A stretch of 64,000 nt of DNA from Syntrophales bacterium (GTDB lineage: Bacteria; Desulfobacterota; Syntrophia; Syntrophales; UBA2210), in assembly GCA_963666365.2 (NCBI GenBank), contig CAXXNF010000002.1:864001-928000 (forward strand). The letters are read 5' to 3'. Below are positions 1 through 64,000 of the stretch, piece after piece (positions within the stretch are counted from its first letter, which is position 1; every line of letters starts with the position of its first letter). The position numbers and the translations under genes are program-made. The notes beneath the pieces are model-generated. The model was given only the letters and a program-made list of their open reading frames with translations. It was not told where the DNA came from and ran no database searches.

Positions 1-1
1 G

Positions 2-1204
2 ACGGTATCAGCGATAAGAGGGATACTGCTTTTCCTAATCCTTTTTCTTACCGCTCCTCTGGTGGTCTCGTTCTTTAATTCACCCCAAGCCATGCTGGTA
101 ATAAAAGTTATTGCCGTATCTACGCTCCTTTCGGGATTTACAAACATCGGCATCATGTTTTTTCAGAAGGACCTGGAATTTAACAAACAATTCTTTTATG
201 AGCTTTCGGCAACTTTAGTTGATCTGACGGTTGCCGTCGCTCTGGCATTTATCATTCGAAATGTCTGGGCACTTGTCTGGGGTGGGCTCGCAGCAAATTT
301 CGTTCGGCTGGTCATGTCGTATATCCTTCACCCATACCGACCTCGCATCCGATTCAACAAAGTTGAATTTAAAGAGCTCTTTGGTTTCGGCAAATGGGTA
401 ATGGCATCGAGCATCCTGATCTTTCTCATCACCCAGGGAGATGATATTTTTGTCGGCAAAATGCTCGGGGTAACAGCACTGGGCCTCTACCAGATGGCCT
501 ACCTCATATCCAATATGCCGGCCACTGAAATAAGCCATATCATTTCCCAGGTGACATTTCCCGCCTACTCAAAGATGCAGGGTGATATCCCCAGATTGAA
601 AGCTGCGTATCTCGATGTACTGAAACTCACGGCCTTTATTTCGATACCTCTGGCAGGGGGAATATTCATTCTGGCTCCGGAATTCACCCTGATATTCCTC
701 GGGGCAAAATGGATGGCGATGGTGCCTGCAATCCAGATATTGGTTTTGGCGGGATTAGTAAGATCGATCCAGGCTACTACGGGGCCTGTATTTCTGGCTG
801 CTAACAGACCCAGAATTGAACCCCGGTTACAGACAGTGAGATTAGGGGTGTTGGTTGTTTTGATTTACCCACTCTCCGTCGAGTGGGGGATATTGGGAAC
901 ATCAGTTGCCTTATTTTTCAGCACTTTCGTATCTGCGGTGGAATTTGTGTTTATGGTCTTAAAGGTGACGAAGTGTGAATTGCGGTCATTTTTAAAAGTT
1001 ATCATTCTGCCGTTGATAAATGTTTTATTTATGATATTGATAATGCTATTTATAAAATTATGCACCCCATTACCCGGCATCTGGCAATTAGCCTTATCCA
1101 TCGGGATTGGAACGATAAGCTATCTTTTTGTAACATATATTTTTGATAGAGTCCTTAATTACGGAATGCAAAGATTAATAAAGGCATACTTCGTGCTACC
1201 CTGA
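2..1204 (+). CDS. Polysaccharide flippase (Wzx/MOP family), 5'-truncated by window edge
   Basis: Multi-TM protein; frame open from base 2; motifs 'FGFGKW', 'GDDIFVGKMLG..LGLYQMAY', 'SQVTFPAYS' typical of Wzx-like exporters; heads a glycosyltransferase run. Confidence 0.85.
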   Translation, partial: TVSAIRGILLFLILFLTAPLVVSFFNSPQAMLVIKVIAVSTLLSGFTNIGIMFFQKDLEFNKQFFYELSATLVDLTVAVALAFIIRNVWALVWGGLAANFVRLVMSYILHPYRPRIRFNKVEFKELFGFGKWVMASSILIFLITQGDDIFVGKMLGVTALGLYQMAYLISNMPATEISHIISQVTFPAYSKMQGDIPRLKAAYLDVLKLTAFISIPLAGGIFILAPEFTLIFLGAKWMAMVPAIQILVLAGLVRSIQATTGPVFLAANRPRIEPRLQTVRLGVLVVLIYPLSVEWGILGTSVALFFSTFVSAVEFVFMVLKVTKCELRSFLKVIILPLINVLFMILIMLFIKLCTPLPGIWQLALSIGIGTISYLFVTYIFDRVLNYGMQRLIKAYFVLP

Positions 1205-1260
1205 CTTTTATTTCAATATTTTTTAATTGCTTCTAAGCGGACGGTGAAAAACGGTTCAAA

Positions 1261-1965
1261 ATGGCAGAAACAGTCTTAGAAAGAATAATAGCAAGATTTT
1301 ATGAGAAGAACAGGGAACTCGAGAAACATTGGAGCAAGGAATATTTTTACCAGTATTGCTATGACGTACTATCGAAAAGAGAGAGTGTATTAGACCTCGG
1401 TTGTGGTAGCGGGAGTTTCCTAAAGCTGGGAGGCATAAATAGAATTACGGGGATTGATGCGAGCTATGAGAGTTTGAAGAAAGCCAGAAAAGTATCCGAT
1501 AGAATCGTGCGAGGAAACATCCTGGAACTACCTTTTTCGGATGCTTCATTTGACGGAATCAATTGTTCTCACGTTATCGAGCATTTTAACCCTGATGATG
1601 CCTATCGGTTGTTATTGGAAATGGACAGAGTTCTGAAAATAGGCGGTATGTTGGTAATCAGTACTCCTGTATTGTGGAGAGGTTTTTTTGATGATTTTAC
1701 TCATGTAAAACCTTACTATCCCGAAGCGATCATGCATTATTACGGCAGAGAAAAATTTCAAACGACGAAAAATACTATCGATTGTGTTTATGAAATCAGG
1801 GAAATCAAATGGCGATATACGAAAGCTCCGCTCAAGGCCCTCCTGCTTCCGGGAGGTGGTATCTTGAATACTTTATCGATGTTACTGACTGAATTTCTCG
1901 GCAATCGCGGGGTTGGTAAATACGTCAGAACCGGGTACACGATGATCTTAAAAAAAATACGATAA
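1261..1965 (+). CDS. Class I SAM-dependent methyltransferase
   Basis: 'VLDLGCGSG' SAM-binding motif I, 'LPFSDASFD', 'HVIEH', 'RVLKIGG'. Confidence 0.9.
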   Translation: MAETVLERIIARFYEKNRELEKHWSKEYFYQYCYDVLSKRESVLDLGCGSGSFLKLGGINRITGIDASYESLKKARKVSDRIVRGNILELPFSDASFDGINCSHVIEHFNPDDAYRLLLEMDRVLKIGGMLVISTPVLWRGFFDDFTHVKPYYPEAIMHYYGREKFQTTKNTIDCVYEIREIKWRYTKAPLKALLLPGGGILNTLSMLLTEFLGNRGVGKYVRTGYTMILKKIR

Positions 1966-2040
1966 GAGTGAAATGAGAAGTGCACCTTAACATTGACAGA
2001 ACCGGGAACTCTCCAATAGAATTATTCGGATAGAGAGTTT

Positions 2041-3300
2041 ATGAAAAAAGTACTCTTTGTCTGTCCAAGCTATCCTCCTGAAGGCGGAGGCGGCACCACA
2101 AGAGTTTTGAAATTCAGCAAATATCTTATTGATTACGGTTGGCAGTCCGTCATCGTAACCATGCAATCCAACGCCTCCGGAGTGTATGCCCCTTATTTGC
2201 TGGAAGAAGTCCCCGATGTTACCGAGGTGCATCATGTTGTTCCCGTGCGTGGGAACGTTACTTCTTCCTCAAATGTTGGGTCCTTTTCAAAGCGCTTCCT
2301 GACGGCGGTATTTAACCGGTTTATCTCGCCGTTTCTTGTCCCGGACAGGTATGTGGTAAGATTGCCTAAAGTCGTGATCAGCGCCGTAAATCTGATAAGA
2401 CGGAACAAGATACGAGTGTTTATCAGTTCATCTCCTTGCCATTCCATTCAGTTAGCCGGATATCTTATAAAAAAGATTACCGGGAAGGCCTGGGTGTTGG
2501 ATTTCCGGGACGGATGGATTGAGAATGTATTTATGAGGCCAAAGAATAAGGCAAAGTGTAAAATAGAGTATCTTCTCGAAGAACTATGCCTGCGAACCAG
2601 CGACAAGATTATTGTTACAACCGAGGAGCACAAAGAAAAGCTTCAACTCCTTTTCGGCGGTATTCCGACGCACAAGATTATGGTTATCACCAATGGGTAT
2701 GATGAGGAGGAATTCAGCGATATCTCCGAAAAGCAGAGAGACAAATTCTTAATGAGCTATATGGGGTCGATAGGATACAAGCGTATGCCAACGTTTTTCC
2801 TGGAATCTCTGATGGTGGCAATGCATGAAGATCCCCGCATTAAAAATGATCTGATCGTGAATTTCTATGGAGCGTCGTCTCACAGGGCAAAGGAGGAGGT
2901 GCTTCGATTGGGCCTGGAAGGAGTAGTACATCTGAATGATCAGGCGGAAAGAAAGAAAAGTATGAGCACGATGGTTAATTCCGACATACTGTTGGATTTT
3001 ATAACGGCAGACCGGGGGGCGGATCATATAGTCTCCGGCAAGTTGTTTGAATATCTCAGGGCGGGGAAAGTGATACTTGCATTCTGTGATGAAGGTCCGG
3101 AAGCGAGATTGATACGGAAGATGAATTCAGGTGTTGTCGTTACGACAAGGAATGTGGCTTCAGCCACGAGAATAATTTTAAAGTTATATAATGAATGGAA
3201 GCTTGGGGAATTACGTGTGGGCAGTAATACATCGGTAGTCGGACAATTTGAGAGAAAGGTATTAACCAAAAAACTGGCCGGCCTGCTGGATAGCCTTTAA
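2041..3300 (+). CDS. Glycosyltransferase family 4 (GT-B)
   Basis: 'SYPPEGGGG..R', 'DFRDGW', 'ITNGYD', 'SGKLFEYLRAGK'. Confidence 0.85.
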   Translation: MKKVLFVCPSYPPEGGGGTTRVLKFSKYLIDYGWQSVIVTMQSNASGVYAPYLLEEVPDVTEVHHVVPVRGNVTSSSNVGSFSKRFLTAVFNRFISPFLVPDRYVVRLPKVVISAVNLIRRNKIRVFISSSPCHSIQLAGYLIKKITGKAWVLDFRDGWIENVFMRPKNKAKCKIEYLLEELCLRTSDKIIVTTEEHKEKLQLLFGGIPTHKIMVITNGYDEEEFSDISEKQRDKFLMSYMGSIGYKRMPTFFLESLMVAMHEDPRIKNDLIVNFYGASSHRAKEEVLRLGLEGVVHLNDQAERKKSMSTMVNSDILLDFITADRGADHIVSGKLFEYLRAGKVILAFCDEGPEARLIRKMNSGVVVTTRNVASATRIILKLYNEWKLGELRVGSNTSVVGQFERKVLTKKLAGLLDSL

Positions 3301-3315
3301 GATATTGAGAAAAAC

Positions 3316-4260
3316 ATGGTCGATGTTTCCGTTGTCATTGTCAGCTGGAATGTGAAGAATCTGCTCAGAAACTGTCTGATCTCTCTTTACAGGGAGACAG
3401 AACGATTGTCTCTGGAGGTTTTTGTCGTGGATAATGCCTCATCAGACGGTTCGGCCGATATGATCCGGAAAGAATTTCCCCGCGTTAAACTGCTCGAGAA
3501 TAAGGAAAATGTGGGATTCAGCGGAGCAAACAATCAGGCGATGAGAATCAGTCAAGGCAGATACATCCTGTTATTGAATCCGGACACCGTTATCTTGGAC
3601 GGCGCTATAGAGACATTATACTCATTTATCGAGCAAAACCAAAATGTTGTGGCTGTCGGTCCAATGCTCCTGAATAGTGACGGAGGGACGATTCAATACG
3701 AGTGTGCCAGGAAAATGCTCACGCTATGGAACGAATTCTGTCTGCAGAGCGAGTTGAATCTCCACTTTAAGAGAAGCAGATTGTTTTCCTATATCAACAT
3801 GGATTATTGGGATCACAGAGATTCCAGACAGGTAGACCTGTTGAGCGGTGCCTGCATTCTGTGCCGGTACGGTGATCTCAATGAGATAGGACTGCTGGAT
3901 GAAAATTACTTTTTGTATGCCGACGACGTGGATCTCTGTTACAGGATCGGACAAAGAGGGATCATATACTATTTGGCAGATGCACAGATTATTCATTATG
4001 GCGGCGAAAGTAGCAAACAGGTGAATGAAGATTTATGGCTGGTGAGGGCTGAAAGCACGCGCCTGTTTTTTATGAAGAATAAGGGACGGTTGCAAGGCGT
4101 ATGCTATAAACCGCTAGTCGTGGTTGCCCAACTTGTCAGGATGGCCCTTATTCTGATCGCGTTTGTCTGGAAGCCGTCATCTCCGTTAAAGCAGAGGATT
4201 CTTCACTGCTGGAGACTGGTCCTGTGGGGGACAAGCTTAAAGAGATTGGCGGGCGTATAG
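3316..4260 (+). CDS. Glycosyltransferase family 2 (GT-A)
   Basis: 'VSVVIVSWN', 'VVDNASSDGS', 'LLNPD', 'GLLDENYFLYADDVDLC'. Confidence 0.9.
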   Translation: MVDVSVVIVSWNVKNLLRNCLISLYRETERLSLEVFVVDNASSDGSADMIRKEFPRVKLLENKENVGFSGANNQAMRISQGRYILLLNPDTVILDGAIETLYSFIEQNQNVVAVGPMLLNSDGGTIQYECARKMLTLWNEFCLQSELNLHFKRSRLFSYINMDYWDHRDSRQVDLLSGACILCRYGDLNEIGLLDENYFLYADDVDLCYRIGQRGIIYYLADAQIIHYGGESSKQVNEDLWLVRAESTRLFFMKNKGRLQGVCYKPLVVVAQLVRMALILIAFVWKPSSPLKQRILHCWRLVLWGTSLKRLAGV

Positions 4261-4333
4261 GCCGGTTTCGTTCCGGAATTTCAAGATATTCAGTTATCAT
4301 TTTTATGTCGTAGATGGACATGGTTGCAGACAA

Positions 4334-5560
4334 ATGAATATATGTTGTTTTTCCCGAGTCAACTACTGGCAGGGCATGCATGGCGGCATGGATGTCCATG
4401 GAAAGCTGCTGGCGCAGGGGTTGGCCGCTCGCGACCATCGTGTCGTTTTGTTATCGACCCGTCACCCGATCGGCAAAACCCGCGAAATAATTGATGGCGT
4501 AGAGATTTTTTATCTGCAAGACACCGTATTCGGGTCACGCCGCCGTGGCTGGCCGCAGGAAAGTGTCCGCGCATTCCGGACCATACACCGGCAAACCCCT
4601 TTCGATCTGGTCTGGAGTCAGAGCTTTGACGCTTCTGGTGTGATTCCTCTTCGCCGAAGAATGGATTCTCCGCCGCTCGTTCTCACACTTCACGGAAGTG
4701 TGGTGCAGGAGTTCTGGTCGGTTCGTGAGAATATGAAAAGCCTGGTGAAAAAGCCACCAGAACTGGCAAAGGCGCTGGCGGGATTGTTGTATTCCTATGC
4801 CGTAACTCAGCGGCCGCTGTTGCACTGCTCGGATGCAATGATTGCTGCGAGTTCGGTGGTGGTCCACGACATTGTCCGGTGGTTCGGAAAAGGGTTGTCG
4901 TCCAAATTCACCGTGGTGAACAATGGGGTCGATACCGGTCGATTCAAACCTGACGAAGAATTGCGTCAAAGGATCCGTGGCACTTATGGCGTAGGGGAAA
5001 ACGAATGCTTGGTGCTCAGTCTGGGGCGGATTACCGCGGCCAAGGGATATGAACTGGCGGTCGAATCCCTGCGCATACTTTTGCGAAACGGTGCGCGCGT
5101 GAGGCTGATGATAGCCGGTGACGGGCCGTTGCTCGATCAACTGAAACGATCCGTTCGTGAAAAAGGGATTGAAGACCACGTTATCTTCACCGGATTTGTT
5201 GAAAATGATCGGACCACCGGTCTTTATAATGCAGCAGATGTTTTCGTCATGCCGACACTCACCATTGAGGGTCTGCCGTTTGTCTTGCTGGAAGCCATGG
5301 CATGCGAAAAACCGGTCATCGCCTCCCGCCGGGGTGGCAACATGACGTTGATCAATGACCGTGAAAACGGGTTGTTCGTGGAACCCGGAGACATCGGTGA
5401 TCTGGTTGAAAAAATTGAAATCCTTATGAAAGACAGGGAACTGGCCGCGCGGTTAGCCGCCACCGCAAGGAAATTCATTCTCCGGGATTACAGTTTGGAG
5501 CAAATGATAAACCGATCCGCCGATATAATGGAAACGATTGCCGAACAGTGTCAGGTATAA
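4334..5560 (+). CDS. Glycosyltransferase family 4
   Basis: 'NGVDTGRF', 'EGLPFVLLEAMAC' (EX7E motif). Confidence 0.9.
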   Translation: MNICCFSRVNYWQGMHGGMDVHGKLLAQGLAARDHRVVLLSTRHPIGKTREIIDGVEIFYLQDTVFGSRRRGWPQESVRAFRTIHRQTPFDLVWSQSFDASGVIPLRRRMDSPPLVLTLHGSVVQEFWSVRENMKSLVKKPPELAKALAGLLYSYAVTQRPLLHCSDAMIAASSVVVHDIVRWFGKGLSSKFTVVNNGVDTGRFKPDEELRQRIRGTYGVGENECLVLSLGRITAAKGYELAVESLRILLRNGARVRLMIAGDGPLLDQLKRSVREKGIEDHVIFTGFVENDRTTGLYNAADVFVMPTLTIEGLPFVLLEAMACEKPVIASRRGGNMTLINDRENGLFVEPGDIGDLVEKIEILMKDRELAARLAATARKFILRDYSLEQMINRSADIMETIAEQCQV

Positions 5561-5561
5561 C

Positions 5562-6686
5562 ATGAACCGGGAAAAACTGAGAATACTGTATATCGCCGAT
5601 TCCACAAGCATCCACACGAAGCGATGGGTGGGATATTTTCGTGATGCCGGACATGACATATCGATTATCACGCTGGGAAAGAAGAGGGAACCCATCCCGG
5701 GCATAAGGCACCTTGCCAACTTCGATGCGTTTTATTACGGGTCTCCCTCCTTCATGCCGGTACTGCTTCAGACCCGCCGTATAATCCGGCGCGAGAATCC
5801 CGATATCGTCCACGGTCATTTTGTACACCAATACGGGTGGCTTGCCGCCTTATCTGGCCGCTGCCCGCTGGTTATTACCGCTTGGGGCACGGATATTCTG
5901 AGTCTCCCGGGATCGTCACGCATTAGGATAGGCAAGTTCTTAACAAAGTACACACTCAAAAAAGCGGATCTTCTGACGGGCACCTCTCATCATTTAAAAC
6001 GCGAGATGATCAGATTGGGAGCGCATGCCGATCGCACTCATGTCATTTTTTGGGGCGTCGACGTTGATCGTTTCAAGCCGGATGTCGATACCGCCGCTTT
6101 GAGGGAAAAATTGGGAATAGAACCGGATCAAGCGGTGATACTGAGCAATCGGAATCAGAGCTCACTGTACAACAACGATATCGTTGTTACAGCCATGTTT
6201 CATGTGCTGGGGAACTTTCCAAGGGCCGTCCTGGTTCTCCAGAACTCGGGGGGCGACTTGGAACCGCAACTCAAATCGCTGGTCCGTACATTAGGCATGG
6301 CGGATTCCGTCCGTTTTTTACCGCAGTTTGAGCATAGTAAACTGCCGGAGTTGTATGCCATGGCCGATATTTATGTGTCCGTGCCTTCATGGGATGCAGG
6401 GCCTGTTTCTCTCAAAGAATCAATGATATGCGGCGCGGTTCCCGTTATAAGTGATCTTCCCGGACCCCGTGAATGGGTTACCGATGAAATCAACGGCAGG
6501 GTCGTGCCTGTACGTGACACAGAAAAACTGGCGGGCGCCATAAAAGACTTGCTCTCGGACGAAATAAATCGTGCTCGCTTTTCTTCTGAAAACACTCGCC
6601 TGATAAGAGAGAACGCTTCGCATGACGATCAAATGAGAAAGATGGAATCGCTTTATCAGGAGATTGCAGAATATCGAAGGAGATAG
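5562..6686 (+). CDS. Glycosyltransferase family 4
   Basis: ATG 1 nt after upstream stop; 'TAWGTDIL', 'GVDVDRF', 'DAGPVSLKESMICG'. Confidence 0.85.
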   Translation: MNREKLRILYIADSTSIHTKRWVGYFRDAGHDISIITLGKKREPIPGIRHLANFDAFYYGSPSFMPVLLQTRRIIRRENPDIVHGHFVHQYGWLAALSGRCPLVITAWGTDILSLPGSSRIRIGKFLTKYTLKKADLLTGTSHHLKREMIRLGAHADRTHVIFWGVDVDRFKPDVDTAALREKLGIEPDQAVILSNRNQSSLYNNDIVVTAMFHVLGNFPRAVLVLQNSGGDLEPQLKSLVRTLGMADSVRFLPQFEHSKLPELYAMADIYVSVPSWDAGPVSLKESMICGAVPVISDLPGPREWVTDEINGRVVPVRDTEKLAGAIKDLLSDEINRARFSSENTRLIRENASHDDQMRKMESLYQEIAEYRRR

Positions 6687-6767
6687 ACCTTTACTGTTCC
6701 GGGAAGCACCGTATTATGCAAAGAAAAGCCGAATCGATGCTTGCAGGTACTGACACGGGAACAACCT

Positions 6768-7961
6768 ATGAAAGGAAACAGAATTTTCATTTTTGCCTAC
6801 TGGCATGACACGAGATGGAAGAAGTTTGTCGGTGCAACGGTTAAAGCGTGGGACCTCGCACTCAATATGGCGAGGCTTCGTCAAGATGTTGTCTTATTTC
6901 TTCCCAAATACGGTTTTCCGGCCGACAATGACTCTTTTCAATTGGTCCAGGTGCCGGTACTCAATTTTCCGCTTTTGCGTTCCTTATCCTTCAATCTCTT
7001 TTTAATAATGTTTCTTGTCCGTTATTGCAGGAGATGTAAACCCGATGTCGTTTATATCCGCAGGGGCATTTCGATCGTTCCGGCTCTGTTCGCCAGGCTC
7101 AAGAAAGCAGTATTGATTTACGAGGTCAATGACGATCCCTATCCCGATAACAGGGAAAAAACAACCGGTTTCGTTTCCCGCTTTTCTTGGCGGATTGCCG
7201 TGAAGACCGACGAAATAGTCCTTTCGCTGTGCGATGCCGCCTTTATCATCACAAAAGAGATTAAAAACAAGTTGATCCGGCATTTGCCTGAAATCAATCC
7301 GGGGAAACTTCACATTCTGCCTAGCGGCACTAACACGGAACTCTATCGCCCATTGAATAAAATGGAGTGCCGTCGCGTAACTGGGCTCGATCCCGAAGCA
7401 AGATACATAGGATTTATGGGAACGCTCCTGGATCACCAGGGAGTTGATGTTCTGATCGATGCCGCACCATCCGTTATTCAATCCATCCCTTCCGCTGTTT
7501 TTGTCGTGATCGGGGAGGGTCCCATGAAGGAGCAGTGGCGGAAAAGAGTTTGTGACCTGTCTCTTCAGAACAATTTTTTGTTTACCGGTGAAGTCGACTA
7601 CGAACAAACCCCCTTATGGATAAATGCCATGGATGTTTGCACGGCACCATTCCTACTTCAGGCAGGATTGCGGTCTCCCGTCAAGATTTTCGATTACCTG
7701 GCCTGCGGCAGGCCGGTTGTTGCGTCGAGAGTTCCGGGCACGACGGACATCTTCGACGGTTCCGGTGCCGTTAGGCTCGTGGAACCTGAAAACATAGAGA
7801 CTTTCGTTGAAGCTGTCACCTTTTTCCTGCTGAATGGCAGGGTATCGGAGGCGGCAGGAATGGAAGGAAGAAAGCTGGTCGAAACCCATTACGACCGAAA
7901 GAACCTGGCCGGTCGAATAAAAAAAGAGGCCATTAGATTACTGAAGGCCAAAGAGCGTTGA
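6768..7961 (+). CDS. Glycosyltransferase family 4
   Basis: 'SPVKIFDYLACGRPVVAS', 'IGEGP'; ATG at 6768 chosen over the upstream TTG. Confidence 0.85.
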   Translation: MKGNRIFIFAYWHDTRWKKFVGATVKAWDLALNMARLRQDVVLFLPKYGFPADNDSFQLVQVPVLNFPLLRSLSFNLFLIMFLVRYCRRCKPDVVYIRRGISIVPALFARLKKAVLIYEVNDDPYPDNREKTTGFVSRFSWRIAVKTDEIVLSLCDAAFIITKEIKNKLIRHLPEINPGKLHILPSGTNTELYRPLNKMECRRVTGLDPEARYIGFMGTLLDHQGVDVLIDAAPSVIQSIPSAVFVVIGEGPMKEQWRKRVCDLSLQNNFLFTGEVDYEQTPLWINAMDVCTAPFLLQAGLRSPVKIFDYLACGRPVVASRVPGTTDIFDGSGAVRLVEPENIETFVEAVTFFLLNGRVSEAAGMEGRKLVETHYDRKNLAGRIKKEAIRLLKAKER

Positions 7962-7991
7962 ACGTGATTTATTCCCGGGATATCGACGTTT

Positions 7992-9119
7992 ATGAAAAAA
8001 TCTTCTGAAATACGTGTGTTACACCTGATTGATTCCTCCGGCGTCGCCGGCGGAGAGCGCTATCTGTTCGACCTGATAAGGCATTCCGATCCTCTATTTG
8101 ATCATCACATTATTTTATCAACTGACGGTCCATTTGTCGGGATGCTGAAGGAGCATAACTGCCGATATACGTTGATCGATATGGAACCCAAATTTTCAGT
8201 CGATTCAATCCGGAGAATCAGAAAATACATTCGTGAGAATAAAATAGAAATCGTGCATACCCATAGCTACCGTTGTAATCTCTACGGCCGGTTGGCCTGT
8301 TTGTTTATGGGGGTTGTGAATCTAGCCACGGCACACGTTTCTCTTTACGATTATCTGGATACACCTCCTTTGGTGAGGCGCATTTATCTGATTGTCGAAA
8401 GAATCACATCTCTCATGGCTTCAAAATATATCTGCATATCCGCGGCAATGAGGGATGATCTTCGAAGAATGGGCATCAGCGATGAAAAACTGGTTGTCAT
8501 TCACAATGGAGTGGATCTTGATGCGTTTTACCCTCGCGCTCTCGACACAGTTCTTTTCGATGAACTGGGTATAGGCGACAATCGCCCCGTCATTGGAACA
8601 GTCGGACGAATGGTGACTGAGAAGGGACAGGTTCATCTGATTGATGCGTTACGACGTCTCGGCGCTCGATGGCCGCGTTTACGATGTCTCTTCATCGGTA
8701 CGGGGCCGCTTCTGGAGGAATTAAAAAAATATGCGAAAACATCGGGGCTCGCCGAAACCTGCATTTTCCCCGGCGTCCGCGCGGATATAGCCAATATTTA
8801 TTCTCTCATGGATATATTCGTCCTTCCCTCGATTCGAGAACCTTTCGGATTGGTGCTTCTGGAGGCAATGGCTTCCCGTGTGCCCATCATCGCCACGGCG
8901 TCCGGGGGTCCGCTGGAATTTATCAGGCCTTATTACAACGGTATACTTGTTTCTCCAGCAAATCCGGGAGAATTATCCTCCCAGATTGAATTTCTCCTGT
9001 CGCAACCCGTGCAATCCTCAGAAATGGCACAGCGCGGATATGAATCAGTCAAAGAAAAATACGGCATAAAGAATACCGTCAGTCAAGTATGTGACGTTTA
9101 TCTTTCATTTTTTAAGTAA
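7992..9119 (+). CDS. Glycosyltransferase family 4
   Basis: 'GVAGGER', 'HNGVD', 'GRMVTEKG', 'EPFGLVLLEAMAS'. Confidence 0.9.
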   Translation: MKKSSEIRVLHLIDSSGVAGGERYLFDLIRHSDPLFDHHIILSTDGPFVGMLKEHNCRYTLIDMEPKFSVDSIRRIRKYIRENKIEIVHTHSYRCNLYGRLACLFMGVVNLATAHVSLYDYLDTPPLVRRIYLIVERITSLMASKYICISAAMRDDLRRMGISDEKLVVIHNGVDLDAFYPRALDTVLFDELGIGDNRPVIGTVGRMVTEKGQVHLIDALRRLGARWPRLRCLFIGTGPLLEELKKYAKTSGLAETCIFPGVRADIANIYSLMDIFVLPSIREPFGLVLLEAMASRVPIIATASGGPLEFIRPYYNGILVSPANPGELSSQIEFLLSQPVQSSEMAQRGYESVKEKYGIKNTVSQVCDVYLSFFK

Positions 9120-9324
9120 AAAAGTTATTCTTGGAATACCTTTTATACTATGCTAATGCTTATGCTACACTTTTTGAGAATTGAGTTTTTTTGAAATTGC
9201 TGTAGTTTTAGTCTTGTTGCACAATTATTTGAAATGTTATGTGAATTTACATAGATCTTTTCGGTGGATAATTCTTATCGAGTCTTCTCTTCAAGTAATC
9301 GTAACAAATAAGCATTGTTCGATC

Positions 9325-9615
9325 ATGAAACAAAAGCGTAGACACAAAAAAATAAAGAGATCGAAACATCCTTTAAAAAACGAATGGAAGCAATTTCTTT
9401 TTGTTTTCGTCATATGCCTTGTAGTTGGTATTGCGTTTGCGTTTCTTACCGGCAAGATGCCGTCATTCCTTGACAGAACCATTCAAAAATACACAGATCG
9501 AATAGCGGCTGAACAAATCAAAGGATTCGAAAAAAAAGTGTTAAAAGAGGTAACAGGCGATAATCTTGATGTTGTCAAAAAGTACAAAGATGCGAAGACT
9601 GCCATTGACAACTAA
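9325..9615 (+). CDS. Small single-pass membrane protein (hypothetical)
   Basis: Basic N-terminus (MKQKRRHKKIKRSK), one hydrophobic helix, charged C-terminus; stop overlaps the convergent gene by 4 nt. Confidence 0.5.
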   Translation: MKQKRRHKKIKRSKHPLKNEWKQFLFVFVICLVVGIAFAFLTGKMPSFLDRTIQKYTDRIAAEQIKGFEKKVLKEVTGDNLDVVKKYKDAKTAIDN

Positions 9616-11030
9616 TTGTTTATCTTATTATTTGTATCACAGGCCTTCATATGATGCACCTTCCGTTCATCTGTCGCTATCGAAGGAATCATTATAACAA
9701 CAGCAGTCAAAAACCAGAACGGTTCCATGATTCTGACGATAATGAATGTATTGGAGCCTACGGCATGAGCAAGCAAGGCTACAAATCCAGCCAAAAATCC
9801 CAGAGCAAGTCCATTAAAGAGGGGTTCCGTCGTGTTCCGGTATACGTGTAAGCCGCTTTTAAAAATGGTAATGAGCAGCCATACGAAAACAGACAAACCG
9901 ATCATTCCAGTCTCCACAATAACTCTTGGAAACTGCGCATCAAGGAATCTATATCCCGTAATACCATAGCCAAAAAGGGGGTGCCTGATAAAATCATTTG
10001 TGAGTACATTCTTCCATGATCTCAGTCTGTCCGATGTTGAGGTATCGATTCGTATTCCGGCAATTTCAATCTGTTCCTTATGATATCGCTGCGTGACAGT
10101 AAAAAGCACCCTCTCTTTTACCGCCTTAGGCAAAGAAAATGGAGCGAGTAAAATTACTGCAATCAGTATCGCAACTAATGCCAGTTTTTTCTTTGAAAAT
10201 AGTATAAGTGCGATCAGCATCGGAATGACCGCAATCCACGAGCTTCTTGAAAGGGTAGCCAACAGAGAAATCACAATTAGCACAGCAAGCACTGCAAGGC
10301 TTTTTTTGTAGCCTGTTGATTCCGATGTAGCCAGCAATCCCAAAACGATAGACAACATGAATACGAGATATCCACCCAGGGTGTTCGGCTCGCCCGTTCC
10401 CCCTTCAAACGGCGCGGTGACCCTCCCGCCCGCGGGGATTTGCGTAATCGCAACGAGACACACGATGCCGCATACGATCAGCATAACAGCGACGAATCGT
10501 TCGATCTGCTTTCGCTCTTTCAGGTGGTTCACCACCATAAAGTAGACGATGTAATATTCAAAATATTTAAGAACAAAGAAAAAACCCGTGGCAATTTTGA
10601 CCCGCCCCATCATGAAGCCAAGCATAGTTGAAATGAGGCAGATAGAGATATACGCAGCGATCGGGACATTCAGGGGCGTTTTCAGAAACAGGCCCAGCTC
10701 TTTGTTGATGGCGGTTTTGAAAAACCAGCCGAAGCCGATGACAACCAAAAGTACGTCGTCAAAACGTATGGTAATTCCGCGGCTTGCTGTCGCACTGCCT
10801 CCCGCCAGGCTGCCGATCATGAATTCCGGGCTGAGAAGCATCGAAACGATGAGAATGTAGAGTGCAACTTCCACGTTAAGGAAGCTGACCACAGCGACCC
10901 CTATTACGGCAGTAAGTAGAAGCGAGGCCGTAATCGATGCCTTTGCGATGATGAATCCGCAAAAGGCGGCTAACAGTATAATTGAGAGTATGGGAACGGC
11001 TGTCCTGATGGTGCTGGTATTTCCCCTCAT
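9612..11030 (-). CDS. O-antigen ligase / Wzy polymerase family protein
   Basis: Multi-TM; 'EPNTLGGYL', 'TLSRSSW', 'HPLFGYG' Wzy_C-like motifs; follows wzc with 4-nt overlap. Confidence 0.8.
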   Translation of the reverse strand: MRGNTSTIRTAVPILSIILLAAFCGFIIAKASITASLLLTAVIGVAVVSFLNVEVALYILIVSMLLSPEFMIGSLAGGSATASRGITIRFDDVLLVVIGFGWFFKTAINKELGLFLKTPLNVPIAAYISICLISTMLGFMMGRVKIATGFFFVLKYFEYYIVYFMVVNHLKERKQIERFVAVMLIVCGIVCLVAITQIPAGGRVTAPFEGGTGEPNTLGGYLVFMLSIVLGLLATSESTGYKKSLAVLAVLIVISLLATLSRSSWIAVIPMLIALILFSKKKLALVAILIAVILLAPFSLPKAVKERVLFTVTQRYHKEQIEIAGIRIDTSTSDRLRSWKNVLTNDFIRHPLFGYGITGYRFLDAQFPRVIVETGMIGLSVFVWLLITIFKSGLHVYRNTTEPLFNGLALGFLAGFVALLAHAVGSNTFIIVRIMEPFWFLTAVVIMIPSIATDERKVHHMKACDTNNKINN

Positions 11031-13813
11031 GGCACGTTATTTTTGTCGATAAAGGCACTTTCAGTAATTTGTAACACATGGCTTCCGGGATATTGCCGGT
11101 CCAATTTACCGTCGTGCAAGAAAGACAACGCCTTGTCCTTGTCACCATATGTGCCGATAAATACGGCATGCCAAAGGCCGCTGCTTTTACTGTTATAGAC
11201 ACTTACCCAGGCGTCAATACCCGTGGTCTTCAATGATCTGGCCAGGCGTTTCGCATTACCGGCCTCCCGAAACGAGCCGATACGGATGGTGTAGTATCCG
11301 TATTTTTTATGATCTTCACGCGTTGATTCGGTATTGCGCTCCGTCTCTATATTACTTTTTTGTTCTCCCCCTCTGTGTTCTTCCGCAATGACCGGATCTG
11401 GATCACCTTTCTTCACAGCAGCTGCAGGAAGGTCTATTTTTTTTCTCACGATCGGCTTCGCGTCAACGTCAGAAGATGCAGTCGAATTGCCGATGGCGCT
11501 GTCTTTCCACAGCGGAATCACCATTTCCGGAAGGTGTATCAGATCAAATCTGTACAGCGCGTGAGCGCCGAACAACAGCAGGATGAGGAAAAGAATCCAC
11601 ACTTTTACTGCAGGCAAGGCTATTTTTGAAATTTTTCGTTTGGGTGTGTTTTCGTCCTCGCCATAATATTTATAGTATTTGTAATAATCATAATCGGTGA
11701 AGTCAGGGCTTATTTCTGGATTGAGGCCATTAAGCACAACGCCGACGATGTGTGCCGTTGCCCTGTTGAGTTGCGCAACGGCCTGTTTGAGGGTGCCCCT
11801 TCCTACTTTTCCCACTCGATATACCATAGCGATGGCGTCTGAAATCGATCCCAGGATTGCGGCATCCGCGGCGGAAAGAACGGGCGGGGAATCAAGAATG
11901 ATAACGTCGTACTCTTTCTGTGCTTCATCAAGAATCGCCCGGAAGGTCCCTGTGCTCATAAGTTCGGCAGGATTGGGGGGCATGGTGCCGCATGTGATTA
12001 TATTTAAATGATCCAATCCCGGTGTTGTCATAATTTCATCAACAGTCATTTTTCCAACCATGAGATCCGAAACGGTGTTGACCGTATCTTTCCAAAAGTA
12101 ATTCCCCAGGATGACATCGGATAATCCAGGCACTTGATTTATCCCGAACATTTTGGCGATCATCGGTTTTCTCATATCCGCGTCGATAAGGAGCACGTTT
12201 TTCCCTGTTTGTGCGAGTGCAACAGCAAGATTGGCCACAATGAATGTCTTGCCCTCTTGCGGCGAAGAGCTTGTAAGGGTTAGTGTCCTGATATTTTTAC
12301 CGAGCCCGGAGAAACTGAGATTTGTGCGGAGTGTTCTGTAATTTTCCGCAAGCAGCGATTTCGGCGCGTAATGGGAAATAAGCCGCGAATATCTTTGAGC
12401 GGTTTCAGTGTCAATTTCCTCTGAACCGTCTCTTGCTATGGATGCCTTAATTTCGTTGACATCCACGTGCGGGATAAGTCCGATCACCTGGGTGCCGGTA
12501 TATTCTTCTATTTCGGCGATATCGCCAATGGAGGTATCGAAGGTTTCAATCACGAAGGCAAGCAGGGTACCCACGATAAGTCCAATAAGAATGCCGGCAA
12601 ACCCTATTGCCGCCGTTTTAGGAGGATTTATCGGGCGCCCCGGTGCAAGGGCAGGTTTCACAATTTGTATTTCCTCTATCTTCTCGGCTTCTTTAATGAG
12701 AATTTCCTGGTACTTGGTCTCAAGAAGCATGTATAATTCTTTATTTATCCGCACATCCTCTTCCAGTCGACCCAGCGCAAGGCTTCTTTCAGGAAGTGTC
12801 TTTATTTTCGAATCTATTTCATCGATCCTCTTTTGCAGCGCTGCGATATGGGCCTCGAGGATTTTATGCTGATGCTGCAGTTCCGACTCCATGCGGGCGG
12901 TAATTTCTTGTATTGCCTTGTTTATTTCTATTACCCGGGGATACTCCTCGGTATAGGTAATAAGAAGCGTATCTCGCTCCATCATTAATTTTATCAGCTG
13001 ATCGTTAAGCCCTTTATAGAGAGGTGATGCATCGGGGATAAAGTAGCTCGTCTTGGCCGCAAGAGCGGTTTTTCCCGATTTATTGAGTATTGTGGCGGTG
13101 TTTTCTATTGTCTGTAATGCCTCTGTTGTCTTTTTATAGGTATCCTGCAACGACGCATATTGATTCAGAAACTGCGAAGTCTGGGAAGCAACCGCCAAAA
13201 GCTGGTGTTCCTCCCTGAATTTTCTCACGGTATCTTCCGCAATTCTCAGCTTTTCTTTCACTACCTGCAGTTGACCTTCAATAAAGGCCTTTGCATCGGA
13301 AGTCCGTTTGTTCAAGTCAATAAAATGATGTTCTTTATGGACACGTGCGATTGTATTGGCAAGATCGCGCGCAAAGGCGGGATCAGCCGACGTCACCGAG
13401 ATGTTCAGAATGTTGCTGTATCCCTCCTGTTCGGTTTCGATACTGTCACGTATATTGAGTACTATCTTTTGATATTTCAAATTCCTATGTATCTCTTCCG
13501 ATGAAACGTCTGCAGGAATGAGTCCCAGCTCTTTTGCCGCCAATTCAACGATATGATAGCTTTTAATGATTGTTGCCTGGGTTCCCATGTAATCCGTTGG
13601 AGACCATGAAACCGCCTGAACATAAAGGCCTGTAACGGAGCTGGTTTTTTCGATCTTGATGCTTGCAGTGGCCTGGTAGAGCGGCACAGGCTGCCACAGC
13701 ATTGAAAAGAGGACGCTGAAGAAGGCGGTGCATACCACGGCGGCGATAATAATGTATTTCCTCTTCCTGACAACCCTCCAGTAATCACGAAGATTCAGAT
13801 CGTATTGCGCCAT
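11027..13813 (-). CDS. wzc: Polysaccharide co-polymerase / BY-kinase (Wzc family) with extra C-terminal TM and SPOR domain
   Basis: Wzz-like N-terminus 'LRDYWRVVRKRK', coiled coil, Walker A 'SSSPQEGKT', 'LLIDADMRKP', 'IILDSPP', Tyr cluster 'DYDYYKYYKYY', SPOR-like 'YTIRIGSF..WHAVFIG'. Confidence 0.88.
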   Translation of the reverse strand: MAQYDLNLRDYWRVVRKRKYIIIAAVVCTAFFSVLFSMLWQPVPLYQATASIKIEKTSSVTGLYVQAVSWSPTDYMGTQATIIKSYHIVELAAKELGLIPADVSSEEIHRNLKYQKIVLNIRDSIETEQEGYSNILNISVTSADPAFARDLANTIARVHKEHHFIDLNKRTSDAKAFIEGQLQVVKEKLRIAEDTVRKFREEHQLLAVASQTSQFLNQYASLQDTYKKTTEALQTIENTATILNKSGKTALAAKTSYFIPDASPLYKGLNDQLIKLMMERDTLLITYTEEYPRVIEINKAIQEITARMESELQHQHKILEAHIAALQKRIDEIDSKIKTLPERSLALGRLEEDVRINKELYMLLETKYQEILIKEAEKIEEIQIVKPALAPGRPINPPKTAAIGFAGILIGLIVGTLLAFVIETFDTSIGDIAEIEEYTGTQVIGLIPHVDVNEIKASIARDGSEEIDTETAQRYSRLISHYAPKSLLAENYRTLRTNLSFSGLGKNIRTLTLTSSSPQEGKTFIVANLAVALAQTGKNVLLIDADMRKPMIAKMFGINQVPGLSDVILGNYFWKDTVNTVSDLMVGKMTVDEIMTTPGLDHLNIITCGTMPPNPAELMSTGTFRAILDEAQKEYDVIILDSPPVLSAADAAILGSISDAIAMVYRVGKVGRGTLKQAVAQLNRATAHIVGVVLNGLNPEISPDFTDYDYYKYYKYYGEDENTPKRKISKIALPAVKVWILFLILLLFGAHALYRFDLIHLPEMVIPLWKDSAIGNSTASSDVDAKPIVRKKIDLPAAAVKKGDPDPVIAEEHRGGEQKSNIETERNTESTREDHKKYGYYTIRIGSFREAGNAKRLARSLKTTGIDAWVSVYNSKSSGLWHAVFIGTYGDKDKALSFLHDGKLDRQYPGSHVLQITESAFIDKNNVP

Positions 13814-13834
13814 TCAACGGAATCCTTTTCCCTG

Positions 13835-15022
13835 TCAATCCACCCTTTTAAAGCGAAGATGATCGCTGTTGAAGTAAGAATCTCTATAACTGCCCGGATA
13901 CAGAAAGTAATCAAGAAGCGGCACCGTATTGGTGATGAACTCATTGATGTCGCCTATGACGGTCCTGGGCACGTACACCACATCGCCATTCAGAAGCGCA
14001 ATGTTTTGTGAAATATCGCCCTGTTTGAGCACCTCGTCAAGGTTTGCGGAAATAACCAGGGGTTTCCTGTCATTTGCCACATATCCCCGAATGACCTTTA
14101 TGTCGGTATCTACGGCTATCCTGGTTGTACCGCCCGCCAACGACACTGCGGCAAGAAGATCATGGGCGTCCTTGAGCCGGTAGATTCCCTGCGATGCAAC
14201 TTCGCCGAACACGTAGACGCGCTCTCCGTAGACCGGCAATTCGGGAACGGTGACGATGTCTCCGCTATCGACAACAATATTTTGACTTGTGTCCCCTTTC
14301 ACCATCACGTCGAGCAGGTTCACGGTGTATTTCCTGCCTTTTCTTACGACCTCCACATGACGTAAATCAGCGTTCGCGTATTCCTGGCCCGATATAGCGC
14401 CACCGGCCATTGTAATCAAATCTATTAAGGTGGTCTTACCTTTCAAATAATACGTGCCCGGTCCCGACGCCCTGTAATCCGCGCTGTTTATCTGGCCCAG
14501 AAGAAGCGCACTTTTGCTTTTATAATCTTTTATCATCACTTCGATTCTAGGTGTTTTTATGTATTTTTTTAACGCATTCGTCAGGAGATCATCGACCTCT
14601 CCTGCGGTACGACCGTCAACCATGACATCATCGATAAAAGAGTAGGAGATTTTGCCATCCGGCCGCACCACCGTTTCGTATTCCTGAACCTGGTTCCCTT
14701 CCATGCTTCGAATGAGAAGTACATCGTCGGCGCCGATTTTATATTCCGGAATTCCTCTCTTTTCGGTAAATACACTGTTTTCAGTAGCCGAACTCATCTC
14801 GGCAATCTGTTGTTTTTCGACTGCCCTCTTCTCATTGGATTGCCTGTCCTGATTTTGTACATTACTGACATATTCCCGTGCAGGTATGCCCCGTGCTTCA
14901 AAACTGCAGGCGTATACCGATAAGATGAATATTCCCATGCACATACCAATCATGACACTGCGCACGCGCAGGTATAATTTGACTTTATTTTCTGTGATCA
15001 TTCGGCTCTGTTTCATTTCCAT
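13835..15022 (-). CDS. wza: Polysaccharide export outer-membrane lipoprotein (Wza family)
   Basis: Lipobox-like 'LSVYAC', poly_export 'EYKIGADDVL..VRPDGKIS', SLBB repeats 'VYVFGEV..PG/QG.Y'; true start may lie slightly downstream. Confidence 0.85.
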   Translation of the reverse strand: MEMKQSRMITENKVKLYLRVRSVMIGMCMGIFILSVYACSFEARGIPAREYVSNVQNQDRQSNEKRAVEKQQIAEMSSATENSVFTEKRGIPEYKIGADDVLLIRSMEGNQVQEYETVVRPDGKISYSFIDDVMVDGRTAGEVDDLLTNALKKYIKTPRIEVMIKDYKSKSALLLGQINSADYRASGPGTYYLKGKTTLIDLITMAGGAISGQEYANADLRHVEVVRKGRKYTVNLLDVMVKGDTSQNIVVDSGDIVTVPELPVYGERVYVFGEVASQGIYRLKDAHDLLAAVSLAGGTTRIAVDTDIKVIRGYVANDRKPLVISANLDEVLKQGDISQNIALLNGDVVYVPRTVIGDINEFITNTVPLLDYFLYPGSYRDSYFNSDHLRFKRVD

Positions 15023-15037
15023 GCAACTGATTCATTT

Positions 15038-15120
15038 TCTCCCACAGAGACGACGAGATGCAGAGAAAAACATTTTTTCATTTTTTGCTGTCCTCAGCGC
15101 CGCTCCGTCTCTGGGCGAAA
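15038..15120. repeat. Imperfect inverted repeat (REP-like) just upstream of wza
   Basis: Arms CAGAGACG ... CGTCTCTG pair perfectly, with weaker flanking complementarity around an A/T-rich centre. Confidence 0.4.
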
Positions 15121-15624
15121 GTATGTTCTTTTTTCTGTACTCTGCCCAAGAAATTGTGAGTTATTACACGCTTTTTAATCTTGCTCGCAATTTCAAGCTC
15201 TTACAGCATTTTTTCCATTCTGTCAATGCAAGGCTATTCAAATATTGAGTGATTATAACCCATTGTAACTGCATCAACAAGGGATATAATCCTTCCCTCA
15301 ATTACATTAGGCATATTATAAAAGCAGCACATCCTGGCAAATACCATATTCCGTCCAGAAGAAATACAAATTATTCTTGTCAATCCTTGTGTAAATGTGT
15401 AGTATCGCGACCTAACTTTGCATTCGATATTGTACGCAGCGGTTTAGTTGCTCTGTGGTCGTTCTTTGCTATGAGACCTGAAATCCGCTCACACACAGAC
15501 CTGTAATGACCCGCTCGCCCACTGCGGTCAAAAAAATAATTTGCATTGTAATCCTTTCGGAGTGAAACTATTGTGCAGCGGTTGCCCTAAAAAAGGATAT
15601 GCATGTTGAGGAATTTCGGATTCC

Positions 15625-16512
15625 ATGCTCAAATTATATTCTGAGATACTACAATATCTTGCCGAATTCAGATCTTACGCACTCGATGATAAAGTGCTTG
15701 ATATTAGGCCCGCGATAGAATTTGTCACATTCTTGACAGGAAACCATGAGCACATCGAGCAGTATTATATATCGACACTACAATCTAATCCCAATGAAGA
15801 CTTTTTTCTCTCTCATCAGGCCAATGCGCTTGCCTATGCTCTCAAGATAGGTCGAGGCTTGAAATACGCTCCTGAAAAACTCCATGAACTCGGTTTGGCA
15901 GCACTGCATTATGATGTAGGGCTCCTTAAAATACCTGATTCAATAAAATATAAGGAAGGTGAACTAAGCGATCTGGAATTAAAAACGATACAGACACATG
16001 CCGAAATAGGCAGCATTATCTTGTCCGCCTATCAAGAACAGTATCCCTTTCTCTCACGGGCTGCGCTCGAGCATCATGAACGGGAAATGGGTCAAGGCTA
16101 TCCTTCAGGATTAAAGGGGAATGAAATCAGTGAATATTCCAAAATAATCGGAGTGGTGGATATATACGAGGCCATGATTCATAAAAGACCCTATAGAAAA
16201 GCCTACCTTCAGCATGATTCAATCAAACGGATCCTTAATTCAAAGGGACAACTCTTTCCCCCGTACATAATAAAGGCGCACCTCGAAGAGACAGGACTGT
16301 ACCCGCTTGGAAGTTATGTAAAACTGAACAATGGAGTAATCGGCCGGGTTTGCGCCGTCAACAAGTCGCACCCATTGAAGCCGGTTGTTATATTGTTGTT
16401 TGACAGCAATGGCCGCAAAATGGCAGGGGATAGTAAAATCAATCTTGGAGAACATCCTATCCTCTATATCACAGAAGCGATTGACATGGAAAATCTGCCC
16501 TATGATCGGTAA
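15625..16512 (+). CDS. HD-GYP domain protein (HD motif degenerate)
   Basis: 'ALHYDVG' at the HD position, 'HHEREMGQGYP', 'DIYEAM..RPYRKA', C-terminal 'YPLGSYVKLNNG'. Confidence 0.85.
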   Translation: MLKLYSEILQYLAEFRSYALDDKVLDIRPAIEFVTFLTGNHEHIEQYYISTLQSNPNEDFFLSHQANALAYALKIGRGLKYAPEKLHELGLAALHYDVGLLKIPDSIKYKEGELSDLELKTIQTHAEIGSIILSAYQEQYPFLSRAALEHHEREMGQGYPSGLKGNEISEYSKIIGVVDIYEAMIHKRPYRKAYLQHDSIKRILNSKGQLFPPYIIKAHLEETGLYPLGSYVKLNNGVIGRVCAVNKSHPLKPVVILLFDSNGRKMAGDSKINLGEHPILYITEAIDMENLPYDR

Positions 16513-16546
16513 AAAATGCAGGGCGGGGATAATGAATATATTGATG

Positions 16547-16575
16547 TTGACATATGGGTGTTGTGGGGCTAGTTT
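16547..16575 (+). promoter_or_regulatory. sigma70-like promoter of the RiPP-like operon
   Basis: TTGACA-N17-TAGTTT, about 58 nt upstream of the PqqD ATG. Confidence 0.55.
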
Positions 16576-16632
16576 AGTTTTAAATTCTTTTTACCTGTGG
16601 TGTATGATCACCGGAGAAGAACTGGAATTTCT

Positions 16633-16890
16633 ATGAAAGATGATCCCATCATGGCAGAAGTCGACGGTGAAGGCATGATTATCGATGTCGACCGCGGGAC
16701 CTGTTATTTCCTGAATGAAACCGCGCTGCTTATTTACAAGATGGTAAAAGACGGCAAAGGCAGCCGCGAGATCAGGGATGTGCTGACACGGGACTATGAT
16801 GTCGACGAAGGAGACGCTGAGAGCGACATAACTGCTTTTTTGAAGCAGTTACAAAGCAAGGCTGCAGCATGGGAAAAAAGAGATACGTAA
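16633..16890 (+). CDS. PqqD family / RiPP recognition element (RRE) chaperone
   Basis: 85 aa; 'EVDGEGMIID....YFLNETALLIY....G....I...L...YDV....AESDI..FL..L' is the typical stand-alone RRE pattern. Confidence 0.9.
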   Translation: MKDDPIMAEVDGEGMIIDVDRGTCYFLNETALLIYKMVKDGKGSREIRDVLTRDYDVDEGDAESDITAFLKQLQSKAAAWEKRDT

Positions 16891-17129
16891 AACCGGAAAT
16901 CAGGGAGGAATCCCAGATTCTTACCGTAAGGGCATGGGTCACCGCAACGGCCCAGGTGTTGACGCAGCCGACGACTGAAACGAGCGTTTCCCTGCAGAAT
17001 GTCGCAGAATCGGTATCATCGACCAGTCAGGCATTACAGGAGAGGGTGACGAAAACCAGTGTTGCACAGCAGACCGTCATCACGAGAACCGGTGTCGCCC
17101 TGCAGAGAGTCCTTTCCCGGCAAAGATGA
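16869..17129 (+). CDS. Putative RiPP precursor peptide (86 aa)
   Basis: Leader 'KKRYVKPEI' matches the RRE-binding Y/WxxPxL/I motif; lies between the RRE and the radical SAM genes; repetitive Thr/Ser/Val/Gln core. Confidence 0.8.
   Translation: MGKKRYVKPEIREESQILTVRAWVTATAQVLTQPTTETSVSLQNVAESVSSTSQALQERVTKTSVAQQTVITRTGVALQRVLSRQR
16941..17114 (+). repeat. Five degenerate 33-bp (11-aa) repeats inside the precursor
   Basis: TATAQVLTQPT / TETSVSLQNVA / (ESV) / SSTSQALQERV / TKTSVAQQTVI / TRTGVALQRVL; DNA e.g. acgaaaaccagtgttgcacagcag vs acgagaaccggtgtcgccctgcag. Confidence 0.7.
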
Positions 17130-17170
17130 TACCCAGGCAATGACACCCGCCTATTGAGCCATAGCTGTCA

Positions 17171-18133
17171 ATGTTACAAACCATAGCCATAGACATAACA
17201 AACTACTGCAATTTCGATTGCATCCACTGCATCAGGGATAAAATTTCACCACGGGCCCATATGGATGCGACATTGCTGAGAGATATTCTTGAACAGATTA
17301 CCTCCGTCGGCATCGGGGAAGCGTGCCTTACCGGCGGAGAACCTGCTCTTCATCCAGAACTCGGTCCCATCGTTAAGAGCTTTTGCGACTACGGCGTGCA
17401 TTTCAGCCTGGTCAGCAACGGATTTCTCTTTGAGGAGTCGATCCTTCCTCTCTTTGACAGGAACGTTCAAAACTACCTGACGGGCGTCAGTTTCAGTCTC
17501 GACGGCGCGACGGCGGCGACTCATGATATGTTGAGGCGCAAGGGAAGTTTCGAACGAGTCATCAGCTCTATCAAGGCATGCACACTAAAAGGGATTTCCG
17601 TATCCGTCAAGAGTATCGTTCATAGAGAAAATATGCACGAAATCGTCGATGTCGCCGTGTTATGCGCCTCCCTTGGCGTTGAAAGTCTCGGATATGTGCT
17701 TCTCACGCCTACGCCGCGGATCATCCAACAGTGCCTTATGCCGAGCGCCGAAGAGTATGAAGCGGTTACCAGACGCATTACCGGAAGGATTGCCCCTTCC
17801 TTCGCAATGATCATTAATATGGAAGGGTACGCCGATCCTGATTTTCGCGTCCCCTTCTGTAATCCCGCCCAGGGGCTTTCGGTAGACCACGAAGGAAACC
17901 TAATATTTTGCTGCAATCTCTCTCACCCAACCGCAGGTGATAGGCCTGATACGTTCGGAGAAGAATATCTCGGCAACATCAGTGACATTGGGATTGAGGA
18001 AGGAATACTGAGGCACTACAGGAAGTTTGCCTGGTTTATGAGCAAAGTGATGAACTCGGGCCCGGCCGGACTTGAAGAAAGAAACTGCTCGGCCTGTTTT
18101 CGCCTCTTCGGCAAGCAGGATTGGATGAAATGA
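17171..18133 (+). CDS. Radical SAM protein with C-terminal Twitch/SPASM-like Cys motifs (1)
   Basis: CxxxCxxC 'CNFDCIHC', 'LTGGEP', 'FSLDG', C-terminal 'FCN..DHEGNLIFCC..CSAC'. Confidence 0.92.
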   Translation: MLQTIAIDITNYCNFDCIHCIRDKISPRAHMDATLLRDILEQITSVGIGEACLTGGEPALHPELGPIVKSFCDYGVHFSLVSNGFLFEESILPLFDRNVQNYLTGVSFSLDGATAATHDMLRRKGSFERVISSIKACTLKGISVSVKSIVHRENMHEIVDVAVLCASLGVESLGYVLLTPTPRIIQQCLMPSAEEYEAVTRRITGRIAPSFAMIINMEGYADPDFRVPFCNPAQGLSVDHEGNLIFCCNLSHPTAGDRPDTFGEEYLGNISDIGIEEGILRHYRKFAWFMSKVMNSGPAGLEERNCSACFRLFGKQDWMK

Positions 18134-19143
18134 AAGCCCCGACGATCGATATCGTTAATTTCTGCAACTTCTCATGCCGGCACTGCCTTGTAGAAAAATC
18201 GGCGCCACCCCTCTTTATGGACAGGCATCTCTTCTCCCATCTCATGGATCAGATAGGACGTCTCGGTTTCAGATATGCCGGCATCACAGGGTCTGGAGAG
18301 GTGTCGCTGCACCCCCAGATAGAAGATATCCTGTTCAGCCTTGCAGAACACAATATCGGGTTTGAAATGCTTACCAACGGATTCTTGTTTAAGGAGCGCC
18401 TGCTTCCGTTGCTTAAAGATCCGATGATCAGGAAACGAGTCTGTTTGATCGGGTTCAGCCTTGACAGCGCACGGGAGGAGGTGCACGACAACAACAGAAA
18501 GGAAGGCAGTTTCAGGAGAATCATCGAGGCGATCGGATTGTGCCGACTGCTCGGAATACCTTTTTATATCAAGACTGCGGTGACAAACATCAACAAACAC
18601 GAGCTGAGAGACATTCTTCTTTTTACCTCCGGTCTGGGCGCCTTTTCACAGTCATTCCTTTTTCTTCAGCCGACGAGGCGATTGTTGACAGAACAACTCA
18701 GTCCCGACCCCCATGAGTTGTATCGCCTGTTCACGGAACTCAGCTCCTGGCGCCGGATATATCCCAGATTAAAACTGGAGGCTTTCAATACATCGAATGA
18801 TCTCTTCTCTTGCAACGCCTTTTTCAAATGCGGCGTCGATGAAGTGGGAAACTATCTTATCTGCAACAATCTCAGCAATGTGGGAACTTCAGAAGAAACC
18901 TACAAAGGCCCGGAATGTATCGGGAACATAGCAAACGAGTGTCTGGAAGACCTGATAGTGCGGCATCTCAACCTCCTGCCGGAAATTCTCAAGTGGCGGT
19001 TTGACCGTAAGGACATGATTAAGAATGCACCCCTCTCACTGTGCAACTGGTGTTTTTACCAGTTTAACAAACTGGACTGGTTAAAAAATGATTTTCCCGA
19101 CTCACCATGGACACGATGCTTAACCTCAACATTTACGGATTGA
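18130..19143 (+). CDS. Radical SAM protein with C-terminal Twitch/SPASM-like Cys motifs (2), paralog of the upstream gene
   Basis: 'CNFSCRHC', 'TGSGE', 'FSLDS', 'SCN..DEVGNYLIC..CNWC'; ATGA overlap with the upstream stop. Confidence 0.92.
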   Translation: MKAPTIDIVNFCNFSCRHCLVEKSAPPLFMDRHLFSHLMDQIGRLGFRYAGITGSGEVSLHPQIEDILFSLAEHNIGFEMLTNGFLFKERLLPLLKDPMIRKRVCLIGFSLDSAREEVHDNNRKEGSFRRIIEAIGLCRLLGIPFYIKTAVTNINKHELRDILLFTSGLGAFSQSFLFLQPTRRLLTEQLSPDPHELYRLFTELSSWRRIYPRLKLEAFNTSNDLFSCNAFFKCGVDEVGNYLICNNLSNVGTSEETYKGPECIGNIANECLEDLIVRHLNLLPEILKWRFDRKDMIKNAPLSLCNWCFYQFNKLDWLKNDFPDSPWTRCLTSTFTD

Positions 19144-19808
19144 AGGTTCAATTACACTTTGCGTCCTGGAGTGACGAAACCAAGGCAGCCGATCTATTCG
19201 CGCTCTTTTTGAACGACGATCACGACGAGGCGGACGTTTCTTTCGAGTTTGGGAAAAATGTGGCGAGACAGGAAATAGCCCGTCATCTTTTTCCTTTTCT
19301 TGCTGAAAGGGAGATATGGGCAATCCATTCAGGGGGGTTTCATTACCATGGCGGGCATCTGACGGTAGGACCTTCCAACTGCGGGAAATCGACCTTCAGC
19401 TACATGGCCGCAAAAAACGACCTCTTTCTCTTGAGCGATGATATTACCCTGATGAAGGATACCGCATCCGGTGTGGAAGTTCTCCCCTTTTACTCGGCAC
19501 TCTATCTGAAACATAAGGTGATTTTACCGGATTCTAGTATTTTCAAGCCCACCCTGCTCAAATACCTCCTGCTGCCGCGATTCAGCAAAGGCGCGTTTTG
19601 CATCAGAAAAATTGAGCAACGCAGCGACCTGCTGCGCCAATTAGTACCCCAATTCCTCTGGTCATACAACAAAAGAGAGCAGGAAAAACAAAAGAGATTT
19701 TTAGAATTACTATGCAATTATCCGGCATTTGAAGTATATTGGAACGAAACGATGTTTGACGATCATCGGTTATTGAGGGACGTACTTGATGCAATTGTTC
19801 AAAATTGA
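19107..19808 (+). CDS. HPr kinase-related P-loop kinase
   Basis: 'IHSGG', Walker A 'GPSNCGKST', 'LLSDD' motif of the HPrK-like family. Confidence 0.75.
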   Translation: MDTMLNLNIYGLKVQLHFASWSDETKAADLFALFLNDDHDEADVSFEFGKNVARQEIARHLFPFLAEREIWAIHSGGFHYHGGHLTVGPSNCGKSTFSYMAAKNDLFLLSDDITLMKDTASGVEVLPFYSALYLKHKVILPDSSIFKPTLLKYLLLPRFSKGAFCIRKIEQRSDLLRQLVPQFLWSYNKREQEKQKRFLELLCNYPAFEVYWNETMFDDHRLLRDVLDAIVQN

Positions 19809-20196
19809 AGGAAACTCCATGTATCCTCTGCTCAAACACAATGACATGGTCATCGTCGCTCCCCTGTCGGCCGAGCGGCTGAAAACAGGAAACATTGTCG
19901 TATTTAAGAAAGATGCACCCGAATATATTGTTCACCGCCTAGTAAAACGAACAGGAGGCGGCAAGATGCTCTTCCGGGGAGACGGCTATAATCTGCCCTT
20001 GGAATTGATAGGGACAAATGCCGTTGTGGGAAAAGTGACTGGAAGGATCAGGGCGGGGGAATTGATACGTGTCAGCCGCTCCAAGGAATGCGGCTCATGG
20101 GCCATTGCCATGATTAAGGAACGGGTTAAGCGTCTTCTGATGAAGGGCCAACGGGTGGTGCAAGAGGACAGCACATCCGTTTCCGATTATTTGTAA
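19789..20196 (+). CDS. S24/S26 signal-peptidase-like protease, no TM anchor
   Basis: 'GNSMYPLL' catalytic Ser, 'GNIVVF', 'IVHRL' (His-type general base as in SipW/SEC11), 'RGDG'; GAGG SD. Confidence 0.85.
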   Translation: MQLFKIEGNSMYPLLKHNDMVIVAPLSAERLKTGNIVVFKKDAPEYIVHRLVKRTGGGKMLFRGDGYNLPLELIGTNAVVGKVTGRIRAGELIRVSRSKECGSWAIAMIKERVKRLLMKGQRVVQEDSTSVSDYL

Positions 20197-20225
20197 CCTC
20201 GCGCCCGGCGAAATGGAAATGCAAG

Positions 20226-20702
20226 ATGGAAAGACGATCGTTCATCAAGACAATACTTGTGGTTACGGCTCTCCTGCAGGGACTGCCGGCAAGGTTGGTG
20301 TGTTTCGGTGGGAACCGCGCCCTTGCCTCAAACAACCACGACTCGCACGAGACCGATTTTACAGGTTCATATTTTACGGGAACGATTGACCACAGGATCT
20401 TAATACCTGAAGAACTGCGTAGTCCATTAAAAAAAACAGGATTTTATGTTGTCGGCCTGAAAGCCCATGGTGTGCTTCTTGTTTCTGCACAGAGTCCGCT
20501 TATGGAACTCTTCGACGAAATAAAGGATTCCACGCTGTTCCGGGAAGACTTTTTACTGCTCCGAGAGGATAATCTCTTCATAGGCAATGACGGCTATCTG
20601 GTCATTCCTCCGGAAATGCGAAATTTTGCCGGCATCAAAACAGGAAAAGTCTCCATAATCGGACGGCGGAACCTGATCGAAATAATAAATTACGGCGAAT
20701 AG
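20226..20702 (+). CDS. MraZ/AbrB-like protein with twin-arginine-like signal peptide
   Basis: 'MERRSFIK' + hydrophobic stretch + 'ALA-S'; two MraZ-like halves 'FTGSY..TIDHRILIPEELR' and 'DGYLVIPPEMRNFAGI...VSIIGRRNLIEI'. Confidence 0.65.
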   Translation: MERRSFIKTILVVTALLQGLPARLVCFGGNRALASNNHDSHETDFTGSYFTGTIDHRILIPEELRSPLKKTGFYVVGLKAHGVLLVSAQSPLMELFDEIKDSTLFREDFLLLREDNLFIGNDGYLVIPPEMRNFAGIKTGKVSIIGRRNLIEIINYGE

Positions 20703-20823
20703 AAAAGAATTCGAGCATGCAAATGCCGGATCACAACCCGTCAATCCGTTGAAATACCTCCGTTCATCGGCAATAATCGGCGGGCTCTGTTCAACGGACC
20801 CATGATGATGAGACATTGCGTCA

Positions 20824-21996
20824 ATGAAGATGAGACATGAAAAGGAACGGGATGTAGTGCGCACCCTCGCACGACAGTCATTGAGCCAAGACGACGCACT
20901 CAGACTTAAAGAATCCCTGGACGATGCAATTCAATGGCCCTTCATCCTGCGTAGCGCAATTGATCAGGGGATTGCTCCGCTTTTGTTTCATCATTTCAAT
21001 AATCTTGCGCTTATGGAGACACTGCCGGCCTATGTACGGCAAGTATTTTCAAGGCTTTACGGCGAAACGATGCTTCTGAACAGGCACATAACGGCGGTGC
21101 TGTCTGAGTTGGAGAAGGCATGTGAAGGAAGCGAGATTCGGGTAATCGTTTTTAAAGGTGCGGCGCTGCTTTCCACCGTGTACCGAGATATCGCCCTGCG
21201 GCCCATGGAAGACATCGATCTCATGGTCCGACCGAAACAAAAGGATACCGTACAAGCAATCCTTAGTAAACGGGGGTTTGTTCGCGACCCGCTCTATCCT
21301 ATGACCTTCAGACGAGGCGTTATTACTGTGGATGTGCACGATGATTTCCTCTCCACCCACAGGATCCGGAGCCGCCGAAAAATAATGAATGTGCACATGG
21401 ACGATGTCTGGGCGAGATCGATTCCCCTCAATGAAAACCTGCGCCACATTTTCCGTCTTTCTCAGTACGATAACCTTTTAGCCCTTTCATTCCATATTTT
21501 GAAACATCGATTTTCCCGACTGATCTGGTTCGCGGATATCAGGGAATCAGTCAATGCCGGCGATACAATTTTCGGCTGGACCGGATTCCTCGATTACGTC
21601 GATGACGTGGGGGCGCACAAGATCGTGCTTTACGCGTTACTGCTGGCGAAACATCTTGTGACGATGGATGTGCCGGATTATGTGCTGCAGCGCCTTGGAA
21701 AGGATGCTCTCTCGACCCTTGAACACACCATCCTGCGACTTAGATTGGCAGACGCCGATCCGAGGACTGTAATAGATTTGTTATGGATATTTCAAATACC
21801 GGGGGGGGTGAGACGGTTGCAATTTATTTTTGAAAACATATTTCCCAGACAAGAAGTCATGAACCAGATATTCCCTGGCTCATCTCTTCCGGTACACACG
21901 TTTTTGAGGCGGGCAATCATCACCGGATCACGGGTATTCATTGATGGGGCTTCAGCATTCAAATTTGTTGCGAAGGGCGGGCTTCCTCCCCTGTGA
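20824..21996 (+). CDS. Nucleotidyltransferase family protein (NTP_transf_5-like)
   Basis: 'FKGAALLSTVY....LRPMEDIDLMV', 'VDVH', 'RLIWFADI'. Confidence 0.85.
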   Translation: MKMRHEKERDVVRTLARQSLSQDDALRLKESLDDAIQWPFILRSAIDQGIAPLLFHHFNNLALMETLPAYVRQVFSRLYGETMLLNRHITAVLSELEKACEGSEIRVIVFKGAALLSTVYRDIALRPMEDIDLMVRPKQKDTVQAILSKRGFVRDPLYPMTFRRGVITVDVHDDFLSTHRIRSRRKIMNVHMDDVWARSIPLNENLRHIFRLSQYDNLLALSFHILKHRFSRLIWFADIRESVNAGDTIFGWTGFLDYVDDVGAHKIVLYALLLAKHLVTMDVPDYVLQRLGKDALSTLEHTILRLRLADADPRTVIDLLWIFQIPGGVRRLQFIFENIFPRQEVMNQIFPGSSLPVHTFLRRAIITGSRVFIDGASAFKFVAKGGLPPL

Positions 21997-22079
21997 CGAC
22001 CGGGAATATGCATCCTTTCCGCACACTGACGGCACTCATTGTTTTTTAACGCCGCTGCTCTACAAAAGGAGATTTTCAC

Positions 22080-23003
22080 ATGAACGAAACCTGCCGACTT
22101 GTTACGCGAAGCGATTTTGACGGGCTTGTGTGCGCCGTCCTTTTGAATGAACTGCACCTTATCGACGACATTGTCTTTGCCGAACCGGGCGATTTGCAGC
22201 AGGGACTCATACCGCTGACCGATCGAGACATTACCTGCGATCTTCCCTTCATGCCCGAAGTTCACCTCGCCTTCGACCATCACGCAAGCGAACTCACACG
22301 GGTCGGACAATGTATCGACAATCACGTCATAATTGCTCAGGCGCCATCCACCGCCCGCGTCGTCTACGATTACTACGGCGGGGCAAAGGCATTCCCTCAC
22401 ATATCCGAATACTTGATGAAGGCTGTCGATAGAATAGATTCGGCCCGTTTAAGCCGCGAAGAGATTCTTCATCCCGCAGGCTATATATTGTTGGGATTCT
22501 TAAGCGATCCACGCACCGGTCTTGATTTATTTGAAGGTTTCGCGCTCTCCCATACCGCATTTCTCATGAAACTGATCGATACGATCGGTCGCCGGGAAAT
22601 CCATGAAATTCTCGAAATTCCCATGGTCAAGGAACGGGCTTCGCTTTATTACGAGCATGCAAAGCCTTTTAACCATCTGATAAAACGTTGTGCCTCCGTT
22701 CACGGGAATGTAGTTGTTTTCGACCCTCGCGGTGAAACCGGCCTCTATATAGGCAACCGATTTGTCATCTATGCACTGTATCCCGATTGTAACGTCAGCA
22801 TCACCCTCACCCAGCGGCATGACGGATTTACATCTCTCTCAGTGGGAAAATCGATTCTTGACCGCAGCTCGTCGGCGAAGATAGGCGACATACTTCTTGC
22901 CTTTAACGGGGGCGGCCACGACAATGCGGGATCCTGTCGCGTCGAAAACAACCTCGTCGATACGGTGCTTCGGGAACTCATCTCCATTTTCAAGGCGGCC
23001 TGA
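22080..23003 (+). CDS. DHH/DHHA1 phosphoesterase (NrnA / exopolyphosphatase-like)
   Basis: 'SDFDG', 'FDHH', 'GGGH..AG'; AGGAG SD. Confidence 0.85.
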   Translation: MNETCRLVTRSDFDGLVCAVLLNELHLIDDIVFAEPGDLQQGLIPLTDRDITCDLPFMPEVHLAFDHHASELTRVGQCIDNHVIIAQAPSTARVVYDYYGGAKAFPHISEYLMKAVDRIDSARLSREEILHPAGYILLGFLSDPRTGLDLFEGFALSHTAFLMKLIDTIGRREIHEILEIPMVKERASLYYEHAKPFNHLIKRCASVHGNVVVFDPRGETGLYIGNRFVIYALYPDCNVSITLTQRHDGFTSLSVGKSILDRSSSAKIGDILLAFNGGGHDNAGSCRVENNLVDTVLRELISIFKAA

Positions 23004-23019
23004 AGAACTAAGCCGCACT

Positions 23020-24462
23020 TCATGAAGTCTTTCCCCGCACTCTGCCATAGTACACCAGCGCCCACATGGCGCGGGCGCATTGCTCCGGTGCATCGTAAAT
23101 GGGAATGCCGCCTTCATTGAGTATCCGCTCCATAATGTCGTGTTCCAGCCTGGTAAAACGTAAGCACACAATGGGTTTGCCGTATTTTTTGGGCAATGAG
23201 GCATACACTCCGGCACCTTCGACTGCCACTTTTGCATGGTGCGGCATCTCTTCGGAATGTATGTCTATTTTAAGAGATCGATCCCAGATTTGCGGGCTCA
23301 CGGGCACATTACTGATCACGCCATCGATGTAATCAAGCGAAAGTAGTCGTTCGATAATCCCCGCCTCTTCGAGTGCCGTCCGCGCACTTCCGGCAAAATC
23401 TATAGGATTTCGCGCCGGCGGTGCATGGGCGGGAAGAAGACTCGTTATCGTATGCGAAATTTCAGGATCCAGTTCGGGGAGCTCAAGGCCCAGGGCGGAA
23501 CAGGCATCGGTTCCCACCACTCCCTGACCGCCGCTTCCCAGAATTGCGACCCTGTTGCCCGACGGAAGGGGAAGCGTCGCCAAGGCTTCGGCTACTTCAA
23601 ACAGATGAAAGGCCTCTTGTACTCTTATAATCCCCGCCTGCCGGCACATGCTGTCGAAAATCGCTTCGGAACCGGCAATCGATGCCGTATGTGACATGGT
23701 GGCACGGGCGCCCGCTTTCGATCGTCCTGCCTTGTAGAGTACAATCGGCTTTATTTTCACCGCCTCCTTTGCCACCTCAAAAAACCGGCGACCGTCCTTC
23801 AACCCCTCAAGATACAGAATGATCACCTTTGTTTCATCATCGCCAGCCAGGTATTCGATGTAGTCCGCCGCTTCAAGATCTGCCTGATTGCCGATACTGA
23901 TAAATTTGCTGAGTCCGTAACCCTTTTGATTGGCCACATTGGCCAAAGCGACACCAAAGGTACCGCTTTGAGACACAAAGGCCATGGGTCCCGATTTAGG
24001 CGCCTGTGGAAAACACAAGCTCAGGTGACCGGCGGCACTCCATATCCCCATGCAGTTGGGGCCCACCAGCCGTATGCCGCTTTCTCGCGCGACATCGATC
24101 ATCTCTTTTTCAAGTTTTCTCCCCTCTTCACCCACTTCGGCAAATCCAGCCGTGATAACCACCGCCCCTTTTATCCCCTTTTGCGCGCATTCACGCAAAA
24201 GACCGGGCACTAACGCCGTGGGTGTGGTCATAACGGCGAGATCGATATTCCCCGGCACATCGGTGACACTGGGATAGGCTTTGAGTCCCAATATTTCCCG
24301 CTTGTGCCTGTTGATCGGATAAATGACGCCCTTGAAGCCCGTGTGAAGGGGCCGTTCCACCATGAGATATCCCCATTTTCTGAAGGTGTCCGAAGCGCCG
24401 ACTACCGCGATGGATCTGGGTTCGAATATATAGTCAAGTTCCTTCATTTCGTCCGCCTGCAC
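23020..24462 (-). CDS. NDP-forming acyl-CoA synthetase, alpha subunit (CoA-binding)
   Basis: 'FEPRSIAVVGAS', 'GPNCMG', 'VSQSG', 'SIGNQAD', phospho-His 'SHTAS', 'NPIDF'. Confidence 0.88.
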   Translation of the reverse strand: MQADEMKELDYIFEPRSIAVVGASDTFRKWGYLMVERPLHTGFKGVIYPINRHKREILGLKAYPSVTDVPGNIDLAVMTTPTALVPGLLRECAQKGIKGAVVITAGFAEVGEEGRKLEKEMIDVARESGIRLVGPNCMGIWSAAGHLSLCFPQAPKSGPMAFVSQSGTFGVALANVANQKGYGLSKFISIGNQADLEAADYIEYLAGDDETKVIILYLEGLKDGRRFFEVAKEAVKIKPIVLYKAGRSKAGARATMSHTASIAGSEAIFDSMCRQAGIIRVQEAFHLFEVAEALATLPLPSGNRVAILGSGGQGVVGTDACSALGLELPELDPEISHTITSLLPAHAPPARNPIDFAGSARTALEEAGIIERLLSLDYIDGVISNVPVSPQIWDRSLKIDIHSEEMPHHAKVAVEGAGVYASLPKKYGKPIVCLRFTRLEHDIMERILNEGGIPIYDAPEQCARAMWALVYYGRVRGKTS

Positions 24463-24504
24463 ACGAAATCCCTCCTCGCGCTTGTTTCATTGTTAACAGT
24501 TCAG

Positions 24505-25449
24505 TTACAATCCTTCTTCCGAAAGGGCCTTAATCAGCTGCAGTTGCTTCTTGGAAAGTTTTTGAGGGACATCGACTGCGAAACGCAGATATGCATCCCC
24601 TCTTCCAGCCCCCTTGAATCGGGGAAAACCGAACCCCTTCATTCGAATTTTTGTGTGTGCCTGCGTACCTGGCGGGACTTTGACGCGTTTGTTCTCACCA
24701 TCGAGTGTGGGGACATCCACCGTGGCGCCCAATACTGCCTGCGAGAAAGTGATGGTCTTCTGGATAAAAAGGTCGTCACCCTCTCTTGTAAAGGCGTGAT
24801 GGGGCAGAATGCGGATATTGATGTAGAGATCTCCCGAGAGACCGCCGTGTGTTCCCGGATGCGCCTTGTTCGGGATTCTCAGTTTCTGGCCCGTGTTGAT
24901 GCCGGGAGGCACTTTGACGAGTATCTTTTCAGAACGAGTCCCTCCGGCTAGAGAAATTTTCTTTTCCGCTCCCGTGAAGGCTTCCTCTATGGTGATGTCC
25001 AGATTATACTCGACATCTTGTCCTTTTTGTGGTTGCGCCTGCTGTTCGTAACGCCTGCCGCTGAAAAGGTCATCAAAAGATTCCCCCCCCGCAGCCCCTC
25101 CGAATGTCGGACGCCTTCTCCCCTGCCCCCCGAACATTCTTCCCGCGCCGCCCCCGGCGAATCCGAATTCTTTAAGAATGTCGTTAAAATTAAAGTTCCT
25201 GAAGATGTCTTCCTGAGAGAATTGCTGGCTGAAGGATTGAGAACCAAATGTATCGTATTGCTTCCGTTTTTCAGGATCACCCAGCACGGCATAGGCTTCG
25301 TTCGCCTTCTTGAACCTGTCTTCAGCACTTCTATTTCCCGGGTTTCTATCAGGATGATACTTGAGAGCCAACTTCCGGTACGCCTTTTTTATGTCGTCGG
25401 CGGACGCACCTTTTTCGACACCGAGAATCTTGTAATAGTCTTCAGCCAT
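24505..25449 (-). CDS. DnaJ-class co-chaperone (CbpA type, no Zn finger)
   Basis: J domain with 'HPD', G/F-rich linker, DnaJ_C. Confidence 0.92.
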
Positions 25450-25500
25450 GGCCTATTTATAATAATAGCTTTCTCTTTTTCAAAAAATGCGGGAGTCCTT

Positions 25501-25932
25501 TCATTCTTCCAACCACCAGAAATCATTGTCGGCGATCCTGTCCAAATAGCCGCTCCCCTGAACTGTGTCTACAATCGGAACCCAGGCGGTGTCGTTTCCA
25601 CCACATCGCATAAGGCGATCACAGGTCATAATATATCCCACGCAAAATCCATGCTTTTGAAAGGCCTGCAATGCATAGGCAGAGCAGGTGGGAACCATGG
25701 GACATCTGTCGCCGTCTACGCGGGATATTGCCTGCAGCACAATTCGTGCAGCTTGCAAAATCACACCTTCCGTCCCTTGCCCCTCCTCGGACGCTGAATG
25801 ATGCTCTGTCTGATGCAGGGCAGTCCGATTAAAAGCCCAGGGGGTGAATGAATCCTTTCCCCACAGACATGTCGGGGAAAAAACCGCACCGACACAGGAA
25901 AATAACAGTATCAGCACGCCGATTGTTTTCAT
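25501..25932 (-). CDS. YidD-like (membrane protein insertion efficiency factor) protein
   Basis: 'ISRVDGDRCPMVPTCSAYALQAFQKHG.....DRLMRC' matches the YidD Cys pattern; N-terminal hydrophobic extension. Confidence 0.75.
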   Translation of the reverse strand: MKTIGVLILLFSCVGAVFSPTCLWGKDSFTPWAFNRTALHQTEHHSASEEGQGTEGVILQAARIVLQAISRVDGDRCPMVPTCSAYALQAFQKHGFCVGYIMTCDRLMRCGGNDTAWVPIVDTVQGSGYLDRIADNDFWWLEE

Positions 25933-25947
25933 AGAAATCCTGTCTTC

Positions 25948-26877
25948 TTAAAATTCACACTGCACTACAAGGTACCCGGCATTCGCCTTCTCATCCCTTT
26001 TGAAAGAAATTGCGCTTCGCCTCTTCAATCCCTCTATAAAGCTTTCCTGGGTTCTTACGTTATATTTATGAGCACTGCTTACGGCACTGTAGATATTGCC
26101 CCCATACCACCCAAGCTCGAAAAATGTCACGATTCCTCCTGCTACATCATCGTCATTGTCAAATAACTCAATGGCGCCCCATATGAAAGCCCCGTTAAGA
26201 ATAAAGGCCACCAGCGCATCGCGGTACCGCTCCGTATAGACATGACCTGCACCGGGAATGATGGCTGCCAGTGTTCCCGCCGTGGCGGGAGATTTCTGCG
26301 GCAGTTGATCAATGCGTTCAAGTCCCTCCGAAAAGGTTGCGGCAGAGCGGGAGTACATACTCTCCCGAGGTATGCGAGCAAGCATTTCGCCGGCGGCCGT
26401 CCAGTCTTTGAGGTCGACCAATAGGAGAGCGCTTTCGAAAATAATCTTGTGTTTCAATGCCGACGGCGCCGCTGCCGCTGCGCGTTCATATGACACCAGC
26501 GCCTCCCGGTAACGTTCGAGATTATATTCCGCCTTTCCCTTCAGATACAGTGCCTCCGGAATTTTCGAGCTTTCAGTAAACCTTTGTATAAAAGCATCGA
26601 AGGCCCCGATTGCCTCCTGCCATTGTGCAGCATGCTGGTAGGCAAGTGCAATCTTGTAGACCGCCTCCTCCATATGATCTTTTTCATTGGGATAGAGGTA
26701 AATAAATCGTTTGTATTCCCCTATGGCCCGGTAAAAATCTCCTTCATTAAAGAGGGACTCTGCAAATCCGAATTGTGCGGTCCCGTCGTCTCTCTCGCCG
26801 CAGTATCCCTCCGTCGCCGCACCCACTACGACAACAAGAAGTGGAAGCAACAGGTATATAATGCATCGGATATTCAT
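25948..26877 (-). CDS. TPR protein with C-terminal membrane (TM2-like) segment
   Basis: Signal-like N-terminus, BamD-like TPRs, 'KSPATAGTLAAIIPGAGHVY'. Confidence 0.75.
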   Translation of the reverse strand: MNIRCIIYLLLPLLVVVVGAATEGYCGERDDGTAQFGFAESLFNEGDFYRAIGEYKRFIYLYPNEKDHMEEAVYKIALAYQHAAQWQEAIGAFDAFIQRFTESSKIPEALYLKGKAEYNLERYREALVSYERAAAAAPSALKHKIIFESALLLVDLKDWTAAGEMLARIPRESMYSRSAATFSEGLERIDQLPQKSPATAGTLAAIIPGAGHVYTERYRDALVAFILNGAFIWGAIELFDNDDDVAGGIVTFFELGWYGGNIYSAVSSAHKYNVRTQESFIEGLKRRSAISFKRDEKANAGYLVVQCEF

Positions 26878-26880
26878 AAA

Positions 26881-27462
26881 TCAGGCATTTCTTCCCATGT
26901 GAAAAGCCGCCAGATTTCTTTCCAGCAATTTCTTCGGGAAGGCATCATTCAACACAGCCTCCCACATACCCGAATCGACAGCCATGAATGATGAAAGCAC
27001 CCCCAGCATCACCGTATTGGCCATTCTCCGGTCTCCCGCTTCAGCCGCCATGTCCGTCGCTTTCACTATCTTGACCGTTTTGAATGCCTTCTTCACCACA
27101 CCTTCTATATCATCCGGATATTGTTCATCGCCCAGCGCCACGGAAGGAGGATATACCTTTTCATCATTTATCACTACGACCCCTTCGGGCTTCAGATAGT
27201 CGAGATAACGGAGCGTTTCCATTTTTTCGAATGACAGCAGAATATCCACATCCCCCTTTTTTGAAAGTGGCGAGTACACTTTTTCACCATATCTGATATC
27301 ACTGCTGACGCAACCGCCCCGTTGCGCCATTCCATGGACCTCGCTTTTTTTCACATCGAAACCGGCTTCCATCAATAGGAGCGATAAAATATCACTGGCT
27401 CGTATGATGCCCTGACCGCCGACGCCGACCATAAGAATACTTGTTGTGGTACCATTATTCAT
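26881..27462 (-). CDS. iorB: Indolepyruvate:ferredoxin oxidoreductase beta subunit
   Basis: 'GVGGQG', 'SEVHGMAQRGG'. Confidence 0.92.
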   Translation of the reverse strand: MNNGTTTSILMVGVGGQGIIRASDILSLLLMEAGFDVKKSEVHGMAQRGGCVSSDIRYGEKVYSPLSKKGDVDILLSFEKMETLRYLDYLKPEGVVVINDEKVYPPSVALGDEQYPDDIEGVVKKAFKTVKIVKATDMAAEAGDRRMANTVMLGVLSSFMAVDSGMWEAVLNDAFPKKLLERNLAAFHMGRNA

Positions 27463-29257
27463 GATCTATAACCTCGCTGATGGCCTGTACTTTACAGAGT
27501 TGTTCACATAGAGAGCAGCCGTTGCAGAGTGTGGCATCGATCACTGCAACCCCTTCCTGCTTCTTTGTCTTTTTTTCAATTGCGCATCCGGGCATATCTT
27601 CAAAACGTCTCCAGGAAATGGCGGGACATCCAAGGCCGAGACAGCTCTTGCAGCCTGTACAGTGGTGAGGATCGATGGCAAAGGGCGGCGATGCCTTCGT
27701 CTGTTTTGATTTTAACAGTGCACAGGGTCCTCTGGAAATTACGAGTGAAGGACCATCCTTATCGAGCGCCTTTTTCAGGACAGCTCTTACGTTTTTAAGA
27801 TCGAAAGGATCGACGACTTGTACATCGTCAACACCCAGGGCAGCGGCAAGTCGTTCAAAATCGAGCGCCTTTGCCTCACGCCCCTGAAGTGTGCGTCCTG
27901 TTCCCGGGTGCTCCTGCATACCCGTCATCGCCGTTGTCCTGTTATCGCAGATCACAATCACGGCGTCACTTCTGTTGTATGCCATATTCAGCAACCCCGT
28001 GATGCCCGAGTGAATAAACGTCGAGTCTCCGATAACGCCTACCACCTTTCCCTTTCCTTTTTCCTTGAGCGCTTTGCTCATACCATGGGCCATTCCGATA
28101 CTGGCGCCCATGCAGATGCAGGAGTCCAGTCCCTCCAGAGGTTTCATGAAAGAAAGCGTGTAACATCCTATATCGCCGGTCACAAAGGTCTTCAGTTTTC
28201 CCAATGCATAAAAAAGGCCCCTGTGGGGACAGCCGGGGCATAGATTGGGCGGCCGCATGGGAAGAGCGGGCAGATGCGCTATCTCTCTTTTCGCTGTACT
28301 GCCGGTGATCGATTGTTCCACTATGCCGGGATCGAATTCATTCGTATAGGGAAATATTTCTTTTCCCACAACGTTGATTCCCATCGCTTTGATCTGGTCT
28401 TCCAGGAAGGGATCCAACTCCTCTACCACGTAAATTGTTTCTACTTGGGCGGCAAATTCCCTGATCAGTTTTTCCGGAAGCGGCCAGATCATGGCCAACT
28501 TCAGGAACGAATATTCAGGAAAGGCCTCTTTCGCATAATTGTAGGCCATTCCCGCCGTAATGATGCCCTGTGTCCTGCTGCGCAATTCCACGCGATTCTC
28601 CTCGAAGGTTTCGTTGAAATCACGAAGCCTGCGGGTTCTTTCCTCGAGAACGATTCTTCTTTCACGGGCCTTTGCGGGAACCATGACATATTTGGATCGA
28701 TCATGCCTGATCCCTGTATGATCCTCACAGACAACCGGTTCTTCGAGCGTGGCGACTGATTTGGAATGCGACACACGCGTGGTTGATCTCAGGAATACCG
28801 GCGTATCAAAACTAAGACTGATTTCGAAGGCTTTTTTAATAAATTTTTTGGCTTCATCGCTATCCGCCGGTTCCAGCATCGGAATTTTGGCAAACCGCGC
28901 ATAATTTCGGTTATCCTGCTCATTTTGGGAACTGTGCATCGACGGATCGTCTGCCGATATTACGACCAATGCGCCGTTTGTCCCTGTATAACTGACGGTA
29001 AACAGGGGGTCGGCAGCCACGTTGACACCCACATGTTTCATCACGGCCATTGCCTTTGCGCCAGCCAGTGCGGCACCGATGGCCACCTCCAAGGCGACCT
29101 TTTCATTGGGCGCCCATTCAGCGTATACACCATCGTAGCGTGAATATTCTTCTATAATTTCAGTGCTGGGCGTACCCGGATAGGCAGCGGCAAAGGTAAC
29201 ACCGCACTCATAGGCGCCGCGAGCAATGGCCTCGTTTCCTGACAATAATGCTTTCAT
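27455..29257 (-). CDS. iorA: Indolepyruvate:ferredoxin oxidoreductase alpha subunit
   Basis: 'GNEAIARGA', 'YPGTPSTE', 'MKHVG', 'CPGCPHR', TPP motif 'GDST', two ferredoxin motifs. Confidence 0.95.
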   Translation of the reverse strand: MKALLSGNEAIARGAYECGVTFAAAYPGTPSTEIIEEYSRYDGVYAEWAPNEKVALEVAIGAALAGAKAMAVMKHVGVNVAADPLFTVSYTGTNGALVVISADDPSMHSSQNEQDNRNYARFAKIPMLEPADSDEAKKFIKKAFEISLSFDTPVFLRSTTRVSHSKSVATLEEPVVCEDHTGIRHDRSKYVMVPAKARERRIVLEERTRRLRDFNETFEENRVELRSRTQGIITAGMAYNYAKEAFPEYSFLKLAMIWPLPEKLIREFAAQVETIYVVEELDPFLEDQIKAMGINVVGKEIFPYTNEFDPGIVEQSITGSTAKREIAHLPALPMRPPNLCPGCPHRGLFYALGKLKTFVTGDIGCYTLSFMKPLEGLDSCICMGASIGMAHGMSKALKEKGKGKVVGVIGDSTFIHSGITGLLNMAYNRSDAVIVICDNRTTAMTGMQEHPGTGRTLQGREAKALDFERLAAALGVDDVQVVDPFDLKNVRAVLKKALDKDGPSLVISRGPCALLKSKQTKASPPFAIDPHHCTGCKSCLGLGCPAISWRRFEDMPGCAIEKKTKKQEGVAVIDATLCNGCSLCEQLCKVQAISEVIDHE

Positions 29258-29278
29258 GACTGTAGCTTCAACCTTTCA

Positions 29279-29968
29279 CTAACTGAGATTTGCGATCTTT
29301 TGTTTCATAAGGCCCTGTATAAAAGGATCGACGTCGTCACCGGCCACCTTTTTGTAATATTCAAGAGCCTTTGCAGAATTTCCCATTTTTTCGTATATAC
29401 GACCGGTATTGGCATAATTAATTATTTTAAAATGCGTTCCCAGAGTGTTCTTTTCGGAATTTTCAAAACTCTTCAGCGCCTTTTCATAGTCTTTTTTTGT
29501 TTCGTAACAATACCCCAGGCCATAATAGGCCAATCCTCTTAACATACTCGATTTGTCCGATTTTTCGAGATAGGACCGATAGGCTGCAATTGATTGATCC
29601 ATATCGCCTGCACTGTAATACAGATTTCCCAGATTATAGAACGCGAGGATGGCTGCCTCACTTGAGGGATATTTTTTCACCAATTCCTCATAAAGATCGA
29701 TGGCCTTTTTGATTGATTCACTGTTCTGCTGACCGCTTTGCTCAATTGTATAAGAGCCGTATGCCCGGGCATACATCTCGCCTGCACGGGATTCGTAATG
29801 AAGGCCGTAGAGATACCATCCGAGGACAGCAACAATGATTGCAACGACAATCCCTGAATAAAGATACACTTCCCTGCGGTGGTGTGCCAAAAAATGAATA
29901 AAACGCCAGGACAGCGTGTGAAATTCATCAGGTTGTTTAAGATCTTTTCTGGAAATTCTGTGTGCCAC
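29279..29968 (-). CDS. Membrane-anchored TPR protein (YfgM-like)
   Basis: 'KDLKQPDEF' N-terminus, one TM helix, TPR repeats; GTG start. Confidence 0.75.
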   Translation of the reverse strand: MAHRISRKDLKQPDEFHTLSWRFIHFLAHHRREVYLYSGIVVAIIVAVLGWYLYGLHYESRAGEMYARAYGSYTIEQSGQQNSESIKKAIDLYEELVKKYPSSEAAILAFYNLGNLYYSAGDMDQSIAAYRSYLEKSDKSSMLRGLAYYGLGYCYETKKDYEKALKSFENSEKNTLGTHFKIINYANTGRIYEKMGNSAKALEYYKKVAGDDVDPFIQGLMKQKIANLS

Positions 29969-29971
29969 GTG

Positions 29972-30391
29972 TCACTCTCCTTCCACATTATTGCAATGCT
30001 TCAATTTGTCCATCATCATCTTCGGAATGCGCACCACTTTACCCGTCCCGTTCGTACAGGCGTGCAGGGTGGATCCCCGCACAAGCAGTCGCCGTTTTTT
30101 TTCATCGAAAATTCGATAACCGAACTCGATGCTTGCCCGTTTGACGTCGTGTATCGTTGTCTCCACAATCAAAAGATCGTCATACCGTGCCGGCAGCAGG
30201 TAATGACAACAAATTTTCGTCAGCGGCAGATAGTAAGGAAATGATTCCCCATTTTCGCCAATCACGCCAAGTTCACGGCACAACTCCGTTCTCCCTGCTT
30301 CGAACCACCTGACATAACTTGCGTGATATACGATGCCCATCGCATCAGTGTCGGCATAAATAACCCTAATGCTCACTTCGCCGGTTTTCAA
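29972..30391 (-). CDS. Acyl-CoA thioesterase (YbgC/4HBT family)
   Basis: 'RVIYADTDAMGIVYHASY..WFEAGR'. Confidence 0.9.
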   Translation of the reverse strand: MKTGEVSIRVIYADTDAMGIVYHASYVRWFEAGRTELCRELGVIGENGESFPYYLPLTKICCHYLLPARYDDLLIVETTIHDVKRASIEFGYRIFDEKKRRLLVRGSTLHACTNGTGKVVRIPKMMMDKLKHCNNVEGE

Positions 30392-31607
30392 TAAAATTCC
30401 CCCAGCTCTTAATGAAGTATTCCATTAGCAAATAGCCTGGAGATACTGTAATTCCAGACTTATTTGCACTTGTTTCCCCGAACGGACATCGCTGCCTCAG
30501 ATTCTCCTGCTCACGGGACGAGAACACGGCAAAGGGACTCGGGTCCGCCACGTGGGTTTTCATACTTACCGGCGTTGGGTGATCGCTCAGCACCATGATT
30601 CTGAATTCACCCAGTTTCCGCAATCCCTTTAACACGGTATCAACTACATCACTATCAAAATATTCTATCGCCTGAATTTTTCTTTTGTAATCACCCTCAT
30701 GTCCCATTTCGTCAGGGGCCTCCACATGGAGGAATACAAAATCCCCTTTCTCAAGGTATTGCAATGCGCGCTCTGCTTTCCCCCGGTAGTTCGTATCCAG
30801 GTATCCGGTGGCCCCTTCTACTTCAAGCGGTTCAAGGCCCGCATAGACACCAATGCCTTTCAGCAGGTCAACCGCCGATATAACGGCGCCCCGAATGTGG
30901 TAGCGATCGGTAAGGGGTGCAATGTGAGGGGCGCCGCCCTCACCCCAGAGCCAAATTGATGTTGCCGGTTTTTTCCCCTCAAGAATCCTCTGCCTGTTTA
31001 CAGGGTGGTCGACCAGTACGTTTCGGGACTGCACCATAAGTTCTTTTATGTATCCGGCGCCCTCCCCCCGTGGAAGAAAGGGATCAACCTCTTGACCCAC
31101 AATATCGTGGGGGGGAGTGGTATTCAGCGAAAGAGGGGCGCCGCTCCATACCATAAGGTGCCGATAGCCCACACCGGGGTAAAAGGCAATATGGGGTGCG
31201 CCCAATTCCCTGTTAAGATCGCCAATGAGTGACCTCGCTTCCTCGGAGGATATGTGACCGGCGGTAAAATCATCCATGCGATCCGAGCCGACATTGGCAG
31301 TACCGAGTGTAACCAGATTACAGCGAAAGGCGACATCGCGAGACGCCAGGGCAACCCCCATGCTGGCCGCTTCGAGCGGTCCGCGGCCGGAATGGGCTTC
31401 CAGAGGGTCATATCCCAAGACAGAGAGATTCGCCACATCGCTTCCCGGTGTAAACCCTGCGGGGATGGTATCGATACGCCCGATTGTCCCTTCTCCTGCA
31501 ATGAGATCCATTGCAGGAGTACGGGCCGCTTCAATGACCGTTTTCCCGCTGAGTTCATCGATGGGATAGTCTGCCATTCCATCGCCGAGAAGAATCACAT
31601 ATTTCAT
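30366..31607 (-). CDS. apgM: Cofactor-independent phosphoglycerate mutase (ApgM family)
   Basis: 'GDGMAD', 'PGSDVANL', 'HVEAPDEMGH', 'SDH.TP'; follows hom, as is common. Confidence 0.9.
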   Translation of the reverse strand: MKYVILLGDGMADYPIDELSGKTVIEAARTPAMDLIAGEGTIGRIDTIPAGFTPGSDVANLSVLGYDPLEAHSGRGPLEAASMGVALASRDVAFRCNLVTLGTANVGSDRMDDFTAGHISSEEARSLIGDLNRELGAPHIAFYPGVGYRHLMVWSGAPLSLNTTPPHDIVGQEVDPFLPRGEGAGYIKELMVQSRNVLVDHPVNRQRILEGKKPATSIWLWGEGGAPHIAPLTDRYHIRGAVISAVDLLKGIGVYAGLEPLEVEGATGYLDTNYRGKAERALQYLEKGDFVFLHVEAPDEMGHEGDYKRKIQAIEYFDSDVVDTVLKGLRKLGEFRIMVLSDHPTPVSMKTHVADPSPFAVFSSREQENLRQRCPFGETSANKSGITVSPGYLLMEYFIKSWGNFIENRRSEH

Positions 31608-32920
31608 TGCGCCCTCTCATCCTCTATTCTGATTAAGACCGTTTTATCCTGCACGATATCTAATGTATCAATTTCGCACAGCGCCTCACGCACATCTTTT
31701 TCTCTCGATTCATGGGTGGTCATTACCACGGGAACGGCCCCTTCGTCTCTTCTGCCCTTCTGAATGACCGACGCAATGCTGATGGAATATTTGCCCAGTA
31801 TGCCGGATATTCTCGACAGCACGCCGGGTCTGTCGAGCGCCGAAAATCTGAAATAGTACTTCGTATGCACATCATCCATGGGAAGCAGTGCAATGTCGTC
31901 GATTTGATCCTTCTTATAGGCGCGAAGGGGCACCCTGCGCCATACCTTCTTTTCCATATCCCTTGCAATATCAATAATATCGCTCACCACCGCGCTTGCG
32001 GTGGGATTCATACCGGCCCCCTGCCCATAAAGAAGGACCGACCCCGCATAATCTCCGTCAAAATGGAAGGCGTTGAAGTTCCCGTTTACGCTTGACAGGA
32101 GATGATCGAAGGGAATCATTGTGGGATGTATCCGGGCCTCTATTTCTTCTCCCCGTTGAATTGCAATGGCAAGAAGTTTGATGCGATATCCCAATTGACC
32201 GGCAAATTCCACATCCTGCTGATCGAGATGAGCGATTCCTTCACGATAAATATCAGGAAGATTTACCCTCTTCCCATATGACAGCGCCAGAGATATCGCC
32301 AGTTTATGGGCGGTATCGATGCCTTCGACATCGTATGTCGGATCGGCCTCGGCAAATCCCAGCCTTTGCGCTTCCTTCAACACTTCTTCAAAGGGCAGCC
32401 CTTCATCGGTCATCCTGGAGAGGATATAATTGCAGGTACCGTTCATGATTCCGAAAATAGAAACGATATTGTTGGCCGCAAGGCTTTCCTTCAGTGTTTT
32501 GATTACCGGTATCGCCCCTCCCACACTTGCTTCAAATCCTATATTCACCATCTCGGCATCGGCGGTTTCATATATTTCATTCCCGCAAGTGGCAAGAAGC
32601 GCCTTGTTTGCGGTCACTACATGCTTCTTGTGCTTCATCGCTTCAATGATGAATGTCTTCGCAGGTTCCAGACCTCCCACCAGTTCGATCACGATATCGA
32701 TCTCGGGATCATTCATTATTGCTTCTACGTTATCAGTAAGGACGGCATCTGCTGTGGATACTGAGCGCGGCGACATAATATCCTTATCGGCTATAGTCTT
32801 GATCACAAGCGACGCACCAAGACGCTTTTCAATCAAGGATCTGTTCTTTTGCAAGAGATCGACCACTCCCGAGCCTACGGTTCCGAACCCTATCAATCCG
32901 ACTTTAATAATTTTTTTCAC
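31604..32920 (-). CDS. hom: Homoserine dehydrogenase with ACT domain
   Basis: GTG start at 32920; 'GFGTVG', 'TANK', 'FEASVGGAIP', 'NGTCNYIL', 'DRPGVL'. Confidence 0.95.
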   Translation of the reverse strand: MKKIIKVGLIGFGTVGSGVVDLLQKNRSLIEKRLGASLVIKTIADKDIMSPRSVSTADAVLTDNVEAIMNDPEIDIVIELVGGLEPAKTFIIEAMKHKKHVVTANKALLATCGNEIYETADAEMVNIGFEASVGGAIPVIKTLKESLAANNIVSIFGIMNGTCNYILSRMTDEGLPFEEVLKEAQRLGFAEADPTYDVEGIDTAHKLAISLALSYGKRVNLPDIYREGIAHLDQQDVEFAGQLGYRIKLLAIAIQRGEEIEARIHPTMIPFDHLLSSVNGNFNAFHFDGDYAGSVLLYGQGAGMNPTASAVVSDIIDIARDMEKKVWRRVPLRAYKKDQIDDIALLPMDDVHTKYYFRFSALDRPGVLSRISGILGKYSISIASVIQKGRRDEGAVPVVMTTHESREKDVREALCEIDTLDIVQDKTVLIRIEDERAQ

Positions 32921-32961
32921 TCCCCACACCTTCCGATCATGCTTGTATGAGTACCATGCTT

Positions 32962-35421
32962 TCAGCCCGTCTTTGCCAATTCGAGACGATCCTTCCACCT
33001 TCTGAGCAACACTTCTCTGAGCAGGATATGTTCAGAGTCCTCGAGATGAGGATCTTTATTGCTCAGCCGGAAGGCTTCCTTGCGCGCTCTGTCGAGAAGT
33101 TCGCCGTCACGCAAGATGTTGGCGACGCGGAAATCGGGAAGACCCGATTGCCGAACCCCCATGAACTCGCCGGGGCCCCTGATTGCCAGGTCCTCTTCGG
33201 CGATCCGGAACCCATCGGCGGTTTGTTCCATGATGCGCAGTCGCCTGCGGGCATCTTCAGATCCCAAGTGATGTGCCACCAGAATACAGGAGGACTCGCT
33301 CGCGCCTCTTCCCACTCGTCCTCTCAACTGATGCAGTTGTGAAAGACCGAACCGTTCTGCATGCTCTATCACCATCAGCGATGCTCTCGGAATGTCGATG
33401 CCCACCTCTATGACGGTAGTCGACACGAGTATGTCAATGGCGCCGTTTCTGAAATCACCCATGATTCGGTCTTTTTCGTCCCCCTTCATCCGACCGTGCA
33501 CTAAACCGACTCGGAAATCGGGGAATATGTCCTTTTGCAGGTGCGCAGCCATGGTGGTGGCATCTTTGAGATCCAGCACCTCCGATTCCTCCACAAGAGG
33601 ATAGACAATAAACACCTGGTTCCCTTTTTTTATTTCCTGGTCGATACACGCATATACAAGATCTATCCTTTTTTCGAAATAGAGCTTTGTTTTGATGGGC
33701 TTCTTTGCCGGAGGCATCTGATCTATCACGGACACATCAAGGTCTCCATAGACGGTCATGGCCAATGTTCTTGGAATCGGAGTCGCCGTCATTACAAGCA
33801 CATCGGGAACAACGCCCTTGTCTCTCATGACCGCACGCTGGCGCACGCCGAAACGATGTTGTTCATCTATCACGACAAAGCCAAGCCTTTTGAAAATCAC
33901 CCCTTCCTGAATCAGGCTATGCGTGCCGATTATAATATCCGCTTCGCCCTTTTGAATTTGTTCGACTGCTACATACCGTTCTCTCGCCTTCATTGAGCCG
34001 GTCAGGAGCACTGCCGAGAGACCGAGCATCTTCGCCCAGCCTCCGATGTTGCGATAATGCTGCTCCGCCAGCATCTCCGTCGGCGCCATGATTGCCGATT
34101 GAAAACGGTTTTCAGACGCCACGATCATAGGAACCATCGACACAACCGTTTTGCCGCTTCCCACATCTCCCTGGAGAAGACGGTTCATCGGATATTCACG
34201 CTTCATATCTTCAAGGATTTCATCTATAACCCGCTTTTGGGCATGGGTCAACTCAAAGGGAAGGGCCTCATAAAATTTCCCAATCATGGAACCGCCCGTT
34301 ACAAAAGAATTTCCTTTCTCAACAACATTGCCCCGCTTTTTCAGCGCCATGCCCAGTTCGAAGAAAAAGAACTCATCAAACACCAATCTCCGATGCGACG
34401 GTGTTTTCATACGGTTCAACATCTCCATATCTGCATTGGATTCGGGGAAATGAACCTTTTTTACGGCATCCGCCATGCCGGGAAGACGCAGGCGTGTACA
34501 AATGTCGTCGGGAATCGGGCTGATAATGTACCGGGCGTAATCGTTGACAACTCTCATCATGATCCGACGCAGGTATTTTTGATTAAGCCCTTCCGTTTCC
34601 GAGTAAATCGGAACAATTCTTTTTACATGAAGGGAATCGTCGTCTTCGGAATCCAGTCTTTCATAGTCTGGGTGGAAAATATTACGTTCGAAAAGGGATC
34701 CCCTTACCTCTCCGATCAGAAAAAACCGCTCCCCTGTTTTAAATGTGCGCTGCAGATAGCTGAAATTACCGCGAAACCACTTCGCCGTCACCGCGCCGCT
34801 TCCATCATCGAAGATCACTTCGAATACACTCTTGTATCGATAGCGTTTCACCTCTGCGCTGACAACGGTTCCCAGCATTGTTTCAACGTTTCCGATTGCA
34901 GCATCCCCGATCCGTGTAATGTGTCTGCGGTCTTCATATTGACGGGGAAGGAAATAGAGCATGTCCTCAATTGTGTGAATCCCTTTTTTTACAAGCAGTG
35001 TCGCCATTTTTGGCCCCACGCCCTTCACAAATTGAATCGGTTGAGCCAGCGTATCAAAGCATCCCTTGCTGTCGACGATCACATTGTTCCCGGTCGAACA
35101 GACCAATCGCCCTCCATCATTCATCAGGTGTTTCAGTTCGTTGAAACACTGGATGGTCGAAACAAGACAGGCCTTTTTCGCTTCACTGTCGGCGTGGTCA
35201 AACCCCTGAAAGGCCCTTTCCATGTGTTCTCTAATCACGCGAGCTCTTTCGCGGAAATGTGGCTCTCCATCCAATGCATCCTCCGCATCGCTCATTTTCG
35301 AGAAAAACCCTCTCATAGTGCCTTCGAAATCCTTGACCAGCCCGATGTTTCTGAATGAATTTCCCGCAAGAAATGAAAGAGGGGCCTCCATGAGGGCTAT
35401 GATTTCCTTGTAATTATTCAT
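32962..35421 (-). CDS. recG: ATP-dependent DNA helicase RecG
   Basis: 'QGDVGSGKT', 'DEQHRFG', 'TATPIPRT', 'QLRGRVGRG', wedge domain. Confidence 0.96.
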   Translation of the reverse strand: MNNYKEIIALMEAPLSFLAGNSFRNIGLVKDFEGTMRGFFSKMSDAEDALDGEPHFRERARVIREHMERAFQGFDHADSEAKKACLVSTIQCFNELKHLMNDGGRLVCSTGNNVIVDSKGCFDTLAQPIQFVKGVGPKMATLLVKKGIHTIEDMLYFLPRQYEDRRHITRIGDAAIGNVETMLGTVVSAEVKRYRYKSVFEVIFDDGSGAVTAKWFRGNFSYLQRTFKTGERFFLIGEVRGSLFERNIFHPDYERLDSEDDDSLHVKRIVPIYSETEGLNQKYLRRIMMRVVNDYARYIISPIPDDICTRLRLPGMADAVKKVHFPESNADMEMLNRMKTPSHRRLVFDEFFFFELGMALKKRGNVVEKGNSFVTGGSMIGKFYEALPFELTHAQKRVIDEILEDMKREYPMNRLLQGDVGSGKTVVSMVPMIVASENRFQSAIMAPTEMLAEQHYRNIGGWAKMLGLSAVLLTGSMKARERYVAVEQIQKGEADIIIGTHSLIQEGVIFKRLGFVVIDEQHRFGVRQRAVMRDKGVVPDVLVMTATPIPRTLAMTVYGDLDVSVIDQMPPAKKPIKTKLYFEKRIDLVYACIDQEIKKGNQVFIVYPLVEESEVLDLKDATTMAAHLQKDIFPDFRVGLVHGRMKGDEKDRIMGDFRNGAIDILVSTTVIEVGIDIPRASLMVIEHAERFGLSQLHQLRGRVGRGASESSCILVAHHLGSEDARRRLRIMEQTADGFRIAEEDLAIRGPGEFMGVRQSGLPDFRVANILRDGELLDRARKEAFRLSNKDPHLEDSEHILLREVLLRRWKDRLELAKTG

Positions 35422-35572
35422 TCACTTACGCCTCAAAGCACCGATATTTGGGCCATTAAGACTGCGAATTATTAGCAGAAACGCAGTACTTTGACAAGGA
35501 AAGAATTGACATTTTAAACGATTAGGGTTATCTACAGAGTATTATTTCGCTCAGAGGAAAGGACCCTGGGTT

Positions 35573-36619
35573 ATGGAGAAAAAAGGAACATCATACAAAG
35601 AAGCGGGCGTTGATATCGATCGGGCGAATGCATTTATTGATCGAATCAAGCCGCTTGTAAATACTGCCACACGGAAAGGGGTTTTAGGAAAAATCGGAAG
35701 CTTCGGCGGTCTGTTCCATCTGGATATTGAAACATATAAAAACCCCGTATTGGTCTCAACCACAGACGGGGTGGGCACAAAACTACTTATCGCCCATCAG
35801 ATGGACAAGCACGATACGGTAGGGGTCGACCTCGTGGCCATGAGCGTGAACGATCTCATTGTACAGGGTGCGGAACCGCTCTTCTTCCTCGATTACATCG
35901 CCACTGGAAAGATCGACACCGAAAAAAGCGTCGCGATTATTGAAGGTATTGCACAGGGATGCAGAGAATCCGGGTGTGCCCTTATCGGCGGCGAAACGGC
36001 TGAAATGCCGGGTTTTTACAATGATGAAGAGTACGATCTGGCCGGTTTCTGTGTCGGCGTGGTGGACTATGACAAGATTATCGACGGCTCCGATATTCGT
36101 GTGGGAGACAAAATCATCGGTCTGGCTTCAAGCGGTATTCACAGCAACGGCTATTCTCTTGTCAGAAAGGTCTTTTTCGAAAAGGCAAAACTGACGGTTC
36201 ATGATCGAGTTGACGGTCTGGATGATACCCTGGGTCTTGAATTGCTTCGCCCGACAAGAATATACACAAAATCCATTTTAAATCTGATTAAAAATCTGCC
36301 CGTGAGCGGGCTTGTTCATATCACCGGGGGGGGGTTTATAGATAATATCCCCCGGATACTGCACGACCCTTGCCGGGCGATCATTGAGAGAAACAGTTGG
36401 CCCATACCTCCGATTTTTCAGATTATTCAGGATATCGGGAAAATAGAAGAATCGGAAATGTGCAGGGTGTTCAATATGGGTATAGGAATGATAGTGGTCG
36501 TCCATGATGAAGATGCCGACGACGCCCTTGAACGTTTGAATTTACTTGGCGAGAAGGCCTTTTTCATCGGCACGGTTGCACAGCGAAGCGAAACGGAACA
36601 ACCGGTGGTATTCATATAG
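35573..36619 (+). CDS. purM: Phosphoribosylformylglycinamidine cyclo-ligase
   Basis: 'YKEAGVDI', 'DGVGTK', 'GGETAEMPG', 'HITGGG', 'FNMGIG'. Confidence 0.97.
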   Translation: MEKKGTSYKEAGVDIDRANAFIDRIKPLVNTATRKGVLGKIGSFGGLFHLDIETYKNPVLVSTTDGVGTKLLIAHQMDKHDTVGVDLVAMSVNDLIVQGAEPLFFLDYIATGKIDTEKSVAIIEGIAQGCRESGCALIGGETAEMPGFYNDEEYDLAGFCVGVVDYDKIIDGSDIRVGDKIIGLASSGIHSNGYSLVRKVFFEKAKLTVHDRVDGLDDTLGLELLRPTRIYTKSILNLIKNLPVSGLVHITGGGFIDNIPRILHDPCRAIIERNSWPIPPIFQIIQDIGKIEESEMCRVFNMGIGMIVVVHDEDADDALERLNLLGEKAFFIGTVAQRSETEQPVVFI

Positions 36620-36621
36620 AA

Positions 36622-37287
36622 ATGAGGAAGAAACTTACTATTGGCGTGCTTGTTTCGGGAAGCGGATCGAATCTTCAATCCATCATCGATAAGATTGAGG
36701 AGGGAACGCTCGATGCCTCCATCAGCATTGTGATCAGCAATATTTCAGACGCCTACGCGCTCGAAAGGGCCAGGCGGCATAATATCAAGTCGGTTGTTGT
36801 CGATCACCGGCAATTCAAGACCCGTGAGGAATTTGAAAAGAAACTGATTGGCCTGTTGCGAGCCCATTCGGTTGAACTGGTTATAATGGCGGGATTCATG
36901 AGAATACTCTCCTCTCTTTTTTTGCAGACCTTTCCCTCTAGAATTATGAACATTCACCCGGCGCTTCTCCCCTCTTTTCAAGGTCTTCACGGTCAAAAGC
37001 AGGCCTTTGATTACGGTGTAAAATTTTCAGGATGCACGGTTCACTTCGCCGACGACGGCGTTGATACCGGTCCTATAATCATGCAGGCTATTGTTCCTGT
37101 TTTTGACAACGACACAGCCGACACGCTTCAACAGAGGATACTGAAGGAAGAACATCGCCTGTTTCCTCAGGCAATTCAATTTTATGCAGAAGGCCGGATT
37201 CAAATTGAGGGAAGAAAGGTTCGCATAATAGACGCAACCAACATTGAGGATCTTCCATTACATAATCCTCCAATAGAACGCTTTTAA
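36622..37287 (+). CDS. purN: Phosphoribosylglycinamide formyltransferase
   Basis: 'SGSGSNLQ', 'NIHPALLP', 'GCTVHF..D.GPII'. Confidence 0.97.
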   Translation: MRKKLTIGVLVSGSGSNLQSIIDKIEEGTLDASISIVISNISDAYALERARRHNIKSVVVDHRQFKTREEFEKKLIGLLRAHSVELVIMAGFMRILSSLFLQTFPSRIMNIHPALLPSFQGLHGQKQAFDYGVKFSGCTVHFADDGVDTGPIIMQAIVPVFDNDTADTLQQRILKEEHRLFPQAIQFYAEGRIQIEGRKVRIIDATNIEDLPLHNPPIERF

Positions 37288-37293
37288 TCTGCC

Positions 37294-37731
37294 ATGATAC
37301 TTATCAGCGCCTGTCTTTTGGGAGTCTGTTGCCGTTTCGATGGAAAAAACAGTGCCCATCAGGACATTCAGATATTGCACACACAAGAGGTTCTGATTCC
37401 GGTCTGTCCCGAACAACTGGGAGGACTTCCTACTCCCCGCTCACCCGCCGAAATAAAGAAAGGCAACGGGATGGACGTACTTTTAAAGAGGGCCCGCGTG
37501 ATAAATGCCGAAGGACTTGATGTGTCGACCCAATTTATAACCGGCGCTGAACAGGCCCTTTTTATTGTTCGTGCCCTTGGCGTTGACCGGGCCATACTGA
37601 AAGAACGGAGTCCTTCCTGCGGCACTCATTACATTAAAAGGGGCGGCAGAACGATTGAAGGCATTGGAGTTACCGCGGCGCTTCTGAAAAAACACGGCAT
37701 ACAGATAATCTCCTCGGAGGAAGTGAATTAG
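37294..37731 (+). CDS. DUF523 family (2-thiouracil desulfurase-like)
   Basis: 'SACLLG..CRFDG', 'CPEQLGGLPTPR', 'KERSPSCG'. Confidence 0.88.
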   Translation: MILISACLLGVCCRFDGKNSAHQDIQILHTQEVLIPVCPEQLGGLPTPRSPAEIKKGNGMDVLLKRARVINAEGLDVSTQFITGAEQALFIVRALGVDRAILKERSPSCGTHYIKRGGRTIEGIGVTAALLKKHGIQIISSEEVN

Positions 37732-37806
37732 TGCCCATGCGCGGGTTCGAAGGAGATATTTTGACGGCGTCGGCCGCATTAAAAACAGCAACGGGGGGTT
37801 CTACCT

Positions 37807-39087
37807 ATGTTTGAAATTGAAAACCTGGGAACATGCACAATACCAACACCGATTTCGGCGGATCATTTTATCCAGGACGGGCAACGCCTTCTCGTGGACC
37901 ATTACATCACTGCGTCCTCACCTGTCCCGAAATCGGAGGCAGCCTCTCTGGAGTTGGCGGGACCAAGAGAAACTATTTACTTCGATCCTTCAAAGGTCAA
38001 AGCCGCAGTCGTCACCTGCGGAGGCTTGAGTCCCGGCCTCAACGACGTAATTCGCGCTGTGGTGATGGAGCTTTTTTATCGATACGGAGTCAGTAATATC
38101 ATCGGAGTAAAATTCGGATTTCAAGGTCTCATTTCCCGCTACGGTCACCCCATTGTTGAGCTTACTCCGAATATTGTGAAAGATATTCATATGTTGGGGG
38201 GTAGCATTCTTGCATCGTCGCGGGGAAAGCAGGATATAGTCGAAATGGTCGACTCGCTTTTGAGAATGAATGTCAATCTTTTCTTCTGTATAGGCGGCGA
38301 CGGCACTATGAAGGCCACCAAATTGATTTCAGAGGAAATAGGCAGGCGCAACCTGAAAATATCAGTGATTGGAATTCCGAAGACCATTGATAATGACCTT
38401 AACCTCATTGATAAAACATTCGGCTTTGATACTGCCATATCGGAAGTGGTAAAGGTTATTCAATGCGCCCATGTAGAAGCGAAAGGCGCTCCTCGGGGCA
38501 TTGGTCTTGTAAAAATAATGGGACGTGAGTCGGGCCATATTGCCGTTAGTGCGACACTTGCGAATAACGATGTCAACTTTGCCCTCATTCCGGAGGTTCC
38601 CTTCGATCTCAAAGGTGAACAGGGATTTCTCGCCGTTCTTGAAGAGCGCCTTCGCCGCTCCGACCATGCACTGATACTTGTCTCGGAGGGGGCCGGCCAG
38701 AACCTCTTTTCAAGCGAAAAAGGACAGGAAACCGATGCTTCAGGCAATCTGAGGCTTTACGACATAGGGGTTTTTCTCAAAAATGAAATCGAATCTCACT
38801 TTCAATCCAGAGACATAGAAATAAATATTAAATATATCGACCCAAGCTATATCATCAGAAGCGTGCCCGCGAACGCCAGCGACAGCATATACTGCACACT
38901 GCTGGGACAGTATGCAGTACATGCAGGCATGGCAGGTAAAACCGGAATGGTCGTCGGACTTTTCAACAACGAATACGTTCATTTACCCCTTGAGTCCGTC
39001 ACCTCTCGAAAAAAAGTAAATATACGGGGAAATCTCTGGATGAGAACGCTCGAGGCAACAGGTCAACCGCGCTCCATGAAAAATTAA
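37807..39087 (+). CDS. pfkA: ATP-dependent 6-phosphofructokinase (group X type)
   Basis: '[10 protein letters not shown]', 'IGGDGT', 'PKTIDND', 'MGRESG', '[10 protein letters not shown]'. Confidence 0.9.
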
Positions 39088-39214
39088 TACGGATGCGTCG
39101 TCAAAAAAGACTTGCAAAATCAACTATGATAGTTTAGAGAACTTCATTCATTCCTTAGGACATGCGGGAAGGAATGGACTAATTGATCAGAATGATGCGA
39201 AGAGGAGAAAAGAG

Positions 39215-39415
39215 ATGTCTCGAATCTGCGACATATGCGGAAAAGGTCCCACCGTCGGCAACAATGTAAGCCATGCGAACAACAAAACGCGCAAAGTATG
39301 GTATCCAAATCTTCAAAAGATACGTGTCAGGGATGACAAAACCGGCGCCGTAAAAAGAATGAAGGTGTGCACGAGGTGCATCCGTTCGGGACATGTCACC
39401 AAAGCCGTTCAGTAG
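39215..39415 (+). CDS. rpmB: 50S ribosomal protein L28 (Zn-binding form)
   Basis: '[32 protein letters not shown]'. Confidence 0.97.
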
Positions 39416-39443
39416 CCCTCTCTACTAGAAGCACTGCACCGGA

Positions 39444-39476
39444 ACGGTGACGGCACAGCCGCCGTCGCCGTTTTTT
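39444..39476 (+). terminator. Intrinsic terminator after rpmB
   Basis: ACGGTGACGGC-acagcc-GCCGTCGCCGT stem followed by a T-tract. Confidence 0.8.
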
Positions 39477-39518
39477 CGTTTCATTGAATCACGTCCATGA
39501 AGAATAGGAGAATCCGCC

Positions 39519-40076
39519 ATGCCAAAGGTAAAGTTGGGACCTCAGACGTTGCTCTATCCCATGCCTGCTGTACTCATCGGATCAATGGTCCGGAAACGCC
39601 CCAACTTCATGACCGCCGCCTGGTGCTCCATCGCTGCGCTCAAACCGCCGGCCGTCGCTGTTGCCGTTCATAAAACGCGGCACACCCTTGAAGGCATAGA
39701 AGAAACCGGAACTTTTTCCGTCAATGTGCCCTCGTCCGATATGGCCGAAATCGTTGACTTCTGCGGCATCTATTCCGGTCGCAGCAGTGACAAATCAACC
39801 CTGTTCCATCTTTTCTATGGAGTATTGAATTCGGCGCCCCTTGTCGATGAGTGCCCGCTCAACCTCGAGTGCACACTCATCCATACCGTCGACTTGCAGA
39901 GTCACAAATTGGTGATCGGTGAAATTGTGGAAACCTATATTCGTGAAGACTGCCTCGTGAACGGAAAACCGGCGCCTTCGAAAATCAACCCATTGATTTT
40001 CTCCGTCGGAACACTGGAATACCATGAATTAGGGGATGCAATCGGTCGCGCCTATCGCATCGGAAAGAAAGAATAA
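39519..40076 (+). CDS. Flavin reductase-like (flavoredoxin) protein
   Basis: 'YPMPAVLIG', 'NFMTAAW', 'CGIYSGR..DK', 'ECPLNLEC'. Confidence 0.88.
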   Translation: MPKVKLGPQTLLYPMPAVLIGSMVRKRPNFMTAAWCSIAALKPPAVAVAVHKTRHTLEGIEETGTFSVNVPSSDMAEIVDFCGIYSGRSSDKSTLFHLFYGVLNSAPLVDECPLNLECTLIHTVDLQSHKLVIGEIVETYIREDCLVNGKPAPSKINPLIFSVGTLEYHELGDAIGRAYRIGKKE

Positions 40077-40103
40077 ACAAAATGGAGGCAACGTCCTGTT
40101 TCT

Positions 40104-40856
40104 TCATGCCTTCTGAGATGCTGCAGCCTCATTAAGCCCCGTTTCAATGACGGTTCTCACTTTGTTTATGAGATCCTCTTTTGTCTCATTGGTATAGCCA
40201 TCCACCGGTATCGGTTCATGCACCACGACTTCCATGGCGCCTGGAACCATCTTCAGTGTTCCTTTCGGCAGTATGGCTCTTCCTCCTCTCACGGTTACGG
40301 GAAGTATGGGAACACCGGCCGCAAGCGCGATCACAAACCCACCCTTCTTGAAAGGGAGCAGCGCCCCGTCGGTACTTCGTGTTCCCTCCGGGAAAAACAT
40401 GATCGAGGCACCTGCGCGAATTTTTTCTCCGGCGGCCTGGAGACTCTGTCGTGCGTGCGTTGAATTACCCCTGTCGATGGATATGGTCCCTATCCTTTCG
40501 CAGCAGTATCCGAAAAAGGGTATTCTGCGAAGTTCGATTTTCATAACCCATCTGAACTGTACAGGCAGATACCCCATCAACGCGAGCACATCATAATGGC
40601 TCTGATGATTCGCCATTACAATATAGGGCTGATGCGTTGCGATGTGATGGAGCCCCTTTGCGGTGACACGGACGCCTGACATGAAGAGATTGCTGCGCGA
40701 CCAGAACTTACCAAGGTAAAACCCCGCATTCCCCCTATGATCAACAAGAGAAGCCACGAGCGCCATAGCACCGAATATCAGTGTCTGTACGACCACGGAA
40801 CCCATGAAAAACGGACGATAGACAGGAAATAATAATTGAGTGACCGACTTTTTCAT
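40104..40856 (-). CDS. plsC: 1-acyl-sn-glycerol-3-phosphate acyltransferase
   Basis: 'NHQSHYD' (HX4D), 'FPEGTRS', 'FKKGGF'. Confidence 0.9.
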   Translation of the reverse strand: MKKSVTQLLFPVYRPFFMGSVVVQTLIFGAMALVASLVDHRGNAGFYLGKFWSRSNLFMSGVRVTAKGLHHIATHQPYIVMANHQSHYDVLALMGYLPVQFRWVMKIELRRIPFFGYCCERIGTISIDRGNSTHARQSLQAAGEKIRAGASIMFFPEGTRSTDGALLPFKKGGFVIALAAGVPILPVTVRGGRAILPKGTLKMVPGAMEVVVHEPIPVDGYTNETKEDLINKVRTVIETGLNEAAASQKA

Positions 40857-41113
40857 ATCTGCACCTGCACTACATCTTAAATATGAAGAACCGCAAAACG
40901 TTTTCGCGTGTGTAACGGGTTAGAGACCTCCGACCAGCTCATCCCGTCCTGTTGTGAATACCTCCGTTTTTCAAAGAAATCAACCCGCATAATTTGTAAA
41001 ATATACATTCACAACATCTCTCACTACTGCGGGCAGGCTTGAAAAACAGACGTCTTTATGCCATACAATGTTTTTAGTGACAGTGCGGCACGCCGCCATA
41101 GGTGAGTTCATCG

Positions 41114-42109
41114 ATGCATTCAGACACAGATAAGGTAATGCCTGTAGAGGAAGCGGTGGATCGCTTCGTAAAAAACGGCTGCCACATTTCAATCGGCGGT
41201 TTTACGATTAACCGCAATCCTATGGCAGCCGTGTATGCAATTATACGAAAGCGCCTAGAAGGGCTGCATCTTTACGTGCACTCAAACGGGACCGCCGTTG
41301 ATGAGCTCATCGGCGCCGGTTGCGTATCAAAATTGGAACTCGCTTACGGAGGAAATGGACGTCTGGCGCCCACCTGCATTCGCCTGAGAAAGGCGGTCGA
41401 ATCTCAAAGCATCATTTGTGAGGACTATAGCAACTATCAGATGGCGCTACGCTTTCTCGCCGGCGCCATGGGGGTTCCCTTCCTTCCCACCAGATCGTCC
41501 CTCGGTTCGGATATTGTCAATATATGGGGGTTTTCAGAACACATGAGGGCCTGCGACGACCGGATTCCCGACAAAAAACTCGTCGTTATCGAAAACCCTT
41601 TCGGCAGCTGGTGCGCTGCGAGAGAGATTGTTCTCGTCCCCGCAATATGTCCCGATGTCACAATTATTCATGTGCAGAAGGCCGACTCCCAGGGAACCTG
41701 CAGGATTCTTGGAAATACTTTTGCCGATGTCGAGCAGGCAAGGGCCGCCAGGCACGTCATCGTCACCTGTGATGAGCTTGTATCCAGCGAAGAATTACGG
41801 AAAGATCCCGACCGCAACAAGCTCTCCCTGATCGACGTTTCGGCGGTCTGTCCCATCGCCTTCGGTGCATACCCCACCGCATCATTCCGTCTCTATGACT
41901 ATGACGCACGATACATGGCTGAGTATGCAAGATCTGCAGAAAGCGACGATCGCTTTCGTGCATATCAAAATGAATTTATTTTCGGGGTGAAAAACCACGA
42001 GCAATTTCTTGCCTTGATCGGTTCCGAACGACTTGCATCCCTCACTGCAGATCCCCGTAAGGGCTACTCGCTTGAGGGCAGAACGCTCTCACAGGGGAAA
42101 ACCGCATGA
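41114..42109 (+). CDS. Family I CoA-transferase alpha subunit (GctA-like)
   Basis: 'GGFTINRNPMA', 'AGAMGVPFLP', 'PDVTIIHVQKAD..G'; start uncertain (41102 GTG or 41114 ATG). Confidence 0.85.
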   Translation: MHSDTDKVMPVEEAVDRFVKNGCHISIGGFTINRNPMAAVYAIIRKRLEGLHLYVHSNGTAVDELIGAGCVSKLELAYGGNGRLAPTCIRLRKAVESQSIICEDYSNYQMALRFLAGAMGVPFLPTRSSLGSDIVNIWGFSEHMRACDDRIPDKKLVVIENPFGSWCAAREIVLVPAICPDVTIIHVQKADSQGTCRILGNTFADVEQARAARHVIVTCDELVSSEELRKDPDRNKLSLIDVSAVCPIAFGAYPTASFRLYDYDARYMAEYARSAESDDRFRAYQNEFIFGVKNHEQFLALIGSERLASLTADPRKGYSLEGRTLSQGKTA

Positions 42110-42867
42110 ACTTCACTTCCAACGAACAAATGACCATAATGGCGGCACGAGAAATTAAAAACGGTGATATCGTCTTTTGCGGGACCGGCATCTCAATGGT
42201 GGCGGCTATGGCGGCGAAACACATACATGCCCCGGAGAGCATCATTTTTTTCGAAACGGGCTCAATAGATTCTTCTCTCGAAGATATACCGCTTGCCGTA
42301 TCCGATCCCCGGGTTATGTGTGGCGGGTCCTTAAACGGAACGCTCCTTGATGCCTTTTCCACCATGCAGAATCGCACAACAGGCAACCGAGTGATCGGCA
42401 TTGTAGGCGCCGCGCAAATCGACCGATTCGCAAATTTGAATACAACCGTAATTGGTGAATATCATTCACCTCTGGTGCGTCTCGCCGGAAGCGGAGGATC
42501 CTGTGATGTCGCCTCATTTGCACCGCGATTGTGTGTGTTTATGAAACACGAAAAAAGAAGATTTGTCTCGAAACTCGACTACCTGACTAGCCCCGGATAT
42601 ATCGACGGCCCTCAGGGCAGGCAGCGGGCTGGGCTTCCCGAAAGAATCGCCACCACAGTGATCACCGACATGGGTATCATTAGATTCGACCCTGACAGTG
42701 CAGGCATATATCTCGACTGCTGCTATAGGGGAATTGTCCCTGAAACAATTCTTGAAAACACGGGATTTGAACTCGACATATCGCGTGCCGTACCGGCAGC
42801 GCCGCCGACACACAATGAATTGGAAATTTTACGTAAAAAATGTGATCCCGAGGGATATTTTTCCTAG
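42106..42867 (+). CDS. Family I CoA-transferase beta subunit (GctB-like)
   Basis: Catalytic Glu in 'FETG', 'GAAQIDRFANLN', 'GSGG..D', 'TSPG'. Confidence 0.87.
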   Translation: MNFTSNEQMTIMAAREIKNGDIVFCGTGISMVAAMAAKHIHAPESIIFFETGSIDSSLEDIPLAVSDPRVMCGGSLNGTLLDAFSTMQNRTTGNRVIGIVGAAQIDRFANLNTTVIGEYHSPLVRLAGSGGSCDVASFAPRLCVFMKHEKRRFVSKLDYLTSPGYIDGPQGRQRAGLPERIATTVITDMGIIRFDPDSAGIYLDCCYRGIVPETILENTGFELDISRAVPAAPPTHNELEILRKKCDPEGYFS

Positions 42868-42872
42868 CATAC

Positions 42873-43286
42873 TCACTTCAGCAGTAGTTTCTTCAAATTT
42901 TCGAGTTTTATTCGATAGGTGCCGTAGGGCGTTCTTCCATATGCCGTGAAATTCTTTTTTGTAACCAGCGCTATTGTTTCTTTTTTCTCTTTAAGTGTTA
43001 TTTCAATGGTAAGTTCCCCACCTTCGAGAAAAAAAGCGACGGCATGTATGTTCTCAAAAGGAACTGTGTATTCGCCTTTGCCCCTCTTTCCTTCAAGAAA
43101 TGTCTTTCCCTCAATGCTGACCTCTGAGCATTCCGTCAGAACATCGTTTTGATCCACAAAGATCGCACTGAATTTTTTTTCAGGCCTGGGGATAGTCTCT
43201 GACGTAGTATTACCGACAAGCCCTCCCATACCAAGCACAAAGGGAATCGCAATCAGCATGAATGCAACTGCCGTGATTCGTTTCAT
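42873..43286 (-). CDS. Hypothetical exported protein
   Basis: Signal-like N-terminus; 4-nt overlap with the upstream gene. Confidence 0.6.
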   Translation of the reverse strand: MKRITAVAFMLIAIPFVLGMGGLVGNTTSETIPRPEKKFSAIFVDQNDVLTECSEVSIEGKTFLEGKRGKGEYTVPFENIHAVAFFLEGGELTIEITLKEKKETIALVTKKNFTAYGRTPYGTYRIKLENLKKLLLK

Positions 43287-43522
43287 CCTATTTCTCCATT
43301 GTCTATCGCAGTGTAGGTGATTTCATGTTTCAAGTCTGCCAGGATCCTATCGACAAGATCGAGGAAATCTGGAGCAATCAGAAGCTTTATAATTGACTTT
43401 TCGGGGTCGATGGTGGTCGCATAGGCGATTCCTTCATATCCCTCGAGCACATATCTGATATAGGAAATATCCTTCTTATGAACTCGAAGATCACGTTCAA
43501 CCATGTCGCGCTTTTCGGCCAT
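43283..43522 (-). CDS. DUF4911-like small protein
   Basis: 'DISYIRYVLEGYEGIA..TTID' pattern. Confidence 0.7.
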   Translation of the reverse strand: MAEKRDMVERDLRVHKKDISYIRYVLEGYEGIAYATTIDPEKSIIKLLIAPDFLDLVDRILADLKHEITYTAIDNGEIG

Positions 43523-43596
43523 AAATCCACTACTTCCTTATTTTTCCTCAGAAAATAGCATCGGAATCACGAAATATCAAGCAAATAAATCCTGCC

Positions 43597-43625
43597 TTGA
43601 CAGAGCGACCATGCTCGTTTATAGT
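43597..43625 (+). promoter_or_regulatory. sigma70 promoter upstream of recJ
   Basis: TTGACA-N17-TATAGT. Confidence 0.7.
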
Positions 43626-43745
43626 TCCATTGCCGTTTTGGGTTCACCATATCGGAGTGGAGGGACTCATTTGATGACGCCATAGTCCGATACATTTCTG
43701 GATTTGCTCAAACATCGCTTACACACCTTGCTGCGGAGAGATTTG

Positions 43746-45476
43746 ATGCCGACCATATCCCAGTGGAGACTATCCAACAACAACAGTACGGGGAAAAAAC
43801 GTCTTGCTGCCGAGCTTGGCATTAATCATTTAATATCTCAGATACTTATCAACAGAAATATCGAAAGCCCCGATGAGGCGAAAAAGTTTCTTTTCCCTTC
43901 GCTGAAAGATCTTCACAACCCCTTTCTTATGAAAGATATGGAAAAAGGGGTCGATCGTGTAATAGACGCAATAATTCGCGGGCAGAAAATCACCGTGTAC
44001 GGCGATTACGATGCAGACGGTATTACGTCCACCGTTATTCTGGTCAAATTTTTAAAGGAGTGTTGCGACAATGTATCCTTTTACATTCCGGACAGAATCA
44101 GAGAGGGCTATGGACTTAATATAGAGGCCGTCGATATGATAAAGAAAGACGGCTCGCAACTGATTCTGACGGTGGATTGCGGAATTTCAAATCACAAAGA
44201 AATCGATTACGCCTTAACCCTGGGGATTGACACAGTAGTGCTTGACCACCACGAAGTGCCGGAGACACTTCCCCGCGCAACAGCCGCTATAAACCCCAAT
44301 CGCAGGGACAGTGCGTTCCCTTTCCGCTCTCTCGCCGGTGTGGGCGTCGTGTTTAATTTCCTTATCGCCCTGAGAGGGACCCTGCGCAACAGGGGATTCT
44401 GGAAAAACAGGCAATACCCTAACCTCAAAGCCTATCTCGATCTTGTGGCCTTGGGCACCATCGGAGATATGATGCCCCTTGTCGATGAAAACAGAATTTT
44501 TACGAAGATAGGACTTTCAATACTTGACCTTGACAGCAGAGCCGGCCTCAAGGCATTAAAACTCGTCAGTGGTCTTGAAAAGTCCGTCATTGATGCAGAA
44601 TCGGCGGCGTTTAAACTTATCCCGCGAATCAACGCCGCAGGGCGGGTGGGATCTCCTTACGATGCCGTGAAGCTTCTTTTAAGCAACGATTTCAGCGAAT
44701 CCCTTGTCATGGCGGAACGTCTCGATCAATATAACAGTCAGCGCCAAGAGATTGAAAGAACTATCGTCAAGGAATTACTTGAAATAATAGATGCCGAACT
44801 CGATCCTGGGGCACGTAGTTGTTTTGTTTTTTCGTCCACACGATGGCACCCCGGAGTCATCGGAATCGTTGCGTCGAAAATCGTCGAGCGCTACTATCGC
44901 CCTACGGTACTGATCAGCATTAAAGACGGAATCGGGAGAGGTTCCGCTCGAAGCATCGCGGAATATAATCTCTACGAGGGCCTTGAATCAAAATGTTCTC
45001 CCCTGCTTCTTTCATATGGCGGTCATCGCTATGCTGCAGGCATTTCGATTCGAGAGGAGGATATCCTCGATTTTTCCCGCCTCTTAAGTGAAGCGGTCGA
45101 AGTAGACATTGGAGACACACGGCCGACGCCACAGACAGTTATCGATGCTGAATGCACGCTCGGGGACATAGATTTTAATCTCCTTTCGCAGATAGAAATG
45201 CTTGCGCCCTTCGGAAATATGAATCCGGAACCGATATTCTGCGCGAAAGACATTTTCGTGGAATCCCACACGATGGTCGGCAACAACCACCTCAGGATGT
45301 CGCTCAGCGACAACACCATCGGCTATGATTCAATATGGTTTAACAGGGGAAATCTTTTCGGTTCTCTCGACGGTTCAAAAGTGGATATCGCCTTCACGCC
45401 CCAACTCAACCGATGGAAAGGCATGAGCAATATTCAACTGAAAATTAGAGATTTATCGATGAACCTTGCAAGTTAA
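43746..45476 (+). CDS. recJ: ssDNA exonuclease RecJ
   Basis: 'GDYDADG', 'EGYGL', 'TVDCG', 'DHH', 'PRINAAGR', 'GGHRYAAG'; GGAG SD. Confidence 0.96.
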   Translation: MPTISQWRLSNNNSTGKKRLAAELGINHLISQILINRNIESPDEAKKFLFPSLKDLHNPFLMKDMEKGVDRVIDAIIRGQKITVYGDYDADGITSTVILVKFLKECCDNVSFYIPDRIREGYGLNIEAVDMIKKDGSQLILTVDCGISNHKEIDYALTLGIDTVVLDHHEVPETLPRATAAINPNRRDSAFPFRSLAGVGVVFNFLIALRGTLRNRGFWKNRQYPNLKAYLDLVALGTIGDMMPLVDENRIFTKIGLSILDLDSRAGLKALKLVSGLEKSVIDAESAAFKLIPRINAAGRVGSPYDAVKLLLSNDFSESLVMAERLDQYNSQRQEIERTIVKELLEIIDAELDPGARSCFVFSSTRWHPGVIGIVASKIVERYYRPTVLISIKDGIGRGSARSIAEYNLYEGLESKCSPLLLSYGGHRYAAGISIREEDILDFSRLLSEAVEVDIGDTRPTPQTVIDAECTLGDIDFNLLSQIEMLAPFGNMNPEPIFCAKDIFVESHTMVGNNHLRMSLSDNTIGYDSIWFNRGNLFGSLDGSKVDIAFTPQLNRWKGMSNIQLKIRDLSMNLAS

Positions 45477-45488
45477 TACCAAGAAAAA

Positions 45489-47567
45489 ATGTACCGGATA
45501 ACGCGCGCATTAAAAAAAATCCTGAATATCAATCTTCAAAGCCGCCTCATCCTCGGCTTTCTCATCGCCACATGTCTTACAGGCGGCATCGCCACTATCG
45601 TAGGGATACATCTCATCAGCAACAACACCATTGATGAGGTTCAACGAAAGGTCCAGCAGGACATCAACACTGCCCGTCTGATTTACGATCACCATATGGA
45701 ACGCCTTACCAGTCAAATAAACTGGATCGCAGTGCGTTCCCCGCTAGCCCGGATTGTACTCACCGGACAGTATACACAACTCGGCGACCTTTCTGATCTT
45801 ATACGCCACGATCCTGCTGCGGAATATGAACCTGCTTCCATTGATATGCTGTCACTTATCGATTCAAAGGGAAAGGTGCTGTACCGGGTATCCAATCCGG
45901 AGCGTTTCGGTGACACGGCCTTGTGGGATCCCGTCATCAGAATGTGCCTCGACAAGGGGACCTTGCAGTCCTCAACGGAACTGTTTCCCATATCAAGCGC
46001 GCTGGCTGAAAATCCGGCTATTCGGGAACGCACGTCCATGCCTATCATAGAAACCCCTCAGTCAATACGGATCGGCGACACCAAACTCTCCCATGTCATG
46101 GTCATGAGAGTGGCCTGCCCTATTCGTAACAAGGCGGGCGACGTCATCGGCGTTCTTGCCGGAGGCACGCTCATTAACAAGGATTATTCAATTGTCGATG
46201 AGATTAAGAAAACCGTCTATTCCAACGAAAAATATCGCGGCCTTGACATGGGATTCGCCACAATATTTCAGGGAGGCGTACGGATATCGACCAATGTAAT
46301 GACCGAGGACGGCACGCGGGCAATAGGAACTACGGTCTCAAATGAGGTTTATCGAACCGTCGTTGAGGAAGGCAAGCGCTGGATAGGAAGAGCCTTTGTA
46401 GTAAGCGACTGGTACATCAGTTCCTACATTCCCATTTACAACCTCCAGGGCGCCATCATTGGCATGCTGTATACGGGCATACTGGAAGCGAAGTATCGCG
46501 ATATGAAGTTGTCGGCAATGTGGATCTTTCTCGGCATCACCACTATTGGCATTATCGTGGCTTTTTTAATATCCTATACGCTGGGCAATACCATCATAGG
46601 AAGGATTCGTCTTTTGAAGGAAGCCACCGATGTAATCGCCTCCGGCAATCTCGATTACAAGCTCAGGTGTGAACGTTTCTCAGGATTCGACATGCTGGAC
46701 GAGGCATTTAACAATATGACCAGGTCACTTAAAGACCGAGACGATCGACTGAAGAAAGTGTTTCAGCAGCTGACGCGAACGGAACGACTTGCGGCTCTCG
46801 GACAGATTGCAGCCGGTGTTGCCCACGAAATCAACAATCCCCTCGGTGGCATACTCCTGTATGGCAATCTTGTGTTAGAAGAATTGGACCCGGATAAAAA
46901 AGATTTGCGCGCAAACATGGAAAAAATCATCTACCAGACCAATAGATGCAAAGAAATTGTGCAAAACCTTCTGGATTTTTCCAGAACTCCCTCGAGTGAG
47001 CTGCTTCCCTTTCAAATCAATAAGATTATTCATACTTCCCTGAATTTGCTGAAGGATCAATCGATGTTTCATGGAATCAACATCGAAACCCACCTCTCCG
47101 ACACGCTTCCTGACGTGATGGGAGACCAATGGCGTCTTGAACAAGTATTTTTAAATCTCTTTGTAAATGCCGCAGATGCCATGAACGGCAATGGCACGCT
47201 TAAAATTGAAACAAAGCTCATAGAACGATACTCTCACGACGAGACAACCGACGCCATGGAAACGGAAAAGGTCTGCCTTCTGACCAGTACGCGCACGGTA
47301 AAAATAACCGTCTCGGATACGGGCAAAGGCATCGATAAAAGCTACCTTCCCCATATTTTTGAGCCCTTTTTCACCACAAAAGAACCGGGGAAGGGAACGG
47401 GTCTGGGCTTGTCCATAACGTACGGAATTATAAAAAAACATAACGGCTTTATCGACATCGAAAGTGAGGATGGCAAGGGAACAACGGTCACGATCTATCT
47501 GCCGGCGCTGGAAAGGACTCAGGCTCACCCTGAATGGACCGGCGGAGAAGAACGGTACATAGGATAG
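45489..47567 (+). CDS. Membrane sensor histidine kinase (Cache-HAMP-HisKA-HATPase)
   Basis: Two TMs, Cache-like 'ATIFQGGVRISTNV..RAIGT', H-box 'AHEINNPL', 'FEPFFTTK..GTGLGL'. Confidence 0.93.
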   Translation: MYRITRALKKILNINLQSRLILGFLIATCLTGGIATIVGIHLISNNTIDEVQRKVQQDINTARLIYDHHMERLTSQINWIAVRSPLARIVLTGQYTQLGDLSDLIRHDPAAEYEPASIDMLSLIDSKGKVLYRVSNPERFGDTALWDPVIRMCLDKGTLQSSTELFPISSALAENPAIRERTSMPIIETPQSIRIGDTKLSHVMVMRVACPIRNKAGDVIGVLAGGTLINKDYSIVDEIKKTVYSNEKYRGLDMGFATIFQGGVRISTNVMTEDGTRAIGTTVSNEVYRTVVEEGKRWIGRAFVVSDWYISSYIPIYNLQGAIIGMLYTGILEAKYRDMKLSAMWIFLGITTIGIIVAFLISYTLGNTIIGRIRLLKEATDVIASGNLDYKLRCERFSGFDMLDEAFNNMTRSLKDRDDRLKKVFQQLTRTERLAALGQIAAGVAHEINNPLGGILLYGNLVLEELDPDKKDLRANMEKIIYQTNRCKEIVQNLLDFSRTPSSELLPFQINKIIHTSLNLLKDQSMFHGINIETHLSDTLPDVMGDQWRLEQVFLNLFVNAADAMNGNGTLKIETKLIERYSHDETTDAMETEKVCLLTSTRTVKITVSDTGKGIDKSYLPHIFEPFFTTKEPGKGTGLGLSITYGIIKKHNGFIDIESEDGKGTTVTIYLPALERTQAHPEWTGGEERYIG

Positions 47568-47579
47568 CAGAAGAAAACG

Positions 47580-47608
47580 TTGACTTCATTTTGCCGGCCC
47601 GGTAATAT
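47580..47608 (+). promoter_or_regulatory. sigma70-like promoter for response regulator genes
   Basis: TTGACT-N17-TAATAT. Confidence 0.5.
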
Positions 47609-47715
47609 CAAAATACATATGTTCGAATTTTTGGGCTTCATGGCCGCAAGGTGTTTGTCTTCCTAAGAAATTGTGGCGGCAGTGCACATCAAAATTTCAC
47701 TACATCAGGAGGTAA

Positions 47716-48114
47716 GTGAACATGACTTCAGAAATGGGAAAAAAGGTTCTCCTTGTTGACGACGACCAGGATTTCCTGATGGCCACCAGACTTATACTCG
47801 AAAAAGGCGGGTTCAAAGTCGTTGCGGCTGAAGATGGAAAAGCAGGAATAGAAATGGCGGAATCTGAAAAACCCGATATTGCCATTATCGATATGATGAT
47901 GGAGACCTGGGGCGAAGGATTCTCGGTCATTTCAAAAATTCGCGAATTGGAATGCGGCAAAAAAATGCCCCTGATTGTATTGAGTTCAGTCGATCTTCAG
48001 GGACCATACCAATCTTTCGAACCTTCCGACGAGTTCCCTAAGGTTAACTTGGTACTGCAGAAGCCTGTCAAGGCCGAAGACCTTATTTCGTATATAAATG
48101 ATTTAACAAGTTGA
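47716..48114 (+). CDS. Single-domain response regulator
   Basis: 'LLVDDD', 'IIDMMM', 'QKP'; AGGAGG SD. Confidence 0.9.
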   Translation: MNMTSEMGKKVLLVDDDQDFLMATRLILEKGGFKVVAAEDGKAGIEMAESEKPDIAIIDMMMETWGEGFSVISKIRELECGKKMPLIVLSSVDLQGPYQSFEPSDEFPKVNLVLQKPVKAEDLISYINDLTS

Positions 48115-48124
48115 TCACTGTGCT

Positions 48125-49222
48125 ATGTCGGAAATCTCCAATTCTGAGTACATACTCATTATAGATGATGAAGAATCCATTCGAGACGGCTGCAGACAAG
48201 CCCTTGAAAGATTTGGATTTCGAGTGCTTGCTGCGGCTGACGGCCAGGAAGGCATTAAAATCGCAAGAGAAATAGGACCGGCAATTGTATTTGTCGACCT
48301 GAAAATGCCCACGGTTTCCGGTATGGACGTAATCGAGGTGCTTTCGAGAGATATTGACGACATCGTGCTTATCGTCATTACGGGATACGCATCAATACTT
48401 TCCGCGGTAGAATCCCTCAAAAAAGGTGCCTATGATTACATCCCCAAGCCTTTTACCCCTGATCAACTCAGAGCGGTAGCCCGCCGCGCCCTGGATCACC
48501 GTAACCTTAAAATCGAGGCGAAAAAGCTTAAAGAGGAACGCGATCAAATCGAAAAAAACTTCATTACTTTCGTGAGTCACGAAATGCGCTCACCCCTTGC
48601 CACGATTCAGCAGTACATGGAAGCCCTCAGACTTGTGAGCGGCGATTGTCTCAGCACGGAGGCAATGGATATTATTGAACGGTGCAGCAAGCGGATTCAG
48701 AATTTGGAAGCGCTGGTGGAACGCTGGCTTGACATAAGCCGAATCGAAAACGAAACCTTTGCATCCGATGTCGAGCCTGTAAAGCTCATAACCGTGGTTG
48801 ACCGGGCTTCTGAAGAAATGTCCCATCTCTGTCAAATCCGCGGTCTCACCGTTGACACCGATATCCCCCCCGATCTGCCGGAAATCAAAGGCGACAAAGA
48901 AAGCCTGGTGCGGGTTCTCATAAACATCATCGGCAATGCAACCAAGTACACCGCCAGTGGAGGAACCATTTCGATTCACGCGCACCATGACGACCACTAC
49001 GTCAGCCTCAGCATCACGGACACCGGCGCCGGAATCCCGCGCGAGAAACTCCCTCTCATCTTTGAGCCCTTTTACCGCGTCGGAGGCAAAGAGGAACAGC
49101 ACAGAGGATCAGGACTTGGACTCACCTTCTGCAAAAAGATTATGGAGGCTCACAATGGAACTATCGGTGTGAGTTCTGAGGTGAATAAGGGAACAACGTT
49201 TACTCTCACTTTTCCTCGTTAG
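48125..49222 (+). CDS. Hybrid receiver-histidine kinase
   Basis: REC 'IIDDE..DLKMP..PKPF' plus 'SHEMRSPL', 'NATKY', 'GSGLGL'. Confidence 0.92.
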   Translation: MSEISNSEYILIIDDEESIRDGCRQALERFGFRVLAAADGQEGIKIAREIGPAIVFVDLKMPTVSGMDVIEVLSRDIDDIVLIVITGYASILSAVESLKKGAYDYIPKPFTPDQLRAVARRALDHRNLKIEAKKLKEERDQIEKNFITFVSHEMRSPLATIQQYMEALRLVSGDCLSTEAMDIIERCSKRIQNLEALVERWLDISRIENETFASDVEPVKLITVVDRASEEMSHLCQIRGLTVDTDIPPDLPEIKGDKESLVRVLINIIGNATKYTASGGTISIHAHHDDHYVSLSITDTGAGIPREKLPLIFEPFYRVGGKEEQHRGSGLGLTFCKKIMEAHNGTIGVSSEVNKGTTFTLTFPR

Positions 49223-49245
49223 GGGTTACAGGCAGACGCCGCTAT

Positions 49246-49470
49246 ATGGATATTTTTGACTCAAAATGTTATGAATTTCACGAAGAGGATCTTTCAGATC
49301 AGTGCTTTATCTGTAAGCATAATTCAAAAAAATGCTTTATCATGCGACACATCGGAAGCATGAAGATGGTCCATCTCTGCGAATCCTGCATGCTGTCGCA
49401 TCTTTCCGAGTATTATCTGGACAACACGCGCCCGTGGATCGGCAAAAGCGATCGTAAACAGCGGAAATAA
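49246..49470 (+). CDS. Small Cys-rich (CxxC...CxxC) hypothetical protein
   Basis: 74 aa; 'CFIC' and 'HLCESC'; fills the gap after the hybrid kinase. Confidence 0.6.
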   Translation: MDIFDSKCYEFHEEDLSDQCFICKHNSKKCFIMRHIGSMKMVHLCESCMLSHLSEYYLDNTRPWIGKSDRKQRK

Positions 49471-49524
49471 AATCCTCTTGATCATGATGGTGTAAAATAA
49501 GTATGGCATGCCCTATTGAGTCTA

Positions 49525-50328
49525 TCAGAGCCACCGTTTTCTCCGCTTATAGGACTTCACATCACCATAGGATTTTTTGTCACCCGTAGCGGCCATTCCA
49601 AGGTAGAACTCCTTTACGTCGGGGTTTTCTTTGAGATCGCCCGCGGAGCCTTCCATAACGATTTTACCGTTTTCCATCACGTACCCGTAATGGGCGATCT
49701 GCAGGGCGATATTGGCGTTCTGTTCCACCAGGACGATGGTTGTCTTCTGTTCTTCGTTAATTCTCTTTATGATCTTGAATATTTCGCGCACAATCAGGGG
49801 AGCAAGTCCAAGCGACGGTTCGTCGAGAAGCAGCAGTTTTGGATGGGCCATAAGCGCTCTTCCCATGACAAGCATTTGAAGTTCTCCGCCGCTGCAATAG
49901 CCCGCCATCGATTTTTTACGGGCCTTCAAAGCGGGGAAATACTCGTATATGAGATCCATATCTTTTTTGTAGGGCTTCCCCCACCTCGTTGCCGTACCGA
50001 CCCTCAAATTTTCTTCAATGGTGAGATATTTGAAAGGCTGTCGCCCCTCGAGCACCTGGATGATGCCCTTGCGTGTAATCGCCTCGGGAGATGAATTCTG
50101 TATCCTCATCCCCTGATATTCGATGGTGCCGTCGGTAACCTCGCCGTTTTCCGTTTTGAGGAGTCCCGAAATCGCCTTCAGCGTTGATGTTTTTCCCGCG
50201 CCGTTGCTTCCCAGAAGTGATACGATATCCCCTTCTTGTACAGAAAGAGACACGCCCTTGAGCACTTGAATCACGTCGGAATAGACAACACTGATATTGT
50301 TCAATTGAAGCATGGGAGTGATATCCAT
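49525..50328 (-). CDS. ABC transporter ATP-binding protein (LivF-like)
   Basis: 'GSNGAGKT', 'SGGELQM', 'LLLDEPSLGLAP'. Confidence 0.93.
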   Translation of the reverse strand: MDITPMLQLNNISVVYSDVIQVLKGVSLSVQEGDIVSLLGSNGAGKTSTLKAISGLLKTENGEVTDGTIEYQGMRIQNSSPEAITRKGIIQVLEGRQPFKYLTIEENLRVGTATRWGKPYKKDMDLIYEYFPALKARKKSMAGYCSGGELQMLVMGRALMAHPKLLLLDEPSLGLAPLIVREIFKIIKRINEEQKTTIVLVEQNANIALQIAHYGYVMENGKIVMEGSAGDLKENPDVKEFYLGMAATGDKKSYGDVKSYKRRKRWL

Positions 50329-50340
50329 GACTGCAGCTCC

Positions 50341-51420
50341 TTAGTATGAAAACGGCCATAGGCGAAAGCTTGAACGCACAATGCGCCATACCTCGGCTAA
50401 TCCTCGCGGTTCGAAAATAATGAACAGCACAATGGCCCCGCCAAAAGCCAGCTCTCTGAGGGGGGCGAGTGTGAGTTCGATACCCTGCATCATTCCCGTG
50501 TTCATCAGAAAATCGGTAAACCAGCGCAGACCTTCATTCAGGAATGTAATAAAGGTGGCGCCGAATATGGCGCCTGAAACGCTTCCCAGCCCTCCAATAA
50601 TCACCATGGCGATATATTCAACGGAAAGGCCCAGGGTGAAAGGTTCCGCCGATATGCTGGTCATGTAGAACGCCCACAGCCCCCCGGCGAGACCCGCATA
50701 GAACGAACTGATGCCGAAAGAAAGTATCTTGTAGCGGAATATTGGAATTCCCATACCTTCGGCGGCCCGATCATTGTCCCGTATGGCGATGAATGCGCGT
50801 CCGTATCGCGTTCTCACAATATTGACGGCCACAAGGGTCATGGCGATCAAAAAGATGTAGGATACGTAAAAGTATTTGACGTCCCCTTCCAGTGCGAAGC
50901 CGAACAGGGAGGGCATGGGCAGGACAATCCCCATGGTGCCCTTCGTCAGGCTTTCCCAGTGAATCAGCACATACTCAATTATAAACTGGCCGGCAAGTGT
51001 GGCGATGGTAAGGTAGAGTCCCTTCAGACGACCGGAGGGCAACCCGAATATCATTCCGACAAAGGCCGTCACAACACCTCCCGCAATAACGGCCGGAAGG
51101 AAGGGAAAGTGGAGATCAGTCGCCAGAATGGCGGCGGCATAGGCACCCACACCGAAAAATGCACCGTGGCCCAATGAAATCTGGCCGGTGAAACCGACAA
51201 GAATATTAAGTCCCAGGGCCGCGATCGAGGTAATCGCCACAAGATTCAACACATACATCGTATAGGGGCCGCATATCAAGGGCACTGCCGTGAAGAGAAT
51301 CAAAAGTCCGATACCCACGCATATTCTGCCGAAATCGGTTTCGAATATTTTCAGTTCCTCATTATAATTTTCAAAATAATTGCCGCAGGGATGCAGCGAC
51401 AGCCTTTTCAGTTTCCTCAT
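50341..51420 (-). CDS. ABC transporter permease (LivM-like)
   Basis: 'GFTGQISLGH', 'GLYLTIATLA', 'GRAFIAIRDN'. Confidence 0.92.
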   Translation of the reverse strand: MRKLKRLSLHPCGNYFENYNEELKIFETDFGRICVGIGLLILFTAVPLICGPYTMYVLNLVAITSIAALGLNILVGFTGQISLGHGAFFGVGAYAAAILATDLHFPFLPAVIAGGVVTAFVGMIFGLPSGRLKGLYLTIATLAGQFIIEYVLIHWESLTKGTMGIVLPMPSLFGFALEGDVKYFYVSYIFLIAMTLVAVNIVRTRYGRAFIAIRDNDRAAEGMGIPIFRYKILSFGISSFYAGLAGGLWAFYMTSISAEPFTLGLSVEYIAMVIIGGLGSVSGAIFGATFITFLNEGLRWFTDFLMNTGMMQGIELTLAPLRELAFGGAIVLFIIFEPRGLAEVWRIVRSSFRLWPFSY

Positions 51421-51443
51421 GCCCGTTGTCCTTTATGCATGTG

Positions 51444-52322
51444 CTACACCCGTTCGATTTCGACGAGGCCGAAGAGACCGTAGGGTCTCACCATAAGAAT
51501 GAATATCAGGAATATATAGGGAACGACATCCCGAAGAGAGGGGGAAATATATCCTCCCGTAAAGGTTTCCAGGAGGCCGATAATGAGCGCGGCGATAATA
51601 GCGCCGCCTATACTGTCAAGCCCGCCGAGAATAACGACGGGAAAGACCTTCAGCCCTACCGCGGACAGATCGTGCACATTGATTCCATTGATGATGCCGA
51701 GCACAATGCCACTCATGCCGGCAACAAGGGCGGCAATTGCCCAGGAGAGAGCGAACACCCTGCGGACGTGCACTCCCAGCGACATGGCCGCGGACTGATT
51801 ATCCGCAACGGACCGCATATAAATTCCCTGCGATGAATACTTGAAGAAGAGTCCGAATATAATGAGGAACGCCAGACCGATTATGATCGCCGTTACATAG
51901 ACCGGCGGCACAGTAATGTTTCCTAGATCTACTGCAAGCCATTTCGGAAGAAAATCGGGATAGATATAGAGGTTGCCTCCCCACACAAGCAGCATGAACC
52001 CCTTCAGCATGGCGGCGAGACCTACGGTGAGCATGATCACGTAAATAAGCGGCTCGCCGATCAACGGGCGCAGAAACAGCCGCTCAATCACGAACCCCAG
52101 CACGAAGCTTCCGGCCAGTGCGACAAGAAATGCAAAAAAAACAGGCAATCCCGCCCACGTTACAAGGGTAAGAAATATATAGGCGCCCAGCGCAAGCAAT
52201 TCACCATGGGCAAAATTAAGGACGCTCGATGATTTAAAGATCATGACAAATCCCATAGCAGCCAATCCGTAAAGAAAACCGATGCTTATGCCGTTGATCA
52301 AAAGTTGCAGGAAAAATTCCAT
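51444..52322 (-). CDS. ABC transporter permease (LivH-like)
   Basis: 'NFAHGE', 'VILGGLDS', 'RPYGLFG'. Confidence 0.92.
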   Translation of the reverse strand: MEFFLQLLINGISIGFLYGLAAMGFVMIFKSSSVLNFAHGELLALGAYIFLTLVTWAGLPVFFAFLVALAGSFVLGFVIERLFLRPLIGEPLIYVIMLTVGLAAMLKGFMLLVWGGNLYIYPDFLPKWLAVDLGNITVPPVYVTAIIIGLAFLIIFGLFFKYSSQGIYMRSVADNQSAAMSLGVHVRRVFALSWAIAALVAGMSGIVLGIINGINVHDLSAVGLKVFPVVILGGLDSIGGAIIAALIIGLLETFTGGYISPSLRDVVPYIFLIFILMVRPYGLFGLVEIERV

Positions 52323-52354
52323 CTACATGCCTCCATATTGTGGAACCTTTTTTC

Positions 52355-54286
52355 TCAGGTATCCAGTATTCTCACCGTTGTTTCTATGGTACCGGTGCGA
52401 CCGTCCCGGTAATGCACCTTCCCCTTTACCGCCACTTCTCTTTCATCACGATACATGCCCTCGATGAGCTTCAGGTAGAGCCCGTAGACAAAGCGCCTCC
52501 GCACCTTCCCCGTTCTGGTAAGTTCCTCGTCATCGGCATCGAGCAGTTTATAGAGCAGCAGGAATCTGCGAATTCTCATCGGTTCCGGCAGCCGTTCATT
52601 CACCGCCCTCAACTCCGAGAGTATAAGCTGCTCCACCGGCTCCTGCTGGGAAAGATCTGTGTAGGTGGTATAGGGAATCATTCGGTCTTCAGCCCAGTTC
52701 CCCACATTGCCCATGTCGATGTTTATAAATGCCGCAATATAAGGGCGACCCTCGCCGAATACCACCGCCTCCTTGATGTAAGGGCTGAATTTTAAACGAG
52801 TCTCAATAAAATCGGGAGAAAAGGCTCTCCCCTCTTTGTCTCGTATAATCTCTTCCTTTCTTCCGATAATCACGAGATGACCGTCATCATCTATATACCC
52901 GGCATCGCCGGTTTTCAGCCATCCTTCATCGAATGCCGCCTCGGTGGCCTCATAATCTTTATGATATCCCATGAACCGAGACGGACTTGATACAAGCACT
53001 TCGCCGTTTTCAGAAATCTTTACCCGCGTGCGAGGAAGCGGCACCCCTACTGTCTCTGCCTTTACCTCGTCATCGGGTTGAACCTGGAAGATGCCGCCCG
53101 CCTCCGTCAGCCCATAGCACTGCTTCAGATTGAGACCGATGGAACGGAAGAAACGTATCACATCGGGGCTTATGGGATGCCCCCCCGTATAGGCGCTTTC
53201 CAACCGTGCACAGCCGATACGGTCGAGAAGAGGATGGTAGACGGTAAGGGCTGCAAATTGGTGAAGCAGCTTCAGTGAAAGGGGTACGGGGCTTTTTTCG
53301 CTTCTCAGATCGAAGACCCTGCCCCCGATTCGCTCCGCCCAGGAAAAGAACAGACGTTTCACCAATCCCGCATCGGCGATCTTTACACGGATCGACGAGG
53401 CGAGATCCTCCCAGAATCTGGATGAAGTGATGATCACCTGCGGACCGAGCTCACGAAAATCTTCCGTGATTGTTTCCGGCGTTTCGGGAAAATTCATTGC
53501 CATGGCGCCCACCAATGCCACCCCCACACCCCACATCTGATCGACAATCCAGGGAGGCGGTGATATGGAAAGCCAGTTTGAATCGATTCCGATGGGGGCC
53601 GTCTCAAGCCACTTTCTTGCAATGTCAATGAAGTTTGCGTGCGACAGCATGGCGAGCTTTGCCACGCCCGTCGTCCCCGATGTCATTATCATGACCGCAA
53701 TATCATTGGGTTTCCCCTTTTTAATTTCTTCTTCGATCACCCCGGGATGTGCAATTCCGTACCGTTCGCCCAGTTCAAGCAACTCTCGAAAGCTCAAAAG
53801 CCAGGGATCGTCATAGGTGCGCATGCCTGTGGGATCGACATAAATCACCTTTCGCACGGCAGGGATTTTGTCTCTCACTTCTATGAGCTTATCAACCTGC
53901 TCCTGATCCTGGGCAATCACAAAGACCGAATCCGCCCTGTTGAGTCCATGGGCAAGTTCCGCACCAATGGCCGAGGTAAAGAGGTTAAGCGTGACGCCGC
54001 CCAGAGCCTGTCCGGCCAGTTCGCTGAACAGCCATTCCTGATGGTTATCCATAATGATCGCCAGGTGCTCTCCCCGTTTGAATCCCAGCGCCTTTAAACC
54101 CAGTCCTGTTTTTTTGACATAGGACCAGTACCCTTTCCAGTCATGAGCCTGCCAGATACCATAGGCCTTTTCCCGTATCGCCGTACAGTCGGATGAAAGG
54201 GTCGCGGCATGCCGCATCAGTATCTGAGGCAGCGTAAGCCGTTCCATTTCATTCAGGCTTTCTGTGTCAATCTTCTGCATCTTCAT
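52355..54286 (-). CDS. AMP-dependent acyl-CoA synthetase (long-chain fatty acid-CoA ligase family)
   Basis: 'TSGTTG..K', 'YGLTE', 'TGDAG', 'ELTRTGKVRR'. Confidence 0.9.
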   Translation of the reverse strand: MKMQKIDTESLNEMERLTLPQILMRHAATLSSDCTAIREKAYGIWQAHDWKGYWSYVKKTGLGLKALGFKRGEHLAIIMDNHQEWLFSELAGQALGGVTLNLFTSAIGAELAHGLNRADSVFVIAQDQEQVDKLIEVRDKIPAVRKVIYVDPTGMRTYDDPWLLSFRELLELGERYGIAHPGVIEEEIKKGKPNDIAVMIMTSGTTGVAKLAMLSHANFIDIARKWLETAPIGIDSNWLSISPPPWIVDQMWGVGVALVGAMAMNFPETPETITEDFRELGPQVIITSSRFWEDLASSIRVKIADAGLVKRLFFSWAERIGGRVFDLRSEKSPVPLSLKLLHQFAALTVYHPLLDRIGCARLESAYTGGHPISPDVIRFFRSIGLNLKQCYGLTEAGGIFQVQPDDEVKAETVGVPLPRTRVKISENGEVLVSSPSRFMGYHKDYEATEAAFDEGWLKTGDAGYIDDDGHLVIIGRKEEIIRDKEGRAFSPDFIETRLKFSPYIKEAVVFGEGRPYIAAFINIDMGNVGNWAEDRMIPYTTYTDLSQQEPVEQLILSELRAVNERLPEPMRIRRFLLLYKLLDADDEELTRTGKVRRRFVYGLYLKLIEGMYRDEREVAVKGKVHYRDGRTGTIETTVRILDT

Positions 54287-54319
54287 CGATACCGGTCACG
54301 CACTCTCTCGCATTATTTA

Positions 54320-55147
54320 TTAAATTTCCGTTTTATCGCCAAGATAGGCCATAATTACCTCAGGATCGTTTTGTATTTCTTCGGGGGTCCCTTCCGTGAG
54401 CTTTTGACCGAAATTCAAAGCCACCACCCTCTTGGATATAGTCATTACCACCGACATATCATGTTCAACCAGAATCATGGTCTGTTTCCAGGTCTTATTC
54501 AGCTCCACAAGGAACCGGACCATGTCCTCCTTTTCTTCAAGGTTCATGCCGGCGAAGGGCTCATCCAGCACGAGCAGCTTCGGTTCCAGGGCCAGCGCCC
54601 TCCCCAACTCAACACGTTTTCTCAAACCGTAGGGAAGCGAGCCGACAAGCTTCTTTCGGATCGATTGCATTTCCAGAAAATCGATTATTTCCTCCACGAC
54701 CCTGCGGTGTCTGATCTCTTCCTTTCTGACGGATGGCAGAAAGAAACAGGCACTCGCAACATCATAGCGGGTATGGACATGGCGCGCCAGCAGCATATTC
54801 GACAACACGGTCATGCCCGGGAAAAGCTCAATATTCTGAAAACTGCGACCGATTCCCTTTGTCACCAGCGCATGAGTCGGAAGGCCCGTTATATTTTCTC
54901 CGTTGAAAATAATGGTCCCCTTTTGCGGCCGGTAATATCCGGTAAGACAATTGAGCAAACTTGTCTTGCCGGCGCCGTTCGGCCCAATTACCGCCAGCAA
55001 CTCACCTGTTGCCACGGACATGCTGATATCGGAGAGCGCCATCAGACCGCCAAACTTCAACGATAGATCGACCACCGACAGCTCGGCCCTGCGTGATCTC
55101 TCGTCTCTTGATTCAAATATGCTCAGCTGCCCGCGAAATGTCTTCAT
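54320..55147 (-). CDS. ABC transporter ATP-binding protein (LivG-like)
   Basis: 'GPNGAGKT', 'LPYG', 'LDEP', 'EHDM', 'AYLG'. Confidence 0.93.
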   Translation of the reverse strand: MKTFRGQLSIFESRDERSRRAELSVVDLSLKFGGLMALSDISMSVATGELLAVIGPNGAGKTSLLNCLTGYYRPQKGTIIFNGENITGLPTHALVTKGIGRSFQNIELFPGMTVLSNMLLARHVHTRYDVASACFFLPSVRKEEIRHRRVVEEIIDFLEMQSIRKKLVGSLPYGLRKRVELGRALALEPKLLVLDEPFAGMNLEEKEDMVRFLVELNKTWKQTMILVEHDMSVVMTISKRVVALNFGQKLTEGTPEEIQNDPEVIMAYLGDKTEI

Positions 55148-55150
55148 GGG

Positions 55151-56356
55151 TTACCTGCTGATAACTTTTACCGGTTCTTTTCCGGGTATGAAGAAATTGG
55201 TCAGGGGAACGAATGTTCCATCTTCTTTTACCTGAACAATCCTTGCCGTGAACGATCCCTCATGATTATCCGGGGAATAGCTTACATCTGGAAGAAGGCC
55301 GCCGAAATGTTCATTTTTGAAGCTTTCCATTGCCTTGTTAATTGATTCCCTGCTGATTTTGCCCGATTGTTCCTTTGCGCGCCTCAGCGCCCGCTCCATG
55401 ATCATTCCAATAGAAACGCCTTCCCAGTATGCAGCGTCAAAGGAATTCACCGTTTTATATTTCTTCCACAGCACTTCCATGATCTCCATGCCTTCGGAGT
55501 TGTCTCCGGGAAGCCCCCCGGGAAATTGAATTCTTAACCGGTCGCGAATAAGTCCTTCACCCATCTTGAAGAAGTCAGGATCAGTGGATGTCCAGGTGCC
55601 GAAGAACTGGGGGGCGTACCCGATACGGTCGGCGCTCTTGAATGTGGTGACGATCGCGGCAGGAAGCATCTGCATGAAGATATAGTCGGCGCCGTTTTTC
55701 TGAAGGCGAAGCAGTTCCGTGGTCAGATCGACTGTTTTCGGAGGAAATTCCTCGATACTGACAATTTCCACACCCAGCTTTTCCGCATACTCGCGGCTCG
55801 GATTATGGATAGATCTTCCGTAGGCATTGTTATAGGTCAGAAGTCCTACTTTCGGTTTTTCACTTTTTCCATGTATTTTCTTTATATATTCAAGGATTGC
55901 ATAACAATCGAGGCGATAGCTCCCGAAGGGAAGGTACATATAGTCGACGGGCGATTCGAGAATTTCCCAGCTTGTGGAATAATTAATCGTGGGAATCTTG
56001 TATCTCTGCACGAGAGGCTTTGCGGCAAGCCCCTCGCCGGCGCCCCATGTCGCAATCATATGTGCCCGATCCCTTACTGCAAATTTCCTTACCGCTGCCA
56101 CGGCCTCCTGAACTTTATACATCGTATCGACAAGAATCATATCGATTTTCTGCCCATCGATACCGTTTTTTGTTTCATTGATGTAGTTGAAATAATCCTG
56201 TTGTCCCTTTGCATGATACTGCCCCCATGTGGAAGCGGGGCCGGTCAAGTTTATGGCTGCCCCGATTTTAATCGTTTCCGCAGCGACCACCGTTCCACAG
56301 GCAAATGCTGCAATCAGCATCACCATGAAGACTATACCTACCGTTTTTTTCATCAC
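55151..56356 (-). CDS. ABC transporter substrate-binding protein (LivK/PBP6-like)
   Basis: Signal peptide, 'IKIGAAINLTGP', 'NGIDG'; AGGAGG SD. Confidence 0.9.
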   Translation of the reverse strand: MMKKTVGIVFMVMLIAAFACGTVVAAETIKIGAAINLTGPASTWGQYHAKGQQDYFNYINETKNGIDGQKIDMILVDTMYKVQEAVAAVRKFAVRDRAHMIATWGAGEGLAAKPLVQRYKIPTINYSTSWEILESPVDYMYLPFGSYRLDCYAILEYIKKIHGKSEKPKVGLLTYNNAYGRSIHNPSREYAEKLGVEIVSIEEFPPKTVDLTTELLRLQKNGADYIFMQMLPAAIVTTFKSADRIGYAPQFFGTWTSTDPDFFKMGEGLIRDRLRIQFPGGLPGDNSEGMEIMEVLWKKYKTVNSFDAAYWEGVSIGMIMERALRRAKEQSGKISRESINKAMESFKNEHFGGLLPDVSYSPDNHEGSFTARIVQVKEDGTFVPLTNFFIPGKEPVKVISR

Positions 56357-56382
56357 ATCGCCCTCCTTTTCGGCTTATCACT

Positions 56383-56415
56383 AAAAAAAGGGCCGTGTAT
56401 GTGTTCCACGACCCT
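56383..56415 (-). terminator. Second terminator-like hairpin in the ABC operon leader
   Basis: Minus strand AGGGTCGTG-gaacacata-CACGGCCCT followed by a T-tract. Confidence 0.65.
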
Positions 56416-56423
56416 CAATAACT

Positions 56424-56462
56424 AAAAAGCCGTGGGAGACTCCTTCAGCCTGCCCACGGCTT
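56424..56462 (-). terminator. Attenuator terminator hairpin
   Basis: Minus strand AAGCCGTGGG ... CCCACGGCTT (10-bp perfect stem) ending in TTTTT. Confidence 0.75.
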
Positions 56463-56479
56463 ATACACTGTTTACTCTT

Positions 56480-56551
56480 CTACAAGCCCGATCGGCAGAC
56501 CTCCCAGGTAAAGCTAAAAAAGTCAAATGTGCATTTCCTGTGTAGAAGCAT
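56480..56551 (-). CDS. Putative Phe-rich leader peptide MLLHRKCTFDFFSFTWEVCRSGL
   Basis: 23-codon uORF with four TTT Phe codons within six codons, followed by terminator hairpins; GAGG upstream. Confidence 0.65.
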   Translation of the reverse strand: MLLHRKCTFDFFSFTWEVCRSGL

Positions 56552-56631
56552 TAACCCTTTTCCTCGTACAGCTATTTTTACAACTGGCCCTTCTATTAAT
56601 TGTTGTTGCCAAAAATGTCAAGCAATTTTTG

Positions 56632-57480
56632 TTATTTTATGTGTTTGAAAAATTTTACGTCCGGCGTCACGACCACTTTCGTCTTTTCGTTCAATGCCGT
56701 TTTGTAGGCCTCGAGACTTCTGAAATATTCAAAAAAATCCACATCCTGCTCGTAGGCCCGGGCGTAGATTTTTATTGCTTCCGCATCACCCTCGCCTTTC
56801 AAATTTTCTGATTCCTTGTAGGCCTTCGCCAGAATAATAGTCCGCTCCATGTCCGCTTTTGCCGTAATTTTCTTTGACTCTTCCTCCCCTTCCGACCGGT
56901 ACTGCCGGGCCTGGCGCTCCCTCTCCGCCTTCATTCTCCCAAAGACGTGCTTTTCGTTCTGTTCGGGAAGGTCGGCACGCTTTATCCTGACATCAACAAC
57001 CTGTATTCCATACTCCTTTGCTTTCAGTGCCGATGCCTCCGTCACTTTGTGCATAATATCGCCCCGCGTTGTCGATACAATATCGGATAGATCGTGCTGC
57101 CCCAGTTCCACTCTGAGCTGCGCATAGACAATATCGTCGAGGCGGGCCTGCGCCCCTGCTTCGGTCCGTACGGTTTTGTAAAACCGCAGAGGGTTTTCTA
57201 TCTTCCACTTGGTATAATTGTCCACTACAAGGTTTTTTTTGTCTTTTGTGAGGATTTCCGTGGGAGTGGCATCGTAGAGTACGATTCTGTTTTCAAAATA
57301 TTCCACCTGCTGAATAAAGGGTATCTTGAAATGAAGCCCCGCCATGGCCACACCATCGATGGGTTTGCCCAACTGTATAACGATTGCCTGCTTGGTCTGG
57401 TCGACCGTGAACACACAAAAAGAAATGCCTATCACGACAACCAGCACTATGACAAATATAATGGGTCCTTTTCTTTTCAT
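56632..57480 (-). CDS. hflC: FtsH modulator HflC
   Basis: SPFH domain; 'GLHFKIPF', 'TKDKKNL.VD', 'RMKAER', 'RSLEAY'. Confidence 0.93.
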   Translation of the reverse strand: MKRKGPIIFVIVLVVVIGISFCVFTVDQTKQAIVIQLGKPIDGVAMAGLHFKIPFIQQVEYFENRIVLYDATPTEILTKDKKNLVVDNYTKWKIENPLRFYKTVRTEAGAQARLDDIVYAQLRVELGQHDLSDIVSTTRGDIMHKVTEASALKAKEYGIQVVDVRIKRADLPEQNEKHVFGRMKAERERQARQYRSEGEEESKKITAKADMERTIILAKAYKESENLKGEGDAEAIKIYARAYEQDVDFFEYFRSLEAYKTALNEKTKVVVTPDVKFFKHIK

Positions 57481-57491
57481 CGATCCCTCCC

Positions 57492-58541
57492 TCACTTGTC
57501 CTTAGGTATTCCAGAAGTATTTGAGTCCAGCGACAGATGGGGAAGCAAATTGTTCCCGACAGTCCCCTCTACAATAATTTTTTCCACATTGGGCAGAATC
57601 TTTTCCATCATTTCAATGTAGAGCCGCTTCTCCGTAACCTCACGGGCGCTTTTGTATTGGGTGAGAATCTGCTCGAACCTGCTTGCATCACCCTGTGCCG
57701 AAATAATCTTGGATTCCTTGTAGGCAATCGCATCATTTACGATCTGCGATGCCTTCCCGTTGGCTTTCGGCAGTATTTCATTCCGATAGCCGTGCGCTTC
57801 ATTTACCATCTTTGCTTTATCCTCTTTCGCACTGGCCACGTCCTTGAAGGCCGCCATGACCTGATCCGGAGGATGAACATCCTGAAGCTGAACCGCGACG
57901 ATTTGAATGCCCGCATTATAGCCGTTCAAAATATCCTGCAGTATCGACTTTGCATCCTGCTGAACCTGGAATTTCCCCGTCGTAAGAATATCGTCAATGT
58001 TGTTATCGCCTACTACTTGTCTCATCGCTGCCTCGGCGGCATCCTTCACCGTCTTCTCCTGGTACTTGACATTGAAGAGATACTGCACGGCATCACTGAT
58101 TTTATACTGCACGATAAAGGTTAAATTGACTATATTCTCTGCCCGTGTCAGCATCAGGCTTTCGCCGGGCACCGCCCGGTTTGGACCGACTTGACGGTCG
58201 CCGATGCTTCTGAACCCGATTTCAATGCGGCGCACCTGGGTTACTGCAGGTTTCAATACCGTTTCGATCGGGATTGGTAGATGATAGTGCGGCCCCGACA
58301 TGGTGGTTCTCACTGCCTTCCCGAACCGTTTCACCACGCCGACTTCTTCGGGCTTTACCACATAAATACCCGAAAGAAGCCACAGCACTACTACCACGAG
58401 TACAATGATCGGCAACGCGCCGAATTTCCCGCCGAACGGTACCTTAAAGGGGAATGCTTTTTTTACTTTTTCAATCACTTCCTGCAAATCGGGTGATTGC
58501 TTACCCCCCCAGGGATCTCCGCCTTGATCCTGCCATCCCAT
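57492..58541 (-). CDS. hflK: FtsH modulator HflK
   Basis: 'DPWGG..PDL', 'MLT..ENIV', 'AFKDV..A.ED', 'RLYIE'. Confidence 0.93.
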   Translation of the reverse strand: MGWQDQGGDPWGGKQSPDLQEVIEKVKKAFPFKVPFGGKFGALPIIVLVVVVLWLLSGIYVVKPEEVGVVKRFGKAVRTTMSGPHYHLPIPIETVLKPAVTQVRRIEIGFRSIGDRQVGPNRAVPGESLMLTRAENIVNLTFIVQYKISDAVQYLFNVKYQEKTVKDAAEAAMRQVVGDNNIDDILTTGKFQVQQDAKSILQDILNGYNAGIQIVAVQLQDVHPPDQVMAAFKDVASAKEDKAKMVNEAHGYRNEILPKANGKASQIVNDAIAYKESKIISAQGDASRFEQILTQYKSAREVTEKRLYIEMMEKILPNVEKIIVEGTVGNNLLPHLSLDSNTSGIPKDK

Positions 58542-58657
58542 AAATAAACCTCCCTTTGTATGTTTGCCGGTGCAGAATTCAGCGGCGCCTCATCAATAAG
58601 TGCTCAATACATGACAACCGGAATATCCACCACGCCAATCACTACGATTAGTTCGGC

Positions 58658-58686
58658 ATGCTACCATGCGGTTACCGCACTGTCAA
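58658..58686 (-). promoter_or_regulatory. sigma70 promoter for hflKC with palindrome in spacer
   Basis: Minus strand TTGACA-N17-TAGCAT; spacer contains TGCGGT-A-ACCGCA. Confidence 0.6.
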
Positions 58687-58712
58687 TAGACCCGGCGCAA
58701 AAATGATACTCA

Positions 58713-58741
58713 TTGTACCACAGGAAATCATGTGGTACTAT
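58713..58741 (+). promoter_or_regulatory. sigma70-like promoter for PMM/PGM with overlapping palindrome
   Basis: TTGTAC-N17-TACTAT; GTACCACA-N8-TGTGGTAC overlaps both boxes. Confidence 0.5.
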
Positions 58742-58781
58742 CGTTCCCGCTATCCTTCAATCTAACAAGGAGTCACTCATA

Positions 58782-60137
58782 ATGAATCCGGAAGTCTTCC
58801 GAGAATACGATGTGAGAGGTCTCGTAGAAAAGGACCTTACCTATGAATTTGTTCGCGACTTGGGCAAGGCGGTGGGCGCCCTCGGCGCTGGAAGAGGGGT
58901 GAAGGCAGTGACGGTGGGAAGGGACTGTCGTCTTTCTTCTGAAAATTACCGCAATGCAATTACAGAAGGTCTTGCTTCAGCGGGTATCGATGTGATTGAC
59001 ATCGGGCTTGCGGCAACGCCGATGGTCTATTTTTCGATTCGGCATCTCGGGGTCGGCGGCGGCGTGATGATCACGGGAAGTCACAATCCTCCCGATTTCA
59101 ATGGTTTTAAAATATGCATCGGTGTTGACACCATTTACGGCGAAGAGATACAGCGCCTTCGAACCATAATGGAGCGCGGCGCCTATACCGAGGGTCGCGG
59201 AAGGATTACCGCACAATCCATCACAGATGCCTATTATGAGAGTGTTTCCAAGAATATATCCATAGGCAGTCCTCTCAAAATTGCCGTTGATGGCGGCAAC
59301 GGCGTAGGCGGTTTTTTTTCACTTCCCCTCTTTGAGCGCTTCGGCTGCACCGCTATCCCCATCTACTGTGATATGGACGGGCGTTTCCCCAACCATTTTC
59401 CCGATCCTACGGTAGAGGAAAATCTCGATGATCTGATACGCATCGTGAAGGATAAACGCTGTGCTTTCGGAATCGCCTTTGACGGAGACGCCGATCGTAT
59501 AGGCGTTGTGACAAAGGAAGGTCGCATTGTGCGCGGAGATGAACTGCTGCTGCTGTTTTCCCGCGCTGTTCTGAAGGAACACCCCGGAGCGACGATCATT
59601 GGTGAAGTCAAGTGTTCCCGGATCCTCTATGACGACATTGCACGGCGCGGGGGTCGCCCAATCATGTGGAAAGCGGGTCACTCGCTTATTAAGGGAAAGA
59701 TGAGGGAGGAAAAGGCGCTGCTGGCGGGAGAGATGAGCGGACACCTGTTTTTCGCCGATCGTTATTTCGGATATGATGATGCCCTTTACGCCGCGATGCG
59801 TCTTCTCGAAATTGTGTCGCAATCGAATGACGCCATTGAGGAGTTTCTCTCCGATATTCCCGTCACCTACAGCACACCTGAAATCAGGATCGACTGTCCC
59901 GACCGCGCAAAGTTCGGAGTCGTCGCGGCGGTAAAAGACTTTTTTCGCGGAGCATACAGGATTAACGATATAGACGGGGTGCGGATCGAGTTCGATGAGG
60001 GATGGGGGCTTGTACGAGCCTCGAACACGCAGCCGGTGCTGGTGCTGCGCTTCGAATCCACAAGCGAAAAAGGTCTTGCAAGGATCAGGGAATTGATCGA
60101 AGGGGTCCTTCAAAAGGCAATGACCCATCTGGCATAA
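58782..60137 (+). CDS. Phosphomannomutase/phosphoglucomutase
   Basis: 'FREYDVRG', 'TGSHNP', 'FDGDADR', 'GEMSGH', 'RASNTQP'; AAGGAG SD. Confidence 0.95.
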   Translation: MNPEVFREYDVRGLVEKDLTYEFVRDLGKAVGALGAGRGVKAVTVGRDCRLSSENYRNAITEGLASAGIDVIDIGLAATPMVYFSIRHLGVGGGVMITGSHNPPDFNGFKICIGVDTIYGEEIQRLRTIMERGAYTEGRGRITAQSITDAYYESVSKNISIGSPLKIAVDGGNGVGGFFSLPLFERFGCTAIPIYCDMDGRFPNHFPDPTVEENLDDLIRIVKDKRCAFGIAFDGDADRIGVVTKEGRIVRGDELLLLFSRAVLKEHPGATIIGEVKCSRILYDDIARRGGRPIMWKAGHSLIKGKMREEKALLAGEMSGHLFFADRYFGYDDALYAAMRLLEIVSQSNDAIEEFLSDIPVTYSTPEIRIDCPDRAKFGVVAAVKDFFRGAYRINDIDGVRIEFDEGWGLVRASNTQPVLVLRFESTSEKGLARIRELIEGVLQKAMTHLA

Positions 60138-60266
60138 GCCGCACTGTCAGTGCCTGCCGTTCCGGTCGTTTGGAGGTGGAACGCGGCTTCCACTAAGCAT
60201 GCAGTGCGTACCCACAGTGCATGCACAGCAGCTATCAGTTGATCACTTGGAAAGGAGACGTAAGTT

Positions 60267-61631
60267 ATGTTTAACTTTTCACAGAAGCACACAAAGCTTA
60301 CCACCCTGTACCTCCTTGGCACAAAGGCGGAGGATCTGGGCTCACAGCTGAGAAAGTACTCCAAGAGAAAAAAAACAATGCTCGTGGTGCCCACACTGGC
60401 CACTGAATTTACACTTGACGAGAATAAACCTGTGTTTTTGAACATTGCACGGCAACTGGGAAAGGTAACCTATCTCAATAAAATTATCTTCGGGCTGGAT
60501 CGCGCCACCGATCAGGAAGCCCACGAGCTTGCCGGCATATTAAAAAAGGCGGGGGTAAAAAATTTTATTATCCAGCACAATGAGGGAAAAACATTCAGTG
60601 CTCTTTACGACAGCCTGAATGAAGCCGGGTTTAAACTGGACCAGCCCGGTAAAGGCCGTAACATGTTCATGTCCTTCGGTGTGGCCCAGGCGCTCGGCGC
60701 CCGTTGTATCGGGGTGCTGGATGCCGACATCAAGAGTTTTCACCGACGGCAGCTTGACAGGCTTTTCTATCCGGTACTTGCGCGAGACTACGAATTTTCC
60801 AAGGCCTTTTATGCACGTATCGGCGACGGCAGAATGTACGGAAGAGTTAAGCGTCTTCTCCTTGATCCTCTCCTTTTATCGTTGAAACGCAAATTTTCCG
60901 ATTCGGGAGACGACAAGTTTCTACGCATTGTCGATTATCTCCTTGCCTACAATTACCAGCTTTCGGGCGAAGTGGCCTTCGATACGAGCCTCCTGAAACG
61001 CATGCACTTTGCCACCAACTGGGGAGTGGAAATCTTTACGCTTATAGAAGTGTATCGCAAGGGGAATAATGTTGCTCAGGTCCAGTTTTCACGGCGTCCC
61101 TTCGACCATAAGCACCAGAATGTATCGATTGAGGATAAGGAGCGTGGTCTCTATAAAATGGCCATCGATATAGTGACGACGATCCTTTCTGCGCTTGTCA
61201 TCGAAGAAGGCCTTGAAATATCGGACTATTTTATTCAGGATCTGACAATAACCTACCTCAATGTGGCCGATGAGTTGATAAAAAAATACGCCGACAATTC
61301 CGCTTTCTCGGGTCTTACCTATGACCGCAGTGCCGACGAAGCCATTGTAAGAACCATCTTCAAAGATGCAATCCTCACCGCCGGCGAGTATCTGACGTCA
61401 CCCTACCGCGTGACGGATCGTTTTTTGCGTTTGCTGCTGAGCGACAAACGGTTCCATAAATATCTCGATATGGGGCTCGACCGTGATTTGCTGGATTACG
61501 AGCGTGAAAATCACAGTCAGCTTTTCGAAGTGCCCCAGACCGTTTCATGGGAACGCATCATAATGAAAATCCCAAGGATTCTCTCGGACATTGACGATGC
61601 AGTGACGAAAGAACGCAAGGTATATGTCTAA
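60267..61631 (+). CDS. Glucosyl-3-phosphoglycerate synthase-like glycosyltransferase
   Basis: 'GKGRN', 'DADI', 'KAFYARI...YGRV.RLL', 'YQLSGE', 'WGVE', 'DHKHQ' resemble GpgS/MpgS-type GT-A enzymes. Confidence 0.7.
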   Translation: MFNFSQKHTKLTTLYLLGTKAEDLGSQLRKYSKRKKTMLVVPTLATEFTLDENKPVFLNIARQLGKVTYLNKIIFGLDRATDQEAHELAGILKKAGVKNFIIQHNEGKTFSALYDSLNEAGFKLDQPGKGRNMFMSFGVAQALGARCIGVLDADIKSFHRRQLDRLFYPVLARDYEFSKAFYARIGDGRMYGRVKRLLLDPLLLSLKRKFSDSGDDKFLRIVDYLLAYNYQLSGEVAFDTSLLKRMHFATNWGVEIFTLIEVYRKGNNVAQVQFSRRPFDHKHQNVSIEDKERGLYKMAIDIVTTILSALVIEEGLEISDYFIQDLTITYLNVADELIKKYADNSAFSGLTYDRSADEAIVRTIFKDAILTAGEYLTSPYRVTDRFLRLLLSDKRFHKYLDMGLDRDLLDYERENHSQLFEVPQTVSWERIIMKIPRILSDIDDAVTKERKVYV

Positions 61632-62971
61632 CGGGGCACGTATCGGCTGATCAGCATGATTCTCAGGTCCATCACATTTGTCATGGTGGGTCCCGTAATC
61701 AACAGCTCCCCGGAGTTCTCGAAAAAGGTGTAGGAGTTATTATCTTCCAGATATTCGGCGGCCTGCTTGCCTTTCTCAAGGGCATGGTTCACGGTGTCCC
61801 CGTCAACAACGGCGCCGGCCGCATCGGTGGGGCCATCGGTTCCGTCGGTTCCGCCGCTCAGTATGACCACCCCGGGAATGTCGTCTATAGCAATAGCGGC
61901 GGCAAGCGCAAACTCGGTATTCCGCCCTCCTTTACCGTTGCCCCGTAGGGTGACCGTGGTCTCCCCCCCCGAAATAATGCAGGCTGGCGGTTTGAGGGGA
62001 TTTCCCGAGAGGGTGACTTCCTTTGCAATAGCCGCATGAACCTTTGCAACCTCTCGTGTTTCCCCCTCTATGCATGATGACAGGATAAGCGTTCGATATC
62101 CGAGGGAACGGGCCCTTTCTTCCGCCGCCTTCAGTGAAGTCCCGGCACTTCCGACTATGTGATTGACGGTCTTTTCAAAAAAACTGTCCCCTGATTTCGG
62201 CGTTTCCTCCTCTTCTCCCACCCCCCCCCTTTCGAGATATGCCCTTACCGCGGCGGGAACCTTATCACGCACCTTGTAGGCATCAAGTATTCTCAAACAG
62301 TCAGCAAAGGTGCTTCGATCAGCCACGGTGGGGCCGGAGGCAATCACGTCCAGATCGTCGCCGACGACATCCGAAAGAATCAGCGTGATCACCGACGCAG
62401 GATAGGCCAGCTTTGCAAGCCTCCCCCCCTTGATTCGGGATATGTGCTTACGTATCGCATTAATTTCATGAATCGTCGCCCCGCACTCCAGGAGGATTTG
62501 TGTGGTCTGCTGCTTTTCCGCCAGGGAAAGCCCTTCAGCGGGCAACGGCATCAGGGCCGAACCTCCTCCCGATATCAGGCACAGCACAAGATCCTGTGCG
62601 TTCGCCCCTTCAAGAAGAGCAACAATGTCGCCGCTTCCCTTCACCCCTTCCTCGTCAGGTACAGGATGTCCTGCTTCACGCAACGAAATGTACGCAAGGG
62701 GCCTTCCATGTCCATATTTTGTCGTCACGTGCCCGCCTTTTATTCTTTCACCCAAAATGTCTTCCAGGGCCTGAGCCATAGGAGATGCCGCTTTCCCCGC
62801 CCCTACCACCAGAATCCTTCTAAAATTCATGAGATCGTAGGTATGATCCCCCACAATAAGGCGGTTATCCTCTGTCACTCTCATACTGTGCCGCAGCGCT
62901 TCCTTCGGGTCCGCCGCCTGCAAACCGGCATCAAAAACGGCTCGGATGTCCTTACGCAGCTTATCCAGCAT
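61628..62971 (-). CDS. Glycerate kinase (MOFRL family)
   Basis: 'GAGKAA', 'GHPVPD', 'ISGGGSAL', 'GGETTV..GKGGRN', 'GTDGTDG', 'TGPTMTNVMD'. Confidence 0.93.
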   Translation of the reverse strand: MLDKLRKDIRAVFDAGLQAADPKEALRHSMRVTEDNRLIVGDHTYDLMNFRRILVVGAGKAASPMAQALEDILGERIKGGHVTTKYGHGRPLAYISLREAGHPVPDEEGVKGSGDIVALLEGANAQDLVLCLISGGGSALMPLPAEGLSLAEKQQTTQILLECGATIHEINAIRKHISRIKGGRLAKLAYPASVITLILSDVVGDDLDVIASGPTVADRSTFADCLRILDAYKVRDKVPAAVRAYLERGGVGEEEETPKSGDSFFEKTVNHIVGSAGTSLKAAEERARSLGYRTLILSSCIEGETREVAKVHAAIAKEVTLSGNPLKPPACIISGGETTVTLRGNGKGGRNTEFALAAAIAIDDIPGVVILSGGTDGTDGPTDAAGAVVDGDTVNHALEKGKQAAEYLEDNNSYTFFENSGELLITGPTMTNVMDLRIMLISRYVPR

Positions 62972-63032
62972 GACGCATCACCCCCACTTTCCACATATTT
63001 AAACATTCTCTACTTTTCATACTTTTCATACC

Positions 63033-63404
<372 letters not shown>

Positions 63405-63493
63405 TTATTTCATCATTTTCTTTCTTCTGCCACATCGCCCTTTTGGGCCTCTCTTCACTTGACTCGGCCTTGTCGTTATGAGAGAAATGCATC

Positions 63494-64000
63494 ATGTACA
63501 TGCGCAGACGATCGAAAAAAAAACACTACAGGCTGACAAGGCTCAGCGAGTTTCTGCCCAAGGTTCTGAAAAAGGAAAACCTCTCTATCTCAACCCTGGA
63601 CCCGACAATTGCCGCGGCCTGGAAAACTGCCGTGGGACCGCTGATTTCAAATCAGACAGCTCCCGTCCGCTTCACGGACGGCACACTCCACGTTAAAGTG
63701 GCCACATCGGCCTGGATGCAGCAGTTGCAGTTCATGAAAAACGAGATCATTGAAAAAGTCAACGAAAGACTTGCTCAGAAAAAAATATCTTCACTGTACT
63801 TTTCAATAGGCCGCCTGACTGCTAAAGAACTGCACGGAAAAGAAGAAATGGAACTCCCGCAATTCGATCCGAATATCCTTCGTGAAAGAGACAAGCGCAT
63901 TGTCGCAGAAAGCATCAGGTCAATTCCGGACGAAGAGCTCAAATCCATTGTTGAACGTGTGATGATCAAGGGAATTATCAACCGCCGTTTTCGTTCGTAA
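63494..64000 (+). CDS. DUF721 (DciA-like) protein
   Basis: 'W..AVG..I...T.P....GTLHVKV..SAWMQQLQFMK..I'. Confidence 0.82.
   Translation: MYMRRRSKKKHYRLTRLSEFLPKVLKKENLSISTLDPTIAAAWKTAVGPLISNQTAPVRFTDGTLHVKVATSAWMQQLQFMKNEIIEKVNERLAQKKISSLYFSIGRLTAKELHGKEEMELPQFDPNILRERDKRIVAESIRSIPDEELKSIVERVMIKGIINRRFRS

Follow-up and report, generated by a model that had tools for sequence, protein, structure and literature searches.

Organization of the locus

Eight genes on the same strand, most of them overlapping, were found at positions 16547-21996 of the window (the whole 64,000-nt stretch of Syntrophales DNA analysed here). They encode a PqqD-type protein, a precursor peptide, two paralogous radical SAM enzymes (rSAM1 and rSAM2), a P-loop protein predicted to have the HPr-kinase/PEPCK fold, an S26-like protease, a Tat-MraZ-fold protein and a PF14907 protein (Table 1). 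The PqqD and precursor ORFs overlap by 22 nt (16869-16890), rSAM1 and rSAM2 share an ATGA at 18130-18133, and the overlaps between rSAM2 and kinase and between kinase and peptidase span 37 nt and 23 nt, respectively. The gene run, its overlaps, its families and a Cys-free repeat precursor had been described in the initial annotation, and each was confirmed in the sequence. A promoter had also been proposed, and its hexamers are indeed present (TTGACA at 16547-16552 and TAGTTT at 16570-16575, with a 17-nt spacer). The site was absent from the list of a consensus promoter scan because TAGTTT fits TATAAT at only three of six positions; moreover, the scan returned 13 promoter-like sites in 15000-23500, close to the 10.4 ± 3.2 of shuffled sequences, and calling this site a promoter is therefore unproven.

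Table 1. Features of the cassette in window coordinates
Feature	Position	Strand	Basis
Promoter-like TTGACA-N17-TAGTTT	16547..16575	+	read from sequence; 5′ of PqqD gene; function putative
PqqD-family RRE	16597/16634-16890	+	ORF; PF05402
Precursor	16869-17129	+	ORF, 86 aa
rSAM1	17171-18133	+	ORF, 320 aa; PF04055
rSAM2	18121/18130-19143	+	ORF, 337 aa from 18130; PF04055
Kinase-like P-loop protein	19107-19808	+	ORF, 233 aa; fold
S26-type peptidase	19786-20196	+	ORF; Peptidase_S24/S26
Tat-MraZ-like	20226-20702	+	ORF; fold + Tat motif
Nucleotidyltransferase	20824-21996	+	ORF; PF14907

The PqqD protein and the precursor peptide

The PqqD-family RRE has 85 aa when started at ATG 16634 (97 aa from the alternative GTG 16597) and matches PF05402 with 49 bits. 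Its best NCBIfam matches were lasso PqqD chaperones (44.5 and 38.9 bits, under the cut-offs). The gene directly 5′ of the precursor encoded an orthologue of 85-92 aa in every orthologous locus extending this far, apart from L084. The sister locus L089 (40% identity) carried a PqqD domain and a precursor-like tail in a single frame.

The precursor comprises a leader (residues 1-22, KKRYVKPEI...LTVRA), a conserved junction W23-V24-T25 and a core of four 11-residue units. A search of 1.84 billion representatives returned 15 matches, 14 of which shared the leader. Among 34 distinct precursors, the leader was near-invariant (KKY-x-x-P-x-I...LTV-x-A, followed three residues on by an invariant Thr; invariant positions Y-17, P-14, L-5, T-4, A-1 and T+3), while the core varied in both length and sequence and Cys was found in none. 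The cores held up to four units, mostly three or four, of the form [VI]-T-x-T-S-[VY]-A-L-Q-x-x, with S/T at T2 (98%) and T4 (92%), S/N at position 5, V/Y at position 6 and Q9 in 74%. A total of 88 units were counted (registers 14/27/38/49) against 0-6 in 20 shuffles, with a model seeded from the same cores that were then scanned, and 4 of the 34 cores had no unit at ≥3 bits. No NCBIfam model matched the precursor.

The two radical SAM enzymes

Both enzymes matched PF04055 (82.6 bits for rSAM1 and 70 bits for rSAM2), and rSAM2, for which TTG 18121 is another possible start besides ATG 18130, is a paralogue of rSAM1 (33% identical, E 1e-57). The Cx3Cx2C motif of rSAM1 is accompanied by five invariant C-terminal Cys (C230, C247, C248, C306 and C309) in a shortened SPASM/twitch-like domain, and in rSAM2 C15, C19 and C22 are invariant together with C231, C248, C308 and C311; no SPASM Pfam match was obtained for either. 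Each enzyme would carry one radical-SAM cluster and probably one auxiliary cluster. In PDB searches, the rSAM1 profile aligned best with SkfB and also matched YydG (E 2e-11), in both cases over the rSAM core only. Thioether formation cannot be the chemistry of this pair.

The kinase-fold, peptidase, MraZ-fold and PF14907 proteins

The families proposed initially for the PqqD, rSAM, S26 and PF14907 proteins were recovered by profile, whereas the HPrK-like call came from the fold alone and the MraZ call from the fold with a weak Pfam match. The kinase-like protein showed no kinase or HprK family match in Pfam or NCBIfam even at E ≤ 10; its motifs G-x-S-x-x-G-K-S-T and D-D-I are invariant. Its profile reached HprK 3tqf in the PDB at E 0.01, and its AF2 model (pLDDT 88.6) had PEP carboxykinase and HprK/P as top Foldseek matches (E 1.4-1.5e-6; TM 0.5 for the HprK C-domain). 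It is the predicted fold, therefore, that backs the HprK/PEPCK assignment, the sequence link to HprK being weak.

The peptidase scored 51.3 bits against sigpep_I_arch (cut-off 51.85) and matched Pfam Peptidase_S24 and S26. Across 11 orthologues, S11 was nearly invariant and H50-R51 and G65-D66 were invariant. The protein begins at the catalytic box and thus lacks an N-terminal membrane anchor; by sequence, this small soluble SpI-like serine protease of the S26 (archaeal/ER) type is the candidate leader peptidase.

The MraZ-like protein matched Pfam MraZ at E 0.02 at best, while all 16 Foldseek matches at E ≤ 1e-3 were MraZ. A Tat signal, R-R-x-F (R3-R4-x-F6), was invariant in 8/8 orthologues, and TatC is encoded in the genome. 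Strong full-length matches occurred in eight genomes only, all carrying the rSAM pair, and in the six other genomes compared the gene lay on the same contig as the rSAM2 locus, at most about 2 kb away; the protein is specific to the cassette. Finally, the nucleotidyltransferase matched PF14907 (NTP_transf_5) with 151 bits and is the sole copy in the genome.

Conservation and genomic context

The full order PqqD-precursor-rSAM1-rSAM2-kinase-S26-MraZ-PF14907 was found in seven other loci (L001, L002, L003, L081, L085, L086 and L087), and contigs ending early followed it as far as their sequence goes. Since this order recurs on unrelated contigs, the cluster is real and conserved beyond chance. 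A homologous precursor was located directly 5′ of the rSAM1 gene in 15 of the 15 orthologous loci fetched, so the pairing of a short YxxP ORF with the two enzymes, as first annotated, is borne out by the neighbourhoods. A total of 41 full-length clusters of rSAM1 orthologues (49-98% identity) were named only as Deltaproteobacteria, Thermodesulfobacteriota or Syntrophales MAGs. Of 301 genomes of the order, 10 carried an rSAM2 orthologue; the 37 other genomes of the source genome's own family had none, and the spread across Thermodesulfobacteriota-type MAGs is patchy. Locus L084 had precursor, rSAM1, rSAM2 and S26 alone, with PqqD, kinase, MraZ-like and PF14907 genes all absent within contig reach; proximity of the RRE and the kinase is therefore not universal. 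Across the orthologous loci with sufficient contig reach, the rSAM pair, S26 and the precursor were the only genes never missing.

The cassette adjoins an exopolysaccharide (EPS) locus at 62-15022 of the window. EPS-type genes were also near 4 of 10 other flank-scanned loci (L003, L081, L086 and L088); none were seen at L001, L002, L004, L085 and L087, and L084 had an asparagine-synthase-like neighbour only. This setting bears on an alternative in which the rSAM pair has a substrate other than the short ORF, namely the Tat-exported MraZ-fold protein, which it would mature, or a polysaccharide precursor from the EPS locus. The MraZ-like protein is indeed cassette-specific and Tat-targeted, and cytoplasmic maturation is common among Tat substrates. 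However, L004, L084 and L088 lack its gene whereas the precursor is adjacent throughout, no EPS genes flank L001 and L002, and the leader carries an RRE-binding motif with an RRE gene alongside, all of which makes another substrate highly improbable.

Relationship to known systems

The cassette genes were scored against the curated NCBIfam models of SynChlorMet (TIGR04248 ScmD, TIGR04249 ScmC, TIGR04250 ScmE and TIGR04251 ScmF) and GeoRSP (TIGR04302 and TIGR04303), two database-defined systems for which full-text literature searches returned no paper containing 'SynChlorMet', 'GeoRSP', 'TIGR04249' or 'TIGR04352'. None of the genes reached the cut-offs of the SynChlorMet, GeoRSP, HPr-rel-A or lasso models. 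For rSAM1 and rSAM2, the scores were 84.4 and 58.4 with ScmF, 72.5 and 49.9 with ScmE, and 67.8 and 48.2 with GeoRSP_rSAM (cut-off 400 in each case), while ScmD gave 20.4 and geo_PqqD 21.1 (cut-off 100 for both) and ScmC had no match at E ≤ 10. A divergent SynChlorMet or GeoRSP member with the same kind of product would explain the shared layout (PqqD-like, HprK-like and two rSAM genes), the rank of ScmF as best NCBIfam match of rSAM1 and second best of rSAM2, and the weak ScmC and HprK_rel_A matches of kinase-like ORFs in sister loci of 30% identity. We consider this unlikely, given scores 4- to 8-fold under the cut-offs, a shortened C-terminal domain with 4-5 Cys retained and no SPASM Pfam match, and a Cys-free repeat precursor outside all NCBIfam models; the S26, Tat-MraZ and PF14907 genes are also additional here.

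Lasso peptides tailored by kinases and nucleotidyltransferases, such as paeninodin (PadeK) and pseudomycoidin (PsmK/PsmN), share a PqqD-type RRE, a kinase of the HprK-like type and an enzyme of the PF14907 type, the last of which decorates phospho-Ser in the lasso systems (PMC9266682). In contrast, the macrolactam synthetase and B2 peptidase are absent here, the candidate phospho-site is near the core N-terminus, and the precursor C-termini are not conserved. The initial claim that no lasso machinery is present was upheld, with Transglut_core3 over its cut-off nowhere in the genome.

Small rSAM enzymes that bear an auxiliary cluster also carry out sulfur-free chemistry on Cys-free motifs, as exemplified by the Thr-O-to-Gln-Cα ether of TQQ and by Val/Ile epimerisation in YydG/EpeE (PMC8326336). 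Each Syntrophales unit likewise has conserved Thr/Ser, Val/Tyr and Gln; however, there is no orthology, and motif, repeat organisation and accessory genes are all unlike.

Among the closest known systems, one with an experimentally studied core is that of the linear polyphosphorylated peptides (LPP), encoded by lppA-K-B-S-D-N in Paenibacillus alginolyticus DSM5050 (Popov et al., Nat Commun 2026, PMC13381572). According to that paper, its core consists of an RRE, a kinase resembling HprK, an archaeal-type SpI-like peptidase and an NTP transferase; LppK polyphosphorylates core Ser3 and does not accept Thr in its place, LppS (catalytic S29/H68) requires the RRE, the leader motif begins YxxPxV, and the clusters are located in capsular polysaccharide loci and reported as restricted to Bacillota. 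Supplement file 1 assigns lppN and pbaN to PF14907. The Syntrophales cassette has in common with it a discrete RRE, the HprK-like kinase and the PF14907 enzyme, an archaeal-type SpI-like candidate leader peptidase of the Ser/His/Asp kind, whose Ser and His are likewise 39 residues apart, a leader beginning YxxPx[VI] with a hydroxyl residue at core position 3, and a site beside polysaccharide genes. It differs in its two rSAMs and its Tat-signal MraZ-fold protein, in the rest of the leader motif, in Thr rather than Ser at +3, in a core arranged as an 11-residue repeat array and in its Thermodesulfobacteriota-type hosts. Compared with LPP, one extra residue separates the Tyr from the junction, and the cleavage site is thus not fixed (after T19, R21 or A22 are all possible).

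With four of six LPP core functions found here, the invariant +3 hydroxyl, the leader start and the polysaccharide setting, the cassette might be an LPP-type system, its class defined by (poly)phosphorylation at +3, with the two rSAMs acting as secondary tailoring enzymes. We consider this unlikely, as L084 lacks kinase, RRE and PF14907 genes while the rSAM pair, S26 and precursor persist in every reaching locus, no MsbA-type exporter, nor any other exporter, lies within the window, and LPP is reported as confined to Bacillota. Furthermore, 'radical', 'rSAM' and 'SPASM' are absent from the LPP paper text, and 'Radical_SAM' occurs a single time in its supplements, where it labels a column in the total domain matrix.

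Proposed biosynthesis

Overall, the RiPP-type reading of the initial annotation was supported, and we estimate a probability of about 70% that the cluster makes a modified peptide of an uncharacterised family with a patchy distribution in Thermodesulfobacteriota-type MAGs. The novelty claim stood in part: the cassette falls outside the curated systems, but it is less new than stated, as the four-gene LPP core and the SynChlorMet layout were already known. Phosphorylation, nucleotidylation or glycosylation of the peptide, as put forward in that annotation, is still putative. We interpret the cassette as an rSAM branch of LPP/SynChlorMet-type peptide systems that is as yet undescribed.

In the proposed pathway, the PqqD protein would hold the Y6-x-x-P9-x-I11 leader and present the peptide, and both rSAMs would abstract hydrogen within each 11-residue unit, from carbons of the backbone or of side chains, giving a sulfur-free modification. 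By analogy with YydG/EpeE, this could be an L-to-D epimerisation at Val/Ile/Tyr-type positions; Thr/Ser-O-C or C-C cross-links, by analogy with the TQQ ether, are an equally tentative possibility, and something else is only a little less probable. The HprK-fold kinase would then (poly)phosphorylate Thr25 (+3), the sole invariant hydroxyl near the junction (as LppK does on Ser3), and the PF14907 enzyme would attach a further group onto the phosphate. The soluble SpI-like peptidase, assisted by the RRE, would cut the leader near V20-R21-A22|W23. The Tat-MraZ-fold protein is an accessory specific to the cassette, and it might carry the mature peptide during export or bind it in the periplasm. The product may act at the cell envelope or in the exopolysaccharide matrix.

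Organisation of the cassette

The cassette is a real, conserved and uncharacterised RiPP cluster. All eight open reading frames named in the initial annotation were found, in the order PqqD (RRE), 86-aa precursor, rSAM1, rSAM2, kinase-like protein, S26 peptidase, MraZ-like protein and PF14907 nucleotidyltransferase, and the overlaps claimed there were confirmed, namely 22 nt between the PqqD and precursor genes, an ATGA shared by the two rSAM genes, 37 nt between the rSAM2 and kinase-like genes, and 23 nt between the kinase-like and peptidase genes. PqqD orthologues are 85-92 aa long, which favours the ATG at 16634 as the start codon over the GTG at 16597. The proposed promoter, TTGACA-N17-TAGTTT, does lie upstream of the PqqD gene, but its promoter role is a reading and not a finding, because its -10 element matches 3 of 6 consensus positions, a promoter consensus scan of positions 15000-23500 did not list the site, and the same scan returned 13 promoter-like sites vs. 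10.4 expected. Base composition was considered as a sign of recent transfer and rejected, since the cassette's GC content (0.476-0.492 in 2-kb windows, 16001-22000) does not stand out within the window. A 307-aa ORF begins 84 nt 3' of the PF14907 gene; its sole match is faint, C-terminal and DHHA1/NrnA-like (E 0.06-0.14), and no homologue of it was found in the related loci. In the genome itself (4.0 Mb, 2 contigs), the precursor, the PF14907 gene and a clear PqqD each occur once, and a second PqqD-domain match was marginal (23 bits).

Coordinates of the features in the window, in the rest of the genome (G000:C1) and in fetched loci with related rSAM genes (L numbers)
Feature	Sequence	Position	Strand	Remark
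Exopolysaccharide locus	window	62-15022		directly upstream of the cassette
Wza-like export protein	window	13835-15022	-	part of the exopolysaccharide locus
HD_5 (HD-GYP-type) gene	window	15625-16512	+	between that locus and the cassette
TTGACA-N17-TAGTTT	window	16547-16575		promoter-like
Eight cassette ORFs	window	16597-21996	+
rSAM1/rSAM2 overlap	window	18130-18133	+	ATGA
307-aa ORF	window	22080-23003	+
Second PqqD-domain match	G000:C1	15093-15284	-	inside a 728-aa frame
Second PqqD and Methyltransf_28-like protein	L001	11620-13270		ahead of PF14907
Methyltransferase and ABC exporter	L004	3510-6156		after the peptidase, replacing MraZ-like and PF14907
Minimal variant	L084	1381-4393		precursor, rSAM1, rSAM2 and S26 only
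Additional third rSAM and methyltransferase	L087	12469-14498
Second PqqD	L088	4934-5230		ahead of PF14907
PqqD domain and KKPYQKP leader	L089	368-946		one 192-aa frame

Comparison with curated families

The proposal of a new system was checked against the NCBIfam models of SynChlorMet (Scm; TIGR04250 is ScmE and TIGR04251 is ScmF), GeoRSP and HPr-rel-A. No cassette protein reached a curated cut-off, so that by these models the cassette does not qualify as one of the already defined systems. For the kinase-like protein, no ScmC match (cut-off 125 bits) appeared at E<=10 and no HprK_rel_A match (cut-off 200 bits) was found in NCBIfam; a kinase or HprK family match was sought in Pfam and NCBIfam and none was found, the matches being to unrelated models at chance level (E 0.06-0.18). 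The precursor gave a single chance-level match in Pfam (DUF5398, E 0.09) and none in NCBIfam, while the MraZ-like protein matched only MraZ (E 0.02-0.16) and TAT_signal (E 0.18). Lasso peptides are made with a macrolactam synthetase and a transglutaminase-like B2 peptidase, whereas the cassette has neither, as had been noted before: the best Transglut_core3 score in the whole genome was 21.5 bits (cut-off 26), and the cassette ORFs are otherwise assigned.

Scores of the cassette proteins against Pfam and NCBIfam models (bits)
Protein	Model	Score	Cut-off
PqqD	PF05402	49
rSAM1 / rSAM2	PF04055	82.6 / 70
Peptidase	Peptidase_S24/S26 (Pfam)	matched
Last gene	PF14907	151
rSAM1 / rSAM2	ScmF	84.4 / 58.4	400
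rSAM1 / rSAM2	ScmE	72.5 / 49.9	400
rSAM1 / rSAM2	GeoRSP_rSAM	67.8 / 48.2	400
PqqD	ScmD	20.4	100
PqqD	geo_PqqD_fam	21.1	100
PqqD	PqqD_rel_X	24.5	35
PqqD	lasso PqqD models	44.5 / 38.9	70 / 80
Peptidase	sigpep_I_arch (best match)	51.3	51.85 (marginally below)

Conservation of the cassette

A total of 41 full-length cluster representatives of rSAM1 were found (identity 49-98%), and every named one came from Deltaproteobacteria, Thermodesulfobacteriota or Syntrophales MAGs. Orthologous loci were taken from species genomes (L001-L005, identity 50-76%) and from metagenomes (L081-L088, L090 and L091, 59-68%). The complete order from PqqD to PF14907 was present in L001, L002, L003, L081, L085, L086 and L087, and in L005, L082, L083, L090 and L091, which are interrupted by contig ends, the order agreed over the span reached. 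The MraZ-like gene was missing in L088, exchanged genes occurred in L004 (a 'Spirochaetia' MAG), and in L084 the genes for PqqD, the kinase, the MraZ-like protein and PF14907 were not found within reach. Three elements recurred without exception in every locus long enough to include them: the precursor, both rSAM genes and the peptidase. The rSAM2 orthologue appeared in 10 of 301 sampled genomes of the order and in none of 37 other genomes of the host's own family, a patchy distribution typical of accessory clusters.

Besides the orthologues, a much larger set of single-rSAM relatives with ~30% identity (L006-L080, L092-L160) was found in Pyrinomonadaceae, Polyangiaceae, Nitrospira, Brocadia and Longimicrobium, usually arranged as PF14907 ... 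HprK-like - rSAM - PqqD, and a YxxP precursor regex returned only scattered candidates among them (L027, L029, L038, L043 and L058). L089 belongs to a sister clade with an rSAM of 40% identity; there, one frame combines the PqqD domain with a precursor-like leader and an Ala/Arg-rich, Cys-free tail, and just one rSAM gene comes after it.

Precursor family

Searched in full with HMMER against 1.84 billion representatives, the precursor had 15 matches, 14 of which share its leader; the remaining one, of 3174 aa, aligned to the low-complexity core only. Database matches and loci together gave 34 distinct precursors. Numbered back from the conserved leader Ala (A-1), the residues Y-17, P-14, L-5, T-4 and A-1 were invariant, V-3 and I-12 were each kept in 33 of 34, W-V-T followed directly after the Ala in 27, and Thr occupied +3 (Thr25 in the window) in all. 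The V-x-A ending agrees with the signal-peptidase -3/-1 rule, and if cleavage follows it, no hydroxyl residue in the core region other than Thr +3 would be invariant. The cores vary in length, with Thr (18%), Ala, Val, Ser and Gln as abundant residues; the reported lack of Cys held for the whole family (0/34). The repeat claimed for the precursor also stood: a model built from 30 regex-chosen 11-mers detected 88 units in the 34 cores vs. 0-6 in 20 shuffles, the model being seeded from those same cores. Units fall at fixed core registers 14, 27, 38 and 49, hence a period of 11, and none were detected by the model in 4 divergent cores. Within the unit, V/I/L was found at position 1 (60/88), T/S at positions 2 (86/88) and 4 (81/88), S/N at 5 (84/88), V/Y at 6 (73/88), A at 7 (54/88), L at 8 (55/88) and Q at 9 (65/88). 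An amphipathic helix was rejected for this repeat, since a helix would not bring its hydrophobic positions (1, 6, 8 and 11) together on the same face. Three precursors of 188-209 aa (the homologue P0060 and those of L084 and L091) combine the leader and repeats of the family with an extended basic tail rich in Pro and Thr.

Radical SAM enzymes

The two rSAM proteins are paralogues (33% identity, E 1e-57) in both of which Cx3Cx2C is invariant. Further Cys are kept in the C-terminal part, namely C230, C247, C248, C306 and C309 in rSAM1, and C231, C248, C308 and C311 in rSAM2, with C266 in at least 90% of the latter. The SPASM domain PF13186 was not matched by either protein at E<=0.01; what is left is CX9-15GX4C (CX11GX4C) plus CX2C, that is 4-5 Cys compared with the seven of SPASM, which would suffice for a single auxiliary cluster and leave one Cys over. 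Profile matches in the PDB covered the common rSAM core only (SkfB, BlsE, PqqE, MoaA and YydG) and therefore do not fix the chemistry. Sactipeptides and ranthipeptides use core Cys as thioether donors, whereas every cassette substrate lacks Cys, for which reason thioether formation is, as far as the precursor sequences tell, excluded. Two sulfur-free precedents are described in PMC8326336, namely TQQ with its Thr-O-to-Gln-C-alpha ether, and EpeE/YydG, which epimerises Val/Ile with two clusters and an enzyme Cys as H-donor. The units supply Thr/Ser, Val/Ile/Tyr and Gln alike, so that they allow no choice between ether formation and epimerisation.

Kinase-like, peptidase and MraZ-like proteins

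Among ten kinase-like orthologues, the P-loop G-x-S-x-x-G-K-S-T and a following D-D-I were invariant. Their profile matched HprK structures weakly in PDB sequences (3tqf, E 0.01; 1ko7, E 0.44), and a confident AlphaFold2 model built from the orthologue alignment (pLDDT 88.6) found ATP-dependent PEP carboxykinases and HprK/P as best Foldseek matches (1ayl, 1.4e-6; 1ko7_A, 1.5e-6), with a TM score of ~0.5 normalised to the HprK C-terminal domains. The model thus supports a putative HprK-fold P-loop kinase; placement in a named HprK-related family is not supported. The 30%-identity rSAM relatives have kinase-like ORFs next to them, which scored below each cut-off with HprK_rel_A (30-53 bits), hpr-ser and ScmC; in a search of a small database, the window protein matched these ORFs with E values of 1e-4 to 1e-7.

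The peptidase is predicted to be a Ser/His/Asp leader peptidase, in which S11 is nearly invariant and H50 and D66 are invariant across orthologues. It begins right at the catalytic G-N-S-M box and is thus without a membrane anchor.

Eight MraZ-like orthologues keep an N-terminal M-x-R-R-x-F. In the structural model (pLDDT 68.8), residues 1-41 are disordered or signal and the remainder reaches 70-85; at E<=1e-3 the PDB gave 16 matches, every one of them MraZ. When the profile was searched against 301 genomes of the same order, strong full-length matches including the signal (E<=1e-49) were found in eight, all belonging to the 10 with an rSAM2 orthologue, and in the genomes where coordinates were compared (G058, G072, G082, G087, G174 and G198) the gene lay on the same contig within ~2 kb of rSAM2. 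Because of this confinement and proximity, the Tat-MraZ paralogue is specific to the cassette. A further 96 genomes had weak matches only, at profile positions of about 37-160, taken to be housekeeping MraZ without the signal. The genome also encodes TatC (254.8 bits). Complex prediction of MraZ-like residues 40-158 with the precursor gave a score of 0.02, which is uninformative in both directions.

Genomic context

The exopolysaccharide biosynthesis/export locus upstream comprises a MOP flippase, a methyltransferase, one GT2 and four GT4 glycosyltransferases, an O-antigen-ligase-like membrane protein and a 928-aa Wzc-like chain-length/tyrosine-kinase (autokinase) protein, besides the Wza-like protein. 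The HD_5 gene could belong to this locus or to the cassette; its close orthologues lie upstream of the cassette in L003 and L081, and downstream on the opposite strand in L086. HD_5 and/or Poly_export, LMW phosphotyrosine phosphatase, AAA_22 and Glycos_transf_4 genes flank L003, L081, L086 and L088, none of these neighbours was found in the scanned flanks of L001, L002, L004, L085 and L087, and beside L084 there is just an asparagine-synthase-like gene. The exopolysaccharide association thus extends to about half of the loci examined.

Comparison with linear polyphosphorylated peptides

A close parallel is the linear polyphosphorylated peptide (LPP) system of Bacillota, whose core (Popov 2026, PMC13381572) consists of the RRE LppB, the HprK-like kinase LppK, the archaeal-type SpI-like peptidase LppS (S29, H68 and D93), the PF14907 protein LppN and an MsbA-like pump, encoded in capsular polysaccharide loci. 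There, LppS cleaves after T-1 and requires LppB, LppK transfers up to 4 phosphates onto core Ser3 (an S3T variant stays unphosphorylated), and no activity was seen for LppN; the terms 'radical', 'rSAM', 'SPASM' and 'Tat' are absent from that text (PMC13381572). Four enzyme types would be in common (RRE, putative HprK-like kinase, SpI-like and PF14907); for the kinase, the fold is consistent with HprK/PEPCK, as are the P-loop and DD motifs, without a family match. Both systems have a discrete RRE beside a precursor with a YxxP leader (Y-17 and P-14 in 34/34 here), the Ser11-His50 spacing of 39 residues equals that of S29-H68 in LppS, and the PF14907 match (151 bits) is shared with lppN (PMC13381572 supplement). 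In contrast, of the published LPP leader motif YxxPxVLxHQxIxFETxxS (PMC13381572), the precursors here share just YxxPx[IV] plus a +3 hydroxyl residue, which is Thr and not Ser, and the cassette has no transporter between 15625 and 23003 to match the MsbA-like exporter; an ABC exporter after the peptidase was found in L004 only.

The rSAM chemistry, phosphorylation site, cleavage site and export route given for the cassette are inferred. The boldest reading is a new RiPP class, in which two twitch-type rSAM paralogues would put one sulfur-free change (an ether, a C-C staple or a D-residue) on each T-x-T-S-[VY]-A-L-Q unit; Thr-(poly)phosphorylation and decoration by the LPP-like module, a soluble signal-peptidase-like cut and folded export riding on the Tat-signal MraZ-fold protein would follow, with the exopolysaccharide matrix as destination. 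In full, this scheme is unlikely to be right (probability of roughly 15%).

Significance

The claim of a new system holds in part: the RiPP cluster qualifies as a member of neither LPP/paeninodin nor SynChlorMet, but by analogy it would couple a SynChlorMet-like rSAM pair to tailoring of the LPP/paeninodin type. What is novel here is the Cys-free substrate family with its 11-residue repeat, the dedicated rSAM pair with a shortened SPASM region and the cassette-specific Tat-MraZ protein. A full-text literature search returned no paper for SynChlorMet, GeoRSP, HPr-rel-A, HprK-related kinase, TIGR04249 or TIGR04352, and none combining HPr kinase, radical SAM, PqqD and a precursor peptide. To our knowledge, SynChlorMet-type rSAM pairs have never been characterised, nor has anybody defined an envelope or matrix role shared by LPPs and the cassette. 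The cassette ties together the LPP/paeninodin tailoring module, SynChlorMet-type rSAM pairs and Tat export, which were hitherto separate. As the core is Cys-free, both rSAM enzymes must perform non-thioether chemistry, and the simple, repetitive and easily synthesised substrate offers a tractable entry to new rSAM reactions. Moreover, the Tat-signal MraZ-fold protein confined to the cassette represents an unusual reuse of a DNA-binding fold. Finally, the recurrence beside exopolysaccharide loci, as described for LPPs in Bacilli, hints at a common cell-envelope or matrix role.

Follow-up and report, generated by a model that had tools for sequence, protein, structure and literature searches.

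A Cys-free 11-residue repeat peptide as the most likely substrate of a previously undescribed eight-gene peptide-modifying cluster

The 86-codon open reading frame described here is a real gene under selection in its own frame, and its product is most likely the substrate of a previously undescribed eight-gene peptide-modifying cluster. It was found in the window, which is the whole 64,000-nucleotide stretch of Syntrophales DNA that was analysed. The peptide consists of a leader with a conserved YxxP motif and a core built of 11-residue repeats, and its gene is part of a conserved cassette whose enzymes belong to recognisable folds or families. The cassette encodes, in this order, a PqqD-like RRE, the precursor, two radical-SAM enzymes (rSAM1 and rSAM2), an HprK-like kinase, an archaeal-type signal peptidase, a Tat/MraZ-like protein and an NTP_transf_5 protein, and all eight genes occur in that order in 8/9 related loci uncut by a contig end. 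There is a good probability that the open reading frame encodes the precursor peptide of this RiPP cassette and that it is processed stepwise as proposed below. The coordinates of all features are collected in Table 1.

Table 1. Features of the cassette, the precursor and one neighbouring gene, in positions of the window.
Feature	Position	Strand	Basis or remark
HD_5 (HD-GYP-like) phosphohydrolase	15625..16512	+	PF13487, 98 bits; loosely associated neighbour
PqqD-like RRE	16597..16890	+	PF05402, 49 bits (cut-off 23.4)
Precursor ORF	16869..17129	+	86 aa: leader MGKKRYVKPEIREESQILTVRA, then 64-residue core
Precursor leader, residues 1-22 (MGKKRYVKPEIREESQILTVRA)	16869..16934	+	YxxPxI, predicted RRE-binding motif; V-R-A putative signal-peptidase site
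Precursor core, residues 23-86 plus stop codon	16935..17129	+	lag-11 periodicity; W23-V24 first
Core unit 1 (degenerate, TATAQVLTQPT)	16941-16973	+	
Core unit 2	16974-17006	+	
Core insert ESV	17007-17015	+	
Core unit 3	17016-17048	+	
Core unit 4	17049-17081	+	
Core unit 5	17082-17114	+	
Core tail SRQR	17115-17126	+	
Radical SAM enzyme 1 (rSAM1)	17171..18133	+	PF04055, 82.6 bits; truncated SPASM (twitch-like) C-terminal domain
Radical SAM enzyme 2 (rSAM2)	18121..19143	+	PF04055, 70 bits; same truncated SPASM
HprK/PEPCK-fold P-loop protein, putative peptide kinase	19107..19808	+	family profiles, AF2 and Foldseek
Soluble archaeal/ER-type signal peptidase I-like protein (S24/S26), putative leader peptidase	19786..20196	+	TIGR02228, PF00717
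158-aa cassette protein, no family	20226..20702	+	twin-arginine N-terminus, weak MraZ/AbrB-like segments
NTP_transf_5 nucleotidyltransferase	20824..21996	+	PF14907, 151 bits

The initial annotation of this DNA had translated the precursor frame as an 86-residue peptide, and its translation is an exact match. The precursor has 37 homologues at 40-74% identity, and 18 cluster representatives were recovered at E<=0.001 among 1.84 billion proteins, the leader being present in 15. The two parts of the gene evolve under opposite selection regimes. Across 13 coding sequences, pN/pS is 0.076 over residues 1-25, indicating strong purifying selection on the leader, compared to 0.589 in the core, where strong purifying selection is absent. 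The window's own genome holds one copy of the precursor, and a precursor profile matched 0/400 other genomes sampled from the same phylum. The peptide matches no Pfam and no NCBIfam family at E<=0.01, and the ESM Atlas gave no usable match. Between positions 15000 and 17400, a scan found no terminators, and the seven promoter-like sites are no excess over a shuffle mean of 4.7. All four sources listed for sequencing runs are DNA or of unknown type, none of them RNA.

The leader is near-invariant in an alignment of 38 precursor sequences. Positions P9, E13, E14, L18, T19, V20, A22 and T25 are invariant, while Y6, I11, R21, W23 and V24 are at least 90% conserved. The conservation of Y6 and P9 bears out the earlier suggestion of a precursor-type peptide with a YxxP leader beside an RRE. 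Signal peptidases follow a -3/-1 rule, on which the putative cleavage site after A22 is assigned. V(-3) and A(-1) are invariant in the 38 sequences and thus compatible with a site of this type, and A(-1) is present in 15/15 leader-bearing cluster representatives. When the leader is aligned without gaps to the motif of the linear polyphosphorylated peptides (LPP; lppA-K-B-S-D-N of Paenibacillus alginolyticus; Popov et al., Nat Commun 2026, PMC13381572), the cut falls after R21, and a cut after A22 would need a one-residue shift. Counting from a cut after A22, the core residue at +3 is Thr25, which is invariant across precursors.

The RRE gene lies directly upstream of the precursor gene in 11/11 loci, and in the window its 3′ end overlaps the precursor start by 22 nt. 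Its true start is probably Met13 at position 16633; M13 is invariant in 12 sequences. The best NCBIfam matches of the RRE are lasso-peptide PqqD chaperones (44.5 and 38.9 bits, below the cut-offs). A model of the RRE-leader complex, which the initial annotation had put forward as a check, was predicted on custom-built alignments. It scores 0.40, compared to 0.02 for the best of three controls, contact agreement among the three runs is at least 84%, and the partner pLDDT is at least 57, but the model argues weakly for docking. In calibration, the docking mark was passed by 116/157 solved complexes and by 2/215 mismatched pairs, and the passes at a score of 0.60 or less comprise 18 of those 157 complexes and both mismatches. 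In addition, solved RRE-leader complexes already exist, and resemblance to these, instead of binding, may account for the pass.

The composition reported earlier for the core is correct in every count: there are 20 Ser and Thr residues, 10 Val, 9 Gln and one Trp, and no Cys, Asp, Tyr or Phe. The 11-residue periodicity is significant, as the lag-11 BLOSUM62 autocorrelation of the core is 59 compared to -12.4 +/- 13.9 in shuffled cores (z=5.13), and 0/2000 composition-matched shuffles reach this value. A further signal at lag 25 (z=4.34) corresponds to 11+14 and is due to the three-residue insert ESV, and all other lags from 1 to 33 remain at z<=1.4. The original count of five repeats was generous. 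Units 2-5 are clear, with 4-6/11 residues identical in pairwise comparison, but unit 1 shares 2-3/11 residues with the others and was not detected by a family-trained unit matrix. The window precursor is thus best described by four clear units and a degenerate one, together with the insert. At the DNA level, the reported 33-bp periodicity is weakly true: base identity at lag 33 is 0.415 compared to 0.270 in codon shuffles (z=3.8; 0/1000 reach it), but Tandem Repeats Finder reports no repeat in 16700-17300 at a minimum score of 30. A second DNA repeat search found three 25-nt copies of 72% identity, spaced 75 and 33 nt.

Across the family, 140 units were detected in 47 precursors, compared to a mean of 0.6 in shuffled cores, a control that is partly circular because the matrix was trained on the same data. 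These units follow the consensus [T/S]-x-[T/S/V]-[S/N]-[V/Y/Q]-A-[L/V]-Q-x-[V/A/I]-[L/V/I/F], in which positions 1, 3 and 4 are Thr or Ser in 98%, 86% and 62% of units. The spacing between units is 11 residues in 64 cases, 14 in 22, 16 in three and 25 in five. Lag 11 is the best lag in 34/38 family members and reaches z>=3 in 28/38. The repeat is thus conserved in homologues and its copy number varies, from one to four detected units per precursor, so that both points which the initial annotation had put forward for checking hold.

The order RRE-precursor-rSAM1 is kept in 11/11 loci. The NTP_transf_5 gene is found in 9/9 untruncated loci and the 158-aa gene in 8/9, locus L006 having the full cassette except the latter. 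An HD_5 homologue adjoins the cassette in 3/11 loci (L007, L009 and L011). In the window, the cassette is situated inside a polysaccharide locus comprising a flippase, a methyltransferase, six glycosyltransferase-type genes, Wzy, a Wzz-kinase and Wza, and in L007, L009 and L011 it is likewise bordered by genes for polysaccharide export. This frequent location beside polysaccharide export genes suggests a role for the cassette product at the cell envelope or in the matrix. In L003, L004 and L005 the flanks are unrelated housekeeping genes. No MsbA-like exporter or ABC-transporter family was found in the 10 cassette-region and 24 flanking ORFs scanned (62-35421).

The two radical-SAM enzymes are paralogues with about 32-33% identity. 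Invariant cysteines are C13/C17/C20 together with C230, C247, C248, C306 and C309 in rSAM1 (11 sequences), and C15/C19/C22 together with C231, C248, C266, C308 and C311 in rSAM2 (9 sequences). Further invariant cysteines are C52, C137 and C165 in rSAM1 and C141 in rSAM2. Both enzymes have a CX2C motif and lack the CX2CX5CX3C motif. Among PDB sequences, the best relatives of rSAM1 are BlsE (5.5e-16), SkfB (3e-11) and PqqE (3.2e-9), and rSAM2 has no match at E<=0.001. The best family models for the pair are ScmF/ScmE, NirJ2, AhbD and a tungsten-cofactor-maturase model, all of them far below cut-off. Thioether chemistry of the sacti- or ranthipeptide type was rejected since the core contains no Cys. 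A Thr-Gln ether of the TqqB type was likewise set aside; TqqB is described as joining adjacent Thr and Gln residues (PMC9389541), and Thr1 and Gln8 are seven residues apart here, which makes the analogy loose.

The product of 19107..19808 is a putative peptide kinase, an assignment which draws on family profiles and a predicted structure. Searched alone, the window protein has no Pfam or NCBIfam match. HprK_rel_A and HprK_rel_B match 9/10 members of the kinase family, weakly (best E 0.0017 and 0.004), and the kinase profile aligns, again weakly, with the P-loop/DD segment of HPr(Ser) kinase 3tqf (E=0.083). Foldseek relates the AF2 model, which has a pLDDT of 74.6 while three of the five models are below 50, to PEPCK (E 2.8e-7) and HprK/P 1ko7 (9.4e-6). 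The putative leader peptidase scores 51.3 bits with TIGR02228, just under the cut-off of 51.85, and 36 bits with PF00717, and its S11, H50 and D66 are invariant in 10 sequences. In the 158-aa protein, R3 and R4 are invariant in 9 sequences. MraZ matches 5/9 of its members (best E 2.3e-4), TAT_signal appears in 4/9 below threshold (E>=0.14), and there was no usable ESM Atlas match.

From these features we infer a series of biochemical steps, with a cleavage site, a phosphorylation site and one modification per repeat unit. The leader (residues 1-22) would dock on the PqqD-like RRE through Y6-x-x-P9-x-I11, and the RRE would then present it for tailoring. Its Cys-free core would be the target of the radical-SAM paralogues, each of which has one CX3CX2C site and a half-SPASM domain, and they would most plausibly make one modification in each unit [T/S]-x-[T/S]-[S/N]-[V/Y]-A-L-Q-x-V-[L/V/I]. 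Candidate chemistries are alpha-carbon epimerisation, C-O or C-C cross-linking, and dehydrogenation of conserved Thr/Ser. Sister cassettes of the SynChlorMet (SCM) type match this gene order and come with small ORFs that have a YxxP leader, which supports the action of the radical-SAM pair on the peptide. The HprK-fold kinase would phosphorylate the peptide, by analogy with LppK at Thr25 (+3) and possibly with several stacked phosphates, and the NTP_transf_5 protein would then elaborate the phosphate. Finally, the soluble Ser/His/Asp signal-peptidase-like enzyme would cut the leader off after V20-R21-A22.

Several points count against this proposal. The sequence signals behind the kinase assignment are weak (E 0.002-0.08) and the one structural model used for it is of medium confidence, and the best PDB relative of rSAM1, BlsE, is a nucleoside-sugar decarboxylase and no peptide maturase. 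The MsbA-like exporter of the LPP and SCM clusters is missing from the cassette, which leaves export of the product without explanation. In the LPP system, the S3T variant receives no phosphate (PMC13381572), which counts against Thr at +3 as the site. A more specific outcome of the same scheme is conceivable but rather doubtful: the radical-SAM pair might make one Cys-independent change per unit (a D-residue, or a C-O or C-C cross-link via the conserved stripe of Thr1, Ser/Asn4 and Gln8), and this, with a phosphate or phosphoglycosyl group on Thr25, might give a periodic rod-like peptide that is built into or primes an extracellular polysaccharide matrix. If true, it would define a new RiPP class by repeat-templated radical-SAM modification.

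The initial annotation had envisaged a different chemistry, in which the kinase phosphorylates the TxT/S residues of every repeat and the radical-SAM enzymes are proteusin-like iterative epimerases acting on Val, Ala and Thr. This is improbable, although the recurrence of Thr/Ser at unit positions 1, 3 and 4 and of hydrophobic V/Y5, A6 and L7 in each unit would suit it, and one of the extra invariant cysteines of rSAM1 or rSAM2 could donate a hydrogen atom. YydG, a radical-SAM epimerase with an auxiliary cluster, is described as acting on Val and Ile (PMC9389541). However, LppK, the one kinase of this cassette type to have been characterised, modifies Ser+3 and stacks several phosphates on this one residue, and the S3A and S3Y variants carry none, as does S3T (PMC13381572). 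This single-site stacking argues against the TxT/S residues as kinase targets, and the +80 Da ladder once suggested as an assay would therefore not show multi-site phosphorylation. The residue that corresponds to Ser+3 here is Thr25. Epimerisation of the proteusin type may occur, but nothing points there: the precursor matches no Pfam or NCBIfam family at E<=0.01 and so lacks a leader of the NHLP or Nif11 type, the best 25 radical-SAM matches listed do not include the nif11-class maturase model, the best family models for the pair are all far below cut-off, and nothing separates epimerisation from other Cys-independent radical-SAM chemistry.

It is very unlikely that LPP-type processing (phosphorylation, nucleotidyl or glycosyl transfer, and leader removal) is all that happens to the peptide and that the radical-SAM enzymes have another substrate, such as a sugar-nucleotide or cofactor used by the polysaccharide pathway encoded nearby. 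Such a division would fit the relationship of rSAM1 to BlsE, a cytosylglucuronate decarboxylase, and the polysaccharide genes around the cassette in the window and in L007, L009 and L011. Yet the radical-SAM pair directly follows the precursor in 11/11 loci, including the three with housekeeping flanks, and sister SCM cassettes combine two rSAM/SPASM enzymes with Cys-rich YxxP peptides. To our knowledge, RREs have no role outside peptide presentation. The remaining reading, an unmodified small protein that forms an 11/3 (hendecad) amphipathic helix, has a structural or regulatory function and merely travels with the cassette, is extremely improbable. The AF2 model does contain helices at residues 11-32 and 36-85 (mean pLDDT 71.4; 73-85 over residues 51-86), and the hydrophobic moment of residues 25-82 at 98.2 degrees, 0.268, is reached by 16/2000 shuffles. 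However, AF2 often draws lone helices for short peptides, the moment is modest, units 3-5 alone are matched by 218/2000 shuffles, and the strongest peak in the window peptide lies at 68-71 degrees, which is a different harmonic of the 11-residue period. The hendecad helix raised by the initial annotation is thus compatible with the data but weakly marked in both analyses. Moreover, the near-invariant YxxP leader, the overlap with the RRE gene and the selection contrast between leader and core are the signature of a RiPP precursor.

Processing of the peptide as proposed above can be set beside several known systems. Paeninodin-type phosphorylated lasso peptides have in common with the window the YxxP leader, an HprK-like kinase and a nucleotidyltransferase module, as described in the LPP paper (PMC13381572), and the best NCBIfam matches of the window RRE are the lasso chaperones given above. 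However, the 10 ORFs at 15625-23003 give no match to a family named for a lasso macrolactam synthetase (C) or a transglutaminase-type B2 cysteine peptidase, and a lasso fold is impossible for the window peptide. Proteusins and epipeptides resemble the window peptide in their long cores, which are poor in Cys, rich in Val, Thr, Gln and Ala and could undergo iterative radical-SAM modification, and YydG uses an auxiliary cluster (PMC9389541). Proteusins have NHLP- or Nif11-type leaders, whereas the window leader is lasso/LPP-like. No specific similarity of rSAM1 or rSAM2 to epimerases appears among the profile matches listed.

The SCM cassette is defined by the NCBIfam models TIGR04248 (ScmD), TIGR04249 (ScmC), TIGR04250 (ScmE) and TIGR04251 (ScmF). 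SCM cassettes L021 and L025 share with the window the order of a PqqD-type protein, two radical-SAM enzymes, a P-loop protein, an archaeal-type signal peptidase and an NTP_transf_5-like protein, and small YxxP-leader ORFs lie in or beside SCM cassettes. The window proteins nevertheless fall far short of the SCM cut-offs: rSAM1 and rSAM2 score 84.4 and 58.4 with ScmF and 72.5 and 49.9 with ScmE (cut-off 400 for each), and the RRE scores 20.4 with ScmD (cut-off 100). A search of the window's genome with ScmF gave no match at E<=1e-60. The P-loop slot is filled by ScmC in SCM and by the HprK-like protein in the window; the ScmC model (cut-off 125) matches none of the 10 kinase-family members at E<=10, and hhalign places the two families together with a probability of 15.7%, over the P-loop only. 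In addition, the SPASM motif CX2CX5CX3C is complete in ScmE and ScmF while the window enzymes have CX2C only, and the SCM candidate precursors are Cys-bearing and Gly/Ser/Thr-rich while Cys does not occur in the window family. An ABC exporter is encoded in SCM loci L024 and L025 but not in the window cassette, and the 158-aa gene of the window cassette is absent from 5/5 SCM loci. A literature search for 'SynChlorMet' found no paper. The terms 'GeoRSP', 'HprK-related kinase' and 'HPr-rel-A' are absent among the literature matches listed, in which scmd and scmf are unrelated acronyms. Searches combining HPr kinase, radical SAM, PqqD, nucleotidyltransferase and signal peptidase found nothing beyond reviews on lasso peptides and the LPP paper.

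The LPP clusters were compared with the window from their published description (PMC13381572). In both, a discrete PqqD-type RRE is encoded next to the precursor, and the precursor has a YxxPx[V/I] motif near its N-terminus. Both also have a leader peptidase of the archaeal, Ser/His/Asp signal-peptidase-like type, an NTP transferase (that of LPP taken from the description) and a frequent location in or beside polysaccharide loci. LPP has an HprK-like kinase, for which a putative window counterpart is suggested by weak profile matches and Foldseek on the AF2 model. If the cut falls after A22, the two families also agree in having small and hydrophobic residues at -1 and -3, respectively, and a hydroxyl residue at core +3. 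Cleavage by LppS takes place after F-E-T and depends on the RRE (PMC13381572), and the Ser-to-His spacing of 39 in the window peptidase equals that of LppS (S29/H68). In contrast, 10 residues precede the catalytic Ser in the window peptidase compared to 28 in LppS, so that the N-terminal helix in contact with LppB is lacking. Compared by eye with the LPP consensus YxxPxVLxHQxIxFETxxS, the window precursor shares only Y-x-x-P-x-[I] and, if the cut falls after A22, the core +3 hydroxyl, and the part VLxHQxIxFET is not retained. The LppA core is rich in Gly, Asn and Pro, whereas the window core is a Cys-free T/S/V/Q repeat of 11 residues. The window cassette adds two radical-SAM enzymes and the Tat/MraZ-like protein, and the main text on LPP contains no mention of radical SAM (PMC13381572). 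The LPP core cluster includes an MsbA-like exporter that has no counterpart in the window cassette. LPP is stated to be restricted to Bacillota, and the window host belongs to another phylum; in the LPP data set there is a single Thermodesulfobacteriota peptidase, a singleton to which no precursor is assigned (PMC13381572).

The precursor offers a clean substrate for probing two half-SPASM radical-SAM enzymes on a Cys-free peptide. It combines a fixed leader with 11-residue units that vary naturally in number and sequence among species, and the repeat itself can serve to test whether the enzymes count units. With the cassette recurring next to polysaccharide export genes, a connection of modified peptides with the biofilm or capsule matrix can be put to the test, a question left open by the LPP authors (PMC13381572). 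The closest known systems are the LPP clusters of Bacillota, which have no radical-SAM enzymes in the published description, and the SynChlorMet cassette, which has the same gene order. The window cassette would extend the LPP machinery (RRE, HprK-like kinase, signal-peptidase-type peptidase and nucleotidyltransferase) outside Bacillota and link it to the long-orphan SynChlorMet-type cassettes with two radical-SAM enzymes.

The putative precursor gene has 86 codons with an ATG start, and the peptide proposed in the initial annotation is its exact translation. A search of a 5.8-billion-protein collection returned 37 homologues of 65-99 residues with 40-74% identity; the few that are named are hypothetical proteins, and they come from MAGs of Thermodesulfobacteriota, Desulfatiglandales and Syntrophales. 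In the alignment of all 38 sequences, residues 1-25 are almost fixed: P9, E13, E14, L18, T19, V20, A22 and T25 are invariant, and M1, K3, K4, Y6, I11, R12, S15, I17, R21, W23 and V24 are at least 90% conserved. Beyond residue 25 the alignment is variable: whole units occur in some members and not in others, and there are inserts of 3-4 residues. A precursor profile matched 18 of 1.84 billion cluster representatives at E<=0.001, 15 of them with the leader. In a sample of 400 other genomes of the window's phylum it had no match.

In 13 coding sequences, one from the window and 12 from related loci, codons 1-25 have a pN/pS of 0.076 and the remainder one of 0.589, with pS at about 0.6 in both; the precursor's own reading frame is thus under selection. 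Its first seven codons overlap the last seven of the upstream PqqD gene in another frame, a further constraint on the beginning of the gene; related loci share this overlap, which suggests translational coupling. A fixed leader with a free core is a contrast typical of RiPP precursors, and the reading of this gene as a precursor peptide is well supported.

The 64-residue core has the composition first reported for it: 20 Ser and Thr, 10 Val, 9 Gln, one Trp and no Cys, Asp, Tyr or Phe. Its 11-residue periodicity is confirmed by a lag-11 BLOSUM62 self-score of 59, compared to -12.4 +/- 13.9 in composition-matched shuffles (z=5.13; 0 of 2000 as high). A second peak at lag 25 (z=4.34) is due to the three-residue insert ESV, and no other lag in the range 1-33 exceeds z=1.4. 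The proposed 33-bp periodicity of the DNA is real but faint: base identity at lag 33 is 0.415, where codon shuffles give 0.270 (z=3.8; none of 1000 as high), and a DNA repeat search found three 25-nt copies at 72% identity, but Tandem Repeats Finder reported no repeat in the precursor DNA. Of the five repeats claimed, units 2-5 are clear, but unit 1 is degenerate and has only 2-3 of 11 residues in common with the others. Among themselves, units 2-5 agree in 4-6 of 11 residues and, in the DNA, in 12-24 of 33 bases; the repeat is therefore old, and its maintenance is at the protein level.

The repeat is conserved in the family, and its copy number varies, as the test set in the initial annotation required. 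Of lags 5-19, 11 is the top one in 34 of 38 members, and 28 of the 38 have z>=3 at this lag; the exceptions are P0007, in which lag 14 comes first and lag 11 second, and P0034-P0036. An iterated position matrix picked 140 units in 47 distinct precursors, whereas shuffled cores gave 0.6 on average and 2 at most; this control is partly circular, since the same 47 precursors had served to train the matrix. These contain no unit (1 sequence), one (1), two (6), three (29) or four (10), with start-to-start spacings of 11 (64 times), 14 (22), 16 (3) and 25 (5). The 140 units have Thr (79%) or Ser (19%) at position 1, Thr or Ser (86%) at 3, Ser (58%) or Asn (34%) at 4, Val (51%), Tyr (35%) or Gln (13%) at 5, Ala (74%) at 6, Leu (60%) at 7, Gln (84%) at 8, Val, Ala or Ile at 10 and Leu, Val, Ile or Phe at 11. 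P0041 is a 188-aa member in which the leader and three units are followed by a long Pro/Thr-rich tail, and the leaderless P0052 (E 6.9e-4) is a tandem array of about ten 11-residue units, TESSYAL[T/S]ENL, which are nearly identical and resemble the family unit.

A hendecad helix, also proposed for the core, is allowed but only weakly marked. The AF2 model of the precursor (pLDDT 71.4) has helices at residues 11-32 and 36-85, and the modest hydrophobic moment at 98.2 degrees over residues 25-82 (0.268) is matched by 16 of 2000 shuffles; for units 3-5 alone it is matched by 218 of 2000. Period 11 has another harmonic at 68-71 degrees, where the largest peak lies. When the unit is drawn on an 11/3 helical wheel, Thr1, Ser/Asn4 and Gln8 share a polar arc with V/Y5 and positions 2 and 9, and the apolar arc consists of A6, V10, T/S3, L7 and L11. 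The best-conserved unit positions are Thr1, Ser/Asn4, Ala6 and Gln8.

The cassette is rare. Among 185,579 genomes, one for each GTDB species, 11 related loci were found, hosted by Syntrophales, Syntrophaceae, Desulfobacteraceae and unclassified Thermodesulfobacteriota or 'Deltaproteobacteria' MAGs. By tblastn with the window proteins, the order PqqD, precursor, rSAM1 holds in 11 of 11. Leaving out L001 and L008, which run out at a contig edge, all eight genes occur in the same order in 8 of 9 loci (L002-L005, L007, L009-L011), and the ninth, L006, is complete except for the 158-aa gene. In L002 there are two precursor genes in tandem, and L003 and L004 have an extra gene. The rSAM2 match of L002 falls in two pieces, possibly through a frameshift or an error in the assembly.

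Features of the window, of related cassette loci (L002-L004) and of SynChlorMet (SCM) loci (L014, L021, L022, L024 and L025)
Feature	Locus	Positions	Strand	Remark
Polysaccharide locus	window	62-15022		complete-looking
HD_5 gene	window	15625-16512	+	family match
PqqD-family gene	window	16597-16890	+	PF05402
Precursor	window	16869-17129	+	
Radical_SAM gene, rSAM1	window	17171-18133	+	family match
Radical_SAM gene, rSAM2	window	18121-19143	+	family match
233-aa gene	window	19107-19808	+	without family
S24/S26 peptidase gene	window	19786-20196	+	family match
158-aa gene	window	20226-20702	+	without family
NTP_transf_5 gene	window	20824-21996	+	family match
307-aa ORF directly 3' of cassette	window	22080-23003	+	no Pfam/NCBIfam match
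Tandem precursor genes	L002	8001-8264 and 8429-8698		different cores
Split rSAM2 match	L002	9740-10905		different frames
452-aa methyltransferase-domain gene	L003	12221-13579		between 158-aa gene and NTP_transf_5
452-aa methyltransferase-domain gene	L004	12227-13585		between 158-aa gene and NTP_transf_5
SCM small ORF	L021	12818-12970	+	YxxP-type leader
SCM small ORF	L025	about 9024-9296	+	YxxP-type leader
SCM small ORFs	L024	about 11190-10740 and about 2680-2100	-	YxxP-type leader
SCM small ORF	L022	about 9928-10250	+	YxxP-type leader
SCM small ORF	L014	about 1366-1259	-	YxxP-type leader

The window cassette sits within a polysaccharide locus; upstream of the cassette, this locus encodes a flippase, a methyltransferase, six proteins of glycosyltransferase type, a Wzy-like protein, a 928-aa Wzz/tyrosine-kinase protein with a C-terminal SPOR domain, and a Wza-like exporter. 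The cassettes of L007, L009 and L011 are flanked by Wza, Wzc, Wzb, AAA_22 and HD_5 genes, that of L002 by a MacB-HlyD-OEP efflux set, and those of L003-L005 by unrelated housekeeping genes. These differing flanks mean that the cassette is a self-contained unit, often but not always beside polysaccharide export genes. The 307-aa ORF, which has DxD and DHH-like motifs by eye, is no conserved neighbour of the cassette: the 11 related loci do not keep it there.

The leader would dock on the RRE through Y6-x-x-P9-x-I11, the motif with which lasso and LPP leaders bind an RRE. The RRE matches PF05402 at 49 bits; its best NCBIfam matches are lasso-peptide PqqD chaperones (44.5 and 38.9 bits, under the cut-offs), ahead of the HPr-rel-A, GeoRSP and ScmD PqqD models. 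Its Met13 is invariant and begins several homologous matches; the true start is probably there, at 16633. The predicted complex of RRE residues 13-97 with precursor residues 1-36 received 'weak support' (score 0.40; best of three controls 0.02), a pass that may stem from likeness, since similar complexes are already solved; the prediction used alignments made for this analysis. The mark is met by 116 of 157 solved complexes and 2 of 215 mismatches, and scores <=0.60 at the mark belong to 18 of the 157 and to both passing mismatches. At least 84% of contacts agree between runs, with a partner pLDDT of at least 57.

The peptidase would remove the leader at V20-R21-A22. It scores 51.3 on TIGR02228 (archaeal-type signal peptidase I; cut-off 51.85), and all 10 sequences compared have Ser11, His50 and Asp66. 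Only about 10 residues precede its catalytic Ser, leaving no room for an N-terminal membrane anchor. Type I signal peptidases follow the -3/-1 rule, to which V20-R21-A22 followed by W23 conforms; the candidate cut also mirrors that of LppA (F-E-T, then A). An ungapped alignment from the leader Tyr to the LPP motif places the cut after R21 instead. With a cut after A22 the invariant Thr25 would lie at +3, the position of the only phospho-site of LppA; Ala at -1 and Thr at +3 of this putative site occur in all 15 leader-bearing cluster representatives.

By this analogy the 233-aa protein might modify Thr25. HprK_rel_A and HprK_rel_B match 9 of 10 family members weakly (E 0.0017 and 0.004), and the family profile aligns GPSxCGKST...LLSDD with HPr(Ser) kinase 3tqf (E 0.083). 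A structure search with the AF2 model (pLDDT 74.6, pTM 0.76; three of five models below 50) gave matches to ATP-dependent PEPCK (E 2.8e-7) and to the HprK/P structures 1ko7 (9.4e-6), 1kkl (4e-5) and 3tqf (1e-4). An HprK/PEPCK P-loop kinase fold is most likely, and kinase activity is putative. LppK itself, however, left Thr at +3 unphosphorylated, and the LppA variants S3A, S3T and S3Y were phosphate-free (PMC13381572).

The 158-aa protein has an invariant Arg-Arg at positions 3-4, a twin-arginine N-terminus, with TAT_signal matches below threshold in 4 of 9 members and weak MraZ/AbrB-like matches (MraZ in 5 of 9). One possible role is that of a partner of the peptide in the periplasm, exported through Tat.

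The two radical SAM enzymes are paralogues with about 32-33% identity, and each has a CX3CX2C site. Each also has five invariant C-terminal Cys (C230, C247, C248, C306 and C309 in rSAM1; C231, C248, C266, C308 and C311 in rSAM2), with G-x4-C and CX2C elements. This cysteine pattern points to a SPASM domain in truncated, twitch-like form that holds a single auxiliary cluster. By sequence, the closest solved relatives of rSAM1 are BlsE (5.5e-16), SkfB (3e-11) and PqqE (3.2e-9), and rSAM2 has no match to a solved structure at E<=0.001. Thioether chemistry is excluded because Cys is absent from every precursor family member. The specific chemistry first suggested, multi-site TxT/S phosphorylation with radical SAM epimerisation, found no support. 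LppK, as described, stacks one to four phosphates on Ser+3 only (PMC13381572).

The NCBIfam matches of both radical SAM enzymes are all far under the cut-offs. They score best on SynChlorMet models (ScmF, 84.4 compared to 400), and SCM cassettes were compared for this reason. In the 401 genomes sampled from the window's phylum, ScmF exceeds its cut-off in 14 and is absent from the window's own genome. In L021 and L025, ScmD, ScmE, ScmF and ScmC are followed in this order by an archaeal-type signal peptidase, and an NTP_transf_5-like gene lies next to them; L024 also has the latter two, with a ScmC-peptidase fusion, and an MsbA-like ABC exporter occurs in L024 and L025. The 158-aa gene is absent from the five SCM loci examined. 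Genuine SCM cassettes (ScmD/E/F/C over the NCBIfam cut-offs) contain or adjoin small ORFs with YxxP leaders (YEPPEL, YERPLC, YESPTV, YETPVV, YMEPKL) and Cys-bearing, Gly/Ser/Thr-rich, sometimes repetitive cores, which look like their precursors. To our knowledge, the SynChlorMet family descriptions call the precursor unidentified. In contrast to SCM cassettes, the window cassette falls under every SCM cut-off, its P-loop protein aligns with ScmC over the P-loop only (hhalign probability 15.7%), its radical SAM enzymes have lost half of the SPASM motif, including the CX2CX5CX3C run of genuine ScmE/ScmF, and its precursor is Cys-free.

The 'linear polyphosphorylated peptides' (LPP) of Bacillota have core genes for a precursor and a discrete RRE, for an HprK-like kinase and an NTP transferase, for a leader peptidase similar to archaeal-type signal peptidases, and for an MsbA-like pump, frequently in capsular polysaccharide loci (Popov et al., PMC13381572). 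Their leader consensus is YxxPxVLxHQxIxFETxxS; LppS cuts after Thr-1 and requires the RRE, LppN was silent in a heterologous host, and the biological role is unknown according to the authors (PMC13381572). SCM gene content is the LPP gene set plus two rSAM/SPASM enzymes. The terms radical, rSAM, SPASM, Desulf and Syntroph are all absent from the main text of the LPP paper; Radical_SAM appears once in the supplements, as a domain-matrix column name, and the single Thermodesulfobacteriota peptidase in the LPP data is an SSN singleton without an assigned precursor (PMC13381572). No paper describing the window cassette was found in the literature searched. The cassette thus shares LPP machinery, its kinase being putative, and SCM architecture, but is a member of neither. 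It is an undescribed lineage that combines LPP machinery, an SCM-like radical SAM pair and a distinctive Cys-free repeat substrate.
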